From a virus (Duplodnaviria > Caudoviricetes), in the IMG/VR virus record IMGVR_UViG_3300031521_000054, positions 312 through 64,311 of that record: a stretch of 64,000 nucleotides of DNA. One strand, 5' to 3'. The notes beneath the pieces were generated by a model. The model saw nothing but the letters and a program-made list of their open reading frames with translations, made no database searches and had not been told where the DNA came from. The number at the start of each line of letters is the position of its first letter. Position 1 is the first letter of the stretch. Positions 1-64,000 of this stretch are shown here, piece after piece. Made by a program: the position numbers and the translations under genes.

Positions 1-113
1 CTGTTATTCAAGTTGCTGATGCTGCAGGAGTTCTAAATACTTATAAGGTTTATAAGTATGAATTTTTACCATTCACAAATAATGAAACTTTCGCTGTAAC
101 AATACCAGCTTAA
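1..113 (+). CDS. 3' end of a truncated gene, probably structural
   Basis: Open frame from position 3 (VIQVADAAGVLNTYKVYKYEFLPFTNNETFAVTIPA) ends at TAA 111-113, just before the next gene. Confidence 0.6.
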   Translation, partial: VIQVADAAGVLNTYKVYKYEFLPFTNNETFAVTIPA

Positions 114-124
114 ATCTAAATATC

Positions 125-2158
125 ATGGGCGTAAATAAATCAGTTGAAATTGTAAAAAATATTGTTATTAATGACAAATTACCTCTTGATGGTAAGCGTT
201 GGAATAACGATGCACCATGGGCTTCAGTAGCAGCAGCTTGTGTTGGTATAGTTCCAGGAGCAAGAGATCAAGGATTAACCATATATCTTGTAAATGGAGA
301 TGAATACTGGTGGAGATATGGTATATCTGATGCTGAACTAATCAAAAAAAGTGATGGGCAAGGTATTCAGGGTATTCCTGGTATTCAAGGACCAACAGGT
401 GCTGTAGGGGGAAAAGGTGATCCAGGTGCTCAAGGTATTCCGGGTATTCAAGGACCTCAAGGTATTCAAGGTGGAAAAGGTGATGCTGGTGGAAAAGGTG
501 ATCAAGGATTACAAGGACCTGCTGGACCAAAAGGTGATTTAGGTGGAAAAGGTGATGCTGGTATTCAAGGAATGATTGGTCCACAGGGTCCTATTGGTCC
601 ACAGGGTCCAAAAGGTGATGGTGGTGCTATTGGTCCAAAAGGTGATATTGGTGATATAGGACCTGAAGGTATTCAAGGTCCTATTGGTGCTGATGGAAAA
701 GCAGTATCAATTTTAGGTACTTATCTTACTGAAGCTGCTTTGATTGCAGCTCATCCAACAGGTATTGCTGGTGATGGTTATCTTATTGATGGTTATCTTT
801 GGGTTTGGGTTAATGCAGCATGGACAAATGTTGGAAAAATTCAAGGACCTCAAGGACCAGCAGGTATTGGTGGTTTAGCTATTTTAATCGTAACATATGC
901 TGCATTAGTTATTTTGAAAAATGCAAATGAATTAGTTATGGGAAGAATATATTTGTTATCTGATTATCAGACAACTTATATTCAACCAAAAACATTAATT
1001 CAAACAACAAGTACTGTTGTTGAACCATTACTTCTTACAGCAATATCAACATCAGAATTATCAAGCATAGCTAAAAGCACATTATATCACGAAGATATTG
1101 TGTATTATGATATTACTGATAATACTGAGGGTTTTACCAAAGGTAAAATTTACAGAAGAATTGATACATTAAAAAATAATAATATTGGTACTGACTGGAG
1201 ACATATTTTTTATCGTAGATGGCAAATAAATGTTGCAACAAATTATGTTGCAGGTTCAAATTATACAAGAGGGGACTTTGTCAAATATGGTGGAATGAAT
1301 GATATTTATTTTTGTAAAACAACACACACCAATAGTGTAAATACTTATGATTCAACAAATTGGCAAGCATTAGGTTTTCAAAATGGTCAGTATGCTGGAT
1401 TAACAGCAACAGGACATAGAATAATATACAGAGGTGTTCAGTATTATGTTCCAGTTAGTGTAAATTTTGAAGATAATCCAATGTTTAAAAGTTATGGTAC
1501 ATATACAAATATGTCTAATGATGACAATACATTGAACAACATAGCATTTATAGGTATTTATAATAATGCTTGGTCATTTGGTTATGGTAATAAAGATTTT
1601 ACAATAATTGGTGGAAGTAATGTTGGTTGGAAAATTGGAAATAATAATTATGAAATAACATTATCCGATAGTAATTGCAATATTGTAATTGGTAATAACA
1701 ATAGCGCAATACATATGAGCAAAAGTAATACTGATTGGAAAGTTGCAAACAATAATTCTTCAATGATATTTGGCAGTAGTAATTGTTATTTTGAAATTGG
1801 TTGTGGTAATAATTCATGGTGTATTACTGATAGTAATACGGATTTTAAAATTGGAAGAGGTAATTCAAGTTTTTATTTTGGAAACAGTAATGTTAATTGG
1901 AAAATAGATGATGCTAATGCAACTTTCACAGTTGGAAATAGTAATTGCAATTATGTCATAGGTAAAAGTATTAGTTCATTAACATTATTGACAAATAATC
2001 TTAATTGGACAATGGATGATGATATTTTCACATCATTAGCAGCTAAAACAATACCAACAACATTAAATGCGTATAATAAAAAATTGAAAAATAGCAACAA
2101 TAAAATAATTGTTGAATACACAGATGAATTTGGTGACATTAATATAATGGAATTATGA
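125..2158 (+). CDS. Collagen-like tail fibre/spike with C-terminal Asn-ladder beta-helix
   Basis: Long G-X-Y run (GIQGPQG, GDKG); C-terminal periodic SN..W/F.IG..N repeats typical of beta-solenoids. Confidence 0.75.
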
Positions 2159-2727
2159 AAAAACATTCAATAACACATTTTTTTGATATTAATCCAGCAG
2201 CTTCAAATAATATTGCAGCAGGATTTGCGTTGGGACAAAAATGGTTCAATAATTTAACAGGAGGTTATTTTTTCCAAAAAGCAAGTGGTGTATGGATTGA
2301 ACTTGGATTAATAGCAGGTATAAAAGCTGGTGCTGTTGCTACAAAACCATTAGGTATTGATTTAAATACAGGCGATTTAACTACTGATTTAAGTATGATT
2401 AAACCATCATATAAAATAACATTACCAAACGTTGGAAATCCAAGTTCTGTTCCAGCAAGATGTCTTGCATCAACAATAGCAGATTATCCAGCAGGTTGGG
2501 CTATAGGACCATGGGGTTCCAATCCTAATGATTTAGAAATAAGTCATAATCTTGGAAGAGATATTCTTTATGTTTCAGTATTTTCAATTGTTGGGGTAAG
2601 TAAGCGATTATTATACGCAAATGCTGCATTTTCAGGAATTATTGCAAAAGATAATACAAATCTTAGGATTGAAGGATTAGGAACAATACCAGCAAATATT
2701 CAGATTAATTTAATATTTGGGGAATAA
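2155..2727 (+). CDS. Tail-fibre-associated hypothetical protein
   Basis: 190 aa, ATGA overlap with the upstream gene; ISHNLG motif of the small beta domains seen in fibre proteins. Confidence 0.55.
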   Translation: MKKHSITHFFDINPAASNNIAAGFALGQKWFNNLTGGYFFQKASGVWIELGLIAGIKAGAVATKPLGIDLNTGDLTTDLSMIKPSYKITLPNVGNPSSVPARCLASTIADYPAGWAIGPWGSNPNDLEISHNLGRDILYVSVFSIVGVSKRLLYANAAFSGIIAKDNTNLRIEGLGTIPANIQINLIFGE

Positions 2728-2739
2728 AACATATTAAGT

Positions 2740-3360
2740 ATGTCATATATACCAGAAATTTCTTGGGCAACAATAATTACTGATGTTGAAATGGTTGATG
2801 CTGTTTCATATTATGTAACTGTGGAACCTATAAATCCTAATGAACCAGGAGGAGCATCAGGGGATAAGGAAATTGGTTTTTGTATTGCAGACTTTGTTGG
2901 TTATACTTTCGAAATAACAGAATTAAATATTGCTGGTAATTGGAATAGAGTTAAAGTAATTGATTCATTTGGAACAGGTTATGGACCACAATCAGGTCAA
3001 TTCGCACGTGTTTATAAAACAGTAGGTAATGGTGAAGCACCATATATTGCTCCAATTGATTACACAATACTTAATAGTTCTGCATTTCAATATAAACATG
3101 CAATTGAATTAGATATTTTATGGAAAAATTTAAACAATCGACAGACAAATGAAAAATTAATAGGTATTGTTGATGGAATAAATAAGATATTCAAAACAAG
3201 CAAGAAATTTTTAACAAATAATATCATAATTTATTTAAACGGAATAAAAGAAAGTCATTTCATTGAATCAGGTGAAGATGAAATTACTCTCGAAGATGCA
3301 CCAAAAAACATAGGTTTCACAGATGTTGTTGAAGCTGTATACACTAAAAATAATTTTTGA
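2740..3360 (+). CDS. Structural hypothetical protein
   Basis: 206 aa; C-terminal domain (G.VDG.NK.F...Y/FxNGI...IT...AP...DV) is shared with the C-terminus of the next ORF. Confidence 0.55.
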   Translation: MSYIPEISWATIITDVEMVDAVSYYVTVEPINPNEPGGASGDKEIGFCIADFVGYTFEITELNIAGNWNRVKVIDSFGTGYGPQSGQFARVYKTVGNGEAPYIAPIDYTILNSSAFQYKHAIELDILWKNLNNRQTNEKLIGIVDGINKIFKTSKKFLTNNIIIYLNGIKESHFIESGEDEITLEDAPKNIGFTDVVEAVYTKNNF

Positions 3361-3381
3361 TTAATGCCAAATTCATAACCA

Positions 3382-4902
3382 ATGGCAACGACACAACAAA
3401 GATCCAGTACCCAATTATACGTTGATTCAGATTTAAACGTAAGGACTAAAAAGGTCATAAATATGGCAGCTGGAACAGCAACAGGACATGCTGTGGAATA
3501 TGATCAGATGAATACTGCAATAACTAATGCCACATCAGGTTTAGGTAATGCTCTTCATGCTCCAGTTCAAAATTTAGCTGCAGCAAAATCAATTGTTTCA
3601 GGTGGAAGAACAGACAAAATGTTAATGAACATTGAAGATCTGGGATTATATCGTTTTGATGCTGAAAGTGTAATTGCTTCTAATGATGCTGGAGTTATTA
3701 GACCAACAGATATTGCTTCAGATGCATCCGCAGGAAGATGGATTCAATTAGCATCATCATTAAATGATCATAATTTATTAAATGGGAAACAAGGCGGATT
3801 AGCAAATGAATATTATCATCTTTCAGCTGCTGAATTAGCTAAATTAACAACAGGATTTAATGCAGCAGCATTAGCAGCAGCTCCAGCTGAAACAGTCGCA
3901 ACAATTGGCACAATAATTAATGGTTCAACAACTGATGCAACACCAGTTGATGCAGATTTAATGCCTATGTTGGATTCAACAGCTGGTAATGTTCTGAAAA
4001 AATTAACTCTTCTAACATTAAAAGCTTATTTTGCTCTTGGTTTTACAGCTGAAAATACAGCTAACAAAGATGCTTCGAATGGTTATGTTGGTTTAACTCT
4101 TTTCAAAATAAATTTCAAAAATGTTCTTGGAACATTCACATCATTTTTCACAAATGCCAATACAGCATCAAGAACATATACTTATCAGGATAGAAGTGGT
4201 ACTATTGCTGATGATACAGATATTACATCTGCAAAAGCAAGAGCAAATCATACTGGTACTCAATTAGCTGCAACAATTTCAGATTTAGCCACTGCTGTTT
4301 CTTCAGCAGCTCCAGCTGAAACTACACAAACAATTGGAACTTTAATAGCTGTAACAGCTGCAGCAAAAGCAACTCCAGTTGATGCTGATAATTTTGGTTT
4401 TTCAGATAGTGCAGCAACAAATATTTTAAAGAAATTTACTTGGGCTAATTTATATGCAGCATTATTTGGTAAAATATCTGGTGATGTAACAGTATCATCT
4501 ACAGGAGTATCAGCAATTGGGGCAGCAAAAGTCACAAGTGCAATGATGGTAAACATGGGAGCAAATACTGTTAAAGGTAGTGTTGCTGGTGGTGTACCTA
4601 CTGATTTAACTGTTGCTCAAATGAAAACAATGCTTGGTTTAACAGTAGCTAATCAATCAACAAGAGTATATCGTGCTGTACCAGCAACAGGAGCTGTTGA
4701 TGGAGCAAATAAAAGTTTTGGATTTACAGGAGTAACAGGTATTTCAGGTAGTGAAGAAGTATTTGTCAATGGTATTTTACAAAATGTTGGAGCTGGAAAT
4801 GATTATACAATTTCATATGCTTCTCCAATGACAATAACTTTTGTTGTTGCACCTTTGTCAACAGCTTTTGCTGATGTTATTTTAGTCAATTATTCCGTAT
4901 AA
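3382..4902 (+). CDS. Ala/Thr-rich tail fibre protein
   Basis: 506 aa; internal duplication AAPAET..TIGT.I....ATPVDAD; RANHTGTQLAATISD fibre-type motif. Confidence 0.65.
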   Translation: MATTQQRSSTQLYVDSDLNVRTKKVINMAAGTATGHAVEYDQMNTAITNATSGLGNALHAPVQNLAAAKSIVSGGRTDKMLMNIEDLGLYRFDAESVIASNDAGVIRPTDIASDASAGRWIQLASSLNDHNLLNGKQGGLANEYYHLSAAELAKLTTGFNAAALAAAPAETVATIGTIINGSTTDATPVDADLMPMLDSTAGNVLKKLTLLTLKAYFALGFTAENTANKDASNGYVGLTLFKINFKNVLGTFTSFFTNANTASRTYTYQDRSGTIADDTDITSAKARANHTGTQLAATISDLATAVSSAAPAETTQTIGTLIAVTAAAKATPVDADNFGFSDSAATNILKKFTWANLYAALFGKISGDVTVSSTGVSAIGAAKVTSAMMVNMGANTVKGSVAGGVPTDLTVAQMKTMLGLTVANQSTRVYRAVPATGAVDGANKSFGFTGVTGISGSEEVFVNGILQNVGAGNDYTISYASPMTITFVVAPLSTAFADVILVNYSV

Positions 4903-4935
4903 TATTCAACAATATATATGTGATATTAGAAAAGT

Positions 4936-7905
4936 ATGGCAAAAACTCAAATAAGAGGTGAGGCAGTTAGTGATAAATCAATAAAATATAATGATATTGA
5001 TTTATCAACCACACCTGCAAAACTATCGGTTGCTTCAACCGATAGTTTTCCTTTAATAGATTTCAGCGATAGTACTAATTTAAAACAAGTCACAATCGCT
5101 AATGTTGAAGTATACTTCAACACGAAATACCATGCAAAATTATTATATACACCAGAAGATTCCGCAAATAAAGAAAATCTAACTCTATCAGCATCAACAA
5201 CAAAATATCCCACTTTAAATTTATTAACAAACGAATTAGCTAAAAAAGCTGATAAAACAACTTATGGTTATGCTCCGTTAGGCAGTGATAGTAAAATCGC
5301 AGCTATATATTTACCATCTTATGTTGATGATGTTATCGAAGGAACGTTAGCAACTTTTCCTGCATTAGGAGAAACAAGTAAAATTTATGTTGATACAGTA
5401 ACAAATTTAACTTATCGATGGGGTGGGTCTGCGTATACTATGGTTGGTGGAACTGGTTTAGCATTAGGCATAAGTTCATCAACAGCATTTCGTGGAGATT
5501 ACGGAAATACAGCATACTTATATAGTCAAATAGGACATTTACCATTAGCTGGCGGAACAATAACAGGCCCAGTAATATTCAGTGTTTTAACAGCATCACA
5601 AAATCTTGAACTTGATGCATCGAAAAACGTAATTTCAGTAGCAAAACTTACAGCATTTAATAAAAATTATGGTGTTACAACAACTGATGTAAAGGTTAAT
5701 GGTACTCAATCAGTTGGTGTTTTAGATCAACTTGCAAGAATTGATCATGTTCATCCAATTGATACTACAAGACAAATTGCTGGTAGTTATTCTCTCACAT
5801 CTCACACTCACACAGGAACACCTACAGTTGGAACAACAGCAGGGCAAATACCTTATTGGAATGGAACAGCTTATGTTCCAGCATCACCAGGTAAATTAAG
5901 TTATACAGAAGTTGGTGGAGTAGCTACATTAACTTTAGGTACAGTATTAATTGATGGTGTTGATTTAGCTATTTTTATTGATGGTTCAACAATTGGTGCA
6001 CAGTTTTATGGTGTAACTTCATTACGTAGTGCTTTTGCAAGACAAAGTGGTGGTGGAACATTAAATTTATTACGTCCTGACTTTCATGGAATAGAAAGTG
6101 CAAGTGGTTATCAAGCAACATTTGGAAGAAGTACTTACATAACTGATTTGGTGCTTGGTGACGGAACAAATGCGAATAATCCATATGTTCGATTACCAAA
6201 TTATGGTGCAGGTATTTTAAAAACAGATGCTACAGGAGTAATAGTTCTTGATACAACAGCTTATTATTCTGTTACTAATCCTCCACCATCTGGAACGGTT
6301 GTAAATAATGGAACATTAACATTAGCTGTTAGTACATATTTAACTGGATCGGCTACATTCACAGCTAACCAAGCAGGAGCTTCAACTTTTACAATCGCAA
6401 CAAATGCAACAGCGGCTGCAACAGGTTCTACTTTAGTTGCACGTGATATAAATGGTGATTTTACAGCAAGATGGATAAATGCTTCATATTTTAATGGTAC
6501 AGCATCAGCTGAAAATACTGGAGCTGCAAATTATATTTATGATAGTGGTGATGGTTATTTCCGCAAAAAGACATTAGCTAATGTTAAAACAGAAATAGTA
6601 ACATCAGCTGCGGTGAATACTGCATTGGGGACAACATATTTTATTCAAAATCAAATATCTGCTGCTCAAACAGGAAACCTTTGGGTTAGTGGTACGGTAA
6701 AGAGTGCACTACATTTGACAGCACCAAATGGTACTTCATTTGTTTACAATATGGTAGACGCAACTGCAACATATGCAGGAGTATATTCATTTCAAGCAGG
6801 TGCTGGTTCACCTGGTTATGGTGGTGGAATGGAATTATATGGACATTCACATGCAACACAACCAGGTTGGGTAACTGTTGGTATAAGTGCTAATAGTGGT
6901 GGTAAATTTGCGGTGAAAAGTTCTGCAAATGGTTCTGGTATAAATTTATTCACAGTTGCTCAGAATGGTCTGATTAACATGAGTACATATTCGTCAATCA
7001 ATGCATCAACAGGAACAGCAGTTGCAGCATTAGGGGTTGATTCAAGTGGAAATTTATTAACAATTGCTGTTGGAGGTGGAGGTGCATATATACCACTCAC
7101 AGGTGGTGAATTAACTAATTCTGGTACTTCACATACTTTTTTAGAATTTAAAAACACTGGAGGTGATTTTTACATAGGAAGAGAAAGTAGTGTAGCTGGA
7201 TCATTTTTTCCAGGTTCTTCAGCATATGCAAATGTTCTTTATAGTTCTAGCTCATATCAATTAATAGTTGGTGCGGTAAAAATACTTGATGTAAGTTCTG
7301 TTGGAGCAGAAGTAACAGGAATAATTTGGGGTTCACGTATTAATTTAGGTGGAACAGGAAACACTGATGCAACAATACATGTGAAAAGTGCATTAGGTGG
7401 TTTTGGAAGACTCACACAATTAATGCCTTCAGCTGCTGCTAGTGTGGATGCAATAAATCTAATAGCTTCGTGTGATGCTTCAAGTGCAGCTCAGTGGTGG
7501 ACATGGGGTGTAAGGGCCAGTGGTAATTACGAATTGTCAGCTTCATCAAATTTTGGGCAGCCTGGTATGTCCTTAACAAGAACAGGTGCCGTTAAATTCA
7601 ATAAGGATATAGTATCAGAGGGAGGTCAAGGTAGATTTAAAGGTTGGGATAATGGTGGTAATTCTGGACAAGCTGCTGAAATAGGTTTAAGTTCTGGTAG
7701 AGTTTACATATACAATTATAATAGAACCACAGCAGGCGAATCAGGTGATGTACAAATAGGTGGTGCAATTGCAGGTGGTTTGGTAATTAAAGGAACCACT
7801 GGAGAAGCAATATTTGGTGCTAATGTAGCATTTGGTTCAACCGCAGGCAAATGTCAAATGCTTTATAATGCAACAGAATCATCAATTGATTTTGTAATAA
7901 ACTAA
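4936..7905 (+). CDS. Long tail fibre protein
   Basis: 989 aa, G/T/S/A-rich; fibre motifs LPSYVDDV.E, YLPLAGGTITG, ARIDHVHP, TLVARD..GDF. Confidence 0.75.
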   Translation: MAKTQIRGEAVSDKSIKYNDIDLSTTPAKLSVASTDSFPLIDFSDSTNLKQVTIANVEVYFNTKYHAKLLYTPEDSANKENLTLSASTTKYPTLNLLTNELAKKADKTTYGYAPLGSDSKIAAIYLPSYVDDVIEGTLATFPALGETSKIYVDTVTNLTYRWGGSAYTMVGGTGLALGISSSTAFRGDYGNTAYLYSQIGHLPLAGGTITGPVIFSVLTASQNLELDASKNVISVAKLTAFNKNYGVTTTDVKVNGTQSVGVLDQLARIDHVHPIDTTRQIAGSYSLTSHTHTGTPTVGTTAGQIPYWNGTAYVPASPGKLSYTEVGGVATLTLGTVLIDGVDLAIFIDGSTIGAQFYGVTSLRSAFARQSGGGTLNLLRPDFHGIESASGYQATFGRSTYITDLVLGDGTNANNPYVRLPNYGAGILKTDATGVIVLDTTAYYSVTNPPPSGTVVNNGTLTLAVSTYLTGSATFTANQAGASTFTIATNATAAATGSTLVARDINGDFTARWINASYFNGTASAENTGAANYIYDSGDGYFRKKTLANVKTEIVTSAAVNTALGTTYFIQNQISAAQTGNLWVSGTVKSALHLTAPNGTSFVYNMVDATATYAGVYSFQAGAGSPGYGGGMELYGHSHATQPGWVTVGISANSGGKFAVKSSANGSGINLFTVAQNGLINMSTYSSINASTGTAVAALGVDSSGNLLTIAVGGGGAYIPLTGGELTNSGTSHTFLEFKNTGGDFYIGRESSVAGSFFPGSSAYANVLYSSSSYQLIVGAVKILDVSSVGAEVTGIIWGSRINLGGTGNTDATIHVKSALGGFGRLTQLMPSAAASVDAINLIASCDASSAAQWWTWGVRASGNYELSASSNFGQPGMSLTRTGAVKFNKDIVSEGGQGRFKGWDNGGNSGQAAEIGLSSGRVYIYNYNRTTAGESGDVQIGGAIAGGLVIKGTTGEAIFGANVAFGSTAGKCQMLYNATESSIDFVIN

Positions 7906-7909
7906 AATA

Positions 7910-10735
7910 ATGGGAACAGTAACAGCAAGAGTAAAAAAAGACGGAACACTTCTGTTAAAAGATAAACTTGACGAAAGACTACCTGTAATTACAGATGGTT
8001 TAGTAGCACATTATCCATTAGATTCAAAAGCAGGAGCTGTTGATGTAATTTCTGGAAGAGGTACAGCACATAATTTCGAATTAAGAACAAATATTCTTGA
8101 TTGTTTATATAAATCATGGCGTGATCCATCAAGTTGGAATTGTTCATGTGTTTGGGATAATGCAGAAAATGCATTAAGATTTGACACGGCAGCTACAGCA
8201 TTATTATATGCTGCTATTCCGATAGATACGGGAAAGAATTGGTACATAAGTGCAGAGTTCAAAACAGGTGCAGGGGCTACTGGTGGTATGTATTTCGGTA
8301 ACATATCAATGGATGCAAATATGACAACTCTTGCAGGTCATCCAGGAACATATGATTATTATGGTAATGTTGGAGAAAAACCACCAACTACTTGGAAACT
8401 TTATAAAAATTATGCCATAGGTGGTGCACCACGTACAGGTGAAACTTCAGACACTAATTATTCAACATTTCAAACAGGTACAAAGTTTGTTTATATAATG
8501 ATTCTTGTAAACTATTCTGGTACTGGACCAACATGGATAAGGAATCTTAAATTTTACACTGATACGATGAGTGACACATCTAATTTAGTTGTATCTGATA
8601 AGGGAATTGCTGTTCAAGAAGCAACAACAAATTTGATAACATCAACAACTGGATATTATTCTCCATGGGGTGGTTTTTCAGGAGTTCAATCCGTTTTTAC
8701 TGCACCAAATGGTTCACAAGGAATAGCATTAAATGCAATAACAAGTGGTGGTTGTGGTTGGAGATTTGCGAATGATAATGGTATGATAGCAGTAACTCCA
8801 AGTACAATATATACAATTTCATGTAAACTTAAAGCAACTAATCTTGCTGCTGTTCATGCTAATTTCTTTTATTTTTATCAATATACTTCTGCTGATGTTT
8901 ATGTTACCGAATACGGTATTTTTACCAGTGCTAATGCAATAAAACTTGATAATGGTTATTATTTTGTTTGGGCATTATTAACAACATCATCAACAACATC
9001 AAAAATACGTTCACAAGGTTATGAATATACTGGAAATCAAATGCTTATGGCTTATGATTTTCAGTTAGAACAAAGAAGTTTTGCAACAGCTAAAATTAAT
9101 GGAACAAAACCTCAAGGATTATTAGCAATAAGTAATCCTGTTAAAACAGGAAATTATACAATTAATTTCAAATGTAAAATATTAAACATAGTTGGTAGTA
9201 ATATAGGCTATCAATCAATTATGTCTATGGGAAATTATTATTCCACTAATTCATGGACAATAATGGATCTGAGTGGTTCTACTGTTTCAGGAGCACAATG
9301 TTTAATACGTAAAGGAAATGCTGATGAATGGGGTTGGGCAAGTGGTGCATTTACTGGAGCAGGTAATTTTCGTGATGAAAATGTTTATACTATTGTAAGA
9401 GATGCAACATATTATTGGTGTTATTGTAATGGTATATTAGTTGGAAATATTAATCATGCATCAACAACAATGCAAGATTTAATATGGATTGGTGGTAGAA
9501 ATGGTGGAGGTCAAGGTGGTTCTGCAATATTTGGTGAATTGTCAATATATAATAGAGTATTATCTGATTTTGAAATAAAATTACTTGTTGGAGAAGGATT
9601 CAAAACAGGACTAACTAAATCAATAACACCATTCATTAATGAAAGTCCATCCATGCCAGTTGATTCATATTATTTTCCTCTCTCATCTAATACGAAAGAT
9701 TCCTCAAGATTAATTGATGCTTTTCAAAAAGATAATTTAGCTTTTGAAGATAGTGCTTGTTGGGTTGGAAATGCTGTCACAAACATAGCTGGAGATATAA
9801 ATGATTGGGGGTTAAGTTGTACAAAACCAAAAAAAAATTTTTTCGTATTCACAGGTCAACAATACATTGTTAAAGGATTTTCAGGTGCTATATCATCACC
9901 ATATACAATGACATTTAGGTTACGAGCAACTAAAACAGGACAAACTATCAGATTATCATGCGAAGCTGGATCCAGTGGAACTGGTTATGATCTTACTCAA
10001 ATAACTCGTGGAACTAAAAATTACTCAAAAAAAATAACATCTACAGGAACCGGATCCTTATCATCCTTATTATATCAATTTGCTGGTGATAATGCTGGTG
10101 ATTTTTCAGAATTATATGTTGATTGGGTACAAATTGAAAATAATCCTTTTGCATCAGCATATACTCCATCAACACGTGGAACAGGAGCATTAACATATAA
10201 TTTGAATGCTTCAATTGGATTAGATTGGTCAGGAAATTGGTCAATATGTTATTGGAAAATGCCTGTTGGTTGTATGGCAAATACAATGACACAATATAAT
10301 ATTGATAGTCTTGGATCAAATGGTAATACAGTTGGAACAGGATATAATTGGTGGGGAAAAGATTCTGGTCCTGACACAATAGCTGGTTCAACTCCTTCAG
10401 CATTTACAGCATCTGATTATTTTAATAAATGGCATTTTGTGACATTAATAAAATCAGGAACAACTTTAACAATAAAGGAATGGTGTATTGGTTCACAAAC
10501 TCATGTTAGAACAATAACAGTTTCAACATCTTTAGCAAATTTCTATGTTAATCAATATGGTTATGATTTAAAACTTGGAGGATATGATAATGGTAATCCA
10601 GTAAACTCTTTTTATCGTGATCTAATTGTTTGTAAAAGAGCACTTTCAGATGTTGAACTTCAAAATATTTATAAACAATTTAGTGTAAATAAAACCAAAA
10701 TTAACGCTAAATATATAATCGAAGAAGGTATATGA
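7910..10735 (+). CDS. Receptor-binding protein with lectin (LamG/ConA-like) and carbohydrate-binding-like domains
   Basis: 941 aa, aromatic-rich; GLVAHYPLD start; LamG-type ends (ELSIYNRVLSDFEI, DLIVCKRALSDVEL); QLEQ/QIEN..FA motifs. Confidence 0.65.
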   Translation: MGTVTARVKKDGTLLLKDKLDERLPVITDGLVAHYPLDSKAGAVDVISGRGTAHNFELRTNILDCLYKSWRDPSSWNCSCVWDNAENALRFDTAATALLYAAIPIDTGKNWYISAEFKTGAGATGGMYFGNISMDANMTTLAGHPGTYDYYGNVGEKPPTTWKLYKNYAIGGAPRTGETSDTNYSTFQTGTKFVYIMILVNYSGTGPTWIRNLKFYTDTMSDTSNLVVSDKGIAVQEATTNLITSTTGYYSPWGGFSGVQSVFTAPNGSQGIALNAITSGGCGWRFANDNGMIAVTPSTIYTISCKLKATNLAAVHANFFYFYQYTSADVYVTEYGIFTSANAIKLDNGYYFVWALLTTSSTTSKIRSQGYEYTGNQMLMAYDFQLEQRSFATAKINGTKPQGLLAISNPVKTGNYTINFKCKILNIVGSNIGYQSIMSMGNYYSTNSWTIMDLSGSTVSGAQCLIRKGNADEWGWASGAFTGAGNFRDENVYTIVRDATYYWCYCNGILVGNINHASTTMQDLIWIGGRNGGGQGGSAIFGELSIYNRVLSDFEIKLLVGEGFKTGLTKSITPFINESPSMPVDSYYFPLSSNTKDSSRLIDAFQKDNLAFEDSACWVGNAVTNIAGDINDWGLSCTKPKKNFFVFTGQQYIVKGFSGAISSPYTMTFRLRATKTGQTIRLSCEAGSSGTGYDLTQITRGTKNYSKKITSTGTGSLSSLLYQFAGDNAGDFSELYVDWVQIENNPFASAYTPSTRGTGALTYNLNASIGLDWSGNWSICYWKMPVGCMANTMTQYNIDSLGSNGNTVGTGYNWWGKDSGPDTIAGSTPSAFTASDYFNKWHFVTLIKSGTTLTIKEWCIGSQTHVRTITVSTSLANFYVNQYGYDLKLGGYDNGNPVNSFYRDLIVCKRALSDVELQNIYKQFSVNKTKINAKYIIEEGI

Positions 10736-10748
10736 TAATAGATGCAAT

Positions 10749-12623
10749 ATGGCACAATTAAAAGGTGGTAGTTTTGTTGGTGGTGACTTTACTGTCGCAG
10801 GAACATTGTATTCAGAAGCTATTAAAGTATCTGGAACAGATTTTGCTACAGCAAATATAAACAGTAGTGCTGCTGCTAATGGATGGATAAGTAGGACAGG
10901 AAGTTTGAACGCAGCTGGTGACATTGCTTCTTTTATAGGAAATTATGGAACAAAAGCTATTGTTGGTGCTCATAATTATGCTTTAACAGCTTGGGCACCT
11001 TTGTATGTAAATAATGTTGATGGTTCAAGTGGTGGTAATGTTTATTTGCCAACATCAACATATCTTGGTGGTACATTACTTACTATGGGTGGTACAGCTA
11101 CTTATGCAATAAATTCAACTAAACTATGGGCAAGTGATGCTCCTTATACTTATGGTGGTGCAACACCATATGGTATGTCAATGACTTATGATGGTACTCG
11201 TTGGTTTCTTCAAGTAAGTCCAGCATCACCATCAGCAGTAAGAGTATCATATGCTGATACTGCTGGTAGTGCTGGTTCAATATCAGGTTATAATAATCCA
11301 ACAGCAGCAATTACTGCTAATACAATAGTTTATCGTGATGCACAATCTTCAATTTATGCTGATACATTCGAATCAGATGCAGGATATTTAGAATTATGTT
11401 ATTATACCGGCACAGGTGTCAGAGTTGGTCAAGGTGCAAATGGCAATAAATCATTGTGGGCAAGTGGATTATATGACAATGGAAACAGAGTATATAGTGC
11501 AGCAAACCCACAAGTAAATATTTCTGGAGATGCTAATTCAGTTGATGGTCAACATTTTGCTTGGTCTAATACTGATAATAATCCATCATATCTTTGGGGT
11601 TCTAATTCTAATGGATCTGTGTTTTTAGTTGCTCGTTCAGCAATGAATTGTAATTATGCAACTTCAGCTGGTTCAGCTCCTGCAAATGGTGGGACTGCTT
11701 CAAACTGTACTGTAAATACCGATAGAACTGATTCATCTTGGTATCAAGTAATGTGGACAACCACAGGAAGTACAACTTTATATTCAACAGCTAATGTAAC
11801 CATACGTTCAAGTGCATATGGTGGAATTGGATTTAATGGAAGTGGTTGGTACATCGAAGGTAATGCATCGTATGGTTTATATTCAAATACAGGATTTTAT
11901 GCAGCTGGTGGTTTATGGGATGCTGGAAATCGCGTATATTCCGCTGGAAATCCACAAGGCTCTTGCGGATATGCAACCACAGCTGGAAATGCAAATGCAT
12001 TAGGTGGTTACACAGCAAGTGAAGCTGCAGCTGGAAGTACAATTGCATTAAGAACATCAGGTGGTTATATAATGGCAACATATTTTAATTGTTCATCTGG
12101 CGGTGCAGAAAATAATGGCTCAGGATTAGGGTATGTTGCAGGGTTTAATGGAAGTGATACTTACATAAGAAGTTATAATGCTGGAGCACTCAGGTCAATG
12201 TTAGGTTTAGGTTCAATGGCATATGAAAATACAGGTTCTTATGGTACTTTTCCAAATCAACATAGTGTTGCATTTGGAAATACAAATATAACAGCTTCAA
12301 CAAGTTGGTTATCAATGGCCAATATGTATTTAACTGTTACACCAAAAGGTAATAAATATTTGATAATGTTTAGTGCTCCAATTACTGTTGGTGCTACAAA
12401 TCAGACAGTTAAAATACGTATATCAAGAGATAGTTCACTTGTATATCAAGGATATACGGCAATAAATTCTTGGACTCAAATGGTTTCTTTTTGGTTTCTT
12501 GGGATAACAGGTAATCCAGGATATAGTACATATTTTGATGTACAATGGTTAAGTGGAACATCAACATATCAAAATGGTTCAACAGAAGGATATAGACAAT
12601 TAACATTTATCGATTTAGCTTAG
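10749..12623 (+). CDS. Tail fibre protein
   Basis: 624 aa, G/S/A-rich; repeated GL(Y/W)D.GNRVYSA.NPQ and YA.SAG.A motifs. Confidence 0.7.
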   Translation: MAQLKGGSFVGGDFTVAGTLYSEAIKVSGTDFATANINSSAAANGWISRTGSLNAAGDIASFIGNYGTKAIVGAHNYALTAWAPLYVNNVDGSSGGNVYLPTSTYLGGTLLTMGGTATYAINSTKLWASDAPYTYGGATPYGMSMTYDGTRWFLQVSPASPSAVRVSYADTAGSAGSISGYNNPTAAITANTIVYRDAQSSIYADTFESDAGYLELCYYTGTGVRVGQGANGNKSLWASGLYDNGNRVYSAANPQVNISGDANSVDGQHFAWSNTDNNPSYLWGSNSNGSVFLVARSAMNCNYATSAGSAPANGGTASNCTVNTDRTDSSWYQVMWTTTGSTTLYSTANVTIRSSAYGGIGFNGSGWYIEGNASYGLYSNTGFYAAGGLWDAGNRVYSAGNPQGSCGYATTAGNANALGGYTASEAAAGSTIALRTSGGYIMATYFNCSSGGAENNGSGLGYVAGFNGSDTYIRSYNAGALRSMLGLGSMAYENTGSYGTFPNQHSVAFGNTNITASTSWLSMANMYLTVTPKGNKYLIMFSAPITVGATNQTVKIRISRDSSLVYQGYTAINSWTQMVSFWFLGITGNPGYSTYFDVQWLSGTSTYQNGSTEGYRQLTFIDLA

Positions 12624-12636
12624 TATTTAATTTGAT

Positions 12637-13236
12637 ATGGAAGAAAAAACAATACATATGCTTTGGGAAGGAGATTATTTTGAAGCTGTTCAAATATCAA
12701 TAAAATCTTTTGCTCGATTTCATAATGTTATTCTTTGGTCATATACAAATCAACAATATATTGATTGTACATTATGTGATGCTAATGAAATTCTTGATTT
12801 TGATGAATTTGATGCATGTATTGGACTTTTCAGATCAGATTTATTTAGACTTCATGTTATAAATAAATTTGGAGGATGGTGGAGTGATTGTGATAATTTT
12901 TGCGTTGAAAAATTACCTGATTTAGATAATGTTGTTACTCTTTTGAATATGGAACCAAAAATTCCAATAAACAATAGTTTATTTACATTTCCAATAAATT
13001 CACCAATATTGTTGGAATGCATAAAATCATATAAAACAACTGGAACTCTTGGATTTTTACAATTTCACAATATATTAAGCACAATTTATAACATTAATAT
13101 TTTACCATTTGAAGTTGGTTGTAATGCAATGATTTTTCATGAAAAAGATACTATTGTATTTCATTTGGGTAAATGTACATCAGTAGCTACATATATCAAA
13201 ATGCTTTATTTACAAAAGAAATACCTACTAAGTTAA
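12637..13236 (+). CDS. DXD glycosyltransferase, GT32/alpha-1,4-GT-like
   Basis: HMLW...SIKSF...LWSY, DANEIL, SDLFRL....FGGWWSDCD signature. Confidence 0.8.
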   Translation: MEEKTIHMLWEGDYFEAVQISIKSFARFHNVILWSYTNQQYIDCTLCDANEILDFDEFDACIGLFRSDLFRLHVINKFGGWWSDCDNFCVEKLPDLDNVVTLLNMEPKIPINNSLFTFPINSPILLECIKSYKTTGTLGFLQFHNILSTIYNINILPFEVGCNAMIFHEKDTIVFHLGKCTSVATYIKMLYLQKKYLLS

Positions 13237-13286
13237 ATCGATAATATCAAAATAATTTTTATAAATTTTTCTGATTATAATATATC

Positions 13287-13586
13287 ATGGAAAATCAAAT
13301 TACATCGGAAAGAATTAGTACTTTAATAACAGGTACTATTCTCGGTAAACCAGTACAAATCAATTATGATAATGCTGCTGGAGAATTACCAACAATGATT
13401 AATGGAGTATGTCGTATTCCTGAAGTTGATCCTATTGCAAATCCAATGAGTACTGGAAATAATATTAACATTAGTGTTAGTATATCAGGACAACAAGACA
13501 TAATTGTTAATGGTATTCCAGTTAGTGGTAACATTGATAATTTAGTTACAGGTATCGAAACTATTATCACAGCTATTTTGACATAG
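13287..13586 (+). CDS. Hypothetical protein, possible paralogue of the next ORF
   Basis: 99 aa; G..P..I..V...DP..NP...G..I.I resembles 13703-14107. Confidence 0.55.
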   Translation: MENQITSERISTLITGTILGKPVQINYDNAAGELPTMINGVCRIPEVDPIANPMSTGNNINISVSISGQQDIIVNGIPVSGNIDNLVTGIETIITAILT

Positions 13587-13599
13587 TTGTATGTTTTCA

Positions 13600-13642
13600 A
13601 AAATATTGATTGAAAGTAATTTCAATCAATATTTTATTTTTT
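13600..13642 (+). terminator. Putative intrinsic terminator hairpin
   Basis: Perfect 16-bp inverted repeat AAAATATTGATTGAAA-gtaa-TTTCAATCAATATTTT followed by a T-rich tract. Confidence 0.55.
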
Positions 13643-13652
13643 AAATGGATAA
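13623..13652 (+). promoter_or_regulatory. Bipartite phage promoter/operator motif
   Basis: CAATCAAT-N14-ATGGATAA. Confidence 0.5.
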
Positions 13653-13702
13653 AATATGATGAAGCTCATATGAATATATAATATAACATTAAAATAAACA
13701 AA

Positions 13703-14107
13703 ATGGCAATCACAAAAAAATCGGAAAAAAAAGAACAGCATAATGTATGGATAAATACATTTTCAGAAGCTGGTGTTTTGGAATCAGAAGTAACATTAAT
13801 CAAACATGATGTTGCTGCAAGTTATCGTGGAACAAACAACGATTTCAATGTTCACACATTATTTGATGATGGAAAAGTTCCAGCAAGTATTGAAATCACA
13901 GGAGTAAGCAAGACATTTGATCCTAACAATCCTGCTCCTATTAATCCTCTTATCACAAATGGTTCAATTATAACCATCACACGTGAAGGAAATTTTCAAA
14001 ACACTTTGTTTTTGAACAATACTTCATTGTCAAGTTTGACAGGATTTTTAACAGAAGTAATTGAAGTAGCTAATCTGTTTTATGACGAATATTTTCCCGC
14101 AGTATAA
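13703..14107 (+). CDS. Hypothetical protein
   Basis: 134 aa ORF with A-rich start context. Confidence 0.6.
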   Translation: MAITKKSEKKEQHNVWINTFSEAGVLESEVTLIKHDVAASYRGTNNDFNVHTLFDDGKVPASIEITGVSKTFDPNNPAPINPLITNGSIITITREGNFQNTLFLNNTSLSSLTGFLTEVIEVANLFYDEYFPAV

Positions 14108-14141
14108 TTTTTAATAAAAATAAATATCAAAATAATTAAGT

Positions 14142-14819
14142 ATGAAAAATATTGATTTATATAATTTCCAAACAGTTCTTAAAAATGCCACAGATGAAAG
14201 TGGTAAACAAAACATTAAGAAAATTGGAAAAAATTCTTTCAAACTTGCGATGATGATTAATGAAGATTTAATCAATTCACGCATCACAATAATTGACAAA
14301 ATAAAAACTCCTCCAGGCCCTATTGCTAAGGAAAAAGCTGCCAAAGAAGAAGAAGAAAGAGCTGCTCTTATGCTTTTTGCTGAATTGGATGAAAATAAGG
14401 AATTGATTATTTATACTGAACCAAAAGGTGGTGGAACTGTTGTGCCTAAAAATTCTCAAGTTGGTGGATTTTACAATATTGGTGATCATGTGAATTTTGA
14501 AAAAAAATTACAATCAATCAATAAAAAATACGTTAAAACAATTGAAGCTCTTATTGCTATTGATGAAAATTTCCAAAAAGTTCTTCAGGAACCTGTGAAT
14601 AAATCATTAGTTTTGGAAAAAGTTCCTGTCGATACTCTTCCGGAAATTGAAGATTTCGAAGTATTCAAGATTATTGTTAAAATTATGTGTCCAGCTAAAA
14701 AAACTTTTGTTCCAGAAGTTGAAGTTATGGCAGACAAGATGACAGATGATAAAATATCTGCTGAAATAGTTGATGAAACTGCAGAAGAAAATATTTTGAA
14801 AAGATTACCGAAAGATTGA
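14142..14819 (+). CDS. Hypothetical helical protein, possibly a tail-fibre chaperone
   Basis: 225 aa, charged and helical, at the end of the fibre cluster; function inferred from position only. Confidence 0.45.
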   Translation: MKNIDLYNFQTVLKNATDESGKQNIKKIGKNSFKLAMMINEDLINSRITIIDKIKTPPGPIAKEKAAKEEEERAALMLFAELDENKELIIYTEPKGGGTVVPKNSQVGGFYNIGDHVNFEKKLQSINKKYVKTIEALIAIDENFQKVLQEPVNKSLVLEKVPVDTLPEIEDFEVFKIIVKIMCPAKKTFVPEVEVMADKMTDDKISAEIVDETAEENILKRLPKD

Positions 14820-14831
14820 TGAAATAACATT

Positions 14832-14878
14832 CAGTATTTATAAATAGTATATTCAATTCATATTATTTATAAATACTG
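14832..14878. other. AT-rich inverted repeat
   Basis: CAGTATTTATAAATAGTAT...ATATTATTTATAAATACTG, 19-bp arms with one G-T pair. Confidence 0.6.
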
Positions 14879-14883
14879 GATAT
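14854..14883 (+). promoter_or_regulatory. Bipartite phage promoter/operator motif
   Basis: CAATTCAT-N14-CTGGATAT upstream of the SSB gene. Confidence 0.6.
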
Positions 14884-14965
14884 AATTATTATAAGAATTT
14901 AGACGTTTTTGATTTATTGAATCTTTTAAACAATTTTTAAACAATTTTTATTAAATTTTACTATT

Positions 14966-16129
14966 ATGGGAAATGCTAATGACGCTCTGAAAAATGCGTT
15001 CCTTCAATCAACTATTTCTGACGATGTTGTAATCGCTGTAAAAGCGGAAGATGTTCAGAACAATACTGGTATTGATTTTACCAAACATTATTTTGAACCA
15101 AAAGTCGGAAGTTCGTACTTGATTAAGTTTTTACCAAATCCAGGAGGCGATCCACTTACACATCGTTCTGTTTACAAAAATCTTCCTGATCCCGAACGCA
15201 AAGGAAAAACATTCCATTATGTTGGATCCGGTAATGCCAAAACGTGTAAGGCTCTAGAATTATTTTTTGAATTGAATGCTCTGAAAAAAGATGGCGATGC
15301 TGTTGCTGAAAAGAAAATTGACAAATATCTTTCACGCACAAATCAAGCCTGTTGCAAAATCGAAATTCTATCTTCTCCTGTCAAAGAAGAAATTGGAATT
15401 TGTCGTATGTTTCAATTTTCAACATTCGGGCCAAATGCAACTATTGCTAATCTGATTAACAAAAAGTTGAATCCTACCAAAGAACAACTTGTTGCCGGTT
15501 TCGAAAAAGAAGACATCTTCAATATTTTCGGATCATCCGTTATGAGTCTTGTTTGTACTGAAGCTAATTACGATGGTGTTAAGGGTCGTGATTTTACCAG
15601 TTCTGACTGGGCACCTAAAAAACGTGGAGCAATCAGCAAATATACTGATGGCAACGGTGTTGAAAAGGAATATGCTTTCACAGAAGCTGATCTTGTTGGT
15701 GGTGCAATTCGTCCTGAAGCCGCTGAAGCTTTCGAAGCTTTCGTTGCTCTTGTAACAAACGAAGATTATGACATTTACAACTACTTTGCTTACAAGGAAG
15801 TTGACGATTCAAGAAATTCGAAAGATACCAATGATTATCTGAAAAGTGTCTACGCTAAGGTTGACGAAATTATTCCTATCATTCGCGAAAAAACTCTTAT
15901 GGAGATTGCCGCTTATGGTAAAAAGGAAAACAAACCAGCTGGAGATTCGAAAGATGGTAAAACCAATGGTGCTAAAGATGTATTTGCAGGTTCAGTTCCA
16001 TCAGAACTAATGGGTTCTGTAATGGCTGGAGATGCCAAAGAAATCAAACCTGAGGAAACTAAGGTTGAAAAATCAGATTCACCAGCAGTCAATTCGGAAG
16101 TTGATGATATTTTGAACTCAACCAAGTAA
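14966..16129 (+). CDS. Single-stranded DNA-binding protein, T4 gp32-like
   Basis: IKFLPNP motif, K.C..LELFFEL, MFQF..FG, F..SDW and an acidic tail (EVDDIL); codon use suggests high expression. Confidence 0.7.
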   Translation: MGNANDALKNAFLQSTISDDVVIAVKAEDVQNNTGIDFTKHYFEPKVGSSYLIKFLPNPGGDPLTHRSVYKNLPDPERKGKTFHYVGSGNAKTCKALELFFELNALKKDGDAVAEKKIDKYLSRTNQACCKIEILSSPVKEEIGICRMFQFSTFGPNATIANLINKKLNPTKEQLVAGFEKEDIFNIFGSSVMSLVCTEANYDGVKGRDFTSSDWAPKKRGAISKYTDGNGVEKEYAFTEADLVGGAIRPEAAEAFEAFVALVTNEDYDIYNYFAYKEVDDSRNSKDTNDYLKSVYAKVDEIIPIIREKTLMEIAAYGKKENKPAGDSKDGKTNGAKDVFAGSVPSELMGSVMAGDAKEIKPEETKVEKSDSPAVNSEVDDILNSTK

Positions 16130-16153
16130 ATTTGCGTATTATCGGTAATTGAT

Positions 16154-16190
16154 AAGGGAATGTTCAATTTCGAGCATTCCCTTTCTTTTT
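16154..16190 (+). terminator. Intrinsic terminator
   Basis: AAGGGAATGTTC-loop-GAGCATTCCCTT followed by TCTTTTT, right after the SSB stop. Confidence 0.8.
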
Positions 16191-16215
16191 GTCAAAAATT
16201 AAATATCAAATCGTA

Positions 16216-17724
16216 ATGAGACTAAAATGTATTCCAGGTAAAAATAATAAATTATTCATAGGTATATTAGAAGTAATTACCAAAGAAGATATGGAATTAC
16301 ATGAAGTAATTAAAACCATATTATCAAGAACCCAGTACTTTCCTTTCATGCAAGGTTTTAATAAAACTATTAGTTATTCGTACCTATTTGAAGATGTATT
16401 CTTTCCAGCTCAATTCTGGCAAGATATTAAGACACAGTTAGATAAACTTTCTTCTGTTCCAGTCATATTAGAAGATGAGGACTTGATGTATAATAACGAG
16501 ATAACTCGTGATGATTTTGATCAATTCATATCCGAATTAAAAGTTCCTGATTATATTGAATTAGAAGCTGATGAGTATAAATTTCAACAAGATTCTGCTT
16601 TTTTAGCTATAGTAAATAAGATAGCAAGAATTGAAGTTGGAACATCTGGTGGTAAAACTTTCATAACATATTTGTACTGTAAATATATTCATGAAAGAAT
16701 AATCAATAAGGATAAGAAAATTCTAATAGTAGTACCATCAAAACTTTTATGTAATCAATTACAATCTGACTTTAAAGAATATGATGCATTAAATGATAAG
16801 AAACTTCTTGTAGAAACTATTTTTTCAGGAGCAACTAAATATTTAGAATCAGATATAGTTTGTGGAACATATCAATCATTAAGAGATTACGAAAAAGAAT
16901 ATTTTGATGCTTTCCAAGTAGTTATTTGTGATGAAGTTCATGGTGCTAAAGCTTATTCAATTAAAAACGAAATATATACGAAGACTTTAAATGGTGAATA
17001 TTTTTTCGGTATGTCTGGTACATATCCAAAATATGCAACCCTTGATTATTTGCATATAGTTTCAATGTTTGGACAAAAAGTTTTAACAAAAAGTGCATCT
17101 GAATTAATTGAAGATGGAATTTCAACTCCAATAAAAATCACAACAATAAAAATCGAATATCCTGAATTTGCAAATTATTCAATAGATTTAATAAATCAAG
17201 GAATAGTTGGAACAGAAAAATTCAAATATGAGAAAGAATTTTTTCACAATTATGAAGCTCGAACAAGATTAATTGGAAAACTTCTCAACAATATAAAGGG
17301 AAATTCATTAATTTTAGTTTCGACAGTTGAATATTGCACAGTTTTAAAAGATTTTCTATCTGTATATTGTCCGACAATTAGATTTGAAATTATTCATGGA
17401 AAGGTAAATAACAGATCAGATATTATAGCTGAAATGAAAATTTCAACAGATTTTTGTTTGATTGGTACTTACGGAACAATGGCTACAGGAGTTTCAATTA
17501 AAAATATTGAACAGATACATTATCCTGATGGCGGAAAATCTGAAATTAGAATACGTCAAGGAATTGGAAGGGGAATGAGAATTTTTCCTACAAAAGATTT
17601 TTGTTCAGTGTTTGATTATCAAGATATGATTCCACGTTGTTGTTTTAAAAATCATGCTGCTGAAAGAAATCGCATATATAGAGAACAAAATTTTCCTGTC
17701 AAAATATCGAAAATAAACATTTGA
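16216..17724 (+). CDS. uvsW: SF2 DNA helicase, UvsW-like
   Basis: GTSGGKT, LIVVPS, TYQSL, DEVH, GMSGT, QGIGRGMR. ATG 16216 is preferred over the track's TTG 16189, which lies in the terminator tail. Confidence 0.85.
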   Translation: MRLKCIPGKNNKLFIGILEVITKEDMELHEVIKTILSRTQYFPFMQGFNKTISYSYLFEDVFFPAQFWQDIKTQLDKLSSVPVILEDEDLMYNNEITRDDFDQFISELKVPDYIELEADEYKFQQDSAFLAIVNKIARIEVGTSGGKTFITYLYCKYIHERIINKDKKILIVVPSKLLCNQLQSDFKEYDALNDKKLLVETIFSGATKYLESDIVCGTYQSLRDYEKEYFDAFQVVICDEVHGAKAYSIKNEIYTKTLNGEYFFGMSGTYPKYATLDYLHIVSMFGQKVLTKSASELIEDGISTPIKITTIKIEYPEFANYSIDLINQGIVGTEKFKYEKEFFHNYEARTRLIGKLLNNIKGNSLILVSTVEYCTVLKDFLSVYCPTIRFEIIHGKVNNRSDIIAEMKISTDFCLIGTYGTMATGVSIKNIEQIHYPDGGKSEIRIRQGIGRGMRIFPTKDFCSVFDYQDMIPRCCFKNHAAERNRIYREQNFPVKISKINI

Positions 17725-17798
17725 TAATATTAAATAAGAAATTTACAAATAATCATCGATAATAGATATGTTTTAATAAATCAGTAAAATTTAGAGTT

Positions 17799-18443
17799 AT
17801 GGACAAAAATATTTTTATCGAAAGATTATTTGAAAAAACATTCGATCTTAAAGAAATTACAGAGCAAGTAACAGAAATATTTGCTTCAGCTGAATTGGAA
17901 TATTTTCTTGAACTGAATCCAATTTATTTAACAGAAGTTTCACCTTCAAGAGTTTGCAATTTCTTATTAGAAATGTGTATCAAACTTACAAAGAAAAAAG
18001 TTCCTGTACAACTAATTAAAAATGTTTATAATATCGATGCAGTTAAGTTTGCAATTATAACGAACAACAAAAGTTTAGTTGCATTACCAAAAAATGTTTA
18101 TCAATTCACAAGAGTATTTGTTGAAGTTATTTCATGTTCACGTCACTATTCTGATTTTTATAAATCATCGAATATGAAATATGCAAGAACAACTGAAATT
18201 GCTCCGAAATATCCATTAGAATTATTCTGGATAATTCCTTTAGTTGTTAATCCCCAAGTATTATTTACAACAAATCTTTCAGATTATATTAAAAGCAATG
18301 TTGAATTTGCTAAAGCTATTGGTGACAATTATATTGAAGATTATGGAGTCTTTAATGATAATTTTTCAAGTCTTGACAAATCACTGTTCAAACAATTTCT
18401 GACAGAAAGTTACCGAGCAAAAATGAAAGCTACCATCAAATAA
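17799..18443 (+). CDS. Hypothetical protein
   Basis: 214 aa ORF; no recognised motif. Confidence 0.6.
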   Translation: MDKNIFIERLFEKTFDLKEITEQVTEIFASAELEYFLELNPIYLTEVSPSRVCNFLLEMCIKLTKKKVPVQLIKNVYNIDAVKFAIITNNKSLVALPKNVYQFTRVFVEVISCSRHYSDFYKSSNMKYARTTEIAPKYPLELFWIIPLVVNPQVLFTTNLSDYIKSNVEFAKAIGDNYIEDYGVFNDNFSSLDKSLFKQFLTESYRAKMKATIK

Positions 18444-18466
18444 TAATTTTATAATAATATATTCAT

Positions 18467-18967
18467 ATGCAAACTACCGAGCTTACTGGACAAGATGTAT
18501 CAATACAAGATTGTGGAAATAATACTTTATCAGTACATGAAATTCAAAATATCTATCTCAAACTTAGTGTGTGTGAAGATATTTCATTTGATGTGAAAGA
18601 TGAAAATGCGTTTCTACAATCTTGCATAGAAAAATGCTTTGATGATTCTTTTCTAAAAATGCTGACAACCGATATTGAAAACAATTCGGTACTTTTGAAT
18701 AATGCTTTCGTTAAGCTAATAAAGTATTGTGTTTCGGAACATAATTTCAAAAAAGGCGGATTAATTTTTATTGCGTTTTGTGATTATTTCGATTTGTGTT
18801 ATAACAAAACATACACACAATTGCACGAAAAACTCCAAAATCTTATCAAGAACACAGCGAAATGTATGTGTGGTAGTGAATACACCAAGAATAGTAAAAA
18901 GGTTAACTGCGGAATTGTGACATTGTTTGACTTAGTAAATAAGAGAGCTACAACAAGTCCACAATAA
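18467..18967 (+). CDS. Hypothetical protein
   Basis: 166 aa ORF; no recognised motif. Confidence 0.6.
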   Translation: MQTTELTGQDVSIQDCGNNTLSVHEIQNIYLKLSVCEDISFDVKDENAFLQSCIEKCFDDSFLKMLTTDIENNSVLLNNAFVKLIKYCVSEHNFKKGGLIFIAFCDYFDLCYNKTYTQLHEKLQNLIKNTAKCMCGSEYTKNSKKVNCGIVTLFDLVNKRATTSPQ

Positions 18968-18980
18968 ATTAAATTTCCTC

Positions 18981-20837
18981 ATGGATAATCCGAAAATTAA
19001 ATATGATTTTAATCAAATCCAAAGCGGTTTGATTACTTTTGTGGCAAATTTGGAATTAAAACTTCAAAAAGTAATTCCAAATTTGCCAACATTTATTCTC
19101 CAGACTGGGGATACTTCATATTTAATGGATAAAAAATTCATTGAAAGTACGAATAAGGAAACTTATGAAAAAATCCCCAGATTTGTAATTAGTATTGATG
19201 ATATTCAATATCAAGCAGATCAAAATTCAAATCAATACAATAAGTTTGTTTATCTTTTCGAGGAGAAAGAATATATTGCTGTTGGAAGACGTTTAGCAAT
19301 TAACATACCAATAAATACTGATTTTGTTTCTTCAAACATAGTTAAGGCATTTGAGAATTTCGAGATAATGAGCACAATCATATCACGAGATAATGTTTTT
19401 ACTTATGAATTTATGGGAAATACTTTCGAAGCTGCTTATGTTATGCAAGCTCCTTCGATGGATAAACCACCAATGGATTTTGCTTCAGGAACAAGAAATT
19501 TTTCTGTTAAAACAAGTTTCGATTTACAAATACATTTATTGGTTCCAAGATTAGAATCAATAAAATTATTATCTGAAACAGGATATGATGGAACAACATA
19601 CTCATTAAATGTTGCAACTCCATCAATATCATTTAACAAAGCTGAATCACAACAACCATTAAGCATAACTGAATTTCCAACAAAAAATACATCAACAGGT
19701 TCAGGTGCTCCTGGAGCTAAAGGTTTAGATAATTATGAACTTGCTAAACTTTACGAAAATTATAACGGAACTCTTAAGGAATATCTTCAAAGCTTAGTTG
19801 GTCCTCAAGGTATTCAGGGTGAAGTTGGTCCACAAGGGGATCAAGGTATTCAGGGTCCTCAAGGTGATCAAGGAATCCAAGGAATCCAAGGTGATCAAGG
19901 AATCCAGGGTATTCAAGGTGATAAACTTATTTGGGAAGATTTAACTCCTGAAGAAATTGAATTAATAACAGGTAAGTCTTTTAAATTTACTGATTTTAGT
20001 CCAGCTGAATTAGAATTGATAAGAGGTCCTCAAGGCATTCAAGGCATTCAAGGCATTCAAGGAATACAGGGTGAAGTTGGTCCTCAAGGTATTCAAGGAT
20101 TTATTGGTCCTCAAGGTCCGATTGGTCTTACAGGTGGAAAGGGAGACAAAGGTGATCAGGGTATTCAAGGTATTCAAGGTCCGATTGGAAATACAGGTGG
20201 AAAAGGTGATCAAGGTGACCAGGGTCCTCAAGGTCCGATTGGAAATACAGGGGGAAAAGGTGACAAAGGAGATCAGGGGATTCAAGGTATTCAAGGTCCG
20301 ATTGGAAATACTGGTGGAAAAGGTGACAAAGGTGATCAGGGTATTCAAGGTATTCAAGGTATTCAAGGACTTAAAGGTGATCTTGGTTTAACAGGAAAAT
20401 CAATATATGAAATAGCTGTTGTCAACGGTTATGTTGGAACAGAAGCTCAATGGATAAAAGAAACAAATCGTGTCTTAAGTATTCCAGTCAATAGCGAACT
20501 TTCATTATTAACTGTTGGTGATGGCAAAAGAAAATTTTTCATCATAGATGAAATGCATGGTTCAAAAATTATTCGTGTTGAAGCTGGAATTTTAACTCCA
20601 AGTTCAACAGGAATAATCACTATCAGAGTTTACAATTATACACAAAATTACAATATAACAACTACAAATATTACGATTGAAGAAGGTGAATATACATCTT
20701 ATACTGCTTTGGTACAATCAATAACTGATCTGACAAAAACTGTTTCAAGAGGTGACATAATCGGATTTGATATTTTAGATGCAGGAACAGATGCTATGGG
20801 ACTATCAGCATTCATAACATTTCAAAAATTAAATTAA
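18981..20837 (+). CDS. Putative gp15-like tail-completion domain fused to collagen repeats and a C-terminal beta domain
   Basis: N-terminal IPRFVISIDDIQY..SNQY..RRLAINI resembles gp15-type proteins; two G-X-Y tracts; G.S.YE.A...GY.GTE.QW collagen-flanking motif. Confidence 0.55.
   Translation: MDNPKIKYDFNQIQSGLITFVANLELKLQKVIPNLPTFILQTGDTSYLMDKKFIESTNKETYEKIPRFVISIDDIQYQADQNSNQYNKFVYLFEEKEYIAVGRRLAINIPINTDFVSSNIVKAFENFEIMSTIISRDNVFTYEFMGNTFEAAYVMQAPSMDKPPMDFASGTRNFSVKTSFDLQIHLLVPRLESIKLLSETGYDGTTYSLNVATPSISFNKAESQQPLSITEFPTKNTSTGSGAPGAKGLDNYELAKLYENYNGTLKEYLQSLVGPQGIQGEVGPQGDQGIQGPQGDQGIQGIQGDQGIQGIQGDKLIWEDLTPEEIELITGKSFKFTDFSPAELELIRGPQGIQGIQGIQGIQGEVGPQGIQGFIGPQGPIGLTGGKGDKGDQGIQGIQGPIGNTGGKGDQGDQGPQGPIGNTGGKGDKGDQGIQGIQGPIGNTGGKGDKGDQGIQGIQGIQGLKGDLGLTGKSIYEIAVVNGYVGTEAQWIKETNRVLSIPVNSELSLLTVGDGKRKFFIIDEMHGSKIIRVEAGILTPSSTGIITIRVYNYTQNYNITTTNITIEEGEYTSYTALVQSITDLTKTVSRGDIIGFDILDAGTDAMGLSAFITFQKLN
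19800..20395 (+). repeat. Collagen-coding tandem repeats
   Basis: CAAGGTATT/CAAGGCATT 9-mers and near-identical 54-63-bp units (GGTGGAAAAGGTGACAAAGGTGATCAGGGTATTCAAGGTATTCAAGGTCCGATTGGAAATACA). Confidence 0.85.
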
Positions 20838-20838
20838 A

Positions 20839-21288
20839 ATGACAACACTTTACACTGATTATACGGATGCTTACGATGCTTACATGCAAGCAATTAGTAA
20901 TGGAGTAACGGATTTAACAGGTTATTTGAATCTTTCCGATGTAAATCTTGGAGTTATTTTGGTAGATAATACATATGTTCCTGATCCTTCTCATAAACCT
21001 TGGGAAATTACAGGATATATTCTTGCAGCTCCAAATGCTTTATGGGAAGATGTAATTGAAACACAAGGAATGTCTGAAATCGTTTCACGTCTGAAAGCTC
21101 GTTTGAAAGCTTATGCTGAAAGAAATCCATCAGAAATTGCTGAAGCATACAGGATGGAATTTAATGAACCTTCAGAAGGAATGAACAATGTTTGGCAAAA
21201 ATTGATTGACAAAGGTGCAAAGTATTTAATAATTTATTCAACACCACTTCAGATTTGTTGTTTCGCTGAAGAAATAACAGCAATCTAA
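20839..21288 (+). CDS. Hypothetical protein
   Basis: 149 aa, tightly packed between structural genes. Confidence 0.6.
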   Translation: MTTLYTDYTDAYDAYMQAISNGVTDLTGYLNLSDVNLGVILVDNTYVPDPSHKPWEITGYILAAPNALWEDVIETQGMSEIVSRLKARLKAYAERNPSEIAEAYRMEFNEPSEGMNNVWQKLIDKGAKYLIIYSTPLQICCFAEEITAI

Positions 21289-21289
21289 T

Positions 21290-24200
21290 ATGACACAAAA
21301 ATTTTGGGTAGGGAACGGCGGCAATTGGAATGACACTACACATTGGTCTTTAATCAGTGGGGGTGCATCCGGTGCCGCCGTTCCCACTTTAGCAGATAAT
21401 GTTAGATTCGATGCATTAAGTTTCACAATTACTGGACAAACCGTAACTGGTAATGCAATAATGGAATGTCTTGATCTTGATTGGACCGGTATAGTAAATG
21501 CTCCATCATTTGTATCAAGTGTTTATTCTATAAATATTTATGGAAATTTAACATTATGGTTAGGTCTGAATTGGTCATTTACAGGAACTGCATACACAAA
21601 TTTAAAACCAGTATCAGTTTGTAATATTACTGGTAATGGAACAAATTGTTCATATAATATTTTATATTTAGATTCAGTTAATGGTGTTTTTAATAACTTA
21701 GATGATTTTGGTGGAAATCCTAAGCTTATGTTGAACGAAGGTACATGGAATACTAATGATCATAAAATCTCAATAGCTTATATATATCCGCAAGAAACTC
21801 CAAACACAAACAATAAAAGAATACTTAATTTAGGTAGTTCAAGAGTTGTTACTGCAATATTTGCCATTGCATACAATAATTATGTTAAAATCAACTATGG
21901 TACATCGACTATTGAATTATATAGTAGTAATTACATGTACTTTACAACACAGAATAATGTTTATAATTTGGAATGTAAAAATGGATTAAATGTATGGGGA
22001 TCAGGTAGAGGACCTTTTATAATTAATTCACTTACATTAAGTAATAAAATAGTGCTTAATAATTCTGATTTCATAGTTGAAAATTTAACTATTTTACCAA
22101 CAGCATCTTTTATCAGAACTTCAATATGGGCATTAACATATTCAAATATTACCGTTGATCCAGCAAAAGTATCAATAGCATCTTGTGATTTTACGAATAT
22201 TAAATTCACAAATCCAATTGATTTATCAGCTATTACAGGAGGATCAGGTGACTGTGGTGGTAACACAGGAATAACTTTCACCCCATCTCAAACTCAATAT
22301 TATAAACATACTTCAGGTGCTTGTAATTGGACAGATGCTAAATGGTTTACTGATAGGTTGACAAGAGTAATTCCTGGAAGAATGCCACTTCCTCAAGATG
22401 ATCCAATTCTTGATGCTGCTTCTTTTACAGGTGCAAGTACATTAACCATCAATACAATAATAATAGGTCGTAATGTTGATATGAGTGGGGTAGCATTTCC
22501 AGTTGCTGTAAATACAACTTATGCTATTGAAATATACGGTAATTTCATATTGGGTAATTATATTACTCCAACAACTGTGATGGTTAATTTGCTTGGTAGA
22601 GGTAATCATGATTGTAAAACATTCAATAAAGCAATATGGTCATTATCTTTTGGTTCAACAGGAACATATACTTTACAAAGTGACCTTACCACAAATTTAC
22701 AAATACAAACAAGTGGTTATGGAACAACGTTAAAAGGTAATGGATTTAATGTAACTTGTAGATATTTACTTAATGGAACAGCATTAGATAAAATATATTT
22801 TGGTAGTGGAACTTGGACATATTGTTTACCAACAGCTGGAAGTGCTAATTCATGGGCATATGCTGGAACTGGAGCTACAACATATTATGAAACATCAACA
22901 GTAATTTATACTTCAACTTATACAACAATGGCTGGTGTTTTACAAGTACCAGCATCAGGAGCATATAATATTTTACGAATAGGTAATATTCCATCAATAA
23001 TAAATATAAATTTAACAGGTATTTTTACAGCAAATCAATTAATAGTTGATTCAAATAATAAAATATTTTTTCTTAATAATCAAACATTTACAGTAGCTAA
23101 ATTAAAAGCTCTTGGAAAACCTGGTGCTTTAATAACATTAGGTTCACAAACTCCTGGTTCAAAATTTACATTAAATATAACATCAGCAGACAATTTAATC
23201 GATTATATATCGGTTTCAGATTGTACAATGACAACAGTAAGACCTGCTGGATTAAATTCAGTAAATGTTTCTAACAATACTGGATGGGATTTTACATCAT
23301 CAATAATTCGTTATTGGATTGGAGATACAGGTAATTTCACTGATGTTGCACATTGGTCTCTTCAATCTGGCGGTGTTTCAAACACAATTGCACCAACATT
23401 AACAGAAAATGCAATTTGGGATAGGAACTCGTTCACAGTTATTAATCAAACAGTAACAGGTAATGCTGTTATGAATTGTCTTACAATAGATTGGTCAGAT
23501 GTAACTAAAGCTTGTAATTTTATAAGTACTGTTTATTCTTTGAATATTTATGGTTCATTAATATTGGGAATTAATGTTGTTTGGAATTTTACTGGTACAG
23601 CATATACGAATATGGTTTGTACCGATAGTAGAACAATAACAAATAATGCTAATCCTGGAGCACTTTTTAATAATTTATATTTGGGTAGTGCAACTGCTGT
23701 CATTACTCATCAAGATAATTTCAATGCTCAATCAAATGTAACTCTTGTTGGTGGTACATGGAATACAAATGATAAAAGATTTGATATACAAGCACGTTCA
23801 ATAGTTGCAGCAAACAATGCAAATATAAAAACTATAAATTTTGGTTCATCAATAGTAATAGCAAAATGGATTGTTGGAGATAATTGGGGACAATGTGTTT
23901 TTAATGCTGGAACTTCTACATTACACGCAACAGGAGCACAATTTTATACTGGTAAATTACAATATTATAATGTTACATTTCCAGGAGTTGGAAGTTGGGA
24001 ATTATGGATTTCTTCAAATAGTTCAGCATATTGTGAATTAAAAGTTACCAATACATTAACGATAAATGGATTAAATTCATCTAATGCAAGATGTAGATTC
24101 AAAAAATATAGTGGTGCTGCTGTTTGTAATGTAACAGCTGCTAATGTTATTGCATCCAATATTGATATAGAAAACATAACATTCACTAATCCGATAGATT

Positions 24201-27200
24201 TATCATTAGTACCTGGTGGATCATCAGATTTTGGAGGAAATGTAAATGTTATTTTTACTCCATCAGCACAATTATATTACAAAGGTACAACAGGAGCACA
24301 TAATTGGGATGCTAACTGGAAACTTGCTGACAGAATTACTCCAGCACGTATACCACTTGTTCAGGATGATGTGTTTTTTGATGCTCAATCATTCACAGGA
24401 CCTGCAACACTTACATTGAATCAACCAGCAATTTGTAGAAGTATGAATTGGACTGGACAAAACAAAGCAGTAACTTTCACAGGAAGTGTTTATACTTTGG
24501 CAATATATGGGGACTTAATTTTATATGCTGGATTGACTTGGACATTTACAGGCACTTCTGCATTGTATTTTAAAGCATTCGATGATAGAACTATTCAAAG
24601 TTCTGGTGTTACAATATCGCCAAATAACACGTATTTTGATGGACCGGGTTCATGGACAAATTTAGACACTTTCTCAGTAAATGGTTACACATGGTTAAAC
24701 CAAGGCACATGGAATATGAATGGGTGTACTATCAATGCACTTATACGTTGTGAAACCGGTTCGGCTACAAGAGTTATCAACATGTCATCATCATATGTAA
24801 CCGGATGGTTCAGAATGATTGCTATGACTAATCTTATAATAAACCCAGGTACTTCTACAGTAGAATGCAACGTAGGTTATGTTAACGGACAATCAGGTTT
24901 AGTAAAATTGTCATTGAACAATGTTGTAATAAAAGACAGCGGTGCTGCTGGACAATGGTTAGCATATTTAACATGTAACAATTTAACTTTTGCAAATACT
25001 GGGGGTACAAATAATTCATATTTGAATGGAGATGTAACCGTAACAAATAACTTAACGATAACAGGCGACAATACAATACGTCGATTTGTATCAAGTACTG
25101 TAATGAGTGCACAAAGAACTATTACAGTAGACCCAACAAAAATATTCGCAACTTATTGTGAATTTAGAGACATCAAATTCTCTTCTCCAGTAGATTTGTC
25201 TAATGTAACTGGTGGTTGTGGTGATGGTGGTGGTAATGCAAACATAACTTTTGTAACTGCACAAACATTGTATTACAAACACACTTCTGGTGCTTGCAAT
25301 TGGGCAGATGCTAAATGGTTCACCACTTCTGGTGGCTCGATTGTCGGAAGAACACCTCTATTGCATGACTTAATTATTTTTGATGCGAACTCTTTTACTG
25401 GTGCAAGTACGTTAACCATAAATGTGCCTCGTATCGGAGATTTAGATATGAGTGCGGTTAATCAGCCAATCTCGATACCCGCATTTAATATGGAATGTAA
25501 TGGTGGATTCGTAATAAACATAAACATAACTTTTACTTCTGCTGGTGTTAATTTTTTGGCTTTGGTTGGTAACAGTACGCACAGACTTGAAACGAAATAC
25601 ATTGCATTGAATGGTTATTTGAACGTAAACCGTGGTACGTACAAATGCGAATCCGGCATAAATCTTGGAATTTACAACACTTCACAATTGAGTGTCAATG
25701 GCACTGCATCTTTGGATTTAAACGGATTCAATTTTTACGGCATAACAATGAACACAAGTAATACTGCGTGCACACTAAAAATGGGTACTGGTACTATGTA
25801 CTTAGCAGGCAATGGTTCGTATTGTTCAAAAGTGGTATTCTACCCATTAAGCAATGTTTCCAATAATGGAACAATGCAATTTTTCAATACAGCAACCCCA
25901 TCTGATACTCATGGGTTTAATGCTGCAGGAAAAACTATAAACAGAGTAGTGTTTTCTGGTACAGGGACAAAAAGTTTAGATATTTCTAATGCTTGTACTA
26001 TAAATGAATTAGAAATAACTCCAAATAAAACAGTAAAATTTCTTGCAGGTGCAACAATTAATATTGGTAAATTAAAAGCACCTGGAAAACCAAGTGCATT
26101 AATAACATTATCATCATTAACACCAACTTCAAAATATACATTAAATATTACATCTGAAGACAATCTAATCGATTATATATCTGTTTCAGATTGTACAATG
26201 ACAACACCACGTTCTGCTGGATTAAATTCAGTAAATGTTTCAAATAATACTGGATGGGATTTTGTTTCATCAATTATTCGTTATTGGATAGCAGACACAG
26301 GTAACTTCACAGATGCTGCTCACTGGTCAAAACAATCAGGAGGTGTTTCAAACACAATAGCACCAACATTAACAGAAAATGCAATTTGGGATAGAAACTC
26401 TTTTTCAGCAATAAGCAAAATAGTTACAGGTGATGCAATTATGAATTGTCTAACTATGGACTGGTCAGATATAACAAAATCTTGTAGTTTTGTTAGTTCT
26501 GTTTATAATTTGAATATTTATGGTTCATTATCATTAAGTTCATTACTTGCATGGGCATTTACTTCCACAGCTTATGGTTATATGAAAGCTGTGGACTCAC
26601 GAAATATAACAAATAATGGTTGTTCAATACCAAATTATTTTTACATAAATGCTTCAGGTACTATAACTCAACAAGATACAATGTTTTGTTTAATTCATTG
26701 TTTTTTGACAGGAACTTATAACACAAATGATAAAACAATAAATGCTAATTCATATCAATTTGTTAATGGTACAACATCAATAGTAAATTTTGGAAATAGT
26801 ACGTTAAATCTTGCAAATGGAATAACAGTAAATGCTGGAACTGAAACTTTAAATGCTGGGACATCAACAATTGTTGTTGGTCAATCAGCTGATTGGTTTC
26901 TTGGAGGAAATAAAACATATAATAATGTTATAGTTGAGACAACCAATAGAGTAATGAATGGTTATATAGCTAATTTCACATGTGTTAATTTCACACGTCG
27001 AGTGGTATCTAATGTTGCTGTTGTTTGTAATTGTCCTGTTAATAGTAACTTCACAGTAACGGGAATATTAACATTAACAGGTTATGATTTATCAAGTAGA
27101 TTATTAATAAATAGTTATTCTGCTGGAACACAAAGAACAATAACTGCTGATACATCTAAGATCATATTAGCATATGTTGATTTTCAAGATATTAATTTTA

Positions 27201-30200
27201 CAAATCCAATAGATACAACAAATATTTTGGGTTTATCTGGAGATGCTGGTAATAATTCAAACATAACATTCGTACCTTCTCAAACACAATTTTTTAAAGT
27301 TCTTAGTACTGGTACTAAATATTGGAATGGTTTAAATTGGTTTACAACATCAGGAGGAAGTGTTGTTAGTAGAATGCCATTATTGCATGATAGTATTATA
27401 TTCGATCAAAATTCATTTGTTGGTGCTACAACACTTAACATGAACATATATCGTATTGGGAAAAATCTTGATATGTCATTGGTAAACCAAGTAATAACAG
27501 TGCCAGGAACACCAGGTATTGTTTGTTATGGTAATTTCATACTTGGAACAAACATATTATCAACAATTAATCTTGTAATGTCATCACGTACATTGGTTAA
27601 TATTAATACATACGGTAAAACCTTATGGAATCTTAATCAAACATATGCGAGTTCAATAAATCTTCTTAGTGATTTAACTGTATTTGGAGGTAGTTCTTTT
27701 TACACAGGACCTTGGGGAATTTATGTTAATGGTTACACATTATCATTACCATTTATAGTATATGCTTCAGGTGGATTTACATTAAACATGGGTACTGGTA
27801 CTCTTATATTAACAGGAGCATATTCAGGCAATACACCATTACAATTATCTCCTGGAACTTATGATTTCTCAAAAGCAACAATACGCGTACAAACAGCTGG
27901 TTCAGGTGAATATAATGTTTTTTCAACATATGCAGGATTAATAAACAAACTTATATTGGAAGGTGCATGTACAGGAAATTATAAATTAATTCAATGGGGA
28001 TCATATAATGAACTTTTGATAAAAGAAGGACTCAAAGTTAAAATGAATGCTTTAGCAACAAATACAATTGGTAAAATTAAAATGCTTGGTAAACCAGGTT
28101 CTTTAATAACAATGTATTCTGAAACTCCTGGTACAAAATTCAACTTGAACATAACATCTTCAGATAATCTTATTGATTATGTAAGTTTCCAGGATTGTAC
28201 ATTTGTAACTCCTCAACCTGTTGGACAAAATTCAGTAAATGTTTCAAACAATACTGGATTAGATTTCGCAACAGCAATACATCGTTATTGGATTGGTGAT
28301 ACAGGAAATTTCAATGACAATAACCATTGGTCATTACAATCTGGTGGAGTTGCTAACACAACTTATCCAACTGCAATAGTTAATGCTTTAGTTGATAGAA
28401 ATTCATTCTCAGCAATTGGGAAAGTTATAACAATGAATGGTATTGGTAATTGTTTAACTCTTGACTTATCCGATATAACAAAAACAGCAAGTTTAGTTGG
28501 AACAGTTTATTCATTAAATGTTTTTGGATCATTAACATTAGGTGTTGGATTAACATGGACATTCACAGGAACATCATATTTGAATCTAAAAGCTACTGAT
28601 ATAAGAGCGATAACTATGAATGGTGTTTCAGCAGCAACAAATAGAATGATATTTGATGGAGTTAATGGAACTTGGATAAATCAAGATAATATGACTCTTT
28701 CAGGTTCATATATTTATTTAACAAATGGAACTTGGAATACAAACAATAAAACAATAAATGTTGGAATAATCATTTCACAACCAGGAACAAAAACATTAAC
28801 TTTAGGTTCTTCAGATATTACATTTGGTGGGGTAATACTTGATAATAATAACATAAATTTAACAGTAAATGCTGGAACAAGCATAGTTAGATCATTAGCT
28901 AATGCTTTTACAGCTGCAACATGTGTTTTTAATGATTTATTCATACGTTGCACAAATGGTGGAATAAGTACAACATTCATAAGTTGCAATAATTTAACTA
29001 TTTATAATTTAACAAATTTCATAACAGGTTGTATTTCAATTGTCGGAAATATTACAATTAACAAAAATTTCAATATTATTGGTGTTAATAATAACATTTA
29101 TAGATTGATGTTAAATAGTGATAAAAATAATGGAATAATCACAGTTGATCCAACAAAAGTATTTGCATCAAACGTTGATTTTGCTGATATTAAATTTGCA
29201 ACTCCAATTGATTTATCTGCAATTCCAGGTGGAGCAGGAGATTGTGGTGGTAATTCAAACATAACTTTCTCTCCAGCTATTGAACAATTTTGGGTTGGTA
29301 ATGCAGGAAACTGGTCAGATCAAAATCATTGGGCATCTGTTTCAAATGGTATTGCTGGTTCAGGAAGAATGCCTCTGCCACAAGATTTTGCTAAGGTTGA
29401 CGATGCAAGTTTCACTGTTCCAGGAACAATAACAGTAAACGTTCCAAGACTTTGTAAAAAATTAGACATGTCATCCAGCACCAAGGATATAACATTTTTT
29501 AATAATATCTCCTTATCGGAATTTTATGGTGACTTTATTTTGGGTCCTAAAGTAATTTCAACTGGAACAACAATAGCATTTATTGGACGTGGCACTTTTG
29601 ATATGAATACTTTCAATAAAACAGTAAATGTTCGCATCAAAAAATCAGCTACTTATAATTTACGTAGTGATTTTACTGGTTCTCTATTGATTGAAGGAAA
29701 TTTCTATACCAATGATTATGTGTTGAATATTATCACTGATAGATTAATGTCATACTCTAGTAGTCAATTATGGCTAGGAAATAGTATTGTGAATTTAATT
29801 ACTCAAGGAATTGGTGGTGAATTACTTTTAAATGCTGGTGGACAATTATTTTCACAAAATTCTATCATTAATGTATTGTCAGATTTTCCTTCAGATGTAT
29901 ATTTATCAATGGATGGTTGGAGTTTAAATAAGGTTGTAATTGATGGAACATTCCCAGGAAATTGCAAAATAACAGGTTCTAATACATTTAATGAATTAAT
30001 AATCAAAGAAGGTAAGAAAATAGCTTTCGCGGCTTATGCAACACAAATATTCAATACAATTAAAACATTAAGCACTCATAAAAAGAAAATAACAATTGGA
30101 TCAACAATTCCTGGAACTCAAGCAATGCTTGTTAAGAATGGTTTACCAATAGTTGAAATTGAAAATGTCATTATATCTGACATAAATGCTTCACCAAATG

Positions 30201-30295
30201 AAAAATGGTACTTAGGCGACAATTCTAAGAATAATGGAAATAATTCTGGTTTGATATTTGAATCATCTTATATTCCACCTTATTCATGGATGTAA
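21290..30295 (+). CDS. Giant nine-module beta-solenoid adhesin-like protein (3001 aa)
   Basis: Nine ~330-aa modules beginning W(V/I)G..GN(W/F).D..HWS or YYK...G..NW, each followed by P...D...D..SF. Confidence 0.8.
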   Translation: MTQKFWVGNGGNWNDTTHWSLISGGASGAAVPTLADNVRFDALSFTITGQTVTGNAIMECLDLDWTGIVNAPSFVSSVYSINIYGNLTLWLGLNWSFTGTAYTNLKPVSVCNITGNGTNCSYNILYLDSVNGVFNNLDDFGGNPKLMLNEGTWNTNDHKISIAYIYPQETPNTNNKRILNLGSSRVVTAIFAIAYNNYVKINYGTSTIELYSSNYMYFTTQNNVYNLECKNGLNVWGSGRGPFIINSLTLSNKIVLNNSDFIVENLTILPTASFIRTSIWALTYSNITVDPAKVSIASCDFTNIKFTNPIDLSAITGGSGDCGGNTGITFTPSQTQYYKHTSGACNWTDAKWFTDRLTRVIPGRMPLPQDDPILDAASFTGASTLTINTIIIGRNVDMSGVAFPVAVNTTYAIEIYGNFILGNYITPTTVMVNLLGRGNHDCKTFNKAIWSLSFGSTGTYTLQSDLTTNLQIQTSGYGTTLKGNGFNVTCRYLLNGTALDKIYFGSGTWTYCLPTAGSANSWAYAGTGATTYYETSTVIYTSTYTTMAGVLQVPASGAYNILRIGNIPSIININLTGIFTANQLIVDSNNKIFFLNNQTFTVAKLKALGKPGALITLGSQTPGSKFTLNITSADNLIDYISVSDCTMTTVRPAGLNSVNVSNNTGWDFTSSIIRYWIGDTGNFTDVAHWSLQSGGVSNTIAPTLTENAIWDRNSFTVINQTVTGNAVMNCLTIDWSDVTKACNFISTVYSLNIYGSLILGINVVWNFTGTAYTNMVCTDSRTITNNANPGALFNNLYLGSATAVITHQDNFNAQSNVTLVGGTWNTNDKRFDIQARSIVAANNANIKTINFGSSIVIAKWIVGDNWGQCVFNAGTSTLHATGAQFYTGKLQYYNVTFPGVGSWELWISSNSSAYCELKVTNTLTINGLNSSNARCRFKKYSGAAVCNVTAANVIASNIDIENITFTNPIDLSLVPGGSSDFGGNVNVIFTPSAQLYYKGTTGAHNWDANWKLADRITPARIPLVQDDVFFDAQSFTGPATLTLNQPAICRSMNWTGQNKAVTFTGSVYTLAIYGDLILYAGLTWTFTGTSALYFKAFDDRTIQSSGVTISPNNTYFDGPGSWTNLDTFSVNGYTWLNQGTWNMNGCTINALIRCETGSATRVINMSSSYVTGWFRMIAMTNLIINPGTSTVECNVGYVNGQSGLVKLSLNNVVIKDSGAAGQWLAYLTCNNLTFANTGGTNNSYLNGDVTVTNNLTITGDNTIRRFVSSTVMSAQRTITVDPTKIFATYCEFRDIKFSSPVDLSNVTGGCGDGGGNANITFVTAQTLYYKHTSGACNWADAKWFTTSGGSIVGRTPLLHDLIIFDANSFTGASTLTINVPRIGDLDMSAVNQPISIPAFNMECNGGFVININITFTSAGVNFLALVGNSTHRLETKYIALNGYLNVNRGTYKCESGINLGIYNTSQLSVNGTASLDLNGFNFYGITMNTSNTACTLKMGTGTMYLAGNGSYCSKVVFYPLSNVSNNGTMQFFNTATPSDTHGFNAAGKTINRVVFSGTGTKSLDISNACTINELEITPNKTVKFLAGATINIGKLKAPGKPSALITLSSLTPTSKYTLNITSEDNLIDYISVSDCTMTTPRSAGLNSVNVSNNTGWDFVSSIIRYWIADTGNFTDAAHWSKQSGGVSNTIAPTLTENAIWDRNSFSAISKIVTGDAIMNCLTMDWSDITKSCSFVSSVYNLNIYGSLSLSSLLAWAFTSTAYGYMKAVDSRNITNNGCSIPNYFYINASGTITQQDTMFCLIHCFLTGTYNTNDKTINANSYQFVNGTTSIVNFGNSTLNLANGITVNAGTETLNAGTSTIVVGQSADWFLGGNKTYNNVIVETTNRVMNGYIANFTCVNFTRRVVSNVAVVCNCPVNSNFTVTGILTLTGYDLSSRLLINSYSAGTQRTITADTSKIILAYVDFQDINFTNPIDTTNILGLSGDAGNNSNITFVPSQTQFFKVLSTGTKYWNGLNWFTTSGGSVVSRMPLLHDSIIFDQNSFVGATTLNMNIYRIGKNLDMSLVNQVITVPGTPGIVCYGNFILGTNILSTINLVMSSRTLVNINTYGKTLWNLNQTYASSINLLSDLTVFGGSSFYTGPWGIYVNGYTLSLPFIVYASGGFTLNMGTGTLILTGAYSGNTPLQLSPGTYDFSKATIRVQTAGSGEYNVFSTYAGLINKLILEGACTGNYKLIQWGSYNELLIKEGLKVKMNALATNTIGKIKMLGKPGSLITMYSETPGTKFNLNITSSDNLIDYVSFQDCTFVTPQPVGQNSVNVSNNTGLDFATAIHRYWIGDTGNFNDNNHWSLQSGGVANTTYPTAIVNALVDRNSFSAIGKVITMNGIGNCLTLDLSDITKTASLVGTVYSLNVFGSLTLGVGLTWTFTGTSYLNLKATDIRAITMNGVSAATNRMIFDGVNGTWINQDNMTLSGSYIYLTNGTWNTNNKTINVGIIISQPGTKTLTLGSSDITFGGVILDNNNINLTVNAGTSIVRSLANAFTAATCVFNDLFIRCTNGGISTTFISCNNLTIYNLTNFITGCISIVGNITINKNFNIIGVNNNIYRLMLNSDKNNGIITVDPTKVFASNVDFADIKFATPIDLSAIPGGAGDCGGNSNITFSPAIEQFWVGNAGNWSDQNHWASVSNGIAGSGRMPLPQDFAKVDDASFTVPGTITVNVPRLCKKLDMSSSTKDITFFNNISLSEFYGDFILGPKVISTGTTIAFIGRGTFDMNTFNKTVNVRIKKSATYNLRSDFTGSLLIEGNFYTNDYVLNIITDRLMSYSSSQLWLGNSIVNLITQGIGGELLLNAGGQLFSQNSIINVLSDFPSDVYLSMDGWSLNKVVIDGTFPGNCKITGSNTFNELIIKEGKKIAFAAYATQIFNTIKTLSTHKKKITIGSTIPGTQAMLVKNGLPIVEIENVIISDINASPNEKWYLGDNSKNNGNNSGLIFESSYIPPYSWM

Positions 30296-30320
30296 TAAAT
30301 AATTTAAACAAATAATCAAA

Positions 30321-30872
30321 ATGAATAAACTTTTTTTATTTTTGGAATCAATAAACACGACTAAAAAATTCAATCGTGTTATGATATTTATTTTCAATCC
30401 AATATTTCTTCTATTGGAATATCTTGTTTACAGATATTATTGGAAAACATTAATTCTTCCTGAATTGATTACTAACGATGATATTTTTAGTTTTCTTGAC
30501 AAGAATGAATTTGGATTCGAAAAGGGTAGAATTACGAAGAAAGATTTGTTTGATGACAATGAATTTTATGAATCACTTAACATGGATGAAGCCAAAGTTA
30601 AGTTGAAAGAAGAATTTGTTGGAACAATATCTGATCTATTATCGAAGAAAACTATGTTTGATATTGAAGAATATCTTACGTTAATAGTTACAACCGAATA
30701 TGTTATAACCAAAAATCAAGGAGAAACTTATCAGAATAAAGTCTATACTGTTTATCTTCAGTTTTGTCGATATTATTATTTAATGCAAAGACTAAGAAAT
30801 TTTACTTCTTGGATTGTATTAGTTTTATTGTTGTCAATATCGGTTTATTTTGGATTGAAATTCATTCCATAA
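30321..30872 (+). CDS. Membrane protein
   Basis: 183 aa with N- and C-terminal hydrophobic segments. Confidence 0.6.
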   Translation: MNKLFLFLESINTTKKFNRVMIFIFNPIFLLLEYLVYRYYWKTLILPELITNDDIFSFLDKNEFGFEKGRITKKDLFDDNEFYESLNMDEAKVKLKEEFVGTISDLLSKKTMFDIEEYLTLIVTTEYVITKNQGETYQNKVYTVYLQFCRYYYLMQRLRNFTSWIVLVLLLSISVYFGLKFIP

Positions 30873-30892
30873 TTTAACCCATTAATGAATAT
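30863..30892 (+). promoter_or_regulatory. Bipartite phage promoter/operator motif
   Basis: CATTCCAT-N14-ATGAATAT. Confidence 0.6.
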
Positions 30893-30933
30893 AATAAGTA
30901 TAGAAAATTCACATTTAATCATAATTTATAAAA

Positions 30934-32523
30934 ATGAAAAATCAAAACAAAATTGGAACAGAAGAAATTTTTAACAAACAACAAAATTTTTTCTACAATA
31001 CTATCAAGAAATTTCTTGATGAAAAAATAATTGCTAATACTCTTGAAAAAGAATTAGCAGGAATAATTTTACATCTGAGTACAAACAAAAATTTGAATGC
31101 TTCAGAATTTGAATTATTAGGTAGTTTGTCTTATCTTGTTGGTATTGATTACACAAATCAAGCTTTCATTGGCAAAGAAATTTCTGCAAATGTAACTGCC
31201 CGGTTTAAACAATTCAATCTTTCAATGAATGTTGTTGCTCTTTATGTTGACTGTATTGATCTTATCAAAGATGAGACTTCTTTCCAGGAAGCTAAAGATA
31301 AAATGAAATCTTTGATTTTTGATAAGATTATTTTCCAATCAAAATCAATGGAACATAAAAATGTTCAGTTGAATGTTCTTCGTTCAGACATTGTTCGTTT
31401 TTTTAATACTATTGTTATTCCTGTAAATATGGCTTCAGGTGTTGAAGAAATTAAAGCCAAAAAAGAATACATTTACGAGGATTTGTTAAAAATCAGCACA
31501 TTGATTCAGACACAATCCAAAATTCCTGGAAATGCAATCAAAAGATTCATAAAGATCGTAAACAATCCGTTGTATATGGAACTTATGGAACGCAGCATGG
31601 TTTATTTCGACAAACAAAAATTTGCTGTTGTTTATTTGGATTCGATCTTAAGTGTTAAGGAATCTTTCACAAAATTAGGTGATGATTCAAAAACTCTTTT
31701 GAAAAGCATTATTTTTGGAAACGAAATTGCAGAAGAAATCTACACAAAATTAAAAGCTGATTTTGATGCACAAGTTGTTCCTGAAGTTGTTGCCGAAGTT
31801 GCTCCAGAAGATGGTGATGTTGCTTATGTTCCTCATTACACAAGTGAAGAAGTAAATAAATTGATGTCTAACGACCAGGATGAATTTATCAAAGAAATTC
31901 TATGCGATATGATCAAATCAGATCTTGAAGTTGAAGATCAGGTTATTGATGGAATTACAAGAATTTTAATTGATGATGATTATAGTCAACATTTATATTC
32001 GTATTTGAAATCGAATATGTCTAATCCTCATCGTTCAAAAGAAAATTTCAACAGATCATATCCGAAAATTAATCTTGCAACAATTGTTGAAAGAATAAAT
32101 AAAATCGAAGAAGATTTCAAATCCGAATATAAAACACTTGTTGAACTTGCATGTAAACCAATACCGGGAGACATTCTCCATAAAGTTGTAGGTTATGTTA
32201 ATGCAACAATTGAAGGTGTTATCCTTTCAAATGATGAACAGAAACAATATTTGATTTCTCAAATCATGGAAAATGGAATCAGCACATATAATCAATTACA
32301 ACAAATTGTTGGAATGATTGAAACTTGTGATATATCCGGTGCAGATTCGTTATCATATGTTACTCTTTACAAGTATTTGAATAATACACCTGAAATATTA
32401 GAGGTGTTTGAAAAATCTGGAGAAATTGAAAAATTCACAAATCAAATTGCGATCGTTAAAGGTTTCAGAGAATGGTTTGAGTATTACGTTACTCCGGTTA
32501 CACCTCTTGTGGTTGAAAAATAA
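30934..32523 (+). CDS. Hypothetical helical protein
   Basis: 529 aa, bounded by its own promoter motif and a terminator. Confidence 0.65.
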   Translation: MKNQNKIGTEEIFNKQQNFFYNTIKKFLDEKIIANTLEKELAGIILHLSTNKNLNASEFELLGSLSYLVGIDYTNQAFIGKEISANVTARFKQFNLSMNVVALYVDCIDLIKDETSFQEAKDKMKSLIFDKIIFQSKSMEHKNVQLNVLRSDIVRFFNTIVIPVNMASGVEEIKAKKEYIYEDLLKISTLIQTQSKIPGNAIKRFIKIVNNPLYMELMERSMVYFDKQKFAVVYLDSILSVKESFTKLGDDSKTLLKSIIFGNEIAEEIYTKLKADFDAQVVPEVVAEVAPEDGDVAYVPHYTSEEVNKLMSNDQDEFIKEILCDMIKSDLEVEDQVIDGITRILIDDDYSQHLYSYLKSNMSNPHRSKENFNRSYPKINLATIVERINKIEEDFKSEYKTLVELACKPIPGDILHKVVGYVNATIEGVILSNDEQKQYLISQIMENGISTYNQLQQIVGMIETCDISGADSLSYVTLYKYLNNTPEILEVFEKSGEIEKFTNQIAIVKGFREWFEYYVTPVTPLVVEK

Positions 32524-32552
32524 ACTCGTTCTTTGAAATTACAACTAAAACT

Positions 32553-32602
32553 AAAACGGAGTGTGAAGGGATTTAAAAACTTTCCTCTCCGTTTTTTCTT
32601 TT
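32553..32602 (+). terminator. Putative intrinsic terminator
   Basis: AAAACGGAG...CTCCGTTTT stem with a T-rich tail. Confidence 0.55.
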
Positions 32603-32623
32603 CAAAAACTTTTAACAAATATC

Positions 32624-33349
32624 ATGCGAAAAATTATAGAAAATTTTAAAAAAATAATCAGATCATTTGTGACAATTTTTGCTTCAAGAGAATTTGGATT
32701 TATATATTGTCTTGCAGGAACAATCACACAAATATGGCACACATACTTCTTAACTGTAAGTATTTCTTCATTGGAAGGTAATGTTAAAATATTTCAAGCA
32801 GCATTGTTATCATTTTTCATTAGTTCTTCGTTATTATATTTTGTTGCAATTGCTGATAATGAAGATTCGAAAGAATCCAAAAAAATTAGACTTGCAGTAA
32901 ATGTTTTCATGCTTATCGAAATATTCATAAATTTTTATTACTACGCACGTCATTTGATTATTGATTCTGAAAAAGTTCAGATTTTTGATTTCATATTTGC
33001 TGTATTAGTTTCATGTTTGATTCCTGTAACTATTAAACTTTATGCGAGCTTAATCAGAGCAAAAGAATGGATGCAGGAGATTGATGGAAATACAATTAAC
33101 AATGTTAATCAAAATTATAGTATTCAAGGTCCTCAAGGTCCTAAAGGTGATCGAGGAGAAATTGATAAGGAAGAATTGAATGATTTAATTAAATCAGAAA
33201 TATCTGAATTAAAATCAAGTATTTTATCTGATATGGATTCAGACATAAGCGAGGTGTTTCAAAAAAATCAACAACTTTTTCTTACACAATTTGAAAATCG
33301 TTGTAAATTAATTGGAAAAACAGCTTTGGAATCCGTAACAAAAGATTAA
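32624..33349 (+). CDS. Multi-pass membrane protein with a short collagen motif
   Basis: About four hydrophobic helices, then [12 protein letters not shown] and a coiled-coil-like tail. Confidence 0.65.
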   Translation: MRKIIENFKKIIRSFVTIFASREFGFIYCLAGTITQIWHTYFLTVSISSLEGNVKIFQAALLSFFISSSLLYFVAIADNEDSKESKKIRLAVNVFMLIEIFINFYYYARHLIIDSEKVQIFDFIFAVLVSCLIPVTIKLYASLIRAKEWMQEIDGNTINNVNQNYSIQGPQGPKGDRGEIDKEELNDLIKSEISELKSSILSDMDSDISEVFQKNQQLFLTQFENRCKLIGKTALESVTKD

Positions 33350-33354
33350 TCAAT

Positions 33355-33384
33355 CAATCCATAAAACTAAAAATTTCTGAATAT
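33355..33384 (+). promoter_or_regulatory. Bipartite phage promoter/operator motif
   Basis: CAATCCAT-N14-CTGAATAT upstream of the clamp loader. Confidence 0.65.
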
Positions 33385-33411
33385 ATATAATATAAATAAT
33401 CAACAATAATC

Positions 33412-34359
33412 ATGGAACAACAAATAACCCTTCTTGAAAAGTATTTCCCAAAAGATTTTGAACATTTATTATTACCTTCAAGGATTAAAAATACAATATT
33501 AGCTACTCAACAAAAAATTGGGTATAGATTATTGATGTATTCAAGTCCTGGAACTGGCAAAACAACAACATCAAGACTTTTATGTTCAGGAGGTGATTAT
33601 GAGGCAATGTATTTGTCAGGATCAAATAATTTTAATGTTGATCTTATGAGAACAAAGGTAATGCCTTTTTCTTCAGGTTTTAGTGTTCTTGGTAAGAAAA
33701 AAGTTCTTATTATTGATGAAGCTGAAAACATCAAAAATGATCTTCAAGATAGTTTTAAAATAATTTTGGATCAATGTACTTCTGTTAATTATATTTTCAT
33801 TACCAATGAGGTTGAAAAAATAAATCCAGCAATTCGTTCAAGATGTACAAATCTTGATTATGATTTTAGTGGTGCTGATTTGGATGAACAGAAACAAAAT
33901 TATGTGAATTTTATATTAGAAGTTTGTAAGAAAGAATCAATCAAATATGATAAGGATGGAATACGTGCGTTATTTAGATTAACTTTTCCTGATTTCAGAA
34001 CACTCCTAATTAAGTTACAACTAATTGTTGATATTAAAGAACCAATTACACTTGAGAATGTTAAAAAATTCGCTGAGTCTGGAAAACAAAATCTTGAATT
34101 ATACAACATAGTTGAAACTCCAAGCATAAACGGTAAGGAATTTTATACTGAAATGACTAAGTTCAAAGGAAAAGAAAGAGATTGCTTCCTGTCATTAGGT
34201 GAACCATTTTTTCTTTATCTGAATGAAAAAGAACTTTTTGAAAGAACTCTTGAAACAGCAATAATTGTTTCAAAATATTCTGATTCGTTCGTAAATTCAA
34301 TCAATAAATTTGTGACATTAATGTCTTGCATTGTTGAACTTAAATCCTTATTCAGATGA
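33412..34359 (+). CDS. Clamp loader AAA+ subunit, T4 gp44/RFC-like
   Basis: EKY.P, SPGTGKTT (Walker A), IIDEAE (Walker B), AIRSRC, FPDFR. Confidence 0.9.
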   Translation: MEQQITLLEKYFPKDFEHLLLPSRIKNTILATQQKIGYRLLMYSSPGTGKTTTSRLLCSGGDYEAMYLSGSNNFNVDLMRTKVMPFSSGFSVLGKKKVLIIDEAENIKNDLQDSFKIILDQCTSVNYIFITNEVEKINPAIRSRCTNLDYDFSGADLDEQKQNYVNFILEVCKKESIKYDKDGIRALFRLTFPDFRTLLIKLQLIVDIKEPITLENVKKFAESGKQNLELYNIVETPSINGKEFYTEMTKFKGKERDCFLSLGEPFFLYLNEKELFERTLETAIIVSKYSDSFVNSINKFVTLMSCIVELKSLFR

Positions 34360-34736
34360 TTTTAAGTAAATTTGATTATGATTGGAAACCAATTGTTTTT
34401 CCAAAAGAATTATTTGATTGTGATTTTGAAGTATTTATGAAACATGTTTTAAAAGAGTTAAATAAATATGGTGAATATGGTTGGAAATGTAATGTTGATA
34501 TTTCATCATTTGAAGAAATGTTCAAAGTAATTTCTAAACGAGCTGAATCTGATATTGAAATTTCTTATTTATTTGTTCGTGAAACTACTGAAAATGTTGA
34601 TGATTTAATTCAGACAGTTCACCACAATGCATGTACAGCTCAAATGAAAGAATGTATCAATATGTGGGGAATTGATATGACAAAAAATGATTATCCTGAC
34701 ATGCCTGAATTGAACACGATTAAAAAGAAAAAGTGA
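34356..34736 (+). CDS. Hypothetical protein
   Basis: 126 aa, ATGA-coupled to the upstream gene. Confidence 0.6.
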   Translation: MILSKFDYDWKPIVFPKELFDCDFEVFMKHVLKELNKYGEYGWKCNVDISSFEEMFKVISKRAESDIEISYLFVRETTENVDDLIQTVHHNACTAQMKECINMWGIDMTKNDYPDMPELNTIKKKK

Positions 34737-34737
34737 T

Positions 34738-35262
34738 ATGATTTATGTGATGTTGTCAAAGGAAAATTCAGTCCTGCAAAAGAATATTGCGAATTTTCTC
34801 AAAGTATTCAAATATGATAATATTCAATATAAATTAATTTTCAATCCTAAGCATATTTTTGAATCAACAATTGCTGATATAAATCAATCAAAAGATATTA
34901 TACTTTGGAACCCAAACGTAGCATATTCAAATTTAGATTTGGTAAAACAATTTCAAAACTCCATCGTTATATTAGAAAGACCAACATTATTGATCCAAAA
35001 AATATCAGAGTCAAACCCTATAAACGAAAATGTCGCAATTAATCATGGGTTTTTTCTTATTTATATAAATCCTGATCGTGAAGAAATAACAAATAATGAT
35101 TGGAAACTTGTTGTTCAAGAAGATCAATATGTTATGACAATGGAAAATCTACTTATACTAATCAAAACAGATGAATCAAATTTACAAAAACAAATAAAAG
35201 TTTATTCAGATGTTTTTGATGATATTATACAAATAAATAAAGACCAAATAAATCTTTCATGA
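34738..35262 (+). CDS. Hypothetical protein
   Basis: 174 aa within the operon. Confidence 0.6.
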   Translation: MIYVMLSKENSVLQKNIANFLKVFKYDNIQYKLIFNPKHIFESTIADINQSKDIILWNPNVAYSNLDLVKQFQNSIVILERPTLLIQKISESNPINENVAINHGFFLIYINPDREEITNNDWKLVVQEDQYVMTMENLLILIKTDESNLQKQIKVYSDVFDDIIQINKDQINLS

Positions 35263-35921
35263 ATACATTAAAAATTTTTGTTTACGGAATGAGTGGTTCC
35301 GGAAAAGATACGATAGCAAATTATTTAAAAAATAGTTTGGGTTTTATGAAACTTCGAATAGCTGATACAATTAAACGCATTATTTGTGAAAAATGTGATT
35401 TGACTTTCGATGAATTGGAATTACAAAAACGTTCAAATAAAAGTCTTAGATCATTACATCATAGAGTTGGTGAATATCTTGACACTCCAATTGATATATA
35501 CTTAAATAATTTTAATGATAATAATGGCACTACGAATAGAATTAATCAATTGATTAATGGTACAGCATTAGATTATCAACATTTTTCAGATGATTTTATT
35601 CAGAAAACATGTAAAGTTATTTGTGATGTTAGAACTTTTGAATGGTCTGAACAATTATTAAATGCTGGATGGATAGGAATATTTTTAACACGTACAACTC
35701 CTGAATTTAAAGAATCAGATAATTTTACTGAACAGAATATTTTTTCAAATGGTGGAATTGAAAAACTTTGGAAAAGTACTTTGGATAAGGAAAAAATAAT
35801 TATCATCAATAATGATCCTGAAGTTTTTTTAAACATATATGATATTCCATTCATATTAACTGATGGTTCAGAAGAAAAATTAATTTTAACAGTCAAACAA
35901 AAAATATTAAATAAATTATAA
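35259..35921 (+). CDS. Deoxynucleoside monophosphate kinase, T4 gp1-like
   Basis: G.SGSGKDT.A P-loop, IADTIK, VICDVR. Confidence 0.75.
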   Translation: MNTLKIFVYGMSGSGKDTIANYLKNSLGFMKLRIADTIKRIICEKCDLTFDELELQKRSNKSLRSLHHRVGEYLDTPIDIYLNNFNDNNGTTNRINQLINGTALDYQHFSDDFIQKTCKVICDVRTFEWSEQLLNAGWIGIFLTRTTPEFKESDNFTEQNIFSNGGIEKLWKSTLDKEKIIIINNDPEVFLNIYDIPFILTDGSEEKLILTVKQKILNKL

Positions 35922-35923
35922 TC

Positions 35924-37159
35924 ATGAAAAGAATTTTACTGATTGATGGTAACTACTTCGCAATGCGTGTGTTAGGACAGTTAAATATTGGTGATTCATC
36001 CAATAATCTTGAATCAAATTTCGAAGTACAAACATTTCAAAATTCGCTTAATGCAAGTCTTATTAATCTTTATGCGACATTCAACAATGAAAATCAAAAC
36101 TTAGTTGATCAAGTTATTTTCGCAGTTGATGGATATTCATGGCGAAAAGAAGTTCCTCCTCACAGACCATATTATATTGACGAAGTTAAAGATAAACGAC
36201 CTGTTGGATATAAAGAAAATCGTAAGGAAAAGAAAGAGGAATCATCAATTAATTACGATAATTTTAACTTATATTATTCGAAATTTGTTGAATCTATCAA
36301 AGAAAAAGTTCATGTCTTCAATATAAAAGGATTAGAAGGTGATGATGAAATTATGTTGATTTCAAACAAACTTGCTGCGAATAAAGATGTTGAATTAATT
36401 GTTTTTTGTACTGATGGTGACCTTGTTCAAACAGTTAAAAATAATTGTTTACTTCTGAGAAATATTAGAAGTGGCGAATGTCCGAATGGTGAATTTGTTA
36501 TTTCAGCTGGAAAATATACTGAAATTTTTGAAAAATCCGCTAAAGATGCGTTTTTCGGCAATTCATTAGATATTAGTTATTACAATAGATTATTTGCTAT
36601 TTGTATTGGAAATATTCATGGAAATAGTAAAATTCCAAGAAGTTTGAATAAAGGAATTTCAATTGCAACTCCATTCAAAACAGCATTGATTAAATCTATT
36701 TGTGGTGACAAGAAAGATAATATTTTTTCAATTCTTGCTTGGAAATCTACAACAGGTACAATGGAATTTAAAATCACTGAAAAAATAATGGAAAAAGCAT
36801 TAAAGGTTCATGGTTATCCATTAACTGAAAATGTTTGTCAAAAAATTCTTGGTGATAAGGAAATTCTAATAAATGTGATGCTTAGTTTGAGAGAAGTTAC
36901 CAAACAAAATCATGTTCCATTAGAATCTATGGGTAAACATCTGAAACATAATTTAAAGATGATTGTTTTAGCTAAGAATAATTTACCTGAAAATTATTTG
37001 GAAGATTTTAATAAACTTTGGGATGAAAAAGAATCATCAATATTGACAGAAACTTTTGATCAAACGGTTTTAAGATCAATGAATGTAACAACTAAGGATT
37101 CAGCTACAGATATATTTGAAAAATCTATGCCTGATATTGATTCTATTTTAAAAGCTTAA
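35924..37159 (+). CDS. 5'-3' exonuclease, T4 RNase H/FEN family
   Basis: LLIDGN, D..SWRK, YKENR, EGDD, DGDL.Q, GDKKDNI. Confidence 0.85.
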   Translation: MKRILLIDGNYFAMRVLGQLNIGDSSNNLESNFEVQTFQNSLNASLINLYATFNNENQNLVDQVIFAVDGYSWRKEVPPHRPYYIDEVKDKRPVGYKENRKEKKEESSINYDNFNLYYSKFVESIKEKVHVFNIKGLEGDDEIMLISNKLAANKDVELIVFCTDGDLVQTVKNNCLLLRNIRSGECPNGEFVISAGKYTEIFEKSAKDAFFGNSLDISYYNRLFAICIGNIHGNSKIPRSLNKGISIATPFKTALIKSICGDKKDNIFSILAWKSTTGTMEFKITEKIMEKALKVHGYPLTENVCQKILGDKEILINVMLSLREVTKQNHVPLESMGKHLKHNLKMIVLAKNNLPENYLEDFNKLWDEKESSILTETFDQTVLRSMNVTTKDSATDIFEKSMPDIDSILKA

Positions 37160-37163
37160 TATC

Positions 37164-37424
37164 ATGGCAAAAAAATCAGCTCGACCCATTTATAAAAAAT
37201 TTAAAGGATATTATATTGAGAAGAAAGATTTGTTTGGTTTAATTTGTGGTTGGAACAATCGCACAAACTTTCTTCTCGTTAAGATAACTGGAAATGTTCC
37301 AGGATTTAAAAATATGAATCCTGATGAATTAGAAATTCCTGATCCAAATGATAGAAATAATCCTAAAGGTTATGGAATAGTTACTGAAACAGATATGATA
37401 AATTCACTTTCAATAATTTTATAA
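37164..37424 (+). CDS. Hypothetical protein
   Basis: 86 aa with ATCATG start context. Confidence 0.55.
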   Translation: MAKKSARPIYKKFKGYYIEKKDLFGLICGWNNRTNFLLVKITGNVPGFKNMNPDELEIPDPNDRNNPKGYGIVTETDMINSLSIIL

Positions 37425-37440
37425 TTAAAAAAAAAAAAAA

Positions 37441-37902
37441 ATGATAAAAATTTACACAAGTATTGAACAACAGCTTAAAGATAACTATTTCAATCGAATA
37501 ATAAAATTTTCAGATTTTCTTATTTATTTTGATGTTGATAATCTTGATGAAGATAAATGTCCAAAAATTATCACAGATAAAAAAACAATTATTGTTTTTG
37601 ACAATCAAAAATATAATGAAACTTATTTAATTGATTTGATTATTGAACATGGTGAAAAAAATCCTTCAATTAAAGCATGTGAATTAGTTTATTGTGATAA
37701 TCCAGACATAAGAAGACAATTATTTTGTCCTGCAATTGTTGAGAATGATTACAAAACAGTTGATATGTTGGAAAGAGATTTTTTATTGCCGACAATTATG
37801 ATTATCAATCCTATTGAAAATCAATTAACATTTTTTCAAGAATCAATAATTCCATTTGATTCTGCATCAGTTGAAAATATTTTTACTTGGTTGAAGTTAT
37901 AA
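37441..37902 (+). CDS. Hypothetical protein
   Basis: 153 aa, preceded by a poly-A tract. Confidence 0.55.
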   Translation: MIKIYTSIEQQLKDNYFNRIIKFSDFLIYFDVDNLDEDKCPKIITDKKTIIVFDNQKYNETYLIDLIIEHGEKNPSIKACELVYCDNPDIRRQLFCPAIVENDYKTVDMLERDFLLPTIMIINPIENQLTFFQESIIPFDSASVENIFTWLKL

Positions 37903-37903
37903 A

Positions 37904-38410
37904 ATGGCAGTAGTAAGATCATACGAGGAGTTCAATAATTTTCAAAATGATTTTTATCTGAAAGTTAATGAATTTAATGAGTATACTAATTTTGATTTTA
38001 AACGTCATGGTTATACATTACTCAATAATATTGCTAAGGGTTTTCCTAATTTAGTTGGTTTAATAATTAATTTAAAAGGAATAAATTGGTCAGCTCCTGA
38101 AAGTCCTGCTATTATTAAAGCATTACAACGGACGAAATTTATCAATAATTTTAACAGTCCTCGAATACCTTCATTTATTTATTTTAAAACTGAAAAAGAA
38201 GAAAAATCGAAAGAAAAAATTAAAGCAACTGACAAAGGGTTTTTATTCGATATGGATATTCAAACACAAATTTGTAGTGTATTATTTATTGATTCTAAGA
38301 CATATGAATATTTAAAATTCAGTCCGAAAATTCAATATTTAGGACAACAACTAAATGGTGAGTTTGTTCAAACAGAAAAAGCTAAGACAACAAGAAAGAA
38401 AAAAGTTTAA
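37904..38410 (+). CDS. Hypothetical protein, possibly the clamp loader small subunit (gp62-like)
   Basis: 168 aa; size, operon context and loose N....FP...P.FIY.K.K pattern only. Confidence 0.35.
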   Translation: MAVVRSYEEFNNFQNDFYLKVNEFNEYTNFDFKRHGYTLLNNIAKGFPNLVGLIINLKGINWSAPESPAIIKALQRTKFINNFNSPRIPSFIYFKTEKEEKSKEKIKATDKGFLFDMDIQTQICSVLFIDSKTYEYLKFSPKIQYLGQQLNGEFVQTEKAKTTRKKKV

Positions 38411-38413
38411 TCA

Positions 38414-38456
38414 AAAGGGAAAAATTCGACAATTAATTGTCTGAATTTTTCCCTTT
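38414..38456 (+). terminator. Long hairpin, putative terminator
   Basis: AAAGGGAAAAATTC-GACAATTAATTGTC-T-GAATTTTTCCCTTT near-perfect palindrome at the operon end. Confidence 0.7.
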
Positions 38457-38497
38457 CTCAGTTCAATAAATATAGAAACAAATAATATTAATAAAAC

Positions 38498-39112
38498 ATG
38501 ACACTAAAAAATTGGTTTATCGTAGGTATTATTGTAGCAATAATATCACTAATTGGGTATACTGTTGTAGTAACAAAAAAATTAAACACAGTTACTGAAG
38601 ATCGAGATCGTGTATCTAATAATTTTTTAAATGCTAAATTTCAAATGGATTCAGTTGTAAACAAAAATGGAGAATTAGAATACACTGTTAAAAATCTGAA
38701 TGTTAATGCTGATGAATTTAAACTTACTGAAGAAGTTTTGAATAAAAAAATCGTTTCACAAGGGTATAAAATAAAAAACCTTGAATCAGTAATTGAATTA
38801 AAACCAAAAATAATTATTAAAATTGATTCATTTCCTGTAAGTAAAAAATTAAACGATTCAACTTTTATTTCAACATATAATGATAAATGGGTTGCAATCA
38901 GTCAGAAAGTTTCATTAGTGAATAATAAATCAGATGTTAAAATAGGTGATTTCAAAATGGATATGTTAGGAAATTTACTTATCTTAAGTGAAATAAATTA
39001 TAAACGAGTATGGATATTTTGGAAAAGACCGATAAATATTACTACTCATGTTACGTCTGAATGTGATTATATTCACATAGATCAAATTAAGGTTTTCAAA
39101 TTAACAAAGTAA
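38498..39112 (+). CDS. Membrane-anchored coiled-coil protein, possibly a spanin/lysis protein
   Basis: N-terminal TM helix, coiled coil, C-terminal KR.W.FW motif; close to a holin-like gene. Confidence 0.5.
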   Translation: MTLKNWFIVGIIVAIISLIGYTVVVTKKLNTVTEDRDRVSNNFLNAKFQMDSVVNKNGELEYTVKNLNVNADEFKLTEEVLNKKIVSQGYKIKNLESVIELKPKIIIKIDSFPVSKKLNDSTFISTYNDKWVAISQKVSLVNNKSDVKIGDFKMDMLGNLLILSEINYKRVWIFWKRPINITTHVTSECDYIHIDQIKVFKLTK

Positions 39113-39378
39113 TGGAATTTATAGTTTGTTCAGCAATTTGTGATACAGATAGTATTGATAAAATAATATATTGTGGTTTAAGACACCACAATATATTTAG
39201 TCAAGGTAAACATATATCACGAAAATTAAAACATCAAGGATTCTTAACATCAACAGGTAGATTTGTTTCAAGAACTGAAGGTGCAGAAATTGCATTAGCT
39301 TGTGGACAATGTACGAAATTGATAAGAGTTGATAAATTAGATTCAAGCGATTTATATCAATACAAATTTAAAAATTAA
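39112..39378 (+). CDS. Phage hypothetical protein
   Basis: 88 aa; IVCSAI..G.RH..QGFLTS.GRFV.R.E...IA pattern familiar from phage proteins. Confidence 0.6.
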   Translation: MEFIVCSAICDTDSIDKIIYCGLRHHNIFSQGKHISRKLKHQGFLTSTGRFVSRTEGAEIALACGQCTKLIRVDKLDSSDLYQYKFKN

Positions 39379-39382
39379 AATC

Positions 39383-39724
39383 ATGAAAGAAAAAGTTATT
39401 TTATTTTTACGCGAATGGTTAAACAGATTTTTTGTAAAATCTCCAGCGTTTTTCAAAATATGGCAAGTTATATCCACAATATTATTAGTAATAAGTGGCG
39501 CTCCATATGTGTTGAATTATATTCAAAGTTTTATTGTAATTCCAAGTGCTTGGAGTACGCAAATAAATTTAATTATTTCATGTGCTTCAAGTGGTGCTCT
39601 ATTCATGTCATCAATGACCGCTAAAAGTGAACCTATTGTTCCAGGATATTTGATTACAGAAACTAATGTTGTTAAATTACCATTTACAGCTGTTATTGAA
39701 AAAGAAGTTGCTTCGAACCAATAA
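39383..39724 (+). CDS. Putative holin
   Basis: 113 aa, two TM segments after R...KSP.FFK. Confidence 0.5.
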   Translation: MKEKVILFLREWLNRFFVKSPAFFKIWQVISTILLVISGAPYVLNYIQSFIVIPSAWSTQINLIISCASSGALFMSSMTAKSEPIVPGYLITETNVVKLPFTAVIEKEVASNQ

Positions 39725-39726
39725 TC

Positions 39727-39980
39727 TTCGATCCCAAGCGTTTTCAACAATAAAAAGCTTAAAAGAAATATTACTCTATAGGCACCATATAGCGATATGC
39801 AAATAAACTAACTCTTTGTATCTGAATCAGTAGGTATTTTTACTTATTACAAATGATTTATTTTACAAAAATATTAGTTTATTTGTATCATCAAAGATAT
39901 TCGATCCCAAGAGATTTCAACAATAAAAAGCTTAAAAGAAATATTACTCTATAGGCACCATATAGCGATATGCAAATAAA
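39727..39980. repeat. Two 81-bp direct repeats separated by a 92-bp structured spacer
   Basis: 39727-39807 and 39900-39980 differ at 2 positions. Confidence 0.9.
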
Positions 39981-40010
39981 GTGTCATTTTGTCACCAATA
40001 AAGTACGATA

Positions 40011-41924
40011 ATGTCAGATACATCACAACAAATTAATCAAAAAACTGCGGTTTTCAATAATCAGATGAGATCAAGAGAAACTTTTGATCCACGTATTATT
40101 GATACAGATAATGCAAATAATAAACAAATTTGGACGTCTAATTCTGTAGAACTTGGTATAAAAGGTTTATCTGAAGGTTATCGCTTAAGAGAAAATCCAT
40201 TTTTAAAGTCAGTCAAAGGTGTTCTGTTAAGAAAAGCATCACTTCCATTTCAGTACTCAAGAGAAGAGATGGATATAATGAAAATTTGTTCTCACGATAA
40301 ATTATTTTTCGCAAATCATTTTGGTAAATTAAAAGATGGTGGAAAAGGTTGGTCCAATATAGTATTGAGACCATATCAGGAAAATTTAATGAAACGATAT
40401 GATCAGAATCGTTGGAATATCGTTATGTTTCCACGTCAGTCAGGTAAAACAACAACAACTGTTCTTGATATATTGCATTTCGCAACATTCAATATTGATA
40501 AGGATATGGTTGTCATTGCACAATCAGATAAGGTTGTTAATGAAATTTTGGGAAAGATAAAAGAAGCATTTGCTGGTTTACCTTTCTTTATGCAACCTGG
40601 ATTTATTTCTTTCAACAAAAAAGGATTCACTTTAGATAACGGTTGTAGATTATCAATAGGTATTGCATCTGAATCTGTTGTTCAAGGATTTGCATTGGAT
40701 TATTTATATATTGATGAGTTTGCTTATATCAAACCTTCAATGGTTGAAAAATTCTGGACTAACATTTATCCAACACTTTCAAATAACCCTGAATCTAAAT
40801 GTATAATTACATCAACACCAAATGGTAGAAATAAGTTCTATCAATTATGGGCATCAGCTGAAGGTAAATTGAATAACTTCGTTCCATATAGAATATATTG
40901 GTATGACGTTCCAGGAAGAGATTTAGCTTTCAAATACGAAACTATTGCAGCTATTGGTGTTGAAGGTTGGGAAATGGGTTACGAATGTTCATTCGACACT
41001 CAACTTAAATCAATATTTAGTTCTCCTGTTCAGAAGTCTCTTAGAGAACTTCAGATGAAGAATGAAAAATTATGGTCAAAGAATAATCATCCAGTTGGAA
41101 ACAAATATGATATAACATTCATTTCACAAGATGCTGTCAAATATGACTTGAAAAATGATTATTTCTTAATCGGTGGTGACTTAGCAGAAGGATTGGAACA
41201 GGATTCAAGCACATTAAAAATTAAGAAGATAGATTGGGATATTGAAGAACAAAAACTCAAATATATTAGTGTCGGAATATTCAAAGACAATAGCATTAGT
41301 GTTGAGGATTTTGCTGAAATGAATATGGAATTGATAAGAGAATTTGATCCTCAGAAAATAAAGGTAGTTATTGAAAACAATACATATGGTGGTGAATATT
41401 TCTTACAAGTCGATAGTTTAAGAGTAAACAATCCTGAATATAGATTCTTCGATAATTCAATATTTGCATTATTCCATCGTGAAAGTAAAAAAGATTTTGA
41501 AAGAGGTATTCGTTGGAATGGTGGAAACAAAAAACTCGGAGTTAAATCGTTTTCAAATCTTATTTCTCAAAATGTAATGATTGAAAGTCATTATTTGAGT
41601 GTTGAAGAATATTTAAACTTTGGAAAACAGAAAAATGGAACTTATGCAGCACAATATGGTCATGATGACTTAGTTATGGCAGATGTTTCGATTAGTCATT
41701 TCATTAAATGTGGGAATTTATTTTCCTTAGGTTTTTTGAACATGGTTAAAGAAGAATTGAGACTAAGATATAATGATGAAGACATTGAAATTAAACGAGC
41801 TAAAGCAGAAAAAGCAAGGAAATTAGCTTCAATATATACACATAATGGTTTTCAGTTAAGAAATCATGCTGAACACGTTAAAGATTTGAATGAAGATGTT
41901 TATTTATTTGGAATGATGCAATAA
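40011..41924 (+). CDS. terL: Terminase large subunit, T4 gp17-like
   Basis: LRPYQ, PRQSGKTT, YIDEFAY, STPNG.N.FY, GDLAEG..QDSS, HDDLVMA. Confidence 0.95.
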   Translation: MSDTSQQINQKTAVFNNQMRSRETFDPRIIDTDNANNKQIWTSNSVELGIKGLSEGYRLRENPFLKSVKGVLLRKASLPFQYSREEMDIMKICSHDKLFFANHFGKLKDGGKGWSNIVLRPYQENLMKRYDQNRWNIVMFPRQSGKTTTTVLDILHFATFNIDKDMVVIAQSDKVVNEILGKIKEAFAGLPFFMQPGFISFNKKGFTLDNGCRLSIGIASESVVQGFALDYLYIDEFAYIKPSMVEKFWTNIYPTLSNNPESKCIITSTPNGRNKFYQLWASAEGKLNNFVPYRIYWYDVPGRDLAFKYETIAAIGVEGWEMGYECSFDTQLKSIFSSPVQKSLRELQMKNEKLWSKNNHPVGNKYDITFISQDAVKYDLKNDYFLIGGDLAEGLEQDSSTLKIKKIDWDIEEQKLKYISVGIFKDNSISVEDFAEMNMELIREFDPQKIKVVIENNTYGGEYFLQVDSLRVNNPEYRFFDNSIFALFHRESKKDFERGIRWNGGNKKLGVKSFSNLISQNVMIESHYLSVEEYLNFGKQKNGTYAAQYGHDDLVMADVSISHFIKCGNLFSLGFLNMVKEELRLRYNDEDIEIKRAKAEKARKLASIYTHNGFQLRNHAEHVKDLNEDVYLFGMMQ

Positions 41925-41953
41925 CTTCGAAAAAATTAATTTGAAAATAACAA

Positions 41954-41983
41954 CAATCCATATTGTTAATATATAATGGATAT
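41954..41983 (+). promoter_or_regulatory. Bipartite phage promoter/operator motif
   Basis: CAATCCAT-N14-ATGGATAT, the full consensus. Confidence 0.65.
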
Positions 41984-41996
41984 TAATAAAATTATC

Positions 41997-42389
41997 ATGA
42001 CAAATAAATTCGATGAATTAAAAAAAGGTCTTTATTCATATATTGGTGAAGTATCAAAAGTTATTGACGGAGATACAATGGATATTAATGTTGATTTAGG
42101 ATTCAAAATTTATACTCAAAATAGATTTAGAATTGGAAATTATACATTTGATGCTCCTGAAAGTTTTCATCCAAGAAATGAATTAGAACATATTCATGGT
42201 TTAAAAGCTAAAGCTTTCGCAACAGAACTTTTACAAGATAAAAAAGTAATCATACATACTTATAAATTAGATATATATGGTAGATGGTCATGTGATATTA
42301 CATTACCTGATGGAAGAGATTTTGTAACAGTAATGAAGGAAAATGGATTTCAAAAAAATGATGATTTATATAAAATAGACAATCTTTAA
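41997..42389 (+). CDS. Thermonuclease (SNase) family protein
   Basis: VIDGDT....VDLGF, DAPES, DIYGR. Start 41997 is preferred because ATG 41976 lies inside the promoter motif. Confidence 0.85.
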   Translation: MTNKFDELKKGLYSYIGEVSKVIDGDTMDINVDLGFKIYTQNRFRIGNYTFDAPESFHPRNELEHIHGLKAKAFATELLQDKKVIIHTYKLDIYGRWSCDITLPDGRDFVTVMKENGFQKNDDLYKIDNL

Positions 42390-42399
42390 ATTCAAAAAT

Positions 42400-42720
42400 A
42401 TGAAGAAACTTAATCCCCTAATTAGTTTAGATAATTTACTTACTCGTGGATATTTTCCTGATAAGTTAGACAATTTAAACGAAGCTAAAAAAGAAGAAGT
42501 AAAACATTTTTTAGTTACAGATAAATCTGGAAGAAGTGTAAAACCAATCAAATTAACAGAAGCAGAATTTATTAAACGTTTTGATTTTGATCTTCTGAAT
42601 GCAGATATTGATGATGATGAAAACGAAGAAGATACAATTGAAGCATGGCTTGAAGATTGCTATGTTGGAGATGTGTGGGAAAATCGTACAGTAAAAATCG
42701 AAGTTGATAAAATCTACTAA
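42400..42720 (+). CDS. Small acidic hypothetical protein
   Basis: 106 aa with a DIDDDENEED tract. Confidence 0.6.
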   Translation: MKKLNPLISLDNLLTRGYFPDKLDNLNEAKKEEVKHFLVTDKSGRSVKPIKLTEAEFIKRFDFDLLNADIDDDENEEDTIEAWLEDCYVGDVWENRTVKIEVDKIY

Positions 42721-42731
42721 AACATAAAAAA

Positions 42732-44663
42732 ATGAACACATCTACAATAAAATTATCTATCGTATATAATAAAATAAATTTTCTTTCAAAAGAAATTGAA
42801 ATAGAAGATACGATAAATTCAGCAGATTATATTAACACAATTGTTAGAAAACTGCATGATTCGAAAGACGAAATTAATTTGATTTATGTTACAGCAAAAT
42901 ATACATCAGCTGTATTTTATTTCAATTCATATTCAAACACAAATGGTTGGTATGATAATTATCGTATTGAAGCTATTGAAACATCACCAAATTTTATAGA
43001 TCATGTTGTACATGATGTTATTAAAATGGCTGATTTCAAAGAAATTGATTTGCTTGAAAAACACCCTGAATTATATGAATTTTTACCAATTATTTCAGAA
43101 GACAGAGCTAAACAATTTATGAATTTTCTTATCAATACATTAAACATTAATTTTCATCCTGATGATGATTTTTCAGATTATTTACGTGAAGGTATTTTAA
43201 CAGATGTTAATGGAATTGATATTAATTTTGATTCAATATCAATTGATTTCATGACAAATCAGATTGAAAATTGTCTTGTTGTTTGTGGAGATGAATTTTA
43301 CAATTTTGGAACAGAAATTCTTTTAAAACACTCAGGAATTGTTACAGATGGTAGTAATGAAGGTACAATTGAACCTACAGATATTGTTGGAAGAATGGTT
43401 CATTTCACATTAGGAGATAATGATGTCCATAATGTAATGATTGAAACTTGTGAAGAAACAGGTACAGGAGACAAAGGTAAATATTATCGTTTAGAATGGG
43501 GAACAGAAGATTATCTTGGAATTTATGGTGTTGATCTTCAAAAAGTTATTAATGGTTATCAAGTGTCATATGAAAATGAATATGATGTTAATGTGACAAT
43601 TGGATTTGATGAATTAATTGCAAATATTCCTGATGATTTTTATCAACCATATTTCAATTCATTAGATAATGATCTTATTTTTGAAACAGAAATTGGAACA
43701 ATTACAATTCCAAATGAAAAAGTAAAAGCATTATTCGATAGAGCTATTAAACCATTAACCATTACTGAAGGAATTACAGAAGGTTATAAGGAATATGATA
43801 ATATTTACAACATAGTTGATGGATTTGTATCAAGTTTGTTTCCAAAACTTTATAGACAAGAAAGTTTTTCTCATATTTGTTATTCTATTGTTTCTGCTTT
43901 AATTGAAAATCAACTCGAATATCAAAAACATCGTGCTTTTGTTGCTCCTGAAGAATTAAAAACAATTTTCAGTGGTTTATTGACATGGTATTATTATTTA
44001 ACAAATACATGGGAAACAAGTGATGTTGATTTGAATGAAGGTTATCCATTTTCAGACAGTTTTGATGAATTTAGTATGTCTGAATGGGCTGAAACAGTTT
44101 GTGGTTGTAAAATTGAATATGATTCTGAACCACAAGCAAGTATAGATGATTTAATTGAAGCATTTGGAAGTTATTTTGAACAACTTGGAGATTGGATTGA
44201 TAATTTTCAAACTCATGCTTCAGCTGAAGAATTTTATAATTTCAATGATGTATTTTCAAAAAATTATCCTTTTGACACATCTTATGATGATTTAGTTCCT
44301 TACGTACGCAAATGGGTTAATGGAGTTAAAGAAAGATATGAAAATCAATTCAAAGCTGAACCAGTTGTTGAACCAGTTGTTGAAACACCAAAACCATTGG
44401 CTTTAACATCAATTTTTCAAGGAATCAAAACAATAATGGAACGTGAAAATAGTTTCACTCTTGATGAAGAATCTGATAATGAATTGATTTTCTCAACAAG
44501 AGAGAATGGTGATTCAGGTGAAGAAGAATATAGTGAAATAGATATGAAAGAAGGGCAAAGACTCAGAAGATTAATCAGACTTGAATATCCGAAAGAAGTA
44601 GTAAGTGTAAGCTTATCGGGTGTTGATGAATGGGTAATCATGGAAGTATCAGCTCCTGAATGA
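42732..44663 (+). CDS. Large, highly acidic multi-module hypothetical protein
   Basis: 643 aa, D/E-rich; NFHPDDDF.DY motif; duplicated YPF..S(F/Y)D module. Confidence 0.65.
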   Translation: MNTSTIKLSIVYNKINFLSKEIEIEDTINSADYINTIVRKLHDSKDEINLIYVTAKYTSAVFYFNSYSNTNGWYDNYRIEAIETSPNFIDHVVHDVIKMADFKEIDLLEKHPELYEFLPIISEDRAKQFMNFLINTLNINFHPDDDFSDYLREGILTDVNGIDINFDSISIDFMTNQIENCLVVCGDEFYNFGTEILLKHSGIVTDGSNEGTIEPTDIVGRMVHFTLGDNDVHNVMIETCEETGTGDKGKYYRLEWGTEDYLGIYGVDLQKVINGYQVSYENEYDVNVTIGFDELIANIPDDFYQPYFNSLDNDLIFETEIGTITIPNEKVKALFDRAIKPLTITEGITEGYKEYDNIYNIVDGFVSSLFPKLYRQESFSHICYSIVSALIENQLEYQKHRAFVAPEELKTIFSGLLTWYYYLTNTWETSDVDLNEGYPFSDSFDEFSMSEWAETVCGCKIEYDSEPQASIDDLIEAFGSYFEQLGDWIDNFQTHASAEEFYNFNDVFSKNYPFDTSYDDLVPYVRKWVNGVKERYENQFKAEPVVEPVVETPKPLALTSIFQGIKTIMERENSFTLDEESDNELIFSTRENGDSGEEEYSEIDMKEGQRLRRLIRLEYPKEVVSVSLSGVDEWVIMEVSAPE

Positions 44664-44692
44664 AATAAAAACTAAAATTAAATACTCAAGGA

Positions 44693-44729
44693 AAACCCCT
44701 TTCAATTTATTTTGAAAGGGGTTTCTTTT
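44693..44729 (+). terminator. Intrinsic terminator
   Basis: AAACCCCTTTCAA-loop-TTGAAAGGGGTTT followed by CTTTT. Confidence 0.75.
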
Positions 44730-44797
44730 AATATATTATATATATAATGGATATAAATATCAAGTCTAAAAATAATATTCAAAATAAATAAAATCAA

Positions 44798-46747
44798 ATG
44801 GAAGAAGTAGCAAAAATTACTCAAAATCTTCAAAGCAAATATCAAATTAAAGATGAAATTTCTCACATACTTGAGAGATCAGGAATGTGGGTTGGTTCAA
44901 TGCAGACTGAAATTGTTGAGTATTTATTATATCAACCATCAACAAATAAAATAATTCCTGTAAAAAATACAGCATATAATGCTGGTTTATTAAAACTTAT
45001 TGATGAAGTGCTTTCAAATTCTGTTGATGAACATCGCAGGAAAGATTCATTATTCAAAATAACTGAGATTGATGTTAAAGTATACACATCAGGACAAGTA
45101 ATAATAAAAGATAACGGTGGTATTCCAGTAATAAAACATAAGGAAACTGGCTTATATATTCCTGAACTTATTTTTGGACATTTGAGAACATCAAGCAATT
45201 ATGATGATAGTCAAGACAGAGATGTTGTAGGCACAAACGGATTAGGTTCGAAATTAACAAATATTTTTTCAAAACAATTTACTGTTCAAACAGCTGATGG
45301 AAAAAATTCTATCAGTATTGATTGGTCAAATAATATGAGAGAAATTTCAACTGATTTTGAAAAATATCCAAACTCAGGTTATATTATCAAAAAAGAAGTA
45401 CCAAATAGTCCAACAAGTCATGGTACACAAATATCATTTTTGATTGATCTTGATAGATTTGAACTTGACAACCTTTCTCTTTCAACAATAAGAATTATTC
45501 AAAAACGATGTATTGATGCTGCGGCAACAAATCCAGGATTAAAAATTAATTTTGAATCTGACATAGCTGAAGGAAAACTTAATTCAACATGGATTTTTGA
45601 TAATTTCCAAGATTATGTGAAATTATATTTGAATCCTGAACAATCTCTTCAAATAAAAGAATTTAGAAATCGAAAAGACATCATTATTGTTTTACCAAAC
45701 ATAGGATGTAATGTTGGGTTTGTTAATGGTGGAATTTGTTCAGTAGGAACTCACATAAAAAAATTAGAAAAACAAATTGTTGAAAAAATTCTACTTCTTT
45801 GTGCTGAAAAAGATATGGAATTAATTACTGAAAAAGATATTACTAATCGCATATCGATATTCGCAAATTGTTCAATAGTTAATCCTACATACAATTCACA
45901 AACAAAAGAACAATTAACAACCAAAATTGATAAGTTCACATTAAATTTGTCTGTGGAATTTTTAAATAGTTTCAAAGATTCAGAAATTTTTAAATCACTT
46001 CAGGATTATTACGAAATTAAATATGCTGAAGAAAAAAAGAAAGAAACTCGCAAACTTAATGCAACAATAAAAACAACGAAAATAGTTAAATTGATCCAAT
46101 GTGCAAATAAAAATTCAAATAACAATGAACTTTGGTTGTTTGAAGGAAATTCTGCAGGTAATGGATTCAGAAAGCATTCACATAAATTATTTCAATCAGC
46201 TTATTTACTTCGAGGAAAAATAACGAATACATTTAATTTGAAGAAAACACAAATTCTTGAAAATCAAGAATTAAGAGAAGTTATAGCTTGCTTGGGTATT
46301 TTATTTGACGAACCAAAAAAGAATATGAAAGATTGCAAATATGCTAAAATAATAATCGCATCAGATATGGATTATGATGGTCATCATATTTGTGGTTTAT
46401 TACTTGCATTCTTTGCGAAACATTTTCCTGAATTGTTTATTCAAAATAGAATATATCGTGCATTAAGTCCGATTGTTTATGCTTCGAAAAAAGGAACTCA
46501 GAAGAAATATTATTATTCACTCGAAGATTTTGAAAAAGATTCAAATAATCTTAAAGGTTATGAAATAATTTATACAAAAGGCCTTGGAGGATTATGTGAT
46601 GAAGATTACAAACAAATGCTTCGTCAACAAAAATTAATTCAATTCAGTTATAATGTTATTGAAGACGGAGAAGCAGTGAACACATGGTTTAATAAATCAA
46701 CTGATCAAAGAAAAGAATTAATCTTATCAGATACAATAGAAGACTAA
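44798..46747 (+). CDS. Type IIA topoisomerase ATPase/TOPRIM subunit (gp39+60, GyrB-like)
   Basis: HIL.R..MWVGS, DEVLSNSVD, DNGGIP, GTNGLGSK, EGNSA, LRGK, DMDYDG.HI, KGLG. Confidence 0.95.
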   Translation: MEEVAKITQNLQSKYQIKDEISHILERSGMWVGSMQTEIVEYLLYQPSTNKIIPVKNTAYNAGLLKLIDEVLSNSVDEHRRKDSLFKITEIDVKVYTSGQVIIKDNGGIPVIKHKETGLYIPELIFGHLRTSSNYDDSQDRDVVGTNGLGSKLTNIFSKQFTVQTADGKNSISIDWSNNMREISTDFEKYPNSGYIIKKEVPNSPTSHGTQISFLIDLDRFELDNLSLSTIRIIQKRCIDAAATNPGLKINFESDIAEGKLNSTWIFDNFQDYVKLYLNPEQSLQIKEFRNRKDIIIVLPNIGCNVGFVNGGICSVGTHIKKLEKQIVEKILLLCAEKDMELITEKDITNRISIFANCSIVNPTYNSQTKEQLTTKIDKFTLNLSVEFLNSFKDSEIFKSLQDYYEIKYAEEKKKETRKLNATIKTTKIVKLIQCANKNSNNNELWLFEGNSAGNGFRKHSHKLFQSAYLLRGKITNTFNLKKTQILENQELREVIACLGILFDEPKKNMKDCKYAKIIIASDMDYDGHHICGLLLAFFAKHFPELFIQNRIYRALSPIVYASKKGTQKKYYYSLEDFEKDSNNLKGYEIIYTKGLGGLCDEDYKQMLRQQKLIQFSYNVIEDGEAVNTWFNKSTDQRKELILSDTIED

Positions 46748-46758
46748 AAAAATACTCA

Positions 46759-47709
46759 ATGATAAAAAGATTATATATTGATTTGGAAACAACAGGTACT
46801 GATTGTTATTCAAATGGTATTCATCAAATATCTGGAATAATAGAAATTGACGGAATAATTAAAGAAAAGTTTGATTTTAAAGTTAGACCATTCGAAGGTT
46901 GTGTCATAGTTGATGAAGCCTTAGAAAAAGGAAATGTAACTTTGGAACAAATTATGCAATATACTCCTGAAAAAGAAGTATTTAATTTTTTGACAATAAT
47001 ATTATCGAAATATGTTAACAAATTTAATCCAAAAGATAAATTAACTTTTGTCGGTTACAATGCAAATTTTGATAATGATTTCTTAAGACAATTTTGGTTA
47101 CGAAATAGAGATGAATTTTATAATTCAATCTTTTGGGGTAATATTCTTGATGTAATGGTTGTTGCAACTGAATTTTTTGAAGAATTTCGTCAGGAATTTG
47201 AAAATTTTAAATTGATGACTATTGCTCAAGCATTATTAATTTTAATTGATGAATCAAAGTTACATAATGCAATGTATGATATTGAAATAACTCGTGAAAT
47301 ATTACTTGAGTTAGTTAAACAACGTAAGGAAAATATTTTAAGGGAATTGGAAAAAGAATATCTTGTTGAAGTTAAAGAACCTGAAATTGAAGACGAAAAA
47401 GAAAACATTGAAGAAGAAAACTTTATTGAAAAGGAAATACGAAATCTTCCACCAAAAGAAATAATATTTACTCAAAATCCTAATGAAAGAACAACAACAG
47501 TTTATTCTTGGAATTTTATCATTTGGTTTGGGAAATACGCAGGTAGTCCTATTAAGGATATTATAGAAATGGATCCTATATATATAATTTATCTTCACAA
47601 CAATAAAATCAGAAGATTACAATTCTCAGAAAGATTACTTGAAGAAGTAAAATTTTCTATTGAAAAGAAAAAAATAGATTATATTCACGAACATAAAGAT
47701 GACGTATGA
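46759..47709 (+). CDS. DEDDh 3'-5' exonuclease (DnaQ-like) with a C-terminal FGKY module
   Basis: DLETTG, GYNA.FD..FL, LHNA.YD; C-terminal FGKYAG......DP.YI. Confidence 0.85.
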   Translation: MIKRLYIDLETTGTDCYSNGIHQISGIIEIDGIIKEKFDFKVRPFEGCVIVDEALEKGNVTLEQIMQYTPEKEVFNFLTIILSKYVNKFNPKDKLTFVGYNANFDNDFLRQFWLRNRDEFYNSIFWGNILDVMVVATEFFEEFRQEFENFKLMTIAQALLILIDESKLHNAMYDIEITREILLELVKQRKENILRELEKEYLVEVKEPEIEDEKENIEEENFIEKEIRNLPPKEIIFTQNPNERTTTVYSWNFIIWFGKYAGSPIKDIIEMDPIYIIYLHNNKIRRLQFSERLLEEVKFSIEKKKIDYIHEHKDDV

Positions 47710-48194
47710 TAGTTCAAGCTTATCATGGATCCTCCCATAAATTTGATGAATTTTCATTCAAAAAAATGGGTAAATCATCAGGAAATTCTGGTGCTGGATT
47801 TGGTTTGTATTTTTCTGACATAAAAGCAGATGCTCTCGGTTATGGTGATTATATCTACACATGTAGATTGGAATTAGAAAATAACGTTTCGAATGAAAGT
47901 ATTACATTTGATAAAAAAATGCTATTACTTTTTCTTGATAAACTTAATTTCACAGAAGATAAAAATAAATTTACAATTCATTTATTAAATGATTTCAAAA
48001 CAGATACGGAAATTATTGCTGAAATAGTTAAAACTATTGGTAATGGCAATATTGTATTCGAAATACTATCAGGATATGGTTATGATCATACAATTGACCA
48101 TAATAGTCCTGAACTTGAACATTCTACACATTATATTGTATATGCTCTTGATGCTATTGAAATTGTTAAACGAGAAACATTAGACGATATTTAA
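47706..48194 (+). CDS. ADP-ribosyltransferase-like protein (ART-PolyVal-like)
   Basis: YHGS...F..F....G....G.GLYFS...A..YG..IY. Confidence 0.65.
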   Translation: MIVQAYHGSSHKFDEFSFKKMGKSSGNSGAGFGLYFSDIKADALGYGDYIYTCRLELENNVSNESITFDKKMLLLFLDKLNFTEDKNKFTIHLLNDFKTDTEIIAEIVKTIGNGNIVFEILSGYGYDHTIDHNSPELEHSTHYIVYALDAIEIVKRETLDDI

Positions 48195-48213
48195 CCAATT
48201 AACAAAAAATCAT

Positions 48214-48576
48214 ATGCAGAAACAAAATCTTTTTATCAACATAAGTATGGGAATCATACTTTGTGTTTTAGTTGCTAACGTAATAGTATTGACAACTATG
48301 AGTACATATCCTTTTTCAACACCAAAAAGATATGGATTAAAAGATTACGAAGTAATCAAAATTGAAAATTGCCAATATATTAGATTTCAGGTTGGTGATG
48401 GAAAATATACAATAACTCATAAAGGTGATTGTCAAAATCCAATTCATTATCGCATAATATTTAAAGATCGTGCAGATACTGTTTTTGTTGATTCACTTAA
48501 AACAAGAGTGTATTTATTCGATAAACTTTATAAACCATATAATAATGACAAAATCAAATTCAACTTCAAATTCTGA
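48214..48576 (+). CDS. Membrane-anchored hypothetical protein
   Basis: N-terminal TM; I..CQYI...ITHKG.C.NPIH motif. Confidence 0.6.
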   Translation: MQKQNLFINISMGIILCVLVANVIVLTTMSTYPFSTPKRYGLKDYEVIKIENCQYIRFQVGDGKYTITHKGDCQNPIHYRIIFKDRADTVFVDSLKTRVYLFDKLYKPYNNDKIKFNFKF

Positions 48577-48739
48577 AGAAAACGAAATTGTTGAAATTCC
48601 ATTAAAACAGGAATACATAAAAAAAGGATATTTATGTCCATATCATATTGCTGATATTGATTGTATTGCACTTGATTCTTCAAGTATGATTAAAACAATG
48701 TCATGTTTTGATTGCAAATTATTTGCTACACCATATTAA
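48545..48739 (+). CDS. Small Cys-rich protein
   Basis: Likely start at ATG 48545; CPY...C...C..C. Confidence 0.45.
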   Translation: MTKSNSTSNSEENEIVEIPLKQEYIKKGYLCPYHIADIDCIALDSSSMIKTMSCFDCKLFATPY

Positions 48740-48765
48740 ATAATCACACATAATAATCACACATA

Positions 48766-49224
48766 ATGAGAAAAATAATTTTAATTGATGACGACTACGC
48801 AAAAGGGTGGGACGTTATTTTTTCAATGATTTTCAAAGATGTTTACGGAGATTTAATAACTTTTGAATGTCTTAAGGACATTGATGATGAATCAATTGAT
48901 TTATGTTATAAAAATAATCTTGATGCATTATTTATTCAGGATAATCAATTATCACATGATCAAACTGTTAAACCAGGAATATATTGGGTTGAAAAATACG
49001 CTAAGACTCATGCTATTGTAATGCATACATCAGATGGTGCAAATTTCGCATTTGCAGCAGCAAAACTTGGTGCATTAATGTTCATGAGAAAAGATAATCC
49101 TGAAGCACCAATGACCAATAGCGAAATGAAAAAAATGATTGTTGAATTTCATAAAGTCATAATAAAACATTTCGAATTAACTCCAGAACTTATTTGGATA
49201 GTATACGATAAATTTCAAATATGA
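48766..49224 (+). CDS. Stand-alone response-regulator receiver (CheY-like) domain
   Basis: IILIDDD, FIQD (acceptor Asp), PG, VMHTS, A.KLGA..F.RK. Confidence 0.7.
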   Translation: MRKIILIDDDYAKGWDVIFSMIFKDVYGDLITFECLKDIDDESIDLCYKNNLDALFIQDNQLSHDQTVKPGIYWVEKYAKTHAIVMHTSDGANFAFAAAKLGALMFMRKDNPEAPMTNSEMKKMIVEFHKVIIKHFELTPELIWIVYDKFQI

Positions 49225-49433
49225 TAGATATAATAATTATGGAAGCAATTTGCATGATGATTTTTATCATATGGTTATTGGGAGCATTCCTCTCAATGAT
49301 AATGATGTGTATTTTATATCTTATTCAAGGAATGATCGGTATTCCGTATAAACCAACAAATTACGAAATAATCAAATATTTTGTTTTTTCTTGGTATGGT
49401 GTTTTTTATTTTGCGGAAAAAATAAACAACTAA
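49221..49433 (+). CDS. Small membrane protein
   Basis: 70 aa, hydrophobic, ATGA-coupled. Confidence 0.5.
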   Translation: MIDIIIMEAICMMIFIIWLLGAFLSMIMMCILYLIQGMIGIPYKPTNYEIIKYFVFSWYGVFYFAEKINN

Positions 49434-49446
49434 TAATTAATAAATA

Positions 49447-49923
49447 ATGAACATATTTGTATTGGATTTAGATCCAAAAGTAGCAGCTTGTTATCATTGT
49501 GATAAACATGTTGTGAAAATGATATTGGAAACAGCTCAGATTTTGTCAACAGTTATTCAAAATCATGTCGATACTGAAGATTTTTTATATAAACCAACGC
49601 ATAAAAATCATCCATGTGTATTGTGGGCTGGTAAATCATATGAAAATCTTATGTGGCTTTATAATTTAGGTATTTCATTATGTGATGAATATACTTATCG
49701 TTATAATAAAGTACATAAAACTCGTGCTATAATTGAACGTTGTTACGATTATATTTCAGATATTTTTTATACTGAAATAGGGTTAACAAAATTTGCTCAA
49801 GCAATGCCTGAACAATATAGAAATGAAGATGTTGTTAAAGCATATAGGAATTATTATATTGGAGAAAAATCAAATATGTTGAAATATACGAAAACAGAAA
49901 AACCAGAATGGATTCAACAATAA
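49447..49923 (+). CDS. Pyrimidine-dimer DNA glycosylase (DenV-related) family protein
   Basis: MNIF.LD.DP...A..HCDKHVVKMILE.AQ.LST, H.NHPC..W, EY..RY.K.H, F.QAMP. Confidence 0.8.
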   Translation: MNIFVLDLDPKVAACYHCDKHVVKMILETAQILSTVIQNHVDTEDFLYKPTHKNHPCVLWAGKSYENLMWLYNLGISLCDEYTYRYNKVHKTRAIIERCYDYISDIFYTEIGLTKFAQAMPEQYRNEDVVKAYRNYYIGEKSNMLKYTKTEKPEWIQQ

Positions 49924-49949
49924 TTACCATAATTTCGTGAAAGACAAAA

Positions 49950-49979
49950 CAATCCATATTATTGATATTTAAAGGATAT
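49950..49979 (+). promoter_or_regulatory. Bipartite phage promoter/operator motif
   Basis: CAATCCAT-N14-AAGGATAT. Confidence 0.65.
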
Positions 49980-50019
49980 AAATCTTAAGGAAGATTTGTG
50001 TCCTTTAATTAGTTTACAT

Positions 50020-50205
50020 ATGGAAAATCATATCGTTGAAGGAGCGAAAGGAATACCTGGAACTCAAGGAATACCCGGAAGTATTGGTACTTTTTGTTCA
50101 CAGGAAGAATACGATAGAATCATGAATTTAGTGAATGTTTATCATGAAGAAATGAATAGAAAAAAATCATTTTGGGAAAGAATCAGAACATTTTTAGCAA
50201 TATAA
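50020..50205 (+). CDS. Small protein with a short collagen motif
   Basis: ATG 50020; GAKGIPGTQGIPGSIG. Confidence 0.5.
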   Translation: MENHIVEGAKGIPGTQGIPGSIGTFCSQEEYDRIMNLVNVYHEEMNRKKSFWERIRTFLAI

Positions 50206-50217
50206 TATTCAAACATA

Positions 50218-51636
50218 ATGGAAGCAGATAAAAAAGATTCGGTTGAAATAACTCCGAGACAAACAAAATCATTTTTAAATCATGAAGTTTTATCTTTCGC
50301 AAAGTACGTAATTGAAACACGTGCAATGCCAAATTTAATGGATGGTTTAAAAGTTGGTGCTCGTAAGATAATATGGGCTGCAATGACTGGGGATTTATCT
50401 AAACGTAAATTAATAAAAATGCCATCTTTGATTGGTGATGCAATGAAAATGCATTACAATCATGGTGATGCATCTTTGCTTAATACAATTGTTCAATTAG
50501 GTTCAACACATATTTACAAATACGCTCCGTTAGAAATTGTAGGACAAATTGGATCATTAAGAGTTCCAAAATGTGATACAGCACCGAGATATTTACATAT
50601 TCGTCCTTCACCTTATTTGGACTTTTTTAAGATTGATTCTGAATTGTTCGAACAACTTATTGAAGATGGTGACAAAGTTGAACCAAAATATTTCTTACCA
50701 ATAATTCCATTATCATTATTGATAAGAACAAATTCTCCTGGATTTGGATTTTCTTATCGTAGTTTTTCATATGGTTTGGATTCAATTATCGATAATTGCA
50801 TAAAAGCAATATCATCAGGCACTTGTAATGTTGATATTGACATAACACCAATAGTTCCATTTGTTGAAGGTATAAAACCTGAAAACATGTTATATAATGG
50901 AAATAAAAATTCATGGTATTGTGTTGGTGAATATGATATGGATTTTGAAAAAGATGTTTTGACTATTACTGATTTTCCATATGATGTTAGTTATGAAAAA
51001 TACGAAGAACATTTGAAATCATTGATTGATAAAAATTATATAATTGATTTTACTGATTTAAGTCAAGACAATAAAATTCGTTACATAATTAAATTCGCTC
51101 GTGGAAGGTTACAAACATTGTCAAGTGACAAATGGAAGTTTTTTCAGAATATGAAATTATTTTCAAAAATAACCAAAAATACTTTGAATTGTATTGATCA
51201 AGATGGCAAAACAATTTTATTTTTTGATACACCATATGAATTGATTGATTGTTTTGTTAGAAAACGTTTATTCTTTTATCAAGAAAGAAAAACTAAAACA
51301 ATTGTGGTTGTTAAAAAAGAAATTGGTGTGTTGAATAATAAAATAAAATTTCTTGAATTAGTTACCAATGATGAATTGATTATCAATAAACGACCATTAG
51401 AGGATATTAAAAAAGATTTGGATTCTTATGAAATTAGTTATGATGTTTTAAAAATGAATATCAGTAAACTAACCAAAGAAGAAATAGTTGAATTATATTC
51501 TGAACTGGAAAGTAAAAGAAAATATTTACATTATCTTGAAATAACATCAATTCAGGAAATGTATATTCGTGATTTAATTGATTTCAAAGAAAAATACTGT
51601 ACAATAATCAACACAAATTCAGTAACATCAATTTAA
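50218..51636 (+). CDS. Type IIA topoisomerase cleavage subunit (gp52, GyrA-like)
   Basis: RAMP..DGLK...RK, Y.HGD.SL, APRY with the catalytic Tyr, EP..FLPIIP. Confidence 0.95.
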   Translation: MEADKKDSVEITPRQTKSFLNHEVLSFAKYVIETRAMPNLMDGLKVGARKIIWAAMTGDLSKRKLIKMPSLIGDAMKMHYNHGDASLLNTIVQLGSTHIYKYAPLEIVGQIGSLRVPKCDTAPRYLHIRPSPYLDFFKIDSELFEQLIEDGDKVEPKYFLPIIPLSLLIRTNSPGFGFSYRSFSYGLDSIIDNCIKAISSGTCNVDIDITPIVPFVEGIKPENMLYNGNKNSWYCVGEYDMDFEKDVLTITDFPYDVSYEKYEEHLKSLIDKNYIIDFTDLSQDNKIRYIIKFARGRLQTLSSDKWKFFQNMKLFSKITKNTLNCIDQDGKTILFFDTPYELIDCFVRKRLFFYQERKTKTIVVVKKEIGVLNNKIKFLELVTNDELIINKRPLEDIKKDLDSYEISYDVLKMNISKLTKEEIVELYSELESKRKYLHYLEITSIQEMYIRDLIDFKEKYCTIINTNSVTSI

Positions 51637-51642
51637 CACAAT

Positions 51643-52950
51643 ATGAAAAAGATAGTCCATAGAATAAATGATTTCAGTATTTTGAGATTAACTGATAACG
51701 ATGATGTATCAGAATTTTTCAGAGTTAATCTTCAGCAAAACACAGACATAAACCAATATGTTGAATTAACAAGCGAAGATTCCACTGTTTGGGATTCAGG
51801 AGAATTTGCTCATCGTTTAAATAAATCTTATTCAAATGCTGGTTTATTTTATTCTACGTATGGTAGTGGAATCACATTAGGATCACTTAATGTTGGTATT
51901 TTATTGAAACGTGGATTTGATTGGAGCACTAAATTCGGAATACATGTACTAATAAAGTCATCAAAGACAGAAGAAGTATTTATTTCCAGATTATTAACAG
52001 TTGATGATTTCAGAGCAACTGGAAATAAAGAACTAATTGATGGTTGTTTCTGGTTAGAAGAAGCTTCAATGAACATTCCAAAAACGAATGATATTTTATT
52101 TGTTCAAATAACTACAATTGCATATGAAGATGTGACAATTGATGGTCCACAAGTAGGATATATTGCAAGTTATCCAACAGAATTTGTTCCATTAATTGAT
52201 GAAAAACCAATACCGGATTTTATCTTAAATAAAATATCTATTGATGCTAATCATTACTTATTGATTAAAATATTAACAACTGAAAACAAAACAGTTAAGC
52301 AATCAATACTTGATTATTTTGGTTTGACAATGTCAAATATTGAAGTTTCACATATCATAAATTATGGTACTGAAATTTTAGGATTTAGGACATTGAGAAT
52401 ATCGAACGAAGATGATTGGAGTTTACCAATCAATATTGCATTGAATTTAAAAGAGTTCGCAACTGAAACAAATGATTATGTAACAATTAATGTCAGTACA
52501 GAAATCTTGGTTGATAAAAAAATGATGAAAAGAGAATCAACAATTGGGACAAGTTTACTTTCAGCAATTAATCCATTGATTCAAGATAAAATTGTTTATC
52601 CTGAAAGTAATTTTCCTGTCAATGTTGTATTTGAAAATGTCATTAACAACACGATAATTGAAACACCAAAAGTAACAAAATTAGTTTCCATTTATCAACC
52701 GATTTTTATTGAAATGATTTCTGAATCTTTCAAAATTGAAAACAAATACATATATTTCGAAAATTTAACGGAAGAAGCAAGTTTATCAATTATAGGTTCA
52801 GATACTAATGAGACAATTTATTCTAAAATCACATCTGACAATAAAATTTACTTCGATTTATCTGAATTAAAACCAATTGATAAACCTACCACATATGAAT
52901 TGGTTAATTCAAAATTACAAATAATTGGAAAGGGTATTGTGACAATTTGA
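51643..52950 (+). CDS. Hypothetical protein, possibly structural
   Basis: 435 aa, beta-rich composition; no recognised motif. Confidence 0.55.
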   Translation: MKKIVHRINDFSILRLTDNDDVSEFFRVNLQQNTDINQYVELTSEDSTVWDSGEFAHRLNKSYSNAGLFYSTYGSGITLGSLNVGILLKRGFDWSTKFGIHVLIKSSKTEEVFISRLLTVDDFRATGNKELIDGCFWLEEASMNIPKTNDILFVQITTIAYEDVTIDGPQVGYIASYPTEFVPLIDEKPIPDFILNKISIDANHYLLIKILTTENKTVKQSILDYFGLTMSNIEVSHIINYGTEILGFRTLRISNEDDWSLPINIALNLKEFATETNDYVTINVSTEILVDKKMMKRESTIGTSLLSAINPLIQDKIVYPESNFPVNVVFENVINNTIIETPKVTKLVSIYQPIFIEMISESFKIENKYIYFENLTEEASLSIIGSDTNETIYSKITSDNKIYFDLSELKPIDKPTTYELVNSKLQIIGKGIVTI

Positions 52951-52973
52951 TAATAATTTTTCGGATATAAAAT

Positions 52974-53003
52974 CAGTCTATATTAATTATAAAACGTGGA
53001 TAT
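52974..53003 (+). promoter_or_regulatory. Bipartite phage promoter/operator motif
   Basis: CAGTCTAT-N14-GTGGATAT. Confidence 0.55.
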
Positions 53004-53027
53004 ATTAACAAATATCCGCGTTTTTTT
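52991..53027 (+). terminator. Intrinsic terminator overlapping the promoter motif
   Basis: AAAACGTGGATAT-loop-ATATCCGCGTTTT, ending in a T7 run. Confidence 0.65.
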
Positions 53028-53043
53028 ATCTCAAATCTAAGAT

Positions 53044-56000
53044 ATGTCAAGCAAAGTACTAACAGCTCAAGATATAGATGGTAATCAAAAATCAATTGAA
53101 AAATTGATCGAAGAAAATGTTGTTGAATTTAACAAATCAAGAACAAGAAAAAAATTAAAGGAAGTCCGAGATAACATAAAATTAGAAACTCCTGAAGGTG
53201 TTGATGTTAGAATTTTGACTAAGGATGATATTCAACAAATAAAAAATAGTCTTGTCAATGATGAGGATGCTAAAGAATTTAGAATTAATCAACAACAAGT
53301 TTTATCCATAAAGAAAGATAATTATTGGTTAATGCGAAAGACAATTCAGGATTTGAATGACTTGAATGAATTTTCAGCAGAAATTGAAAGAAATCACATA
53401 CAAACAATTGATAATTTTTTAACATTCGAAGAAGTAATAAAACAAAACATTGGAACATTAAATTTATTTCACAAAATACTTGAATATAGAAAATCGAATA
53501 TTGGTCTATACTTAGACACTTATAAAAATAAAATATTATCATTCAAACAAGATTCGTTAGAAATTTTATTGAACATGCGTGAAATATATTCAATTGATAA
53601 AACAATTGATGATATTGATCTGTATGAAAAATTCGAAATGGAATCGAATATTGATATGTCTAACAAACTTGCTGATATTTGTTTTCACAAGTATATTAAT
53701 AGTACAAGTGAATTAAAGAATGACAATATAATAAACGAGTTTTCTAAGAATAGTGGAAATATATTGGAAAAGTTCGTAACGAATCAAGTCATAAATAACA
53801 AAATGTTAGGTGTATTGTTATTATCTGGAATGAATGATCAACGAACATCATTTATTTCAAATAACAGTGTGACTTGTTTAAAGACTATGTATTCGAATAA
53901 TGCGAATAATGAATTTGTATATACAACAAGAACACTTGGAGAATTATTATTTGAAATCACAAATGATGAGTTAAAAGATATTTCAAAACAATACAAACAA
54001 CAAATATATTTAACATATGATGGTACTCGACCATCAACTGAAGAATATTACAAATGGAATGGTTTACAAGTATTTGATATTGACTTGAAAGAATGGGATG
54101 GCAATATTGATTTGTTAAAACGAAAGATGTATGATTATTTGCAAGATTTTCATTGGTTTTTATGGATATGTAAATCAGCATCTGGAAAAGGTATTCACGT
54201 TTATACCAAAGTAGCCCCACCACATCATGTGTATATAAAAGCAGCTGAAAATGAATACATCTCAAAGTATTGGTTCAGTGTAAATTATGCACATAAATCC
54301 TCAATAATATATGATATTTTATACAGATTACACAAGGATAAATCTTCAATAGTTTTCAATGATTGTTTCATTGAAGGTTTTGAAAATAAATTTCTTGATA
54401 ATGTTGTTAGAAGAATTACAGCAGGTATTCGTTTAACTTATGATCCAAGTCCATTGATAAACAATAACTTTATTGATGTACATGTTGGATTAGGATTGTC
54501 ACAAACAATTGATGGATATAATTATCAAAAAACAATAACTGATGTTCTTTTAAGAAAGACAAAATTTCAGACTCAGATGATTGACAAAATTAATAATGAT
54601 TTGTTAGTTATTAATGTTGCAGATATGGAAAATGATAAACCTTCAGATATTGATTTAAGTAAATTCGTATCTTTAGGAGTTGACATATCAAATATTTCAT
54701 CATTATCAAGATCAGCAATCAATTACAACATGCGTTATAATGTTTGTAATACTCTTGCATCTTTGTTTGGAAAGGACGGATTATCAATAGCACATACATT
54801 ACTTGATTCAAAAGGTTGTAAAAATATCGGAGAAATCAATTCATTTTATTCTTGTGCAATTAGTAATGGTAAAAAACCATCAAAATTTGGATTAGATATT
54901 CTAAAGAGATGTGGTATAATAAAATCAATTGATCCTGAAATACGTGAAGTTGTTGATGATAATTTCAAAAACGGAATTAGAAAGGCAATTGAACAATCGT
55001 TAAACAATAAATTAGTTCAAAAGAATATTGAATTAAATAATTACGAATATTTATCAGACAAAAAAGCAATATTATTAAATCCAAGTAAAGGTGGAATAAG
55101 TAATTCAAAAGTAAACATAATCTTTTCACCACCGGGTACTGGAAAAACAGAGTTTATCAAGAATCTTGCGAAAGATGGTAAACGAATCCTACTTGTATTA
55201 CCTTACATATCTGTAATTAAAAACAAAATTGAAACAGATGAATCAATAATGTCAATGTTTGAATGTTATTATGGTTCGAAAGATATTAAGTTAATAGAAT
55301 ATGGAATCAATGCTGTCACAACATTTGATAAATTCGCACGTTCAAATTATGAGAAATTATCAAAAATGTTTGATTATATTTTCATAGATGAATCACATTT
55401 ATTGTTCACAAGTTCATATAGAATTGAAGCCACAGCTAATGTGATTAAGAAAATTAAAGAATTATTTTTCATATCATCTAATGATCCATTTGCAGCAAAA
55501 TTATGTTTACTCACAGGAACTGAAACAGGAGAATCTTATTTCTTCGGTAGTATTGCCAACATAATTCGTGTGAATAAAAAATCATTAAATAAAACAATGG
55601 AATTTCTAATATGTGATGATATATTAGATTCTATTACACGATTAGCAAATCATGCTTACATGTTACTTCAGGAAGGTTACAGATTATTATTACCTACAAA
55701 TAAGGGTGAAATATATTCTGAAAAAATAATTGGAATGATTGAACATCTTTTAGGTAGACCATTAAAGTATGGTTATTATAAGCGATCAAATACTGAACAA
55801 GAAATTTGTAGATTAATAAACGATAACAATACTGTTGGTGATTATGAAGTAATTTTCTGCTCAAACTATTTAAGTGTTGGTGTTGACATAAACGATGGTG
55901 GTTTTGTTAACATTAATGATAAGGAAATATTATTTGCTTCAATATATCTGGGGCCATTCTCCGGATATGAAATAGAACAATTTAATGCACGTATTCGTAA

Positions 56001-57219
56001 AACTGGAATACGATCAGTATATTGTATTCAAACTCAAAAAGCTGATGGTTCAACAAATGATTTATTACTTGAAGAACCAAATTTATTACTAAGAATTACA
56101 GAAGAAGATCGAGATAATTTTATTGACGATAAGGCCATAGCATCTTCAAAACAAGAATTTTTAGCTCAATATGATCCAATCTTACATAAAATATCAACTC
56201 CTGGTTTTAGTTATTTCAATGGTAAAATCAGATTCAATTTGGAAGAATATGAATTAGTATCTTTTGAAAATAAATATAACGAGTGTATGCAGCATCCTGT
56301 TAAAGTTGCTCGTGAATTATCAAAATATGGATATAAAATCAATGTCAATATGGAATTTGATGGATTAGATATTACATTACAGGAAGAACTAAAAAATGTT
56401 GGAATCAAAGCTGCCAAGGATGAAAAGATTAGAAAACATTCGTTATTAGTTGGAACATTTATCGAATTAGTTGAAAAAAATACATATACAAATGCTCATG
56501 GTTTAGAATTTAACGATATAATATCTTGGATTGGTAAGCATCCAGATAATGTTATTGAAGACAGAGATTTGGAAACTTTTATTGAAATTGAATTTGATGT
56601 TTTTGCAACACCATTGAATTGTAAGGTCAAATCAAAAGAAGCTCTTGAAGATATGTTCAAACCAGCCAAATATCTAATTTCAAAATATTCAGTAACAAAA
56701 GCAGTTGATATTATTAATCAATTTGTTGATGAAAACGGAATATTGAAACAAAAATTATTCAAACGATCAATTAACTTGCTCAAACTGATTGATAGTTCAG
56801 ATGCAAATGAACTTGCTGATCCATTAGCAAAAATATTAACAAATATTTATGATTTTGTTGATAAGTTCGAAATATCTAAAGAATTTAGAATTGGTTATAA
56901 TACATATCAAGCAACAATGGATGAATGGGTTCATGGTTATATTGATGATTTAGGAATACGCATTAATACTGAATATGGATTTGATAAAATTAAGGATTCT
57001 TTGGTTGAAATGTTATCAGATGTTGCAACTAAATCAACAAGTAAAAATGGTATCAGATTTGTTTATAATAAAATGCCTGATCAAGACAGTAATTCAGTTT
57101 TAAATAGACAAAGTGTCGATAGTATGGTGGAAAGAATGTTTAAAATAACAAGCGATGTTATAACAACCAATAAAAAATCAAGACAAAAACATATCATATT
57201 ACAGACACAAAGTTTTTAA
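53044..57219 (+). CDS. AEP primase-polymerase (BT4734/VirE-N-like) + PriCT-like + SF2 helicase fusion
   Basis: GLQVFDID and S.SGKG.HVY primase motifs; Y.....LASLFG..G....H; SPPGTGKT; IFIDESH; LTGT; SVGVD; EQF..RIR. Confidence 0.75.
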   Translation: MSSKVLTAQDIDGNQKSIEKLIEENVVEFNKSRTRKKLKEVRDNIKLETPEGVDVRILTKDDIQQIKNSLVNDEDAKEFRINQQQVLSIKKDNYWLMRKTIQDLNDLNEFSAEIERNHIQTIDNFLTFEEVIKQNIGTLNLFHKILEYRKSNIGLYLDTYKNKILSFKQDSLEILLNMREIYSIDKTIDDIDLYEKFEMESNIDMSNKLADICFHKYINSTSELKNDNIINEFSKNSGNILEKFVTNQVINNKMLGVLLLSGMNDQRTSFISNNSVTCLKTMYSNNANNEFVYTTRTLGELLFEITNDELKDISKQYKQQIYLTYDGTRPSTEEYYKWNGLQVFDIDLKEWDGNIDLLKRKMYDYLQDFHWFLWICKSASGKGIHVYTKVAPPHHVYIKAAENEYISKYWFSVNYAHKSSIIYDILYRLHKDKSSIVFNDCFIEGFENKFLDNVVRRITAGIRLTYDPSPLINNNFIDVHVGLGLSQTIDGYNYQKTITDVLLRKTKFQTQMIDKINNDLLVINVADMENDKPSDIDLSKFVSLGVDISNISSLSRSAINYNMRYNVCNTLASLFGKDGLSIAHTLLDSKGCKNIGEINSFYSCAISNGKKPSKFGLDILKRCGIIKSIDPEIREVVDDNFKNGIRKAIEQSLNNKLVQKNIELNNYEYLSDKKAILLNPSKGGISNSKVNIIFSPPGTGKTEFIKNLAKDGKRILLVLPYISVIKNKIETDESIMSMFECYYGSKDIKLIEYGINAVTTFDKFARSNYEKLSKMFDYIFIDESHLLFTSSYRIEATANVIKKIKELFFISSNDPFAAKLCLLTGTETGESYFFGSIANIIRVNKKSLNKTMEFLICDDILDSITRLANHAYMLLQEGYRLLLPTNKGEIYSEKIIGMIEHLLGRPLKYGYYKRSNTEQEICRLINDNNTVGDYEVIFCSNYLSVGVDINDGGFVNINDKEILFASIYLGPFSGYEIEQFNARIRKTGIRSVYCIQTQKADGSTNDLLLEEPNLLLRITEEDRDNFIDDKAIASSKQEFLAQYDPILHKISTPGFSYFNGKIRFNLEEYELVSFENKYNECMQHPVKVARELSKYGYKINVNMEFDGLDITLQEELKNVGIKAAKDEKIRKHSLLVGTFIELVEKNTYTNAHGLEFNDIISWIGKHPDNVIEDRDLETFIEIEFDVFATPLNCKVKSKEALEDMFKPAKYLISKYSVTKAVDIINQFVDENGILKQKLFKRSINLLKLIDSSDANELADPLAKILTNIYDFVDKFEISKEFRIGYNTYQATMDEWVHGYIDDLGIRINTEYGFDKIKDSLVEMLSDVATKSTSKNGIRFVYNKMPDQDSNSVLNRQSVDSMVERMFKITSDVITTNKKSRQKHIILQTQSF

Positions 57220-57235
57220 TTTTTGGATTTAAAAT

Positions 57236-57265
57236 CAATCCATTTATTTTGAATTTCACGAATAT
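57236..57265 (+). promoter_or_regulatory. Bipartite phage promoter/operator motif
   Basis: CAATCCAT-N14-ACGAATAT. Confidence 0.6.
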
Positions 57266-57297
57266 ATTAATTATGTACTTTCATATAAATAACACTC

Positions 57298-58947
57298 ATG
57301 AATATACTCGAAGAAATTCAAGATAATCCAAGTCTTCTTCCTACTGAGAAAGTTATCTTAATGAGAAATACATTCATTTCTCAACAGAATCAAAATACTG
57401 ACGAAAAAATTTATATTAGCAATATTGGTGATTATTTATCAGACAATTTTTCAAAAATAGATGGATTTGATTATAGATGGAACTCATTAATAACAAGCAA
57501 CCCTCTCCTATTTGAAGATGTTGATTATATCAGAGTTAAGGATTTTATAACTAACGAAATAACACAAGAAGAAATTGCAGCATACAAAAGAGGTGAATTA
57601 CGAGAACTTTACGCAACTTTTGAAAATATGCTTATTTGTAATTTAGCATACTACGATCGAATAATGAATTTTTGTACCATGATATTTTTACATTATGTGA
57701 GAATATCTGAAGATTCAATAACATCTGAATATTTGGATGAATTACCATATTTGATTGAAATGACTCCAACAAGAATTTGGTGTTGTGTTCTATCAGGGTT
57801 AAATAGCAGTGAATGGGAATTAAATTATGGTTGGAATACAAAAGTAGTTAGTTGTGAAAAACAAATGCTTATTGAAAACAATTGGAAACTATTATATTCT
57901 AATCCAATTTTTGGTAGATTCATAGAATACTCTTCATTGAGAGCAAATACGTCAGGATTTAGACAAACATTACTTTCAGATAAAACAAGCAATAAAAAAT
58001 TGTCACAAGTATGTGCAAAATTTACCAAATCTTCAACAGCAATTTCAGATGGAAATCTTGAAACATTAATAGATTACGTTAGGGAACAGGAAAGAATCAA
58101 TAGTAAATTATATTTTTCATTATTCAATTGTTTGAAAAAACTATTCAATAATGATGAATCATTATTTGCTATTTACGTATTTGCTGAGGAATTTTTCATT
58201 CACACTGCTAAATTTTCGATGAAAGTAAAGAAAAGTGAAAATGGTAAAATTACTAAGGATTATTTGGCAAATAGTTACGAATGTTTCATAGCTGAAGAAT
58301 TTTTATATGATAGTATTCGAGTTCAAATTGAATGGGCTAAATATAAATTACCTCCTCATTTTGAATACGAAAAGCAAATTTTGACAAGTCTGTTAAATGA
58401 AATGTTGAAAGGAAATTATAGAAATATATTGGCAATAAAAAGAATGAATGAATACGGAATATTATCGAAAATAACATTTGCAGGAGTATTTGATAATATT
58501 TATATCAGTGAAGAATTAATGGTTGATAATCGTTGCATAAAATCATCAAAGATTTGTTTATCAAAAGCAAATGCTGCGAAATACGTTGTTGACAGAGGAT
58601 ATTATATTTTTGGTTTAACTGATGATGTTTATAAATTCATATTGTATGATGATGAAAATGTCGTTATTAATCGACAAGTTTTAATTGATCATTATGGTAA
58701 TTATTGTGTGCAAGTTATTAAACATATGTTCGAAGTAATTGCATTACATAACTTATCAAAGAATGATATTATTGATGTTGTTTGTTCAGGAATTTTAAAT
58801 CCAAATAAATTGAACAATGAAAACATACGATATACGAAATTAAAAAGTAATAATATTTCAGCAAAAAATCTAATGTCATTAGCATTAGACAAACAGAATA
58901 AAGGTGGTGATCGTAAAAAGTCTTATTGGAAAATAATTGAAAATTAA
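57298..58947 (+). CDS. Hypothetical protein
   Basis: 549 aa; no recognised motif; first gene of the operon containing the ThyA homologue. Confidence 0.65.
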   Translation: MNILEEIQDNPSLLPTEKVILMRNTFISQQNQNTDEKIYISNIGDYLSDNFSKIDGFDYRWNSLITSNPLLFEDVDYIRVKDFITNEITQEEIAAYKRGELRELYATFENMLICNLAYYDRIMNFCTMIFLHYVRISEDSITSEYLDELPYLIEMTPTRIWCCVLSGLNSSEWELNYGWNTKVVSCEKQMLIENNWKLLYSNPIFGRFIEYSSLRANTSGFRQTLLSDKTSNKKLSQVCAKFTKSSTAISDGNLETLIDYVREQERINSKLYFSLFNCLKKLFNNDESLFAIYVFAEEFFIHTAKFSMKVKKSENGKITKDYLANSYECFIAEEFLYDSIRVQIEWAKYKLPPHFEYEKQILTSLLNEMLKGNYRNILAIKRMNEYGILSKITFAGVFDNIYISEELMVDNRCIKSSKICLSKANAAKYVVDRGYYIFGLTDDVYKFILYDDENVVINRQVLIDHYGNYCVQVIKHMFEVIALHNLSKNDIIDVVCSGILNPNKLNNENIRYTKLKSNNISAKNLMSLALDKQNKGGDRKKSYWKIIEN

Positions 58948-58952
58948 ATAAA

Positions 58953-59855
58953 ATGGAAGAAAGATTGAATTTTGAACGTCAATATGCTCATAGCTTAATT
59001 GATTTGTTAGACTCAGGTGTAAAGACAAAAAATCGCACAGGTATTGATACTTTGGTTAAACAACATCAATATTATCATTTGAAAAATATTTCTTCTGATT
59101 TTCCATTATTGAAAGGTAAAAAAGTATTTCCAAAAAATTCGTTAATTGAATTGATGTGGATGCTTAATGGTCGTACAGATGTTAAATGGTTACAAGATCG
59201 CGGAGTTAACTTTTGGAATCAATGGCAAAATGCTGAAGGAACAATAGGTAAATCATATGGTTATCAATTCCGTAATTTTAATGGAGTTGATCAAGTACAA
59301 GATTTATTTGATGGACTTTGTGCTGATCCAACTTCAAGAAGAAATATTATTGAACTTTGGAATGCAGGAGATTTAAAAGAAATGACATTAACTCCATGTG
59401 TATTTAGTTTTCAATTTAATTGTATTCCAATCGATAACGATAAGAAATTTTACATTGATTTACATGTTGTCCAAAGATCAGGTGATTCATTTCTTGGTGT
59501 ATGTTCAGACGTAATGGTTGCAGCATGGTTTTTAGAATCTGTTTGTAATTTTGCAACCAATAGTCTTTCAAATACTAATGATTTTCGATTTAGTTCTCGA
59601 GATGTTCATTATACAATTAACGACTTTCATCTGTATGAAAATCATATTGAACAAGCAAAACAATATTTGCGAAATGTGAATGAAAATAAATCAAACATTA
59701 TTGATGAAAAAGTTTCAATTCATATTCAATCAGAAGCATATTTCGATTTTGACATATTTTTGAAATATTCGGATATGACAGAATATAAAAATTTCATCAT
59801 GAATAAATTTTATGTTGATGTTTACAATCACATTAAAGCCGAAGTAGCAGTATGA
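58953..59855 (+). CDS. Thymidylate synthase family enzyme with a dCMP-type specificity residue
   Basis: RTG, FPLL..KK, SRR, PC (catalytic Cys149), QRS.D.FLG, HLY, AEVAV C-terminus; Asp186 replaces the conserved Asn. Confidence 0.9.
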   Translation: MEERLNFERQYAHSLIDLLDSGVKTKNRTGIDTLVKQHQYYHLKNISSDFPLLKGKKVFPKNSLIELMWMLNGRTDVKWLQDRGVNFWNQWQNAEGTIGKSYGYQFRNFNGVDQVQDLFDGLCADPTSRRNIIELWNAGDLKEMTLTPCVFSFQFNCIPIDNDKKFYIDLHVVQRSGDSFLGVCSDVMVAAWFLESVCNFATNSLSNTNDFRFSSRDVHYTINDFHLYENHIEQAKQYLRNVNENKSNIIDEKVSIHIQSEAYFDFDIFLKYSDMTEYKNFIMNKFYVDVYNHIKAEVAV

Positions 59856-60040
59856 AACAGTTAAGAGATGGTACAAATGTCAGAGCAAGAGGATATTATT
59901 TCTTACTCGATTGGAATGATCAAGATGGAAAAGTTTACATTAACAAGACTTTCAATAAGAATAGTCAATTTGAACTTGATATATTTGAATATAAAAAACT
60001 CTTTGACCATGCAACAAAAGAAGATTCAGAAGAAATGTAA
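59852..60040 (+). CDS. Small hypothetical protein
   Basis: 62 aa, ATGA-coupled to the ThyA homologue. Confidence 0.55.
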   Translation: MKQLRDGTNVRARGYYFLLDWNDQDGKVYINKTFNKNSQFELDIFEYKKLFDHATKEDSEEM

Positions 60041-60149
60041 TGATGAAAAATGTCCAGTTTGTGGAAGTAAAAATTTCACAATAAAGAATTGTAAAAGAAT
60101 TTGTATTTGTGGTTATGCTTGGATAAGATTAAAAATTAAAACAATGTAA
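60009..60149 (+). CDS. Small zinc-ribbon protein, start uncertain
   Basis: CPVCGS...C.CGY in frame with ATG 60009. Confidence 0.45.
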   Translation: MQQKKIQKKCNDEKCPVCGSKNFTIKNCKRICICGYAWIRLKIKTM

Positions 60150-60152
60150 TTT

Positions 60153-60581
60153 ATGACAATTTATTTAGATTTTGACGGAACCGTAGTGGAACATGAATTT
60201 CCACAAATTGGTAGGAATAATTTCGGTTGTATGGAAGTAATTTTAAAACTTCAAGAAGCTGGACACAGAATCATACTTAATACATATCGTGCAGATAGTG
60301 CTGATGGAACATTGGAAAAAGCATTGAATTATCTTAATGAAGATTCTTTCATGTTTTTCAAAGATCGTGAAACAGAAATTCAACAAATCACAGAGCATAC
60401 AAGTAATAAATTATATCCAGCAGCGTGGAATTGGAATGATATGCTCGAGTCTAAAATAATATTCATTGACGACATTACTCCTGGTATTCCTTTGAAAAAA
60501 TGTTGTATGGTACAAGGAAATATGGTTGATTGGAAAGAATTAGATTTACAATTTATTGAACACAAAGTTTACGAAAAATGA
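60153..60581 (+). CDS. HAD-superfamily hydrolase (BT0820-like)
   Basis: DFDGT motif I, ILNT.R, FIDD. Confidence 0.8.
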   Translation: MTIYLDFDGTVVEHEFPQIGRNNFGCMEVILKLQEAGHRIILNTYRADSADGTLEKALNYLNEDSFMFFKDRETEIQQITEHTSNKLYPAAWNWNDMLESKIIFIDDITPGIPLKKCCMVQGNMVDWKELDLQFIEHKVYEK

Positions 60582-60742
60582 AATGTCCATATTGTAATCA
60601 AACAAATACTCGTAAAGATTCTGAAGGGTATTGTATAAAACATGGATGTAACGAAAAATCTAAACAAGAAAAAATCGCAATAAAAGAATACACATATAAT
60701 CAAATAATAAAAAATAATTATGCAAATAATTCACAGCGCTGA
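60578..60742 (+). CDS. Small zinc-binding protein, absent from the ORF track
   Basis: 54 aa MKCPYC...YC..HGC; ATGA-coupled to the HAD gene. Confidence 0.55.
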   Translation: MKCPYCNQTNTRKDSEGYCIKHGCNEKSKQEKIAIKEYTYNQIIKNNYANNSQR

Positions 60743-63700
60743 TATTCAGATCAAAAACAGAGAGAAGAATTTGTACATGGCTTCTCAGAATACTTTGAAA
60801 CAAATTGAAAGTATCATTGAAAAAACAGAAACACCAATTTATGTTATTGCTGGTGATCTTTTCGAATATGCTACACCAACAGAAAGTGAACGACAATTGA
60901 TTTATAATCATATCTCAAGACTTTTGAATATTGAAACTCTTAAAGAATTGGTTATAATGCTTGGAAATCATGATCTTATCAAGGATAAAAAGCAATCTGA
61001 AAATAATGTTGGATATAATTCAATTTCTGTTTTCACTGAAATGTTAAATACTCTTGATGAAAAACTTGCATCAAAACTTATTTACATTAAAAATTCAGGA
61101 ATTTATCAATCCAAAGTATGTCCTGTAATAAATTGGATTGGTTATTCTCTTGAAGATAATGGTCAACCTAATATTGAAAATATTGATACAACAAAAGTAA
61201 ACATATGTCTTTTCCATGCAATGTTGAAAGAATATGTTGATTCAGTTAAGTTACCATTAAGATCTGACTTATATCACAGTCTTATTTCGATTGAATCTTT
61301 TCCTGAAAATTGTTTAATTCTTGCTGGAGATATACACAAAAATTTAATGTTTCAAGGTTTAAATGGCCAAACATTTATTTATCCAGGTTCTCCAATGCAA
61401 CATACTTCATCTGAAGGTTTCTATTGGTCAATTGGAGAAGAATTTAAAGTAACAGCTGCTGAATTTAAATCTATCAAATCATATTCATTTGATGAAACTC
61501 TTGATAAGATCGCATTATCAGATATTCAAATGTATGATCTTCCATTAGATGATTCAGTTTGTTATCATACTCTTGAACTTGATTCAAAAATACCATGGGA
61601 AATTATTAAAGATAATCTTGAAAAAATTACTCCTGAGTTTGGTAATTCCAATACATTCATAAAAGTTAAGAGTTCAAATATTTTTGTCAAACATGAAAAA
61701 GAAATGTTTGAAATGTTACTTAACAAACAGAATGCATACGAATACAAACCAAAAATTGATTTTGAATATGATAAATTTGTTCAAACAACAAATGCATCAG
61801 ATAACAAAGTTATTCAGGAGATAATGGAACAAAAATCTTCTGAATTGGCAACAAAAACAGGAGAAATTGCAAATAAAGACCTTATTCTTGGAACTGAAAA
61901 CATAGATGATTTGATATTAAATTCAGATCAACTAAATAAATTATTTGGTTCTATTCTTGATGATCTTTTAAACGGATTAAAAAATAGTTTTGATTCAGAC
62001 ATAACCAAAGATGATATTCGCAATAGTATCACAACATTATTTGATGAACAATTAAATAATACTATTTCAAAATCATCAAAACGTTACAATATTTTACTTG
62101 AAGCTATTGAAACAAATGGTTTTATGAGTCTTGGAGCAAACAGAATAAATCTGAATATTCCAGGGAAAGTACGTATTTTGGGTACTAATGGTATTGGTAA
62201 GACAACTTTATATAACATGATTCATTGGGTTATTACCGGATTAGTTTATCCTGGAATGTCCAAAGCAAATGCTGTAAAAAATAATCTAATAGTATTCAAC
62301 AAAAAACTATTGGAAAATGATTTTGTATTTGTTAAAATGCCAATGATTATCAATGAATTATCAGTTGTCATAACTCGTGTAGCCACACGTAATTGGAAAA
62401 ACAATACAACTGATTTTCAGAAAAATTCACTAAACTGGAAAGATTTTATTTCAACAGTTGATAGACAAATTAAACTTGAAGTTACTGGTTTAGATGGAGT
62501 AACAAAAACATACACAGGAGATCAAGCTGAAAGTGCAATAGCAACTTGGTTTGGTCAAACTACTGACAATATTTTGTTTTTAAATGGGGCAAAAATCGAA
62601 AGTGTTCTTCGCCTACCTTCTGATAAATTGAACGAAATGATTTTGAATTTCATTGGCGTTGATTATTTGAAAAAATTAGAAGAAAATCTTGATGCTGTCA
62701 AATCAACATTAACAAAAGCAAAACCAAAAAGGAATAAGGAAGATATTCAGACTTCGTTGATTGATAATAAAATTTATCTTGAAAGAGCTCAAGAAGATTT
62801 GGATATGACTGAGTTTCAATTAGCCGGTTATGACATTGATGAAAAAACATCTAAATCTAATCATGACAAGATTCAATCAGAGTTATTAAGTATTGGAAAT
62901 ATTCCTGATCAATTAGAAGAAAATTTATGCGAAATTGTTAAGTTGAATAATTTTCTTTCTGTTTTTGAAATTAAAATCGTAAAAGATTTGATTCCATTTA
63001 CTGAAGTTAAACCTATCAAAGATCAAGAATTAATTGATATTACTAATAATGAAATTTTAGTATTACAGAGAGGTATTGAAGAAAAACATACAAATATTAA
63101 TAAGTTCAAAGAAACTAAAACTAATTTATTATCAGTTGATTTACAAAATCTTATCAATGAAAATAATCAATTTTACGATGAAGAAATTGAAAGACTTCAA
63201 GGAAATCATGATATGTATAATAATAGCATGAAAATTGGTTATGATAAGATTCAAAAACAAATTGATGAAATTATTCATCAACTGAAGGATAAGAAAATGT
63301 CAGCTGGTTTAATGTTGAATGAATTGAAAGTCACAAGATCAAATTTAGTTCAAAAAATATCTGCAAATAATGTTGAAATTGTTTCAGGTGTTTGTTCAAA
63401 ATGTGATAAACCATTATCTGAAACACCTGAAATTTGGGAAGTTCATAAAAATAAATTGATAATAAATAACACTGAACTTCAAGTTGAAATTACAGGAATG
63501 AAAAAATCAATTGATGAACAACAAATATTATGTGACAAAATTGATAAGTTTATTTTGGATTATGTGAGTCACAGAGATTTAGCGATAAAAAATGATTATT
63601 CTGTTTTTGATAATGGAATAAAAATAATTGAAGAGTATCGTGAAGGAATTGATTTATCTTTAAAAGCTCTTAATGTTTGGAATGATGATGTCAATATAAT

Positions 63701-64000
63701 GACTGAAAAGAAAAATCAATGGAAAAAAACTGGTCTTATTCAATATGGTGATTATTCTGTTTTAGATGCTTTTCCCAATATTCCAGATTTAGCAAGTTTT
63801 ATCACTAAATACAAAGCAATATTAGCATGTATTTCACAATTAGATATTTTCATAAAAGAAGAAAACATAGAAATATCTGAATTGAAAGAAAAAATTCAAA
63901 CAATAACAAGTACTCATAATGATTTGTTAACCAAATATCAGGATAAATTAGATATTAATATTAAGCAAAATGCTGACATTAATATATACAATATTACTGT
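60720..64000 (+). CDS. Fused Mre11/SbcD nuclease-Rad50/SbcC ATPase, truncated by the window end
   Basis: Hand translation from ATG 60720: ADIQ, GDLFE, GNHD, GDIH, YPGS, then NGFMSLG, GTNGIGKTT at 62181 and CSKC at 63393 in the same frame. Confidence 0.9.
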   Translation, partial: MQIIHSADIQIKNREKNLYMASQNTLKQIESIIEKTETPIYVIAGDLFEYATPTESERQLIYNHISRLLNIETLKELVIMLGNHDLIKDKKQSENNVGYNSISVFTEMLNTLDEKLASKLIYIKNSGIYQSKVCPVINWIGYSLEDNGQPNIENIDTTKVNICLFHAMLKEYVDSVKLPLRSDLYHSLISIESFPENCLILAGDIHKNLMFQGLNGQTFIYPGSPMQHTSSEGFYWSIGEEFKVTAAEFKSIKSYSFDETLDKIALSDIQMYDLPLDDSVCYHTLELDSKIPWEIIKDNLEKITPEFGNSNTFIKVKSSNIFVKHEKEMFEMLLNKQNAYEYKPKIDFEYDKFVQTTNASDNKVIQEIMEQKSSELATKTGEIANKDLILGTENIDDLILNSDQLNKLFGSILDDLLNGLKNSFDSDITKDDIRNSITTLFDEQLNNTISKSSKRYNILLEAIETNGFMSLGANRINLNIPGKVRILGTNGIGKTTLYNMIHWVITGLVYPGMSKANAVKNNLIVFNKKLLENDFVFVKMPMIINELSVVITRVATRNWKNNTTDFQKNSLNWKDFISTVDRQIKLEVTGLDGVTKTYTGDQAESAIATWFGQTTDNILFLNGAKIESVLRLPSDKLNEMILNFIGVDYLKKLEENLDAVKSTLTKAKPKRNKEDIQTSLIDNKIYLERAQEDLDMTEFQLAGYDIDEKTSKSNHDKIQSELLSIGNIPDQLEENLCEIVKLNNFLSVFEIKIVKDLIPFTEVKPIKDQELIDITNNEILVLQRGIEEKHTNINKFKETKTNLLSVDLQNLINENNQFYDEEIERLQGNHDMYNNSMKIGYDKIQKQIDEIIHQLKDKKMSAGLMLNELKVTRSNLVQKISANNVEIVSGVCSKCDKPLSETPEIWEVHKNKLIINNTELQVEITGMKKSIDEQQILCDKIDKFILDYVSHRDLAIKNDYSVFDNGIKIIEEYREGIDLSLKALNVWNDDVNIMTEKKNQWKKTGLIQYGDYSVLDAFPNIPDLASFITKYKAILACISQLDIFIKEENIEISELKEKIQTITSTHNDLLTKYQDKLDINIKQNADINIYNIT

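Follow-up and report, generated by a model that had tools for sequence, protein, structure and literature searches.

The ThyA-family gene and its neighbours

The window, the whole stretch of 64,000 nucleotides of viral DNA that was analysed, carries an open reading frame for a ThyA-family protein preceded by a conserved gene of unassigned function (Table 1). In profile searches, the reading frame matched PF00303 over residues 10-268 (E 2.2e-54; 184.8 bits, cut-off 24.3) and phrog_160 (E 2.1e-60), and its product is a member of the thymidylate synthase superfamily. Among the equivalog models, TIGR03284 scored over its cut-off (121.9 bits, cut-off 108.35), and all seven other thymidylate synthase equivalogs (six NF models and TIGR03283) stayed under theirs, for example NF002497 with 164.2 versus 327. 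The AF2 model displayed the full ThyA fold (pLDDT 95.6, pTM 0.93), the top Foldseek matches of the model were E. coli ThyA (E 3.5e-27, TM 0.88-0.91 by target), and the protein ends in ...KAEVAV.

Table 1 Features of the window that bear on the ThyA-family gene. Residue equivalences are in E. coli ThyA numbering.
Feature	Position	Strand	Evidence
Weak DXD glycosyltransferase match	12637-13236		PF04488 E 2.8e-4, below cut-off
T4 gp1-like deoxynucleoside monophosphate kinase	35259-35921	+	PF21448 E 1.8e-6; phrog_139 E 4.5e-10
Conserved 549-aa gene, no assigned function, stops 6 bases short of the ThyA start	57298-58947	+	
Predicted deoxycytidylate C5-methyltransferase (5-methyl-dCMP synthase), ThyA-family, 300 aa	58953-59855	+	ORF; PF00303; phrog_160; AF2 model; Foldseek
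Leu146, codon TTA (L143); bulky hydrophobic, correlates with methyl versus hydroxymethyl product	59388-59390	+	Rule in PMC13326640 (excerpt)
Catalytic Cys149 TGT (59397-59399; C146), then Val150 GTA (59400-59402; H147)	59397-59402	+	
Asp178, codon GAT (D169); Asn there marks flavin-dependent 5-hydroxy-dCMP synthases	59484-59486	+	Rule in PMC13326640 (excerpt)
Cys184 TGT (59502-59504) and Ser185 TCA (59505-59507), replacing near-invariant Pro175-Phe/Tyr176, folate-facing loop	59502-59507	+	
Asp186, codon GAC (Asn177 position, pyrimidine specificity)	59508-59510	+	Alignment; Asp in 92/113 of the clade
62-aa ORF, ATG overlapping the stop codon of the ThyA-family gene (ATGA)	59852-60040	+	No Pfam or PHROG match
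142-aa ORF	60153-60581	+	phrog_1238 E 1e-13; no Pfam match

The 549-aa gene and the ThyA-family gene probably form one transcription unit. Genes 48-65% identical to the former lie directly upstream of the thymidylate synthase (TS) gene at loci L013, L016, L017, L018, L021 and L049. The 549-aa protein gave no Pfam or PHROG match, and its clusters, at least 120 in number, likewise lack a Pfam domain. Its AF2 model (pLDDT 84) had no Foldseek match in the PDB at E <= 0.001, the top VIA-align hit (Z 5.8) covered one sub-domain only, and Atlas feature matches, which came from a poor Atlas model, reached at most 0.80. We considered the protein as a modification partner and rejected it: no match supported this role, and because the gene moves together with the entire replication module, its linkage to the TS gene does not by itself connect the two. 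Downstream, the 142-aa ORF has DFDGT at its N-terminus, which we take to be HAD motif I; no HAD family was matched in any search, and tblastn at 1e-5 against ten related loci gave no sign of its conservation beside the TS gene.

The viral record is only 311 bases longer than the window and represents about 28% of the genome. Within it, we found no gene for DHFR, a deaminase, MazG, PRA-PH or a gp56-like dCTPase, and a search of metagenome contigs with the C-terminal 399 aa of the final ORF returned no relative extending the phage beyond the window. Window DNA recurred in contigs of runs labelled peat metagenome. Among deposited phages, megablast of positions 50000-64000 detected no close DNA relative, and the best protein identity by tblastn was about 35%.

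Active-site residues, conservation and phylogeny

HMMER alignments with solved ThyA chains placed QRSGDSFLGVCSD opposite QRSADVFLGVPFN, and Asp186 therefore corresponds to E. coli N177 and Val150 to H147. As a numbering control, four canonical 264-aa ThyAs showed C146, H147, L143, N177, P175 and F176, and three of the four showed D169. Together with the codons, the alignment confirmed the first-pass annotation, which had placed Asp at the E. coli Asn177 position and Val after the catalytic Cys; Asn177 and His147 of the canonical dUMP thymidylate synthase (EC 2.1.1.45) are both absent. The signature at positions 143/147/169/177 (E. coli numbering, as for all positions below unless query residues are named) is L-V-D-D. 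An AAC codon at residue 186, for which a check had been suggested, did not appear. Two other samples had contigs identical to the window at codons 184-186 (X2 record 4, 59497-59660; X4 record 12, 59477-59867), and a short strain-variant contig, X4 record 13 (depth 2.7), differed by the synonymous changes TCA>TCT (Ser) and GAC>GAT (Asp) plus GTT>TTT (Val189Phe), so that residue 186 was Asp throughout in this comparison, which draws on assembled contigs of short-read runs rather than raw reads. Another sample, X1, may be the one from which the window itself derives.

In an alignment with 257 homologues, the query kept all columns conserved at >=80% other than 147, 175, 176 and 177, including query residues R28, E66, W88, W91, Y102, R129, R130, R175, S176, H226 and Y228 and the I-x-A-x-x-A columns of the C-terminus. 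The columns of C149, R28, R129, R130, R175 and S176 are 95-100% conserved, and the catalytic Cys is invariant (257/257 other sequences). Among the closest metagenomic clusters (n = 88, E <= 2.7e-47), 74 had Asp at position 177 and 87 had no His after the Cys, which argues that the Asp177/non-His147 state is not due to chance.

The one unusual feature of the query, not stressed in the first reading, is the Cys-Ser pair at positions 175-176. Position 175 is Pro in 250 of the 257 other sequences and position 176 is Tyr (161) or Phe (76) in 237 of them; the pair is unique to the query among 258 sequences and is confirmed by contigs of two further samples. In the closest homologue, P0001 (61% identity), positions 175-177 read Pro-Tyr-Asp. 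Since three non-methylating comparators likewise do without Pro-Phe/Tyr (gp42, R-N; the RB69 enzyme, Q-L; the SP8 enzyme, G-A), folate handling may differ in the query.

To place the protein among its homologues, a tree was built with FastTree (LG+gamma, midpoint root, SH-like supports), leaving out 10 of 262 proteins because their lengths fell below 230 aa or above 500 aa. The query belonged to a clade (113 sequences, support 0.997) in which position 177 was Asp in 92 members and Asn in 21, the Asn177 forms being nested inside; these frequencies refer to a sample of the query's nearest matches, hence biased toward its relatives, and exclude loci fetched by the P-Y-D pattern, in which Asp177 had been selected. 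Position 147 was His in 0/113 members, position 169 was Asp in 113/113, and position 143 was Leu or another hydrophobic residue in 113/113. The clade was separate from the Xp12 enzyme and from T4 gp42. In this tree, which followed the comparison with ThyA, gp42 and dUMP hydroxymethylase proposed in the first-pass annotation, the T4 gp42, RB69 and SP8 enzymes grouped together in an outgroup clade, and the Xp12 enzyme branched outside 254 ThyA-like sequences, which indicates no common descent with it for the query. A literature search (titles and starts of abstracts) on dCMP methyltransferase and 5mdCMP/PaMx74 retrieved no description of the ThyA-like query clade; some assayed metavirome enzyme may already belong to it.

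With canonical ThyA (E. coli; T4/RB69 td), the query shares the fold, the catalytic Cys, the Arg cluster, L143, D169 and the C-terminus, as well as E58, W80, W83, Y94, H207 and Y209; it differs by Asn177 to Asp, His147 to Val, Pro175 to Cys and Phe176 to Ser, at about 28-35% identity. The Xp12 deoxycytidylate 5-methyltransferase (MT664984) is, like the query, a ThyA-family protein with Asp177, non-His147, a non-acidic residue at 143 and Asp169. The two are nevertheless not orthologous (phmmer E 4.5e-14, versus 1.4e-29 for canonical RB69 td), the ThyA C-terminus kept by the query is absent from the Xp12 enzyme, and the query genome belongs to a large phage whose replication genes are T4-like, whereas Xp12 is a siphovirus of about 64 kb. 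T4 gp42 has in common with the query the superfamily, Asp at the specificity position and a non-His residue after the Cys, but carries Asp at 143 and a different C-terminus (phmmer E 3.7e-6). The description of the protein as classical ThyA rather than gp42-like thus held in both the phmmer and the Foldseek comparisons. Finally, the 5-hydroxy-dCMP synthases (RB69 gp48, DLP3 gp80) are likewise ThyA homologues with Asp177, but their diagnostic changes, Asp169 to Asn and Leu143 to Glu, are absent from the query (PMC13326640, excerpt).

Predicted reaction and alternative readings

An N229D change was reportedly described by Liu and Santi in 1992, a study listed among the references of PMC8670742; a literature search for the L. 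casei H199X/N229D enzymes named in the first-pass annotation gave no match. We consider the query probably to be a folate-dependent deoxycytidylate C5-methyltransferase, presumably EC 2.1.1.54, on an otherwise classical ThyA scaffold, with 5-methyl-dCMP destined for phage DNA as 5-methylcytosine, because its active site matches those of published dCMP-methylating phage enzymes. We infer the substrate (dCMP), the product (5-methyl-dCMP), its incorporation into DNA and the extent of cytosine replacement. Since the query is far from the Xp12 enzyme by phmmer, the predicted function rests on convergent signature residues. As excerpted, MetaGPA ranked positions 177 and 147 as the two that best discriminate TS homologues on virome contigs with modified cytosine (PMC8670742), which bears out the dCMP-type signature that the first-pass annotation had read from Asn177 to Asp and the replaced His147.

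Published product rules state that Asp177 specifies dCMP, an acidic residue at 143 the hydroxymethyl product and Asn169 a 5-hydroxy product (PMC13326640, excerpt). The known enzymes reproduced these rules in one alignment, as their signatures at 143/147/169/177 were L-H-D-N for RB69 td, D-T-D-D for T4 gp42, E-T-N-D for the RB69 5hoC synthase, D-N-D-N for the SP8 dUMP hydroxymethylase and N-P-D-D for Xp12. The Leu143 rule is worded as a correlation only in the available text ('appears to correlate', PMC13326640), and Xp12 itself has Asn at position 143 in our alignment. Because the query keeps Leu143, Asp169 and the closing C-terminus, these rules predict a 5-methyl-dCMP synthase rather than a 5-hydroxymethyl- or 5-hydroxy-dCMP synthase. 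Of the two products named at the outset, 5-methyl-dCMP is therefore favoured and 5-hydroxymethyl-dCMP is not. According to the excerpted bioRxiv report (10.1101/2024.12.05.627091), viromes commonly contain natural Asp177 TS homologues; the Xp12 enzyme and five of seven assayed Asp177 metavirome enzymes gave 5mdC in E. coli, and two of the seven signature-predicted enzymes gave none. The earlier description of a rare strategy known from XP-12 is outdated in the light of these data.

A possible reaction course can be drawn from ThyA chemistry. Asp186 would take the N3/4-amino face of cytosine instead of uracil, with Val replacing the adjoining His. Cys149 would attack C6 of dCMP, and methylene-tetrahydrofolate would donate the carbon. 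Folate hydride would then reduce the exocyclic methylene intermediate to give 5-methyl-dCMP and dihydrofolate, with no hydration; we propose reduction because the query retains the water-excluding Leu146, Asp178 and the closing C-terminus. The gp1-like kinase of the phage, whose substrate range we infer, is a candidate for phosphorylating 5-methyl-dCMP, and together with host NDP kinase it could lead through 5-methyl-dCTP to 5-methylcytosine in phage DNA. In related phages, a deaminase could divert part of the pool to thymidine nucleotides, as proposed for Xp12.

Gene content was followed in the relatives, after a search for a second ThyA or ThyX, DHFR and a dCTPase had been suggested for the rest of the genome. 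The record itself offered neither a dCTPase nor DHFR. Each of the five syntenic relatives (G001-G005) had one PF00303 match, always with Asp177, and no ThyX (0/5). DHFR exceeded its cut-off in G002 and G005 and gave a weak match in G004, which fits a dihydrofolate-producing reaction. MazG was found in 0/5 records and PRA-PH in 1/5. The Tet/JBP dioxygenase profile PF12851 matched 0/5 records, but its control matched nowhere either, so this zero carries no weight. In the complete genome G005, the TS gene is followed by a gene for a 306-aa gp56-like NTP pyrophosphohydrolase (39% over 79 aa to T4 gp56; phrog_173 E 7.3e-21) and then by DHFR; this was the one recognisable gp56-like dCTPase in seven lineage records. 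A PF00383 deaminase was present in 5/6 lineage records, 0/20 other Asp177 phage records and 1/8 Asn177 records, and two further records had an unclear signature (G034 and G036, the latter with a deaminase). The deaminase was accordingly dropped as a marker of Asp177 phages, since none of the 20 other Asp177 records carries one.

A rival reading is a cytosine-first thymidylate route, in which dCMP is methylated and a deaminase turns essentially all 5-methyl-dC nucleotides into thymidine nucleotides, so that C and T in the DNA are ordinary and the module amounts to an alternative dTTP supply. An Asp177 enzyme as sole ThyA homologue with no ThyX in all five syntenic relatives, the frequent deaminase and the lack of a recognised dCTPase in 6/7 lineage records would all suit such a route, and such deaminases have been proposed to convert 5mdCTP to dTTP (bioRxiv 10.1101/2024.12.05.627091, excerpt). 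The same arrangement, an Asp177 enzyme as sole TS homologue with a co-occurring cytidine-deaminase-family gene, is found in Xp12, but there it gives complete 5mC replacement according to the same excerpt, and modified-cytosine contigs are enriched in Asp177 TS genes (PMC8670742, excerpt). Moreover, the dCTPase between TS and DHFR in G005 fits dCTP depletion, and the 20 other Asp177 records that lack a deaminase indicate that Asp177 enzymes do not, as a rule, go with a thymidylate bypass. We regard this route as unlikely.

Less likely still is a dCMP hydroxymethylase, in which the methylene intermediate would be hydrated to 5-hydroxymethyl-dCMP as in T4 gp42, with further decoration of the DNA possible. 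Asp177 is common to the query and gp42, and the loss of Pro175-Phe/Tyr176, shared with the gp42, RB69 and SP8 enzymes, could loosen the folate pocket; the weak glycosyltransferase match in the window would also suit such decoration. However, the query has Leu143 in place of the Asp/Glu of hydroxymethylases, keeps the ThyA-type C-terminus where the gp42, RB69 and SP8 enzymes end otherwise, and is far nearer to canonical ThyA than to gp42. The Pro-Tyr-Asp of its closest homologue and the retention of DHFR in relatives with the Asp177 form as their only TS also speak against hydration.

We give a small chance to a further pair of possibilities: either Cys184-Ser185 alters folate handling and leads to a hydrated or otherwise trapped C5 adduct, or the phage lineage runs a self-contained 'cytosine-first' economy, in which both 5mC and T would come from one Asp177 enzyme and a deaminase-DHH phosphoesterase fusion, with no gp56-type dCTPase. 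A literature search for a dCMP deaminase-DHH fusion gave no match.

The chance is smaller again that the enzyme still acts as a thymidylate synthase, methylating dUMP mainly or in addition despite Asp186, with unmodified phage DNA. It is canonical everywhere but at positions 147, 175, 176 and 177, no other thymidylate synthase was found in G001-G005, and the clade scaffold supports both states of position 177, as Asn177 forms (21/113) are nested inside. Against this, Asn177 to Asp is a documented specificity switch (mutagenesis cited in PMC8670742, excerpt), most of the clade (92/113) has Asp, the strain variant keeps Asp through a synonymous change, and dTMP can come from the host. Very improbable is another activity or none (a different substrate, such as CMP as in MilA, other C5 chemistry, or an enzyme crippled by Cys-Ser): the unique Cys184-Ser185 pair and surprises among TS homologues, such as the flavin-dependent 5-hydroxylase (PMC13326640, excerpt), would allow it, but the query keeps every catalytic and phosphate-binding residue, contigs of other samples show the same Cys-Ser-Asp codons, a variant differing there only synonymously, and Asp169 argues against the hydroxylase type.

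Implications for phages with modified cytosine

Enzymes of this kind are already well documented (eLife 2021, bioRxiv 2024, NAR 2026); the signature, the association with modified DNA and the product have been published, and the present case opens no new question. Methylation sequencing can draw tools from such enzymes and the deaminases that partner them, as was done in the bioRxiv report (10.1101/2024.12.05.627091, excerpt), and modified DNA biases virome sequencing and restriction-based methods. If the preferred reading, a deoxycytidylate C5-methyltransferase, is true, a lineage of large AT-rich phages with T4-like replication genes would join the phages that build their DNA from 5-methyl-dCTP. 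This would mean that the Asn-to-Asp switch became fixed on more than one occasion in classical ThyA scaffolds, the query clade being distinct from the Xp12 enzyme.

Active-site residues of the ThyA homologue

The 300-aa ThyA-family protein of the window (TS) matched PF00303 (E 2.2e-54) and phrog_160 (E 2.1e-60), as well as 120 distinct solved ThyA-family sequences at E <= 0.001 (best E 6.4e-36), on which its QRSGDSFLGVCSD aligned with QRSADVFLGVPFN. E. coli numbering was anchored on four canonical 264-aa ThyAs with L143, C146, H147, P175, F176 and N177 exactly there (D169 was confirmed in 3/4), and thus Leu146, Cys149, Val150, Asp178, Cys184, Ser185 and Asp186 of TS are equivalent to L143, C146, H147, D169, P175, F176 and N177, respectively. 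These alignments and the numbering check confirmed Asp at 177 and Val after the catalytic Cys, as proposed in the first-pass annotation. Two other samples yielded contigs (X2 record 4 and X4 record 12) that show no difference over codons 184-186, and a low-depth variant contig carried the synonymous changes TCA>TCT and GAC>GAT together with Val189>Phe. Since these contigs (not raw reads) show GAC or GAT for Asp186, the AAC that would have spoken for Asn was not seen. The protein was also said to be otherwise a classical ThyA, and indeed every other column with a conservation of 80% or more across 257 homologues was kept, including the C-terminal I-x-A-x-x-A columns. The predicted model superposed on the whole of E. 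coli ThyA.

MetaGPA aligned 433 virome TS sequences, with positions 177 and 147 best separating modified-cytosine from unmodified contigs (PMC8670742); 5mdC was formed in E. coli by the Xp12 enzyme and by 5/7 Asp177 metavirome enzymes, and linked deaminases were proposed to turn 5mdCTP into dTTP (2024 preprint, 10.1101/2024.12.05.627091); and residue rules pair Asp177 with dCMP, bulky hydrophobic 143 with methyl transfer, acidic 143 with hydroxymethyl transfer, and Asn169 with flavin-dependent 5-hydroxy-dCMP synthases (2026 NAR paper, PMC13326640). In one alignment at 143/147/169/177, these rules were reproduced by the reference enzymes RB69 td (L-H-D-N), T4 gp42 (D-T-D-D), RB69 5hoC synthase (E-T-N-D) and SP8 dUMP hydroxymethylase (D-N-D-N); TS reads L-V-D-D. 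Given this signature, the conserved columns kept and the ThyA-like model, the best reading of the predicted reaction is reductive methylation of dCMP. We consider it probable that TS is a dCMP C5-methylase, and somewhat favour the combination of this activity with 5mC at most virion cytosines; for such virion DNA taken by itself, we put the chances at even.

Gene context and nucleotide-pathway genes

The window is a 64,311-base IMG/VR virus record (~28% complete, CheckV) minus its first 311 bases, with G+C of 26-36% and nearly all long ORFs on the + strand. Pfam scans of 30 ORFs revealed a T4-type replication and nucleotide module. TS starts 6 bases past the stop of the 549-aa ORF, and its own stop codon is overlapped by the ATG of a 62-aa ORF. 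The order 549-aa ORF, TS, long AAA_23 protein is common to five IMG/VR loci (L013, L016, L017, L018 and L021); in L016 and L021 the match to the window extends to the topoisomerase subunit and the 1391-aa protein. In a sixth, L049, the 549-aa ORF lies directly upstream of TS, and all six TS genes encode Asp177. The 549-aa protein is better conserved than the adjoining TS (48-65% vs 34-50% identity), and its family of at least 120 metagenomic clusters has no Pfam, PHROG or source name. Its AF2 model is confident (pLDDT 84), with no PDB match at E <= 0.001 (Foldseek) and a best VIA-align Z of 5.8 spanning one sub-domain.

Features of the window and of related loci
Feature	Position	Strand	Basis or detail
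Clamp-loader ATPase	33412		Pfam scan
gp1-like dNMP kinase	35259		Pfam scan
5'-3' exonuclease	35924		Pfam scan
T4-type large terminase	40011		Pfam scan
Topoisomerase II subunits	44798 and 50218		Pfam scan
DEDDh exonuclease	46759		Pfam scan
denV-like glycosylase	49447		Pfam scan
1391-aa helicase-containing protein	53044		Pfam scan
549-aa ORF	57298-58947	+	
TS ORF, 300 aa	58953-59855	+	
Long AAA_23 protein	60720		Pfam scan; runs off window end
199-aa ORF	12637-13236	+	Weak, below-cut-off DXD glycosyltransferase family matches (PF04488 E 2.8e-4); no PHROG match
162-aa ORF	47706-48194	+	Below-cut-off match to ART-PolyVal, ADP-ribosyltransferase of polyvalent proteins (E 2.7e-6, 28.6 bits vs cut-off 31.2)
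549-aa protein in relatives	L013:4085-5713, L016:7996-9636, L017:7436-9097, L018:6593-8209, L021:7815-9470, L049:8107-9804		
TS, gp56-like, DHFR genes (record G005)	L018:9905-13039	+	In this order
D12-class N6-adenine DNA methyltransferase and PNKP-type HAD phosphatase (record G004)	L021:12201-13386	+	PF02086 E 1.5e-15 and PF25109 E 1e-25, respectively; downstream of TS gene
Deaminase-DHH/DHHA1 fusion (record G002)	L087:421-1833	-	
Deaminase-DHH/DHHA1 fusion (record G003)	L088:1486-2928	+	
Distant TS homologue	L076:9911-10780	+	195-kb contig; Cys-Ser-Asn at 175-177

In G004 the methyltransferase and phosphatase genes are followed by one for an RNA ligase.

Whole-record searches of five relatives (G001-G005) found one PF00303 match in each and ThyX in none; DHFR passed the cut-off in G002 and G005 and fell short of it in G004. 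MazG was found in 0/5 and PRA-PH in 1/5 records of the lineage. G005 (208.5 kb, terminal repeats, rated 100% complete) encodes a 306-aa gp56-like NTP pyrophosphohydrolase (39% over 79 aa to T4 gp56, E 2e-15; phrog_173, E 7.3e-21) between TS and DHFR. Its TS has Asp177, keeps His147 and is only 34% identical to that of the window. A sole Asp177 TS adjoining a dCTPase and DHFR fits the needs of a putative dCTP -> dCMP -> 5mdCMP route yielding dihydrofolate, and these genes form a candidate compact cytosine-replacement cassette. Weighing against the reading are the MazG and PRA-PH counts given above, the occurrence of the gp56-like gene in only 1/7 lineage records, and the window's own record, in which DHFR, ThyX, deaminase and pyrophosphatase were all missing, though it lacks most of the genome. 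The gene content of the closest relatives gives no support to dCTP exclusion, and hence none to full replacement of C.

PF00383 deaminases occurred in 5/6 lineage records, the exception being G001 (18% complete). A bypass to thymidylate that leaves the DNA unmodified, in line with the deaminase role proposed in the preprint, is unlikely; the separation of modified-cytosine contigs by position 177 stands on the other side. Also counting against the main reading, the deaminase does not generally follow Asp177 (0/20 other Asp177 vs 1/8 Asn177 records). In the two closest large relatives, G002 and G003, the proteins bearing this domain (cytidine/dCMP-deaminase, MafB19-like) are 470 and 480 aa long and have a DHH/DHHA1 phosphoesterase fused to it at the C-terminus; our literature search found no report of such a fusion, whose phosphoesterase may act on phosphates of the nucleotide. 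A large group of ~255-270-aa TS homologues with Leu143-Tyr147-Asp169-Asp177 (loci L023-L071, picked with a pattern containing P-Y-D, whereby Asp was selected) lies on phage contigs of ~40-67 kb, with the deaminase in 0/14 searched records.

Homologues, tree and alternative activities

A 5.8-billion-protein collection yielded 404 proteins at E <= 1e-10. Among the best 120 of these, the top 88 formed a distinct group (E <= 2.7e-47, 35-61% identity) with Asp177 in 74, Asn177 in 14 and His after the catalytic Cys in one; canonical 264-aa ThyAs ranked after them (~31-35% identity). An exhaustive HMMER search gave 8962 proteins at E <= 0.001, of which 142 reached E <= 1e-30. The FastTree sample of 258 comprised 252 database proteins (230-500 aa; ten were omitted for length), TS and five reference enzymes; being TS's nearest matches, it gives frequencies for this neighbourhood rather than the whole family. 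TS fell within a clade of 113 (support 0.997) with 92 Asp and 21 Asn at 177, no His at 147 (Val 49, Met 26, Gln 15, Phe 14, Leu 5), and, in every member, Asp169 and a hydrophobic 143 (Leu or another).

That TS is a hydroxymethylase is rather improbable. It shares Asp177 with gp42 and the RB69 5hoC synthase but has Leu143 where these have Asp and Glu, and Asp169 where the latter has Asn; both formed the outgroup together with the SP8 enzyme. One caveat to the reading as dCMP methylation is that residue 143 is tied to the product by correlation; in our own alignment the Xp12 enzyme, which branches outside all 254 ThyA-like sequences, has Asn there, unlike TS. phmmer E-values from TS agreed with the tree (RB69 td 1.4e-29, T4 td exon 1 7.5e-26, Xp12 4.5e-14, SP8 1.4e-10, gp42 3.7e-6), in keeping with the earlier view that the protein is not gp42-like. 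A second caveat to that reading is Cys-Ser for Pro-Phe/Tyr at 175-176, found in TS alone among the 258 sequences; its closest homologue (cluster P0001, 61% identity) has Pro-Tyr, and the three non-methylating reference enzymes also lack Pro-Phe/Tyr. Phe176 contacts the folate in E. coli ThyA, and with Cys-Ser there is some slight room for the methylene intermediate to take another course. Cys-Ser was seen in one further sequence, the distant L076 homologue, where it accompanies Asn177 (divergent sequence, automatic alignment).

Residual dUMP specificity is very doubtful. Some other activity, or an impaired enzyme, is a far-fetched reading of a protein that keeps its other conserved columns. 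Nested in the Asp177 clade are Asn177 sub-clades with Gln, Glu or Phe for His147 (P0031, P0046, P0052, P0053, P0055, P0063, P0064, P0068, P0069, P0075, P0077, P0078 and P0080, and a six-member L-F-D-N group). This nesting suggests that pyrimidine specificity has reverted or has switched repeatedly on one scaffold.

Published work (PMC8670742, 10.1101/2024.12.05.627091 and PMC13326640) already describes the Asp177 signature, its association with modified DNA and what such enzymes make. Particular to the predicted dCMP methylase described here are its ThyA-like clade apart from the Xp12 enzyme, its large genome with T4-like replication genes, and the replacement of Pro-Phe/Tyr by Cys-Ser.
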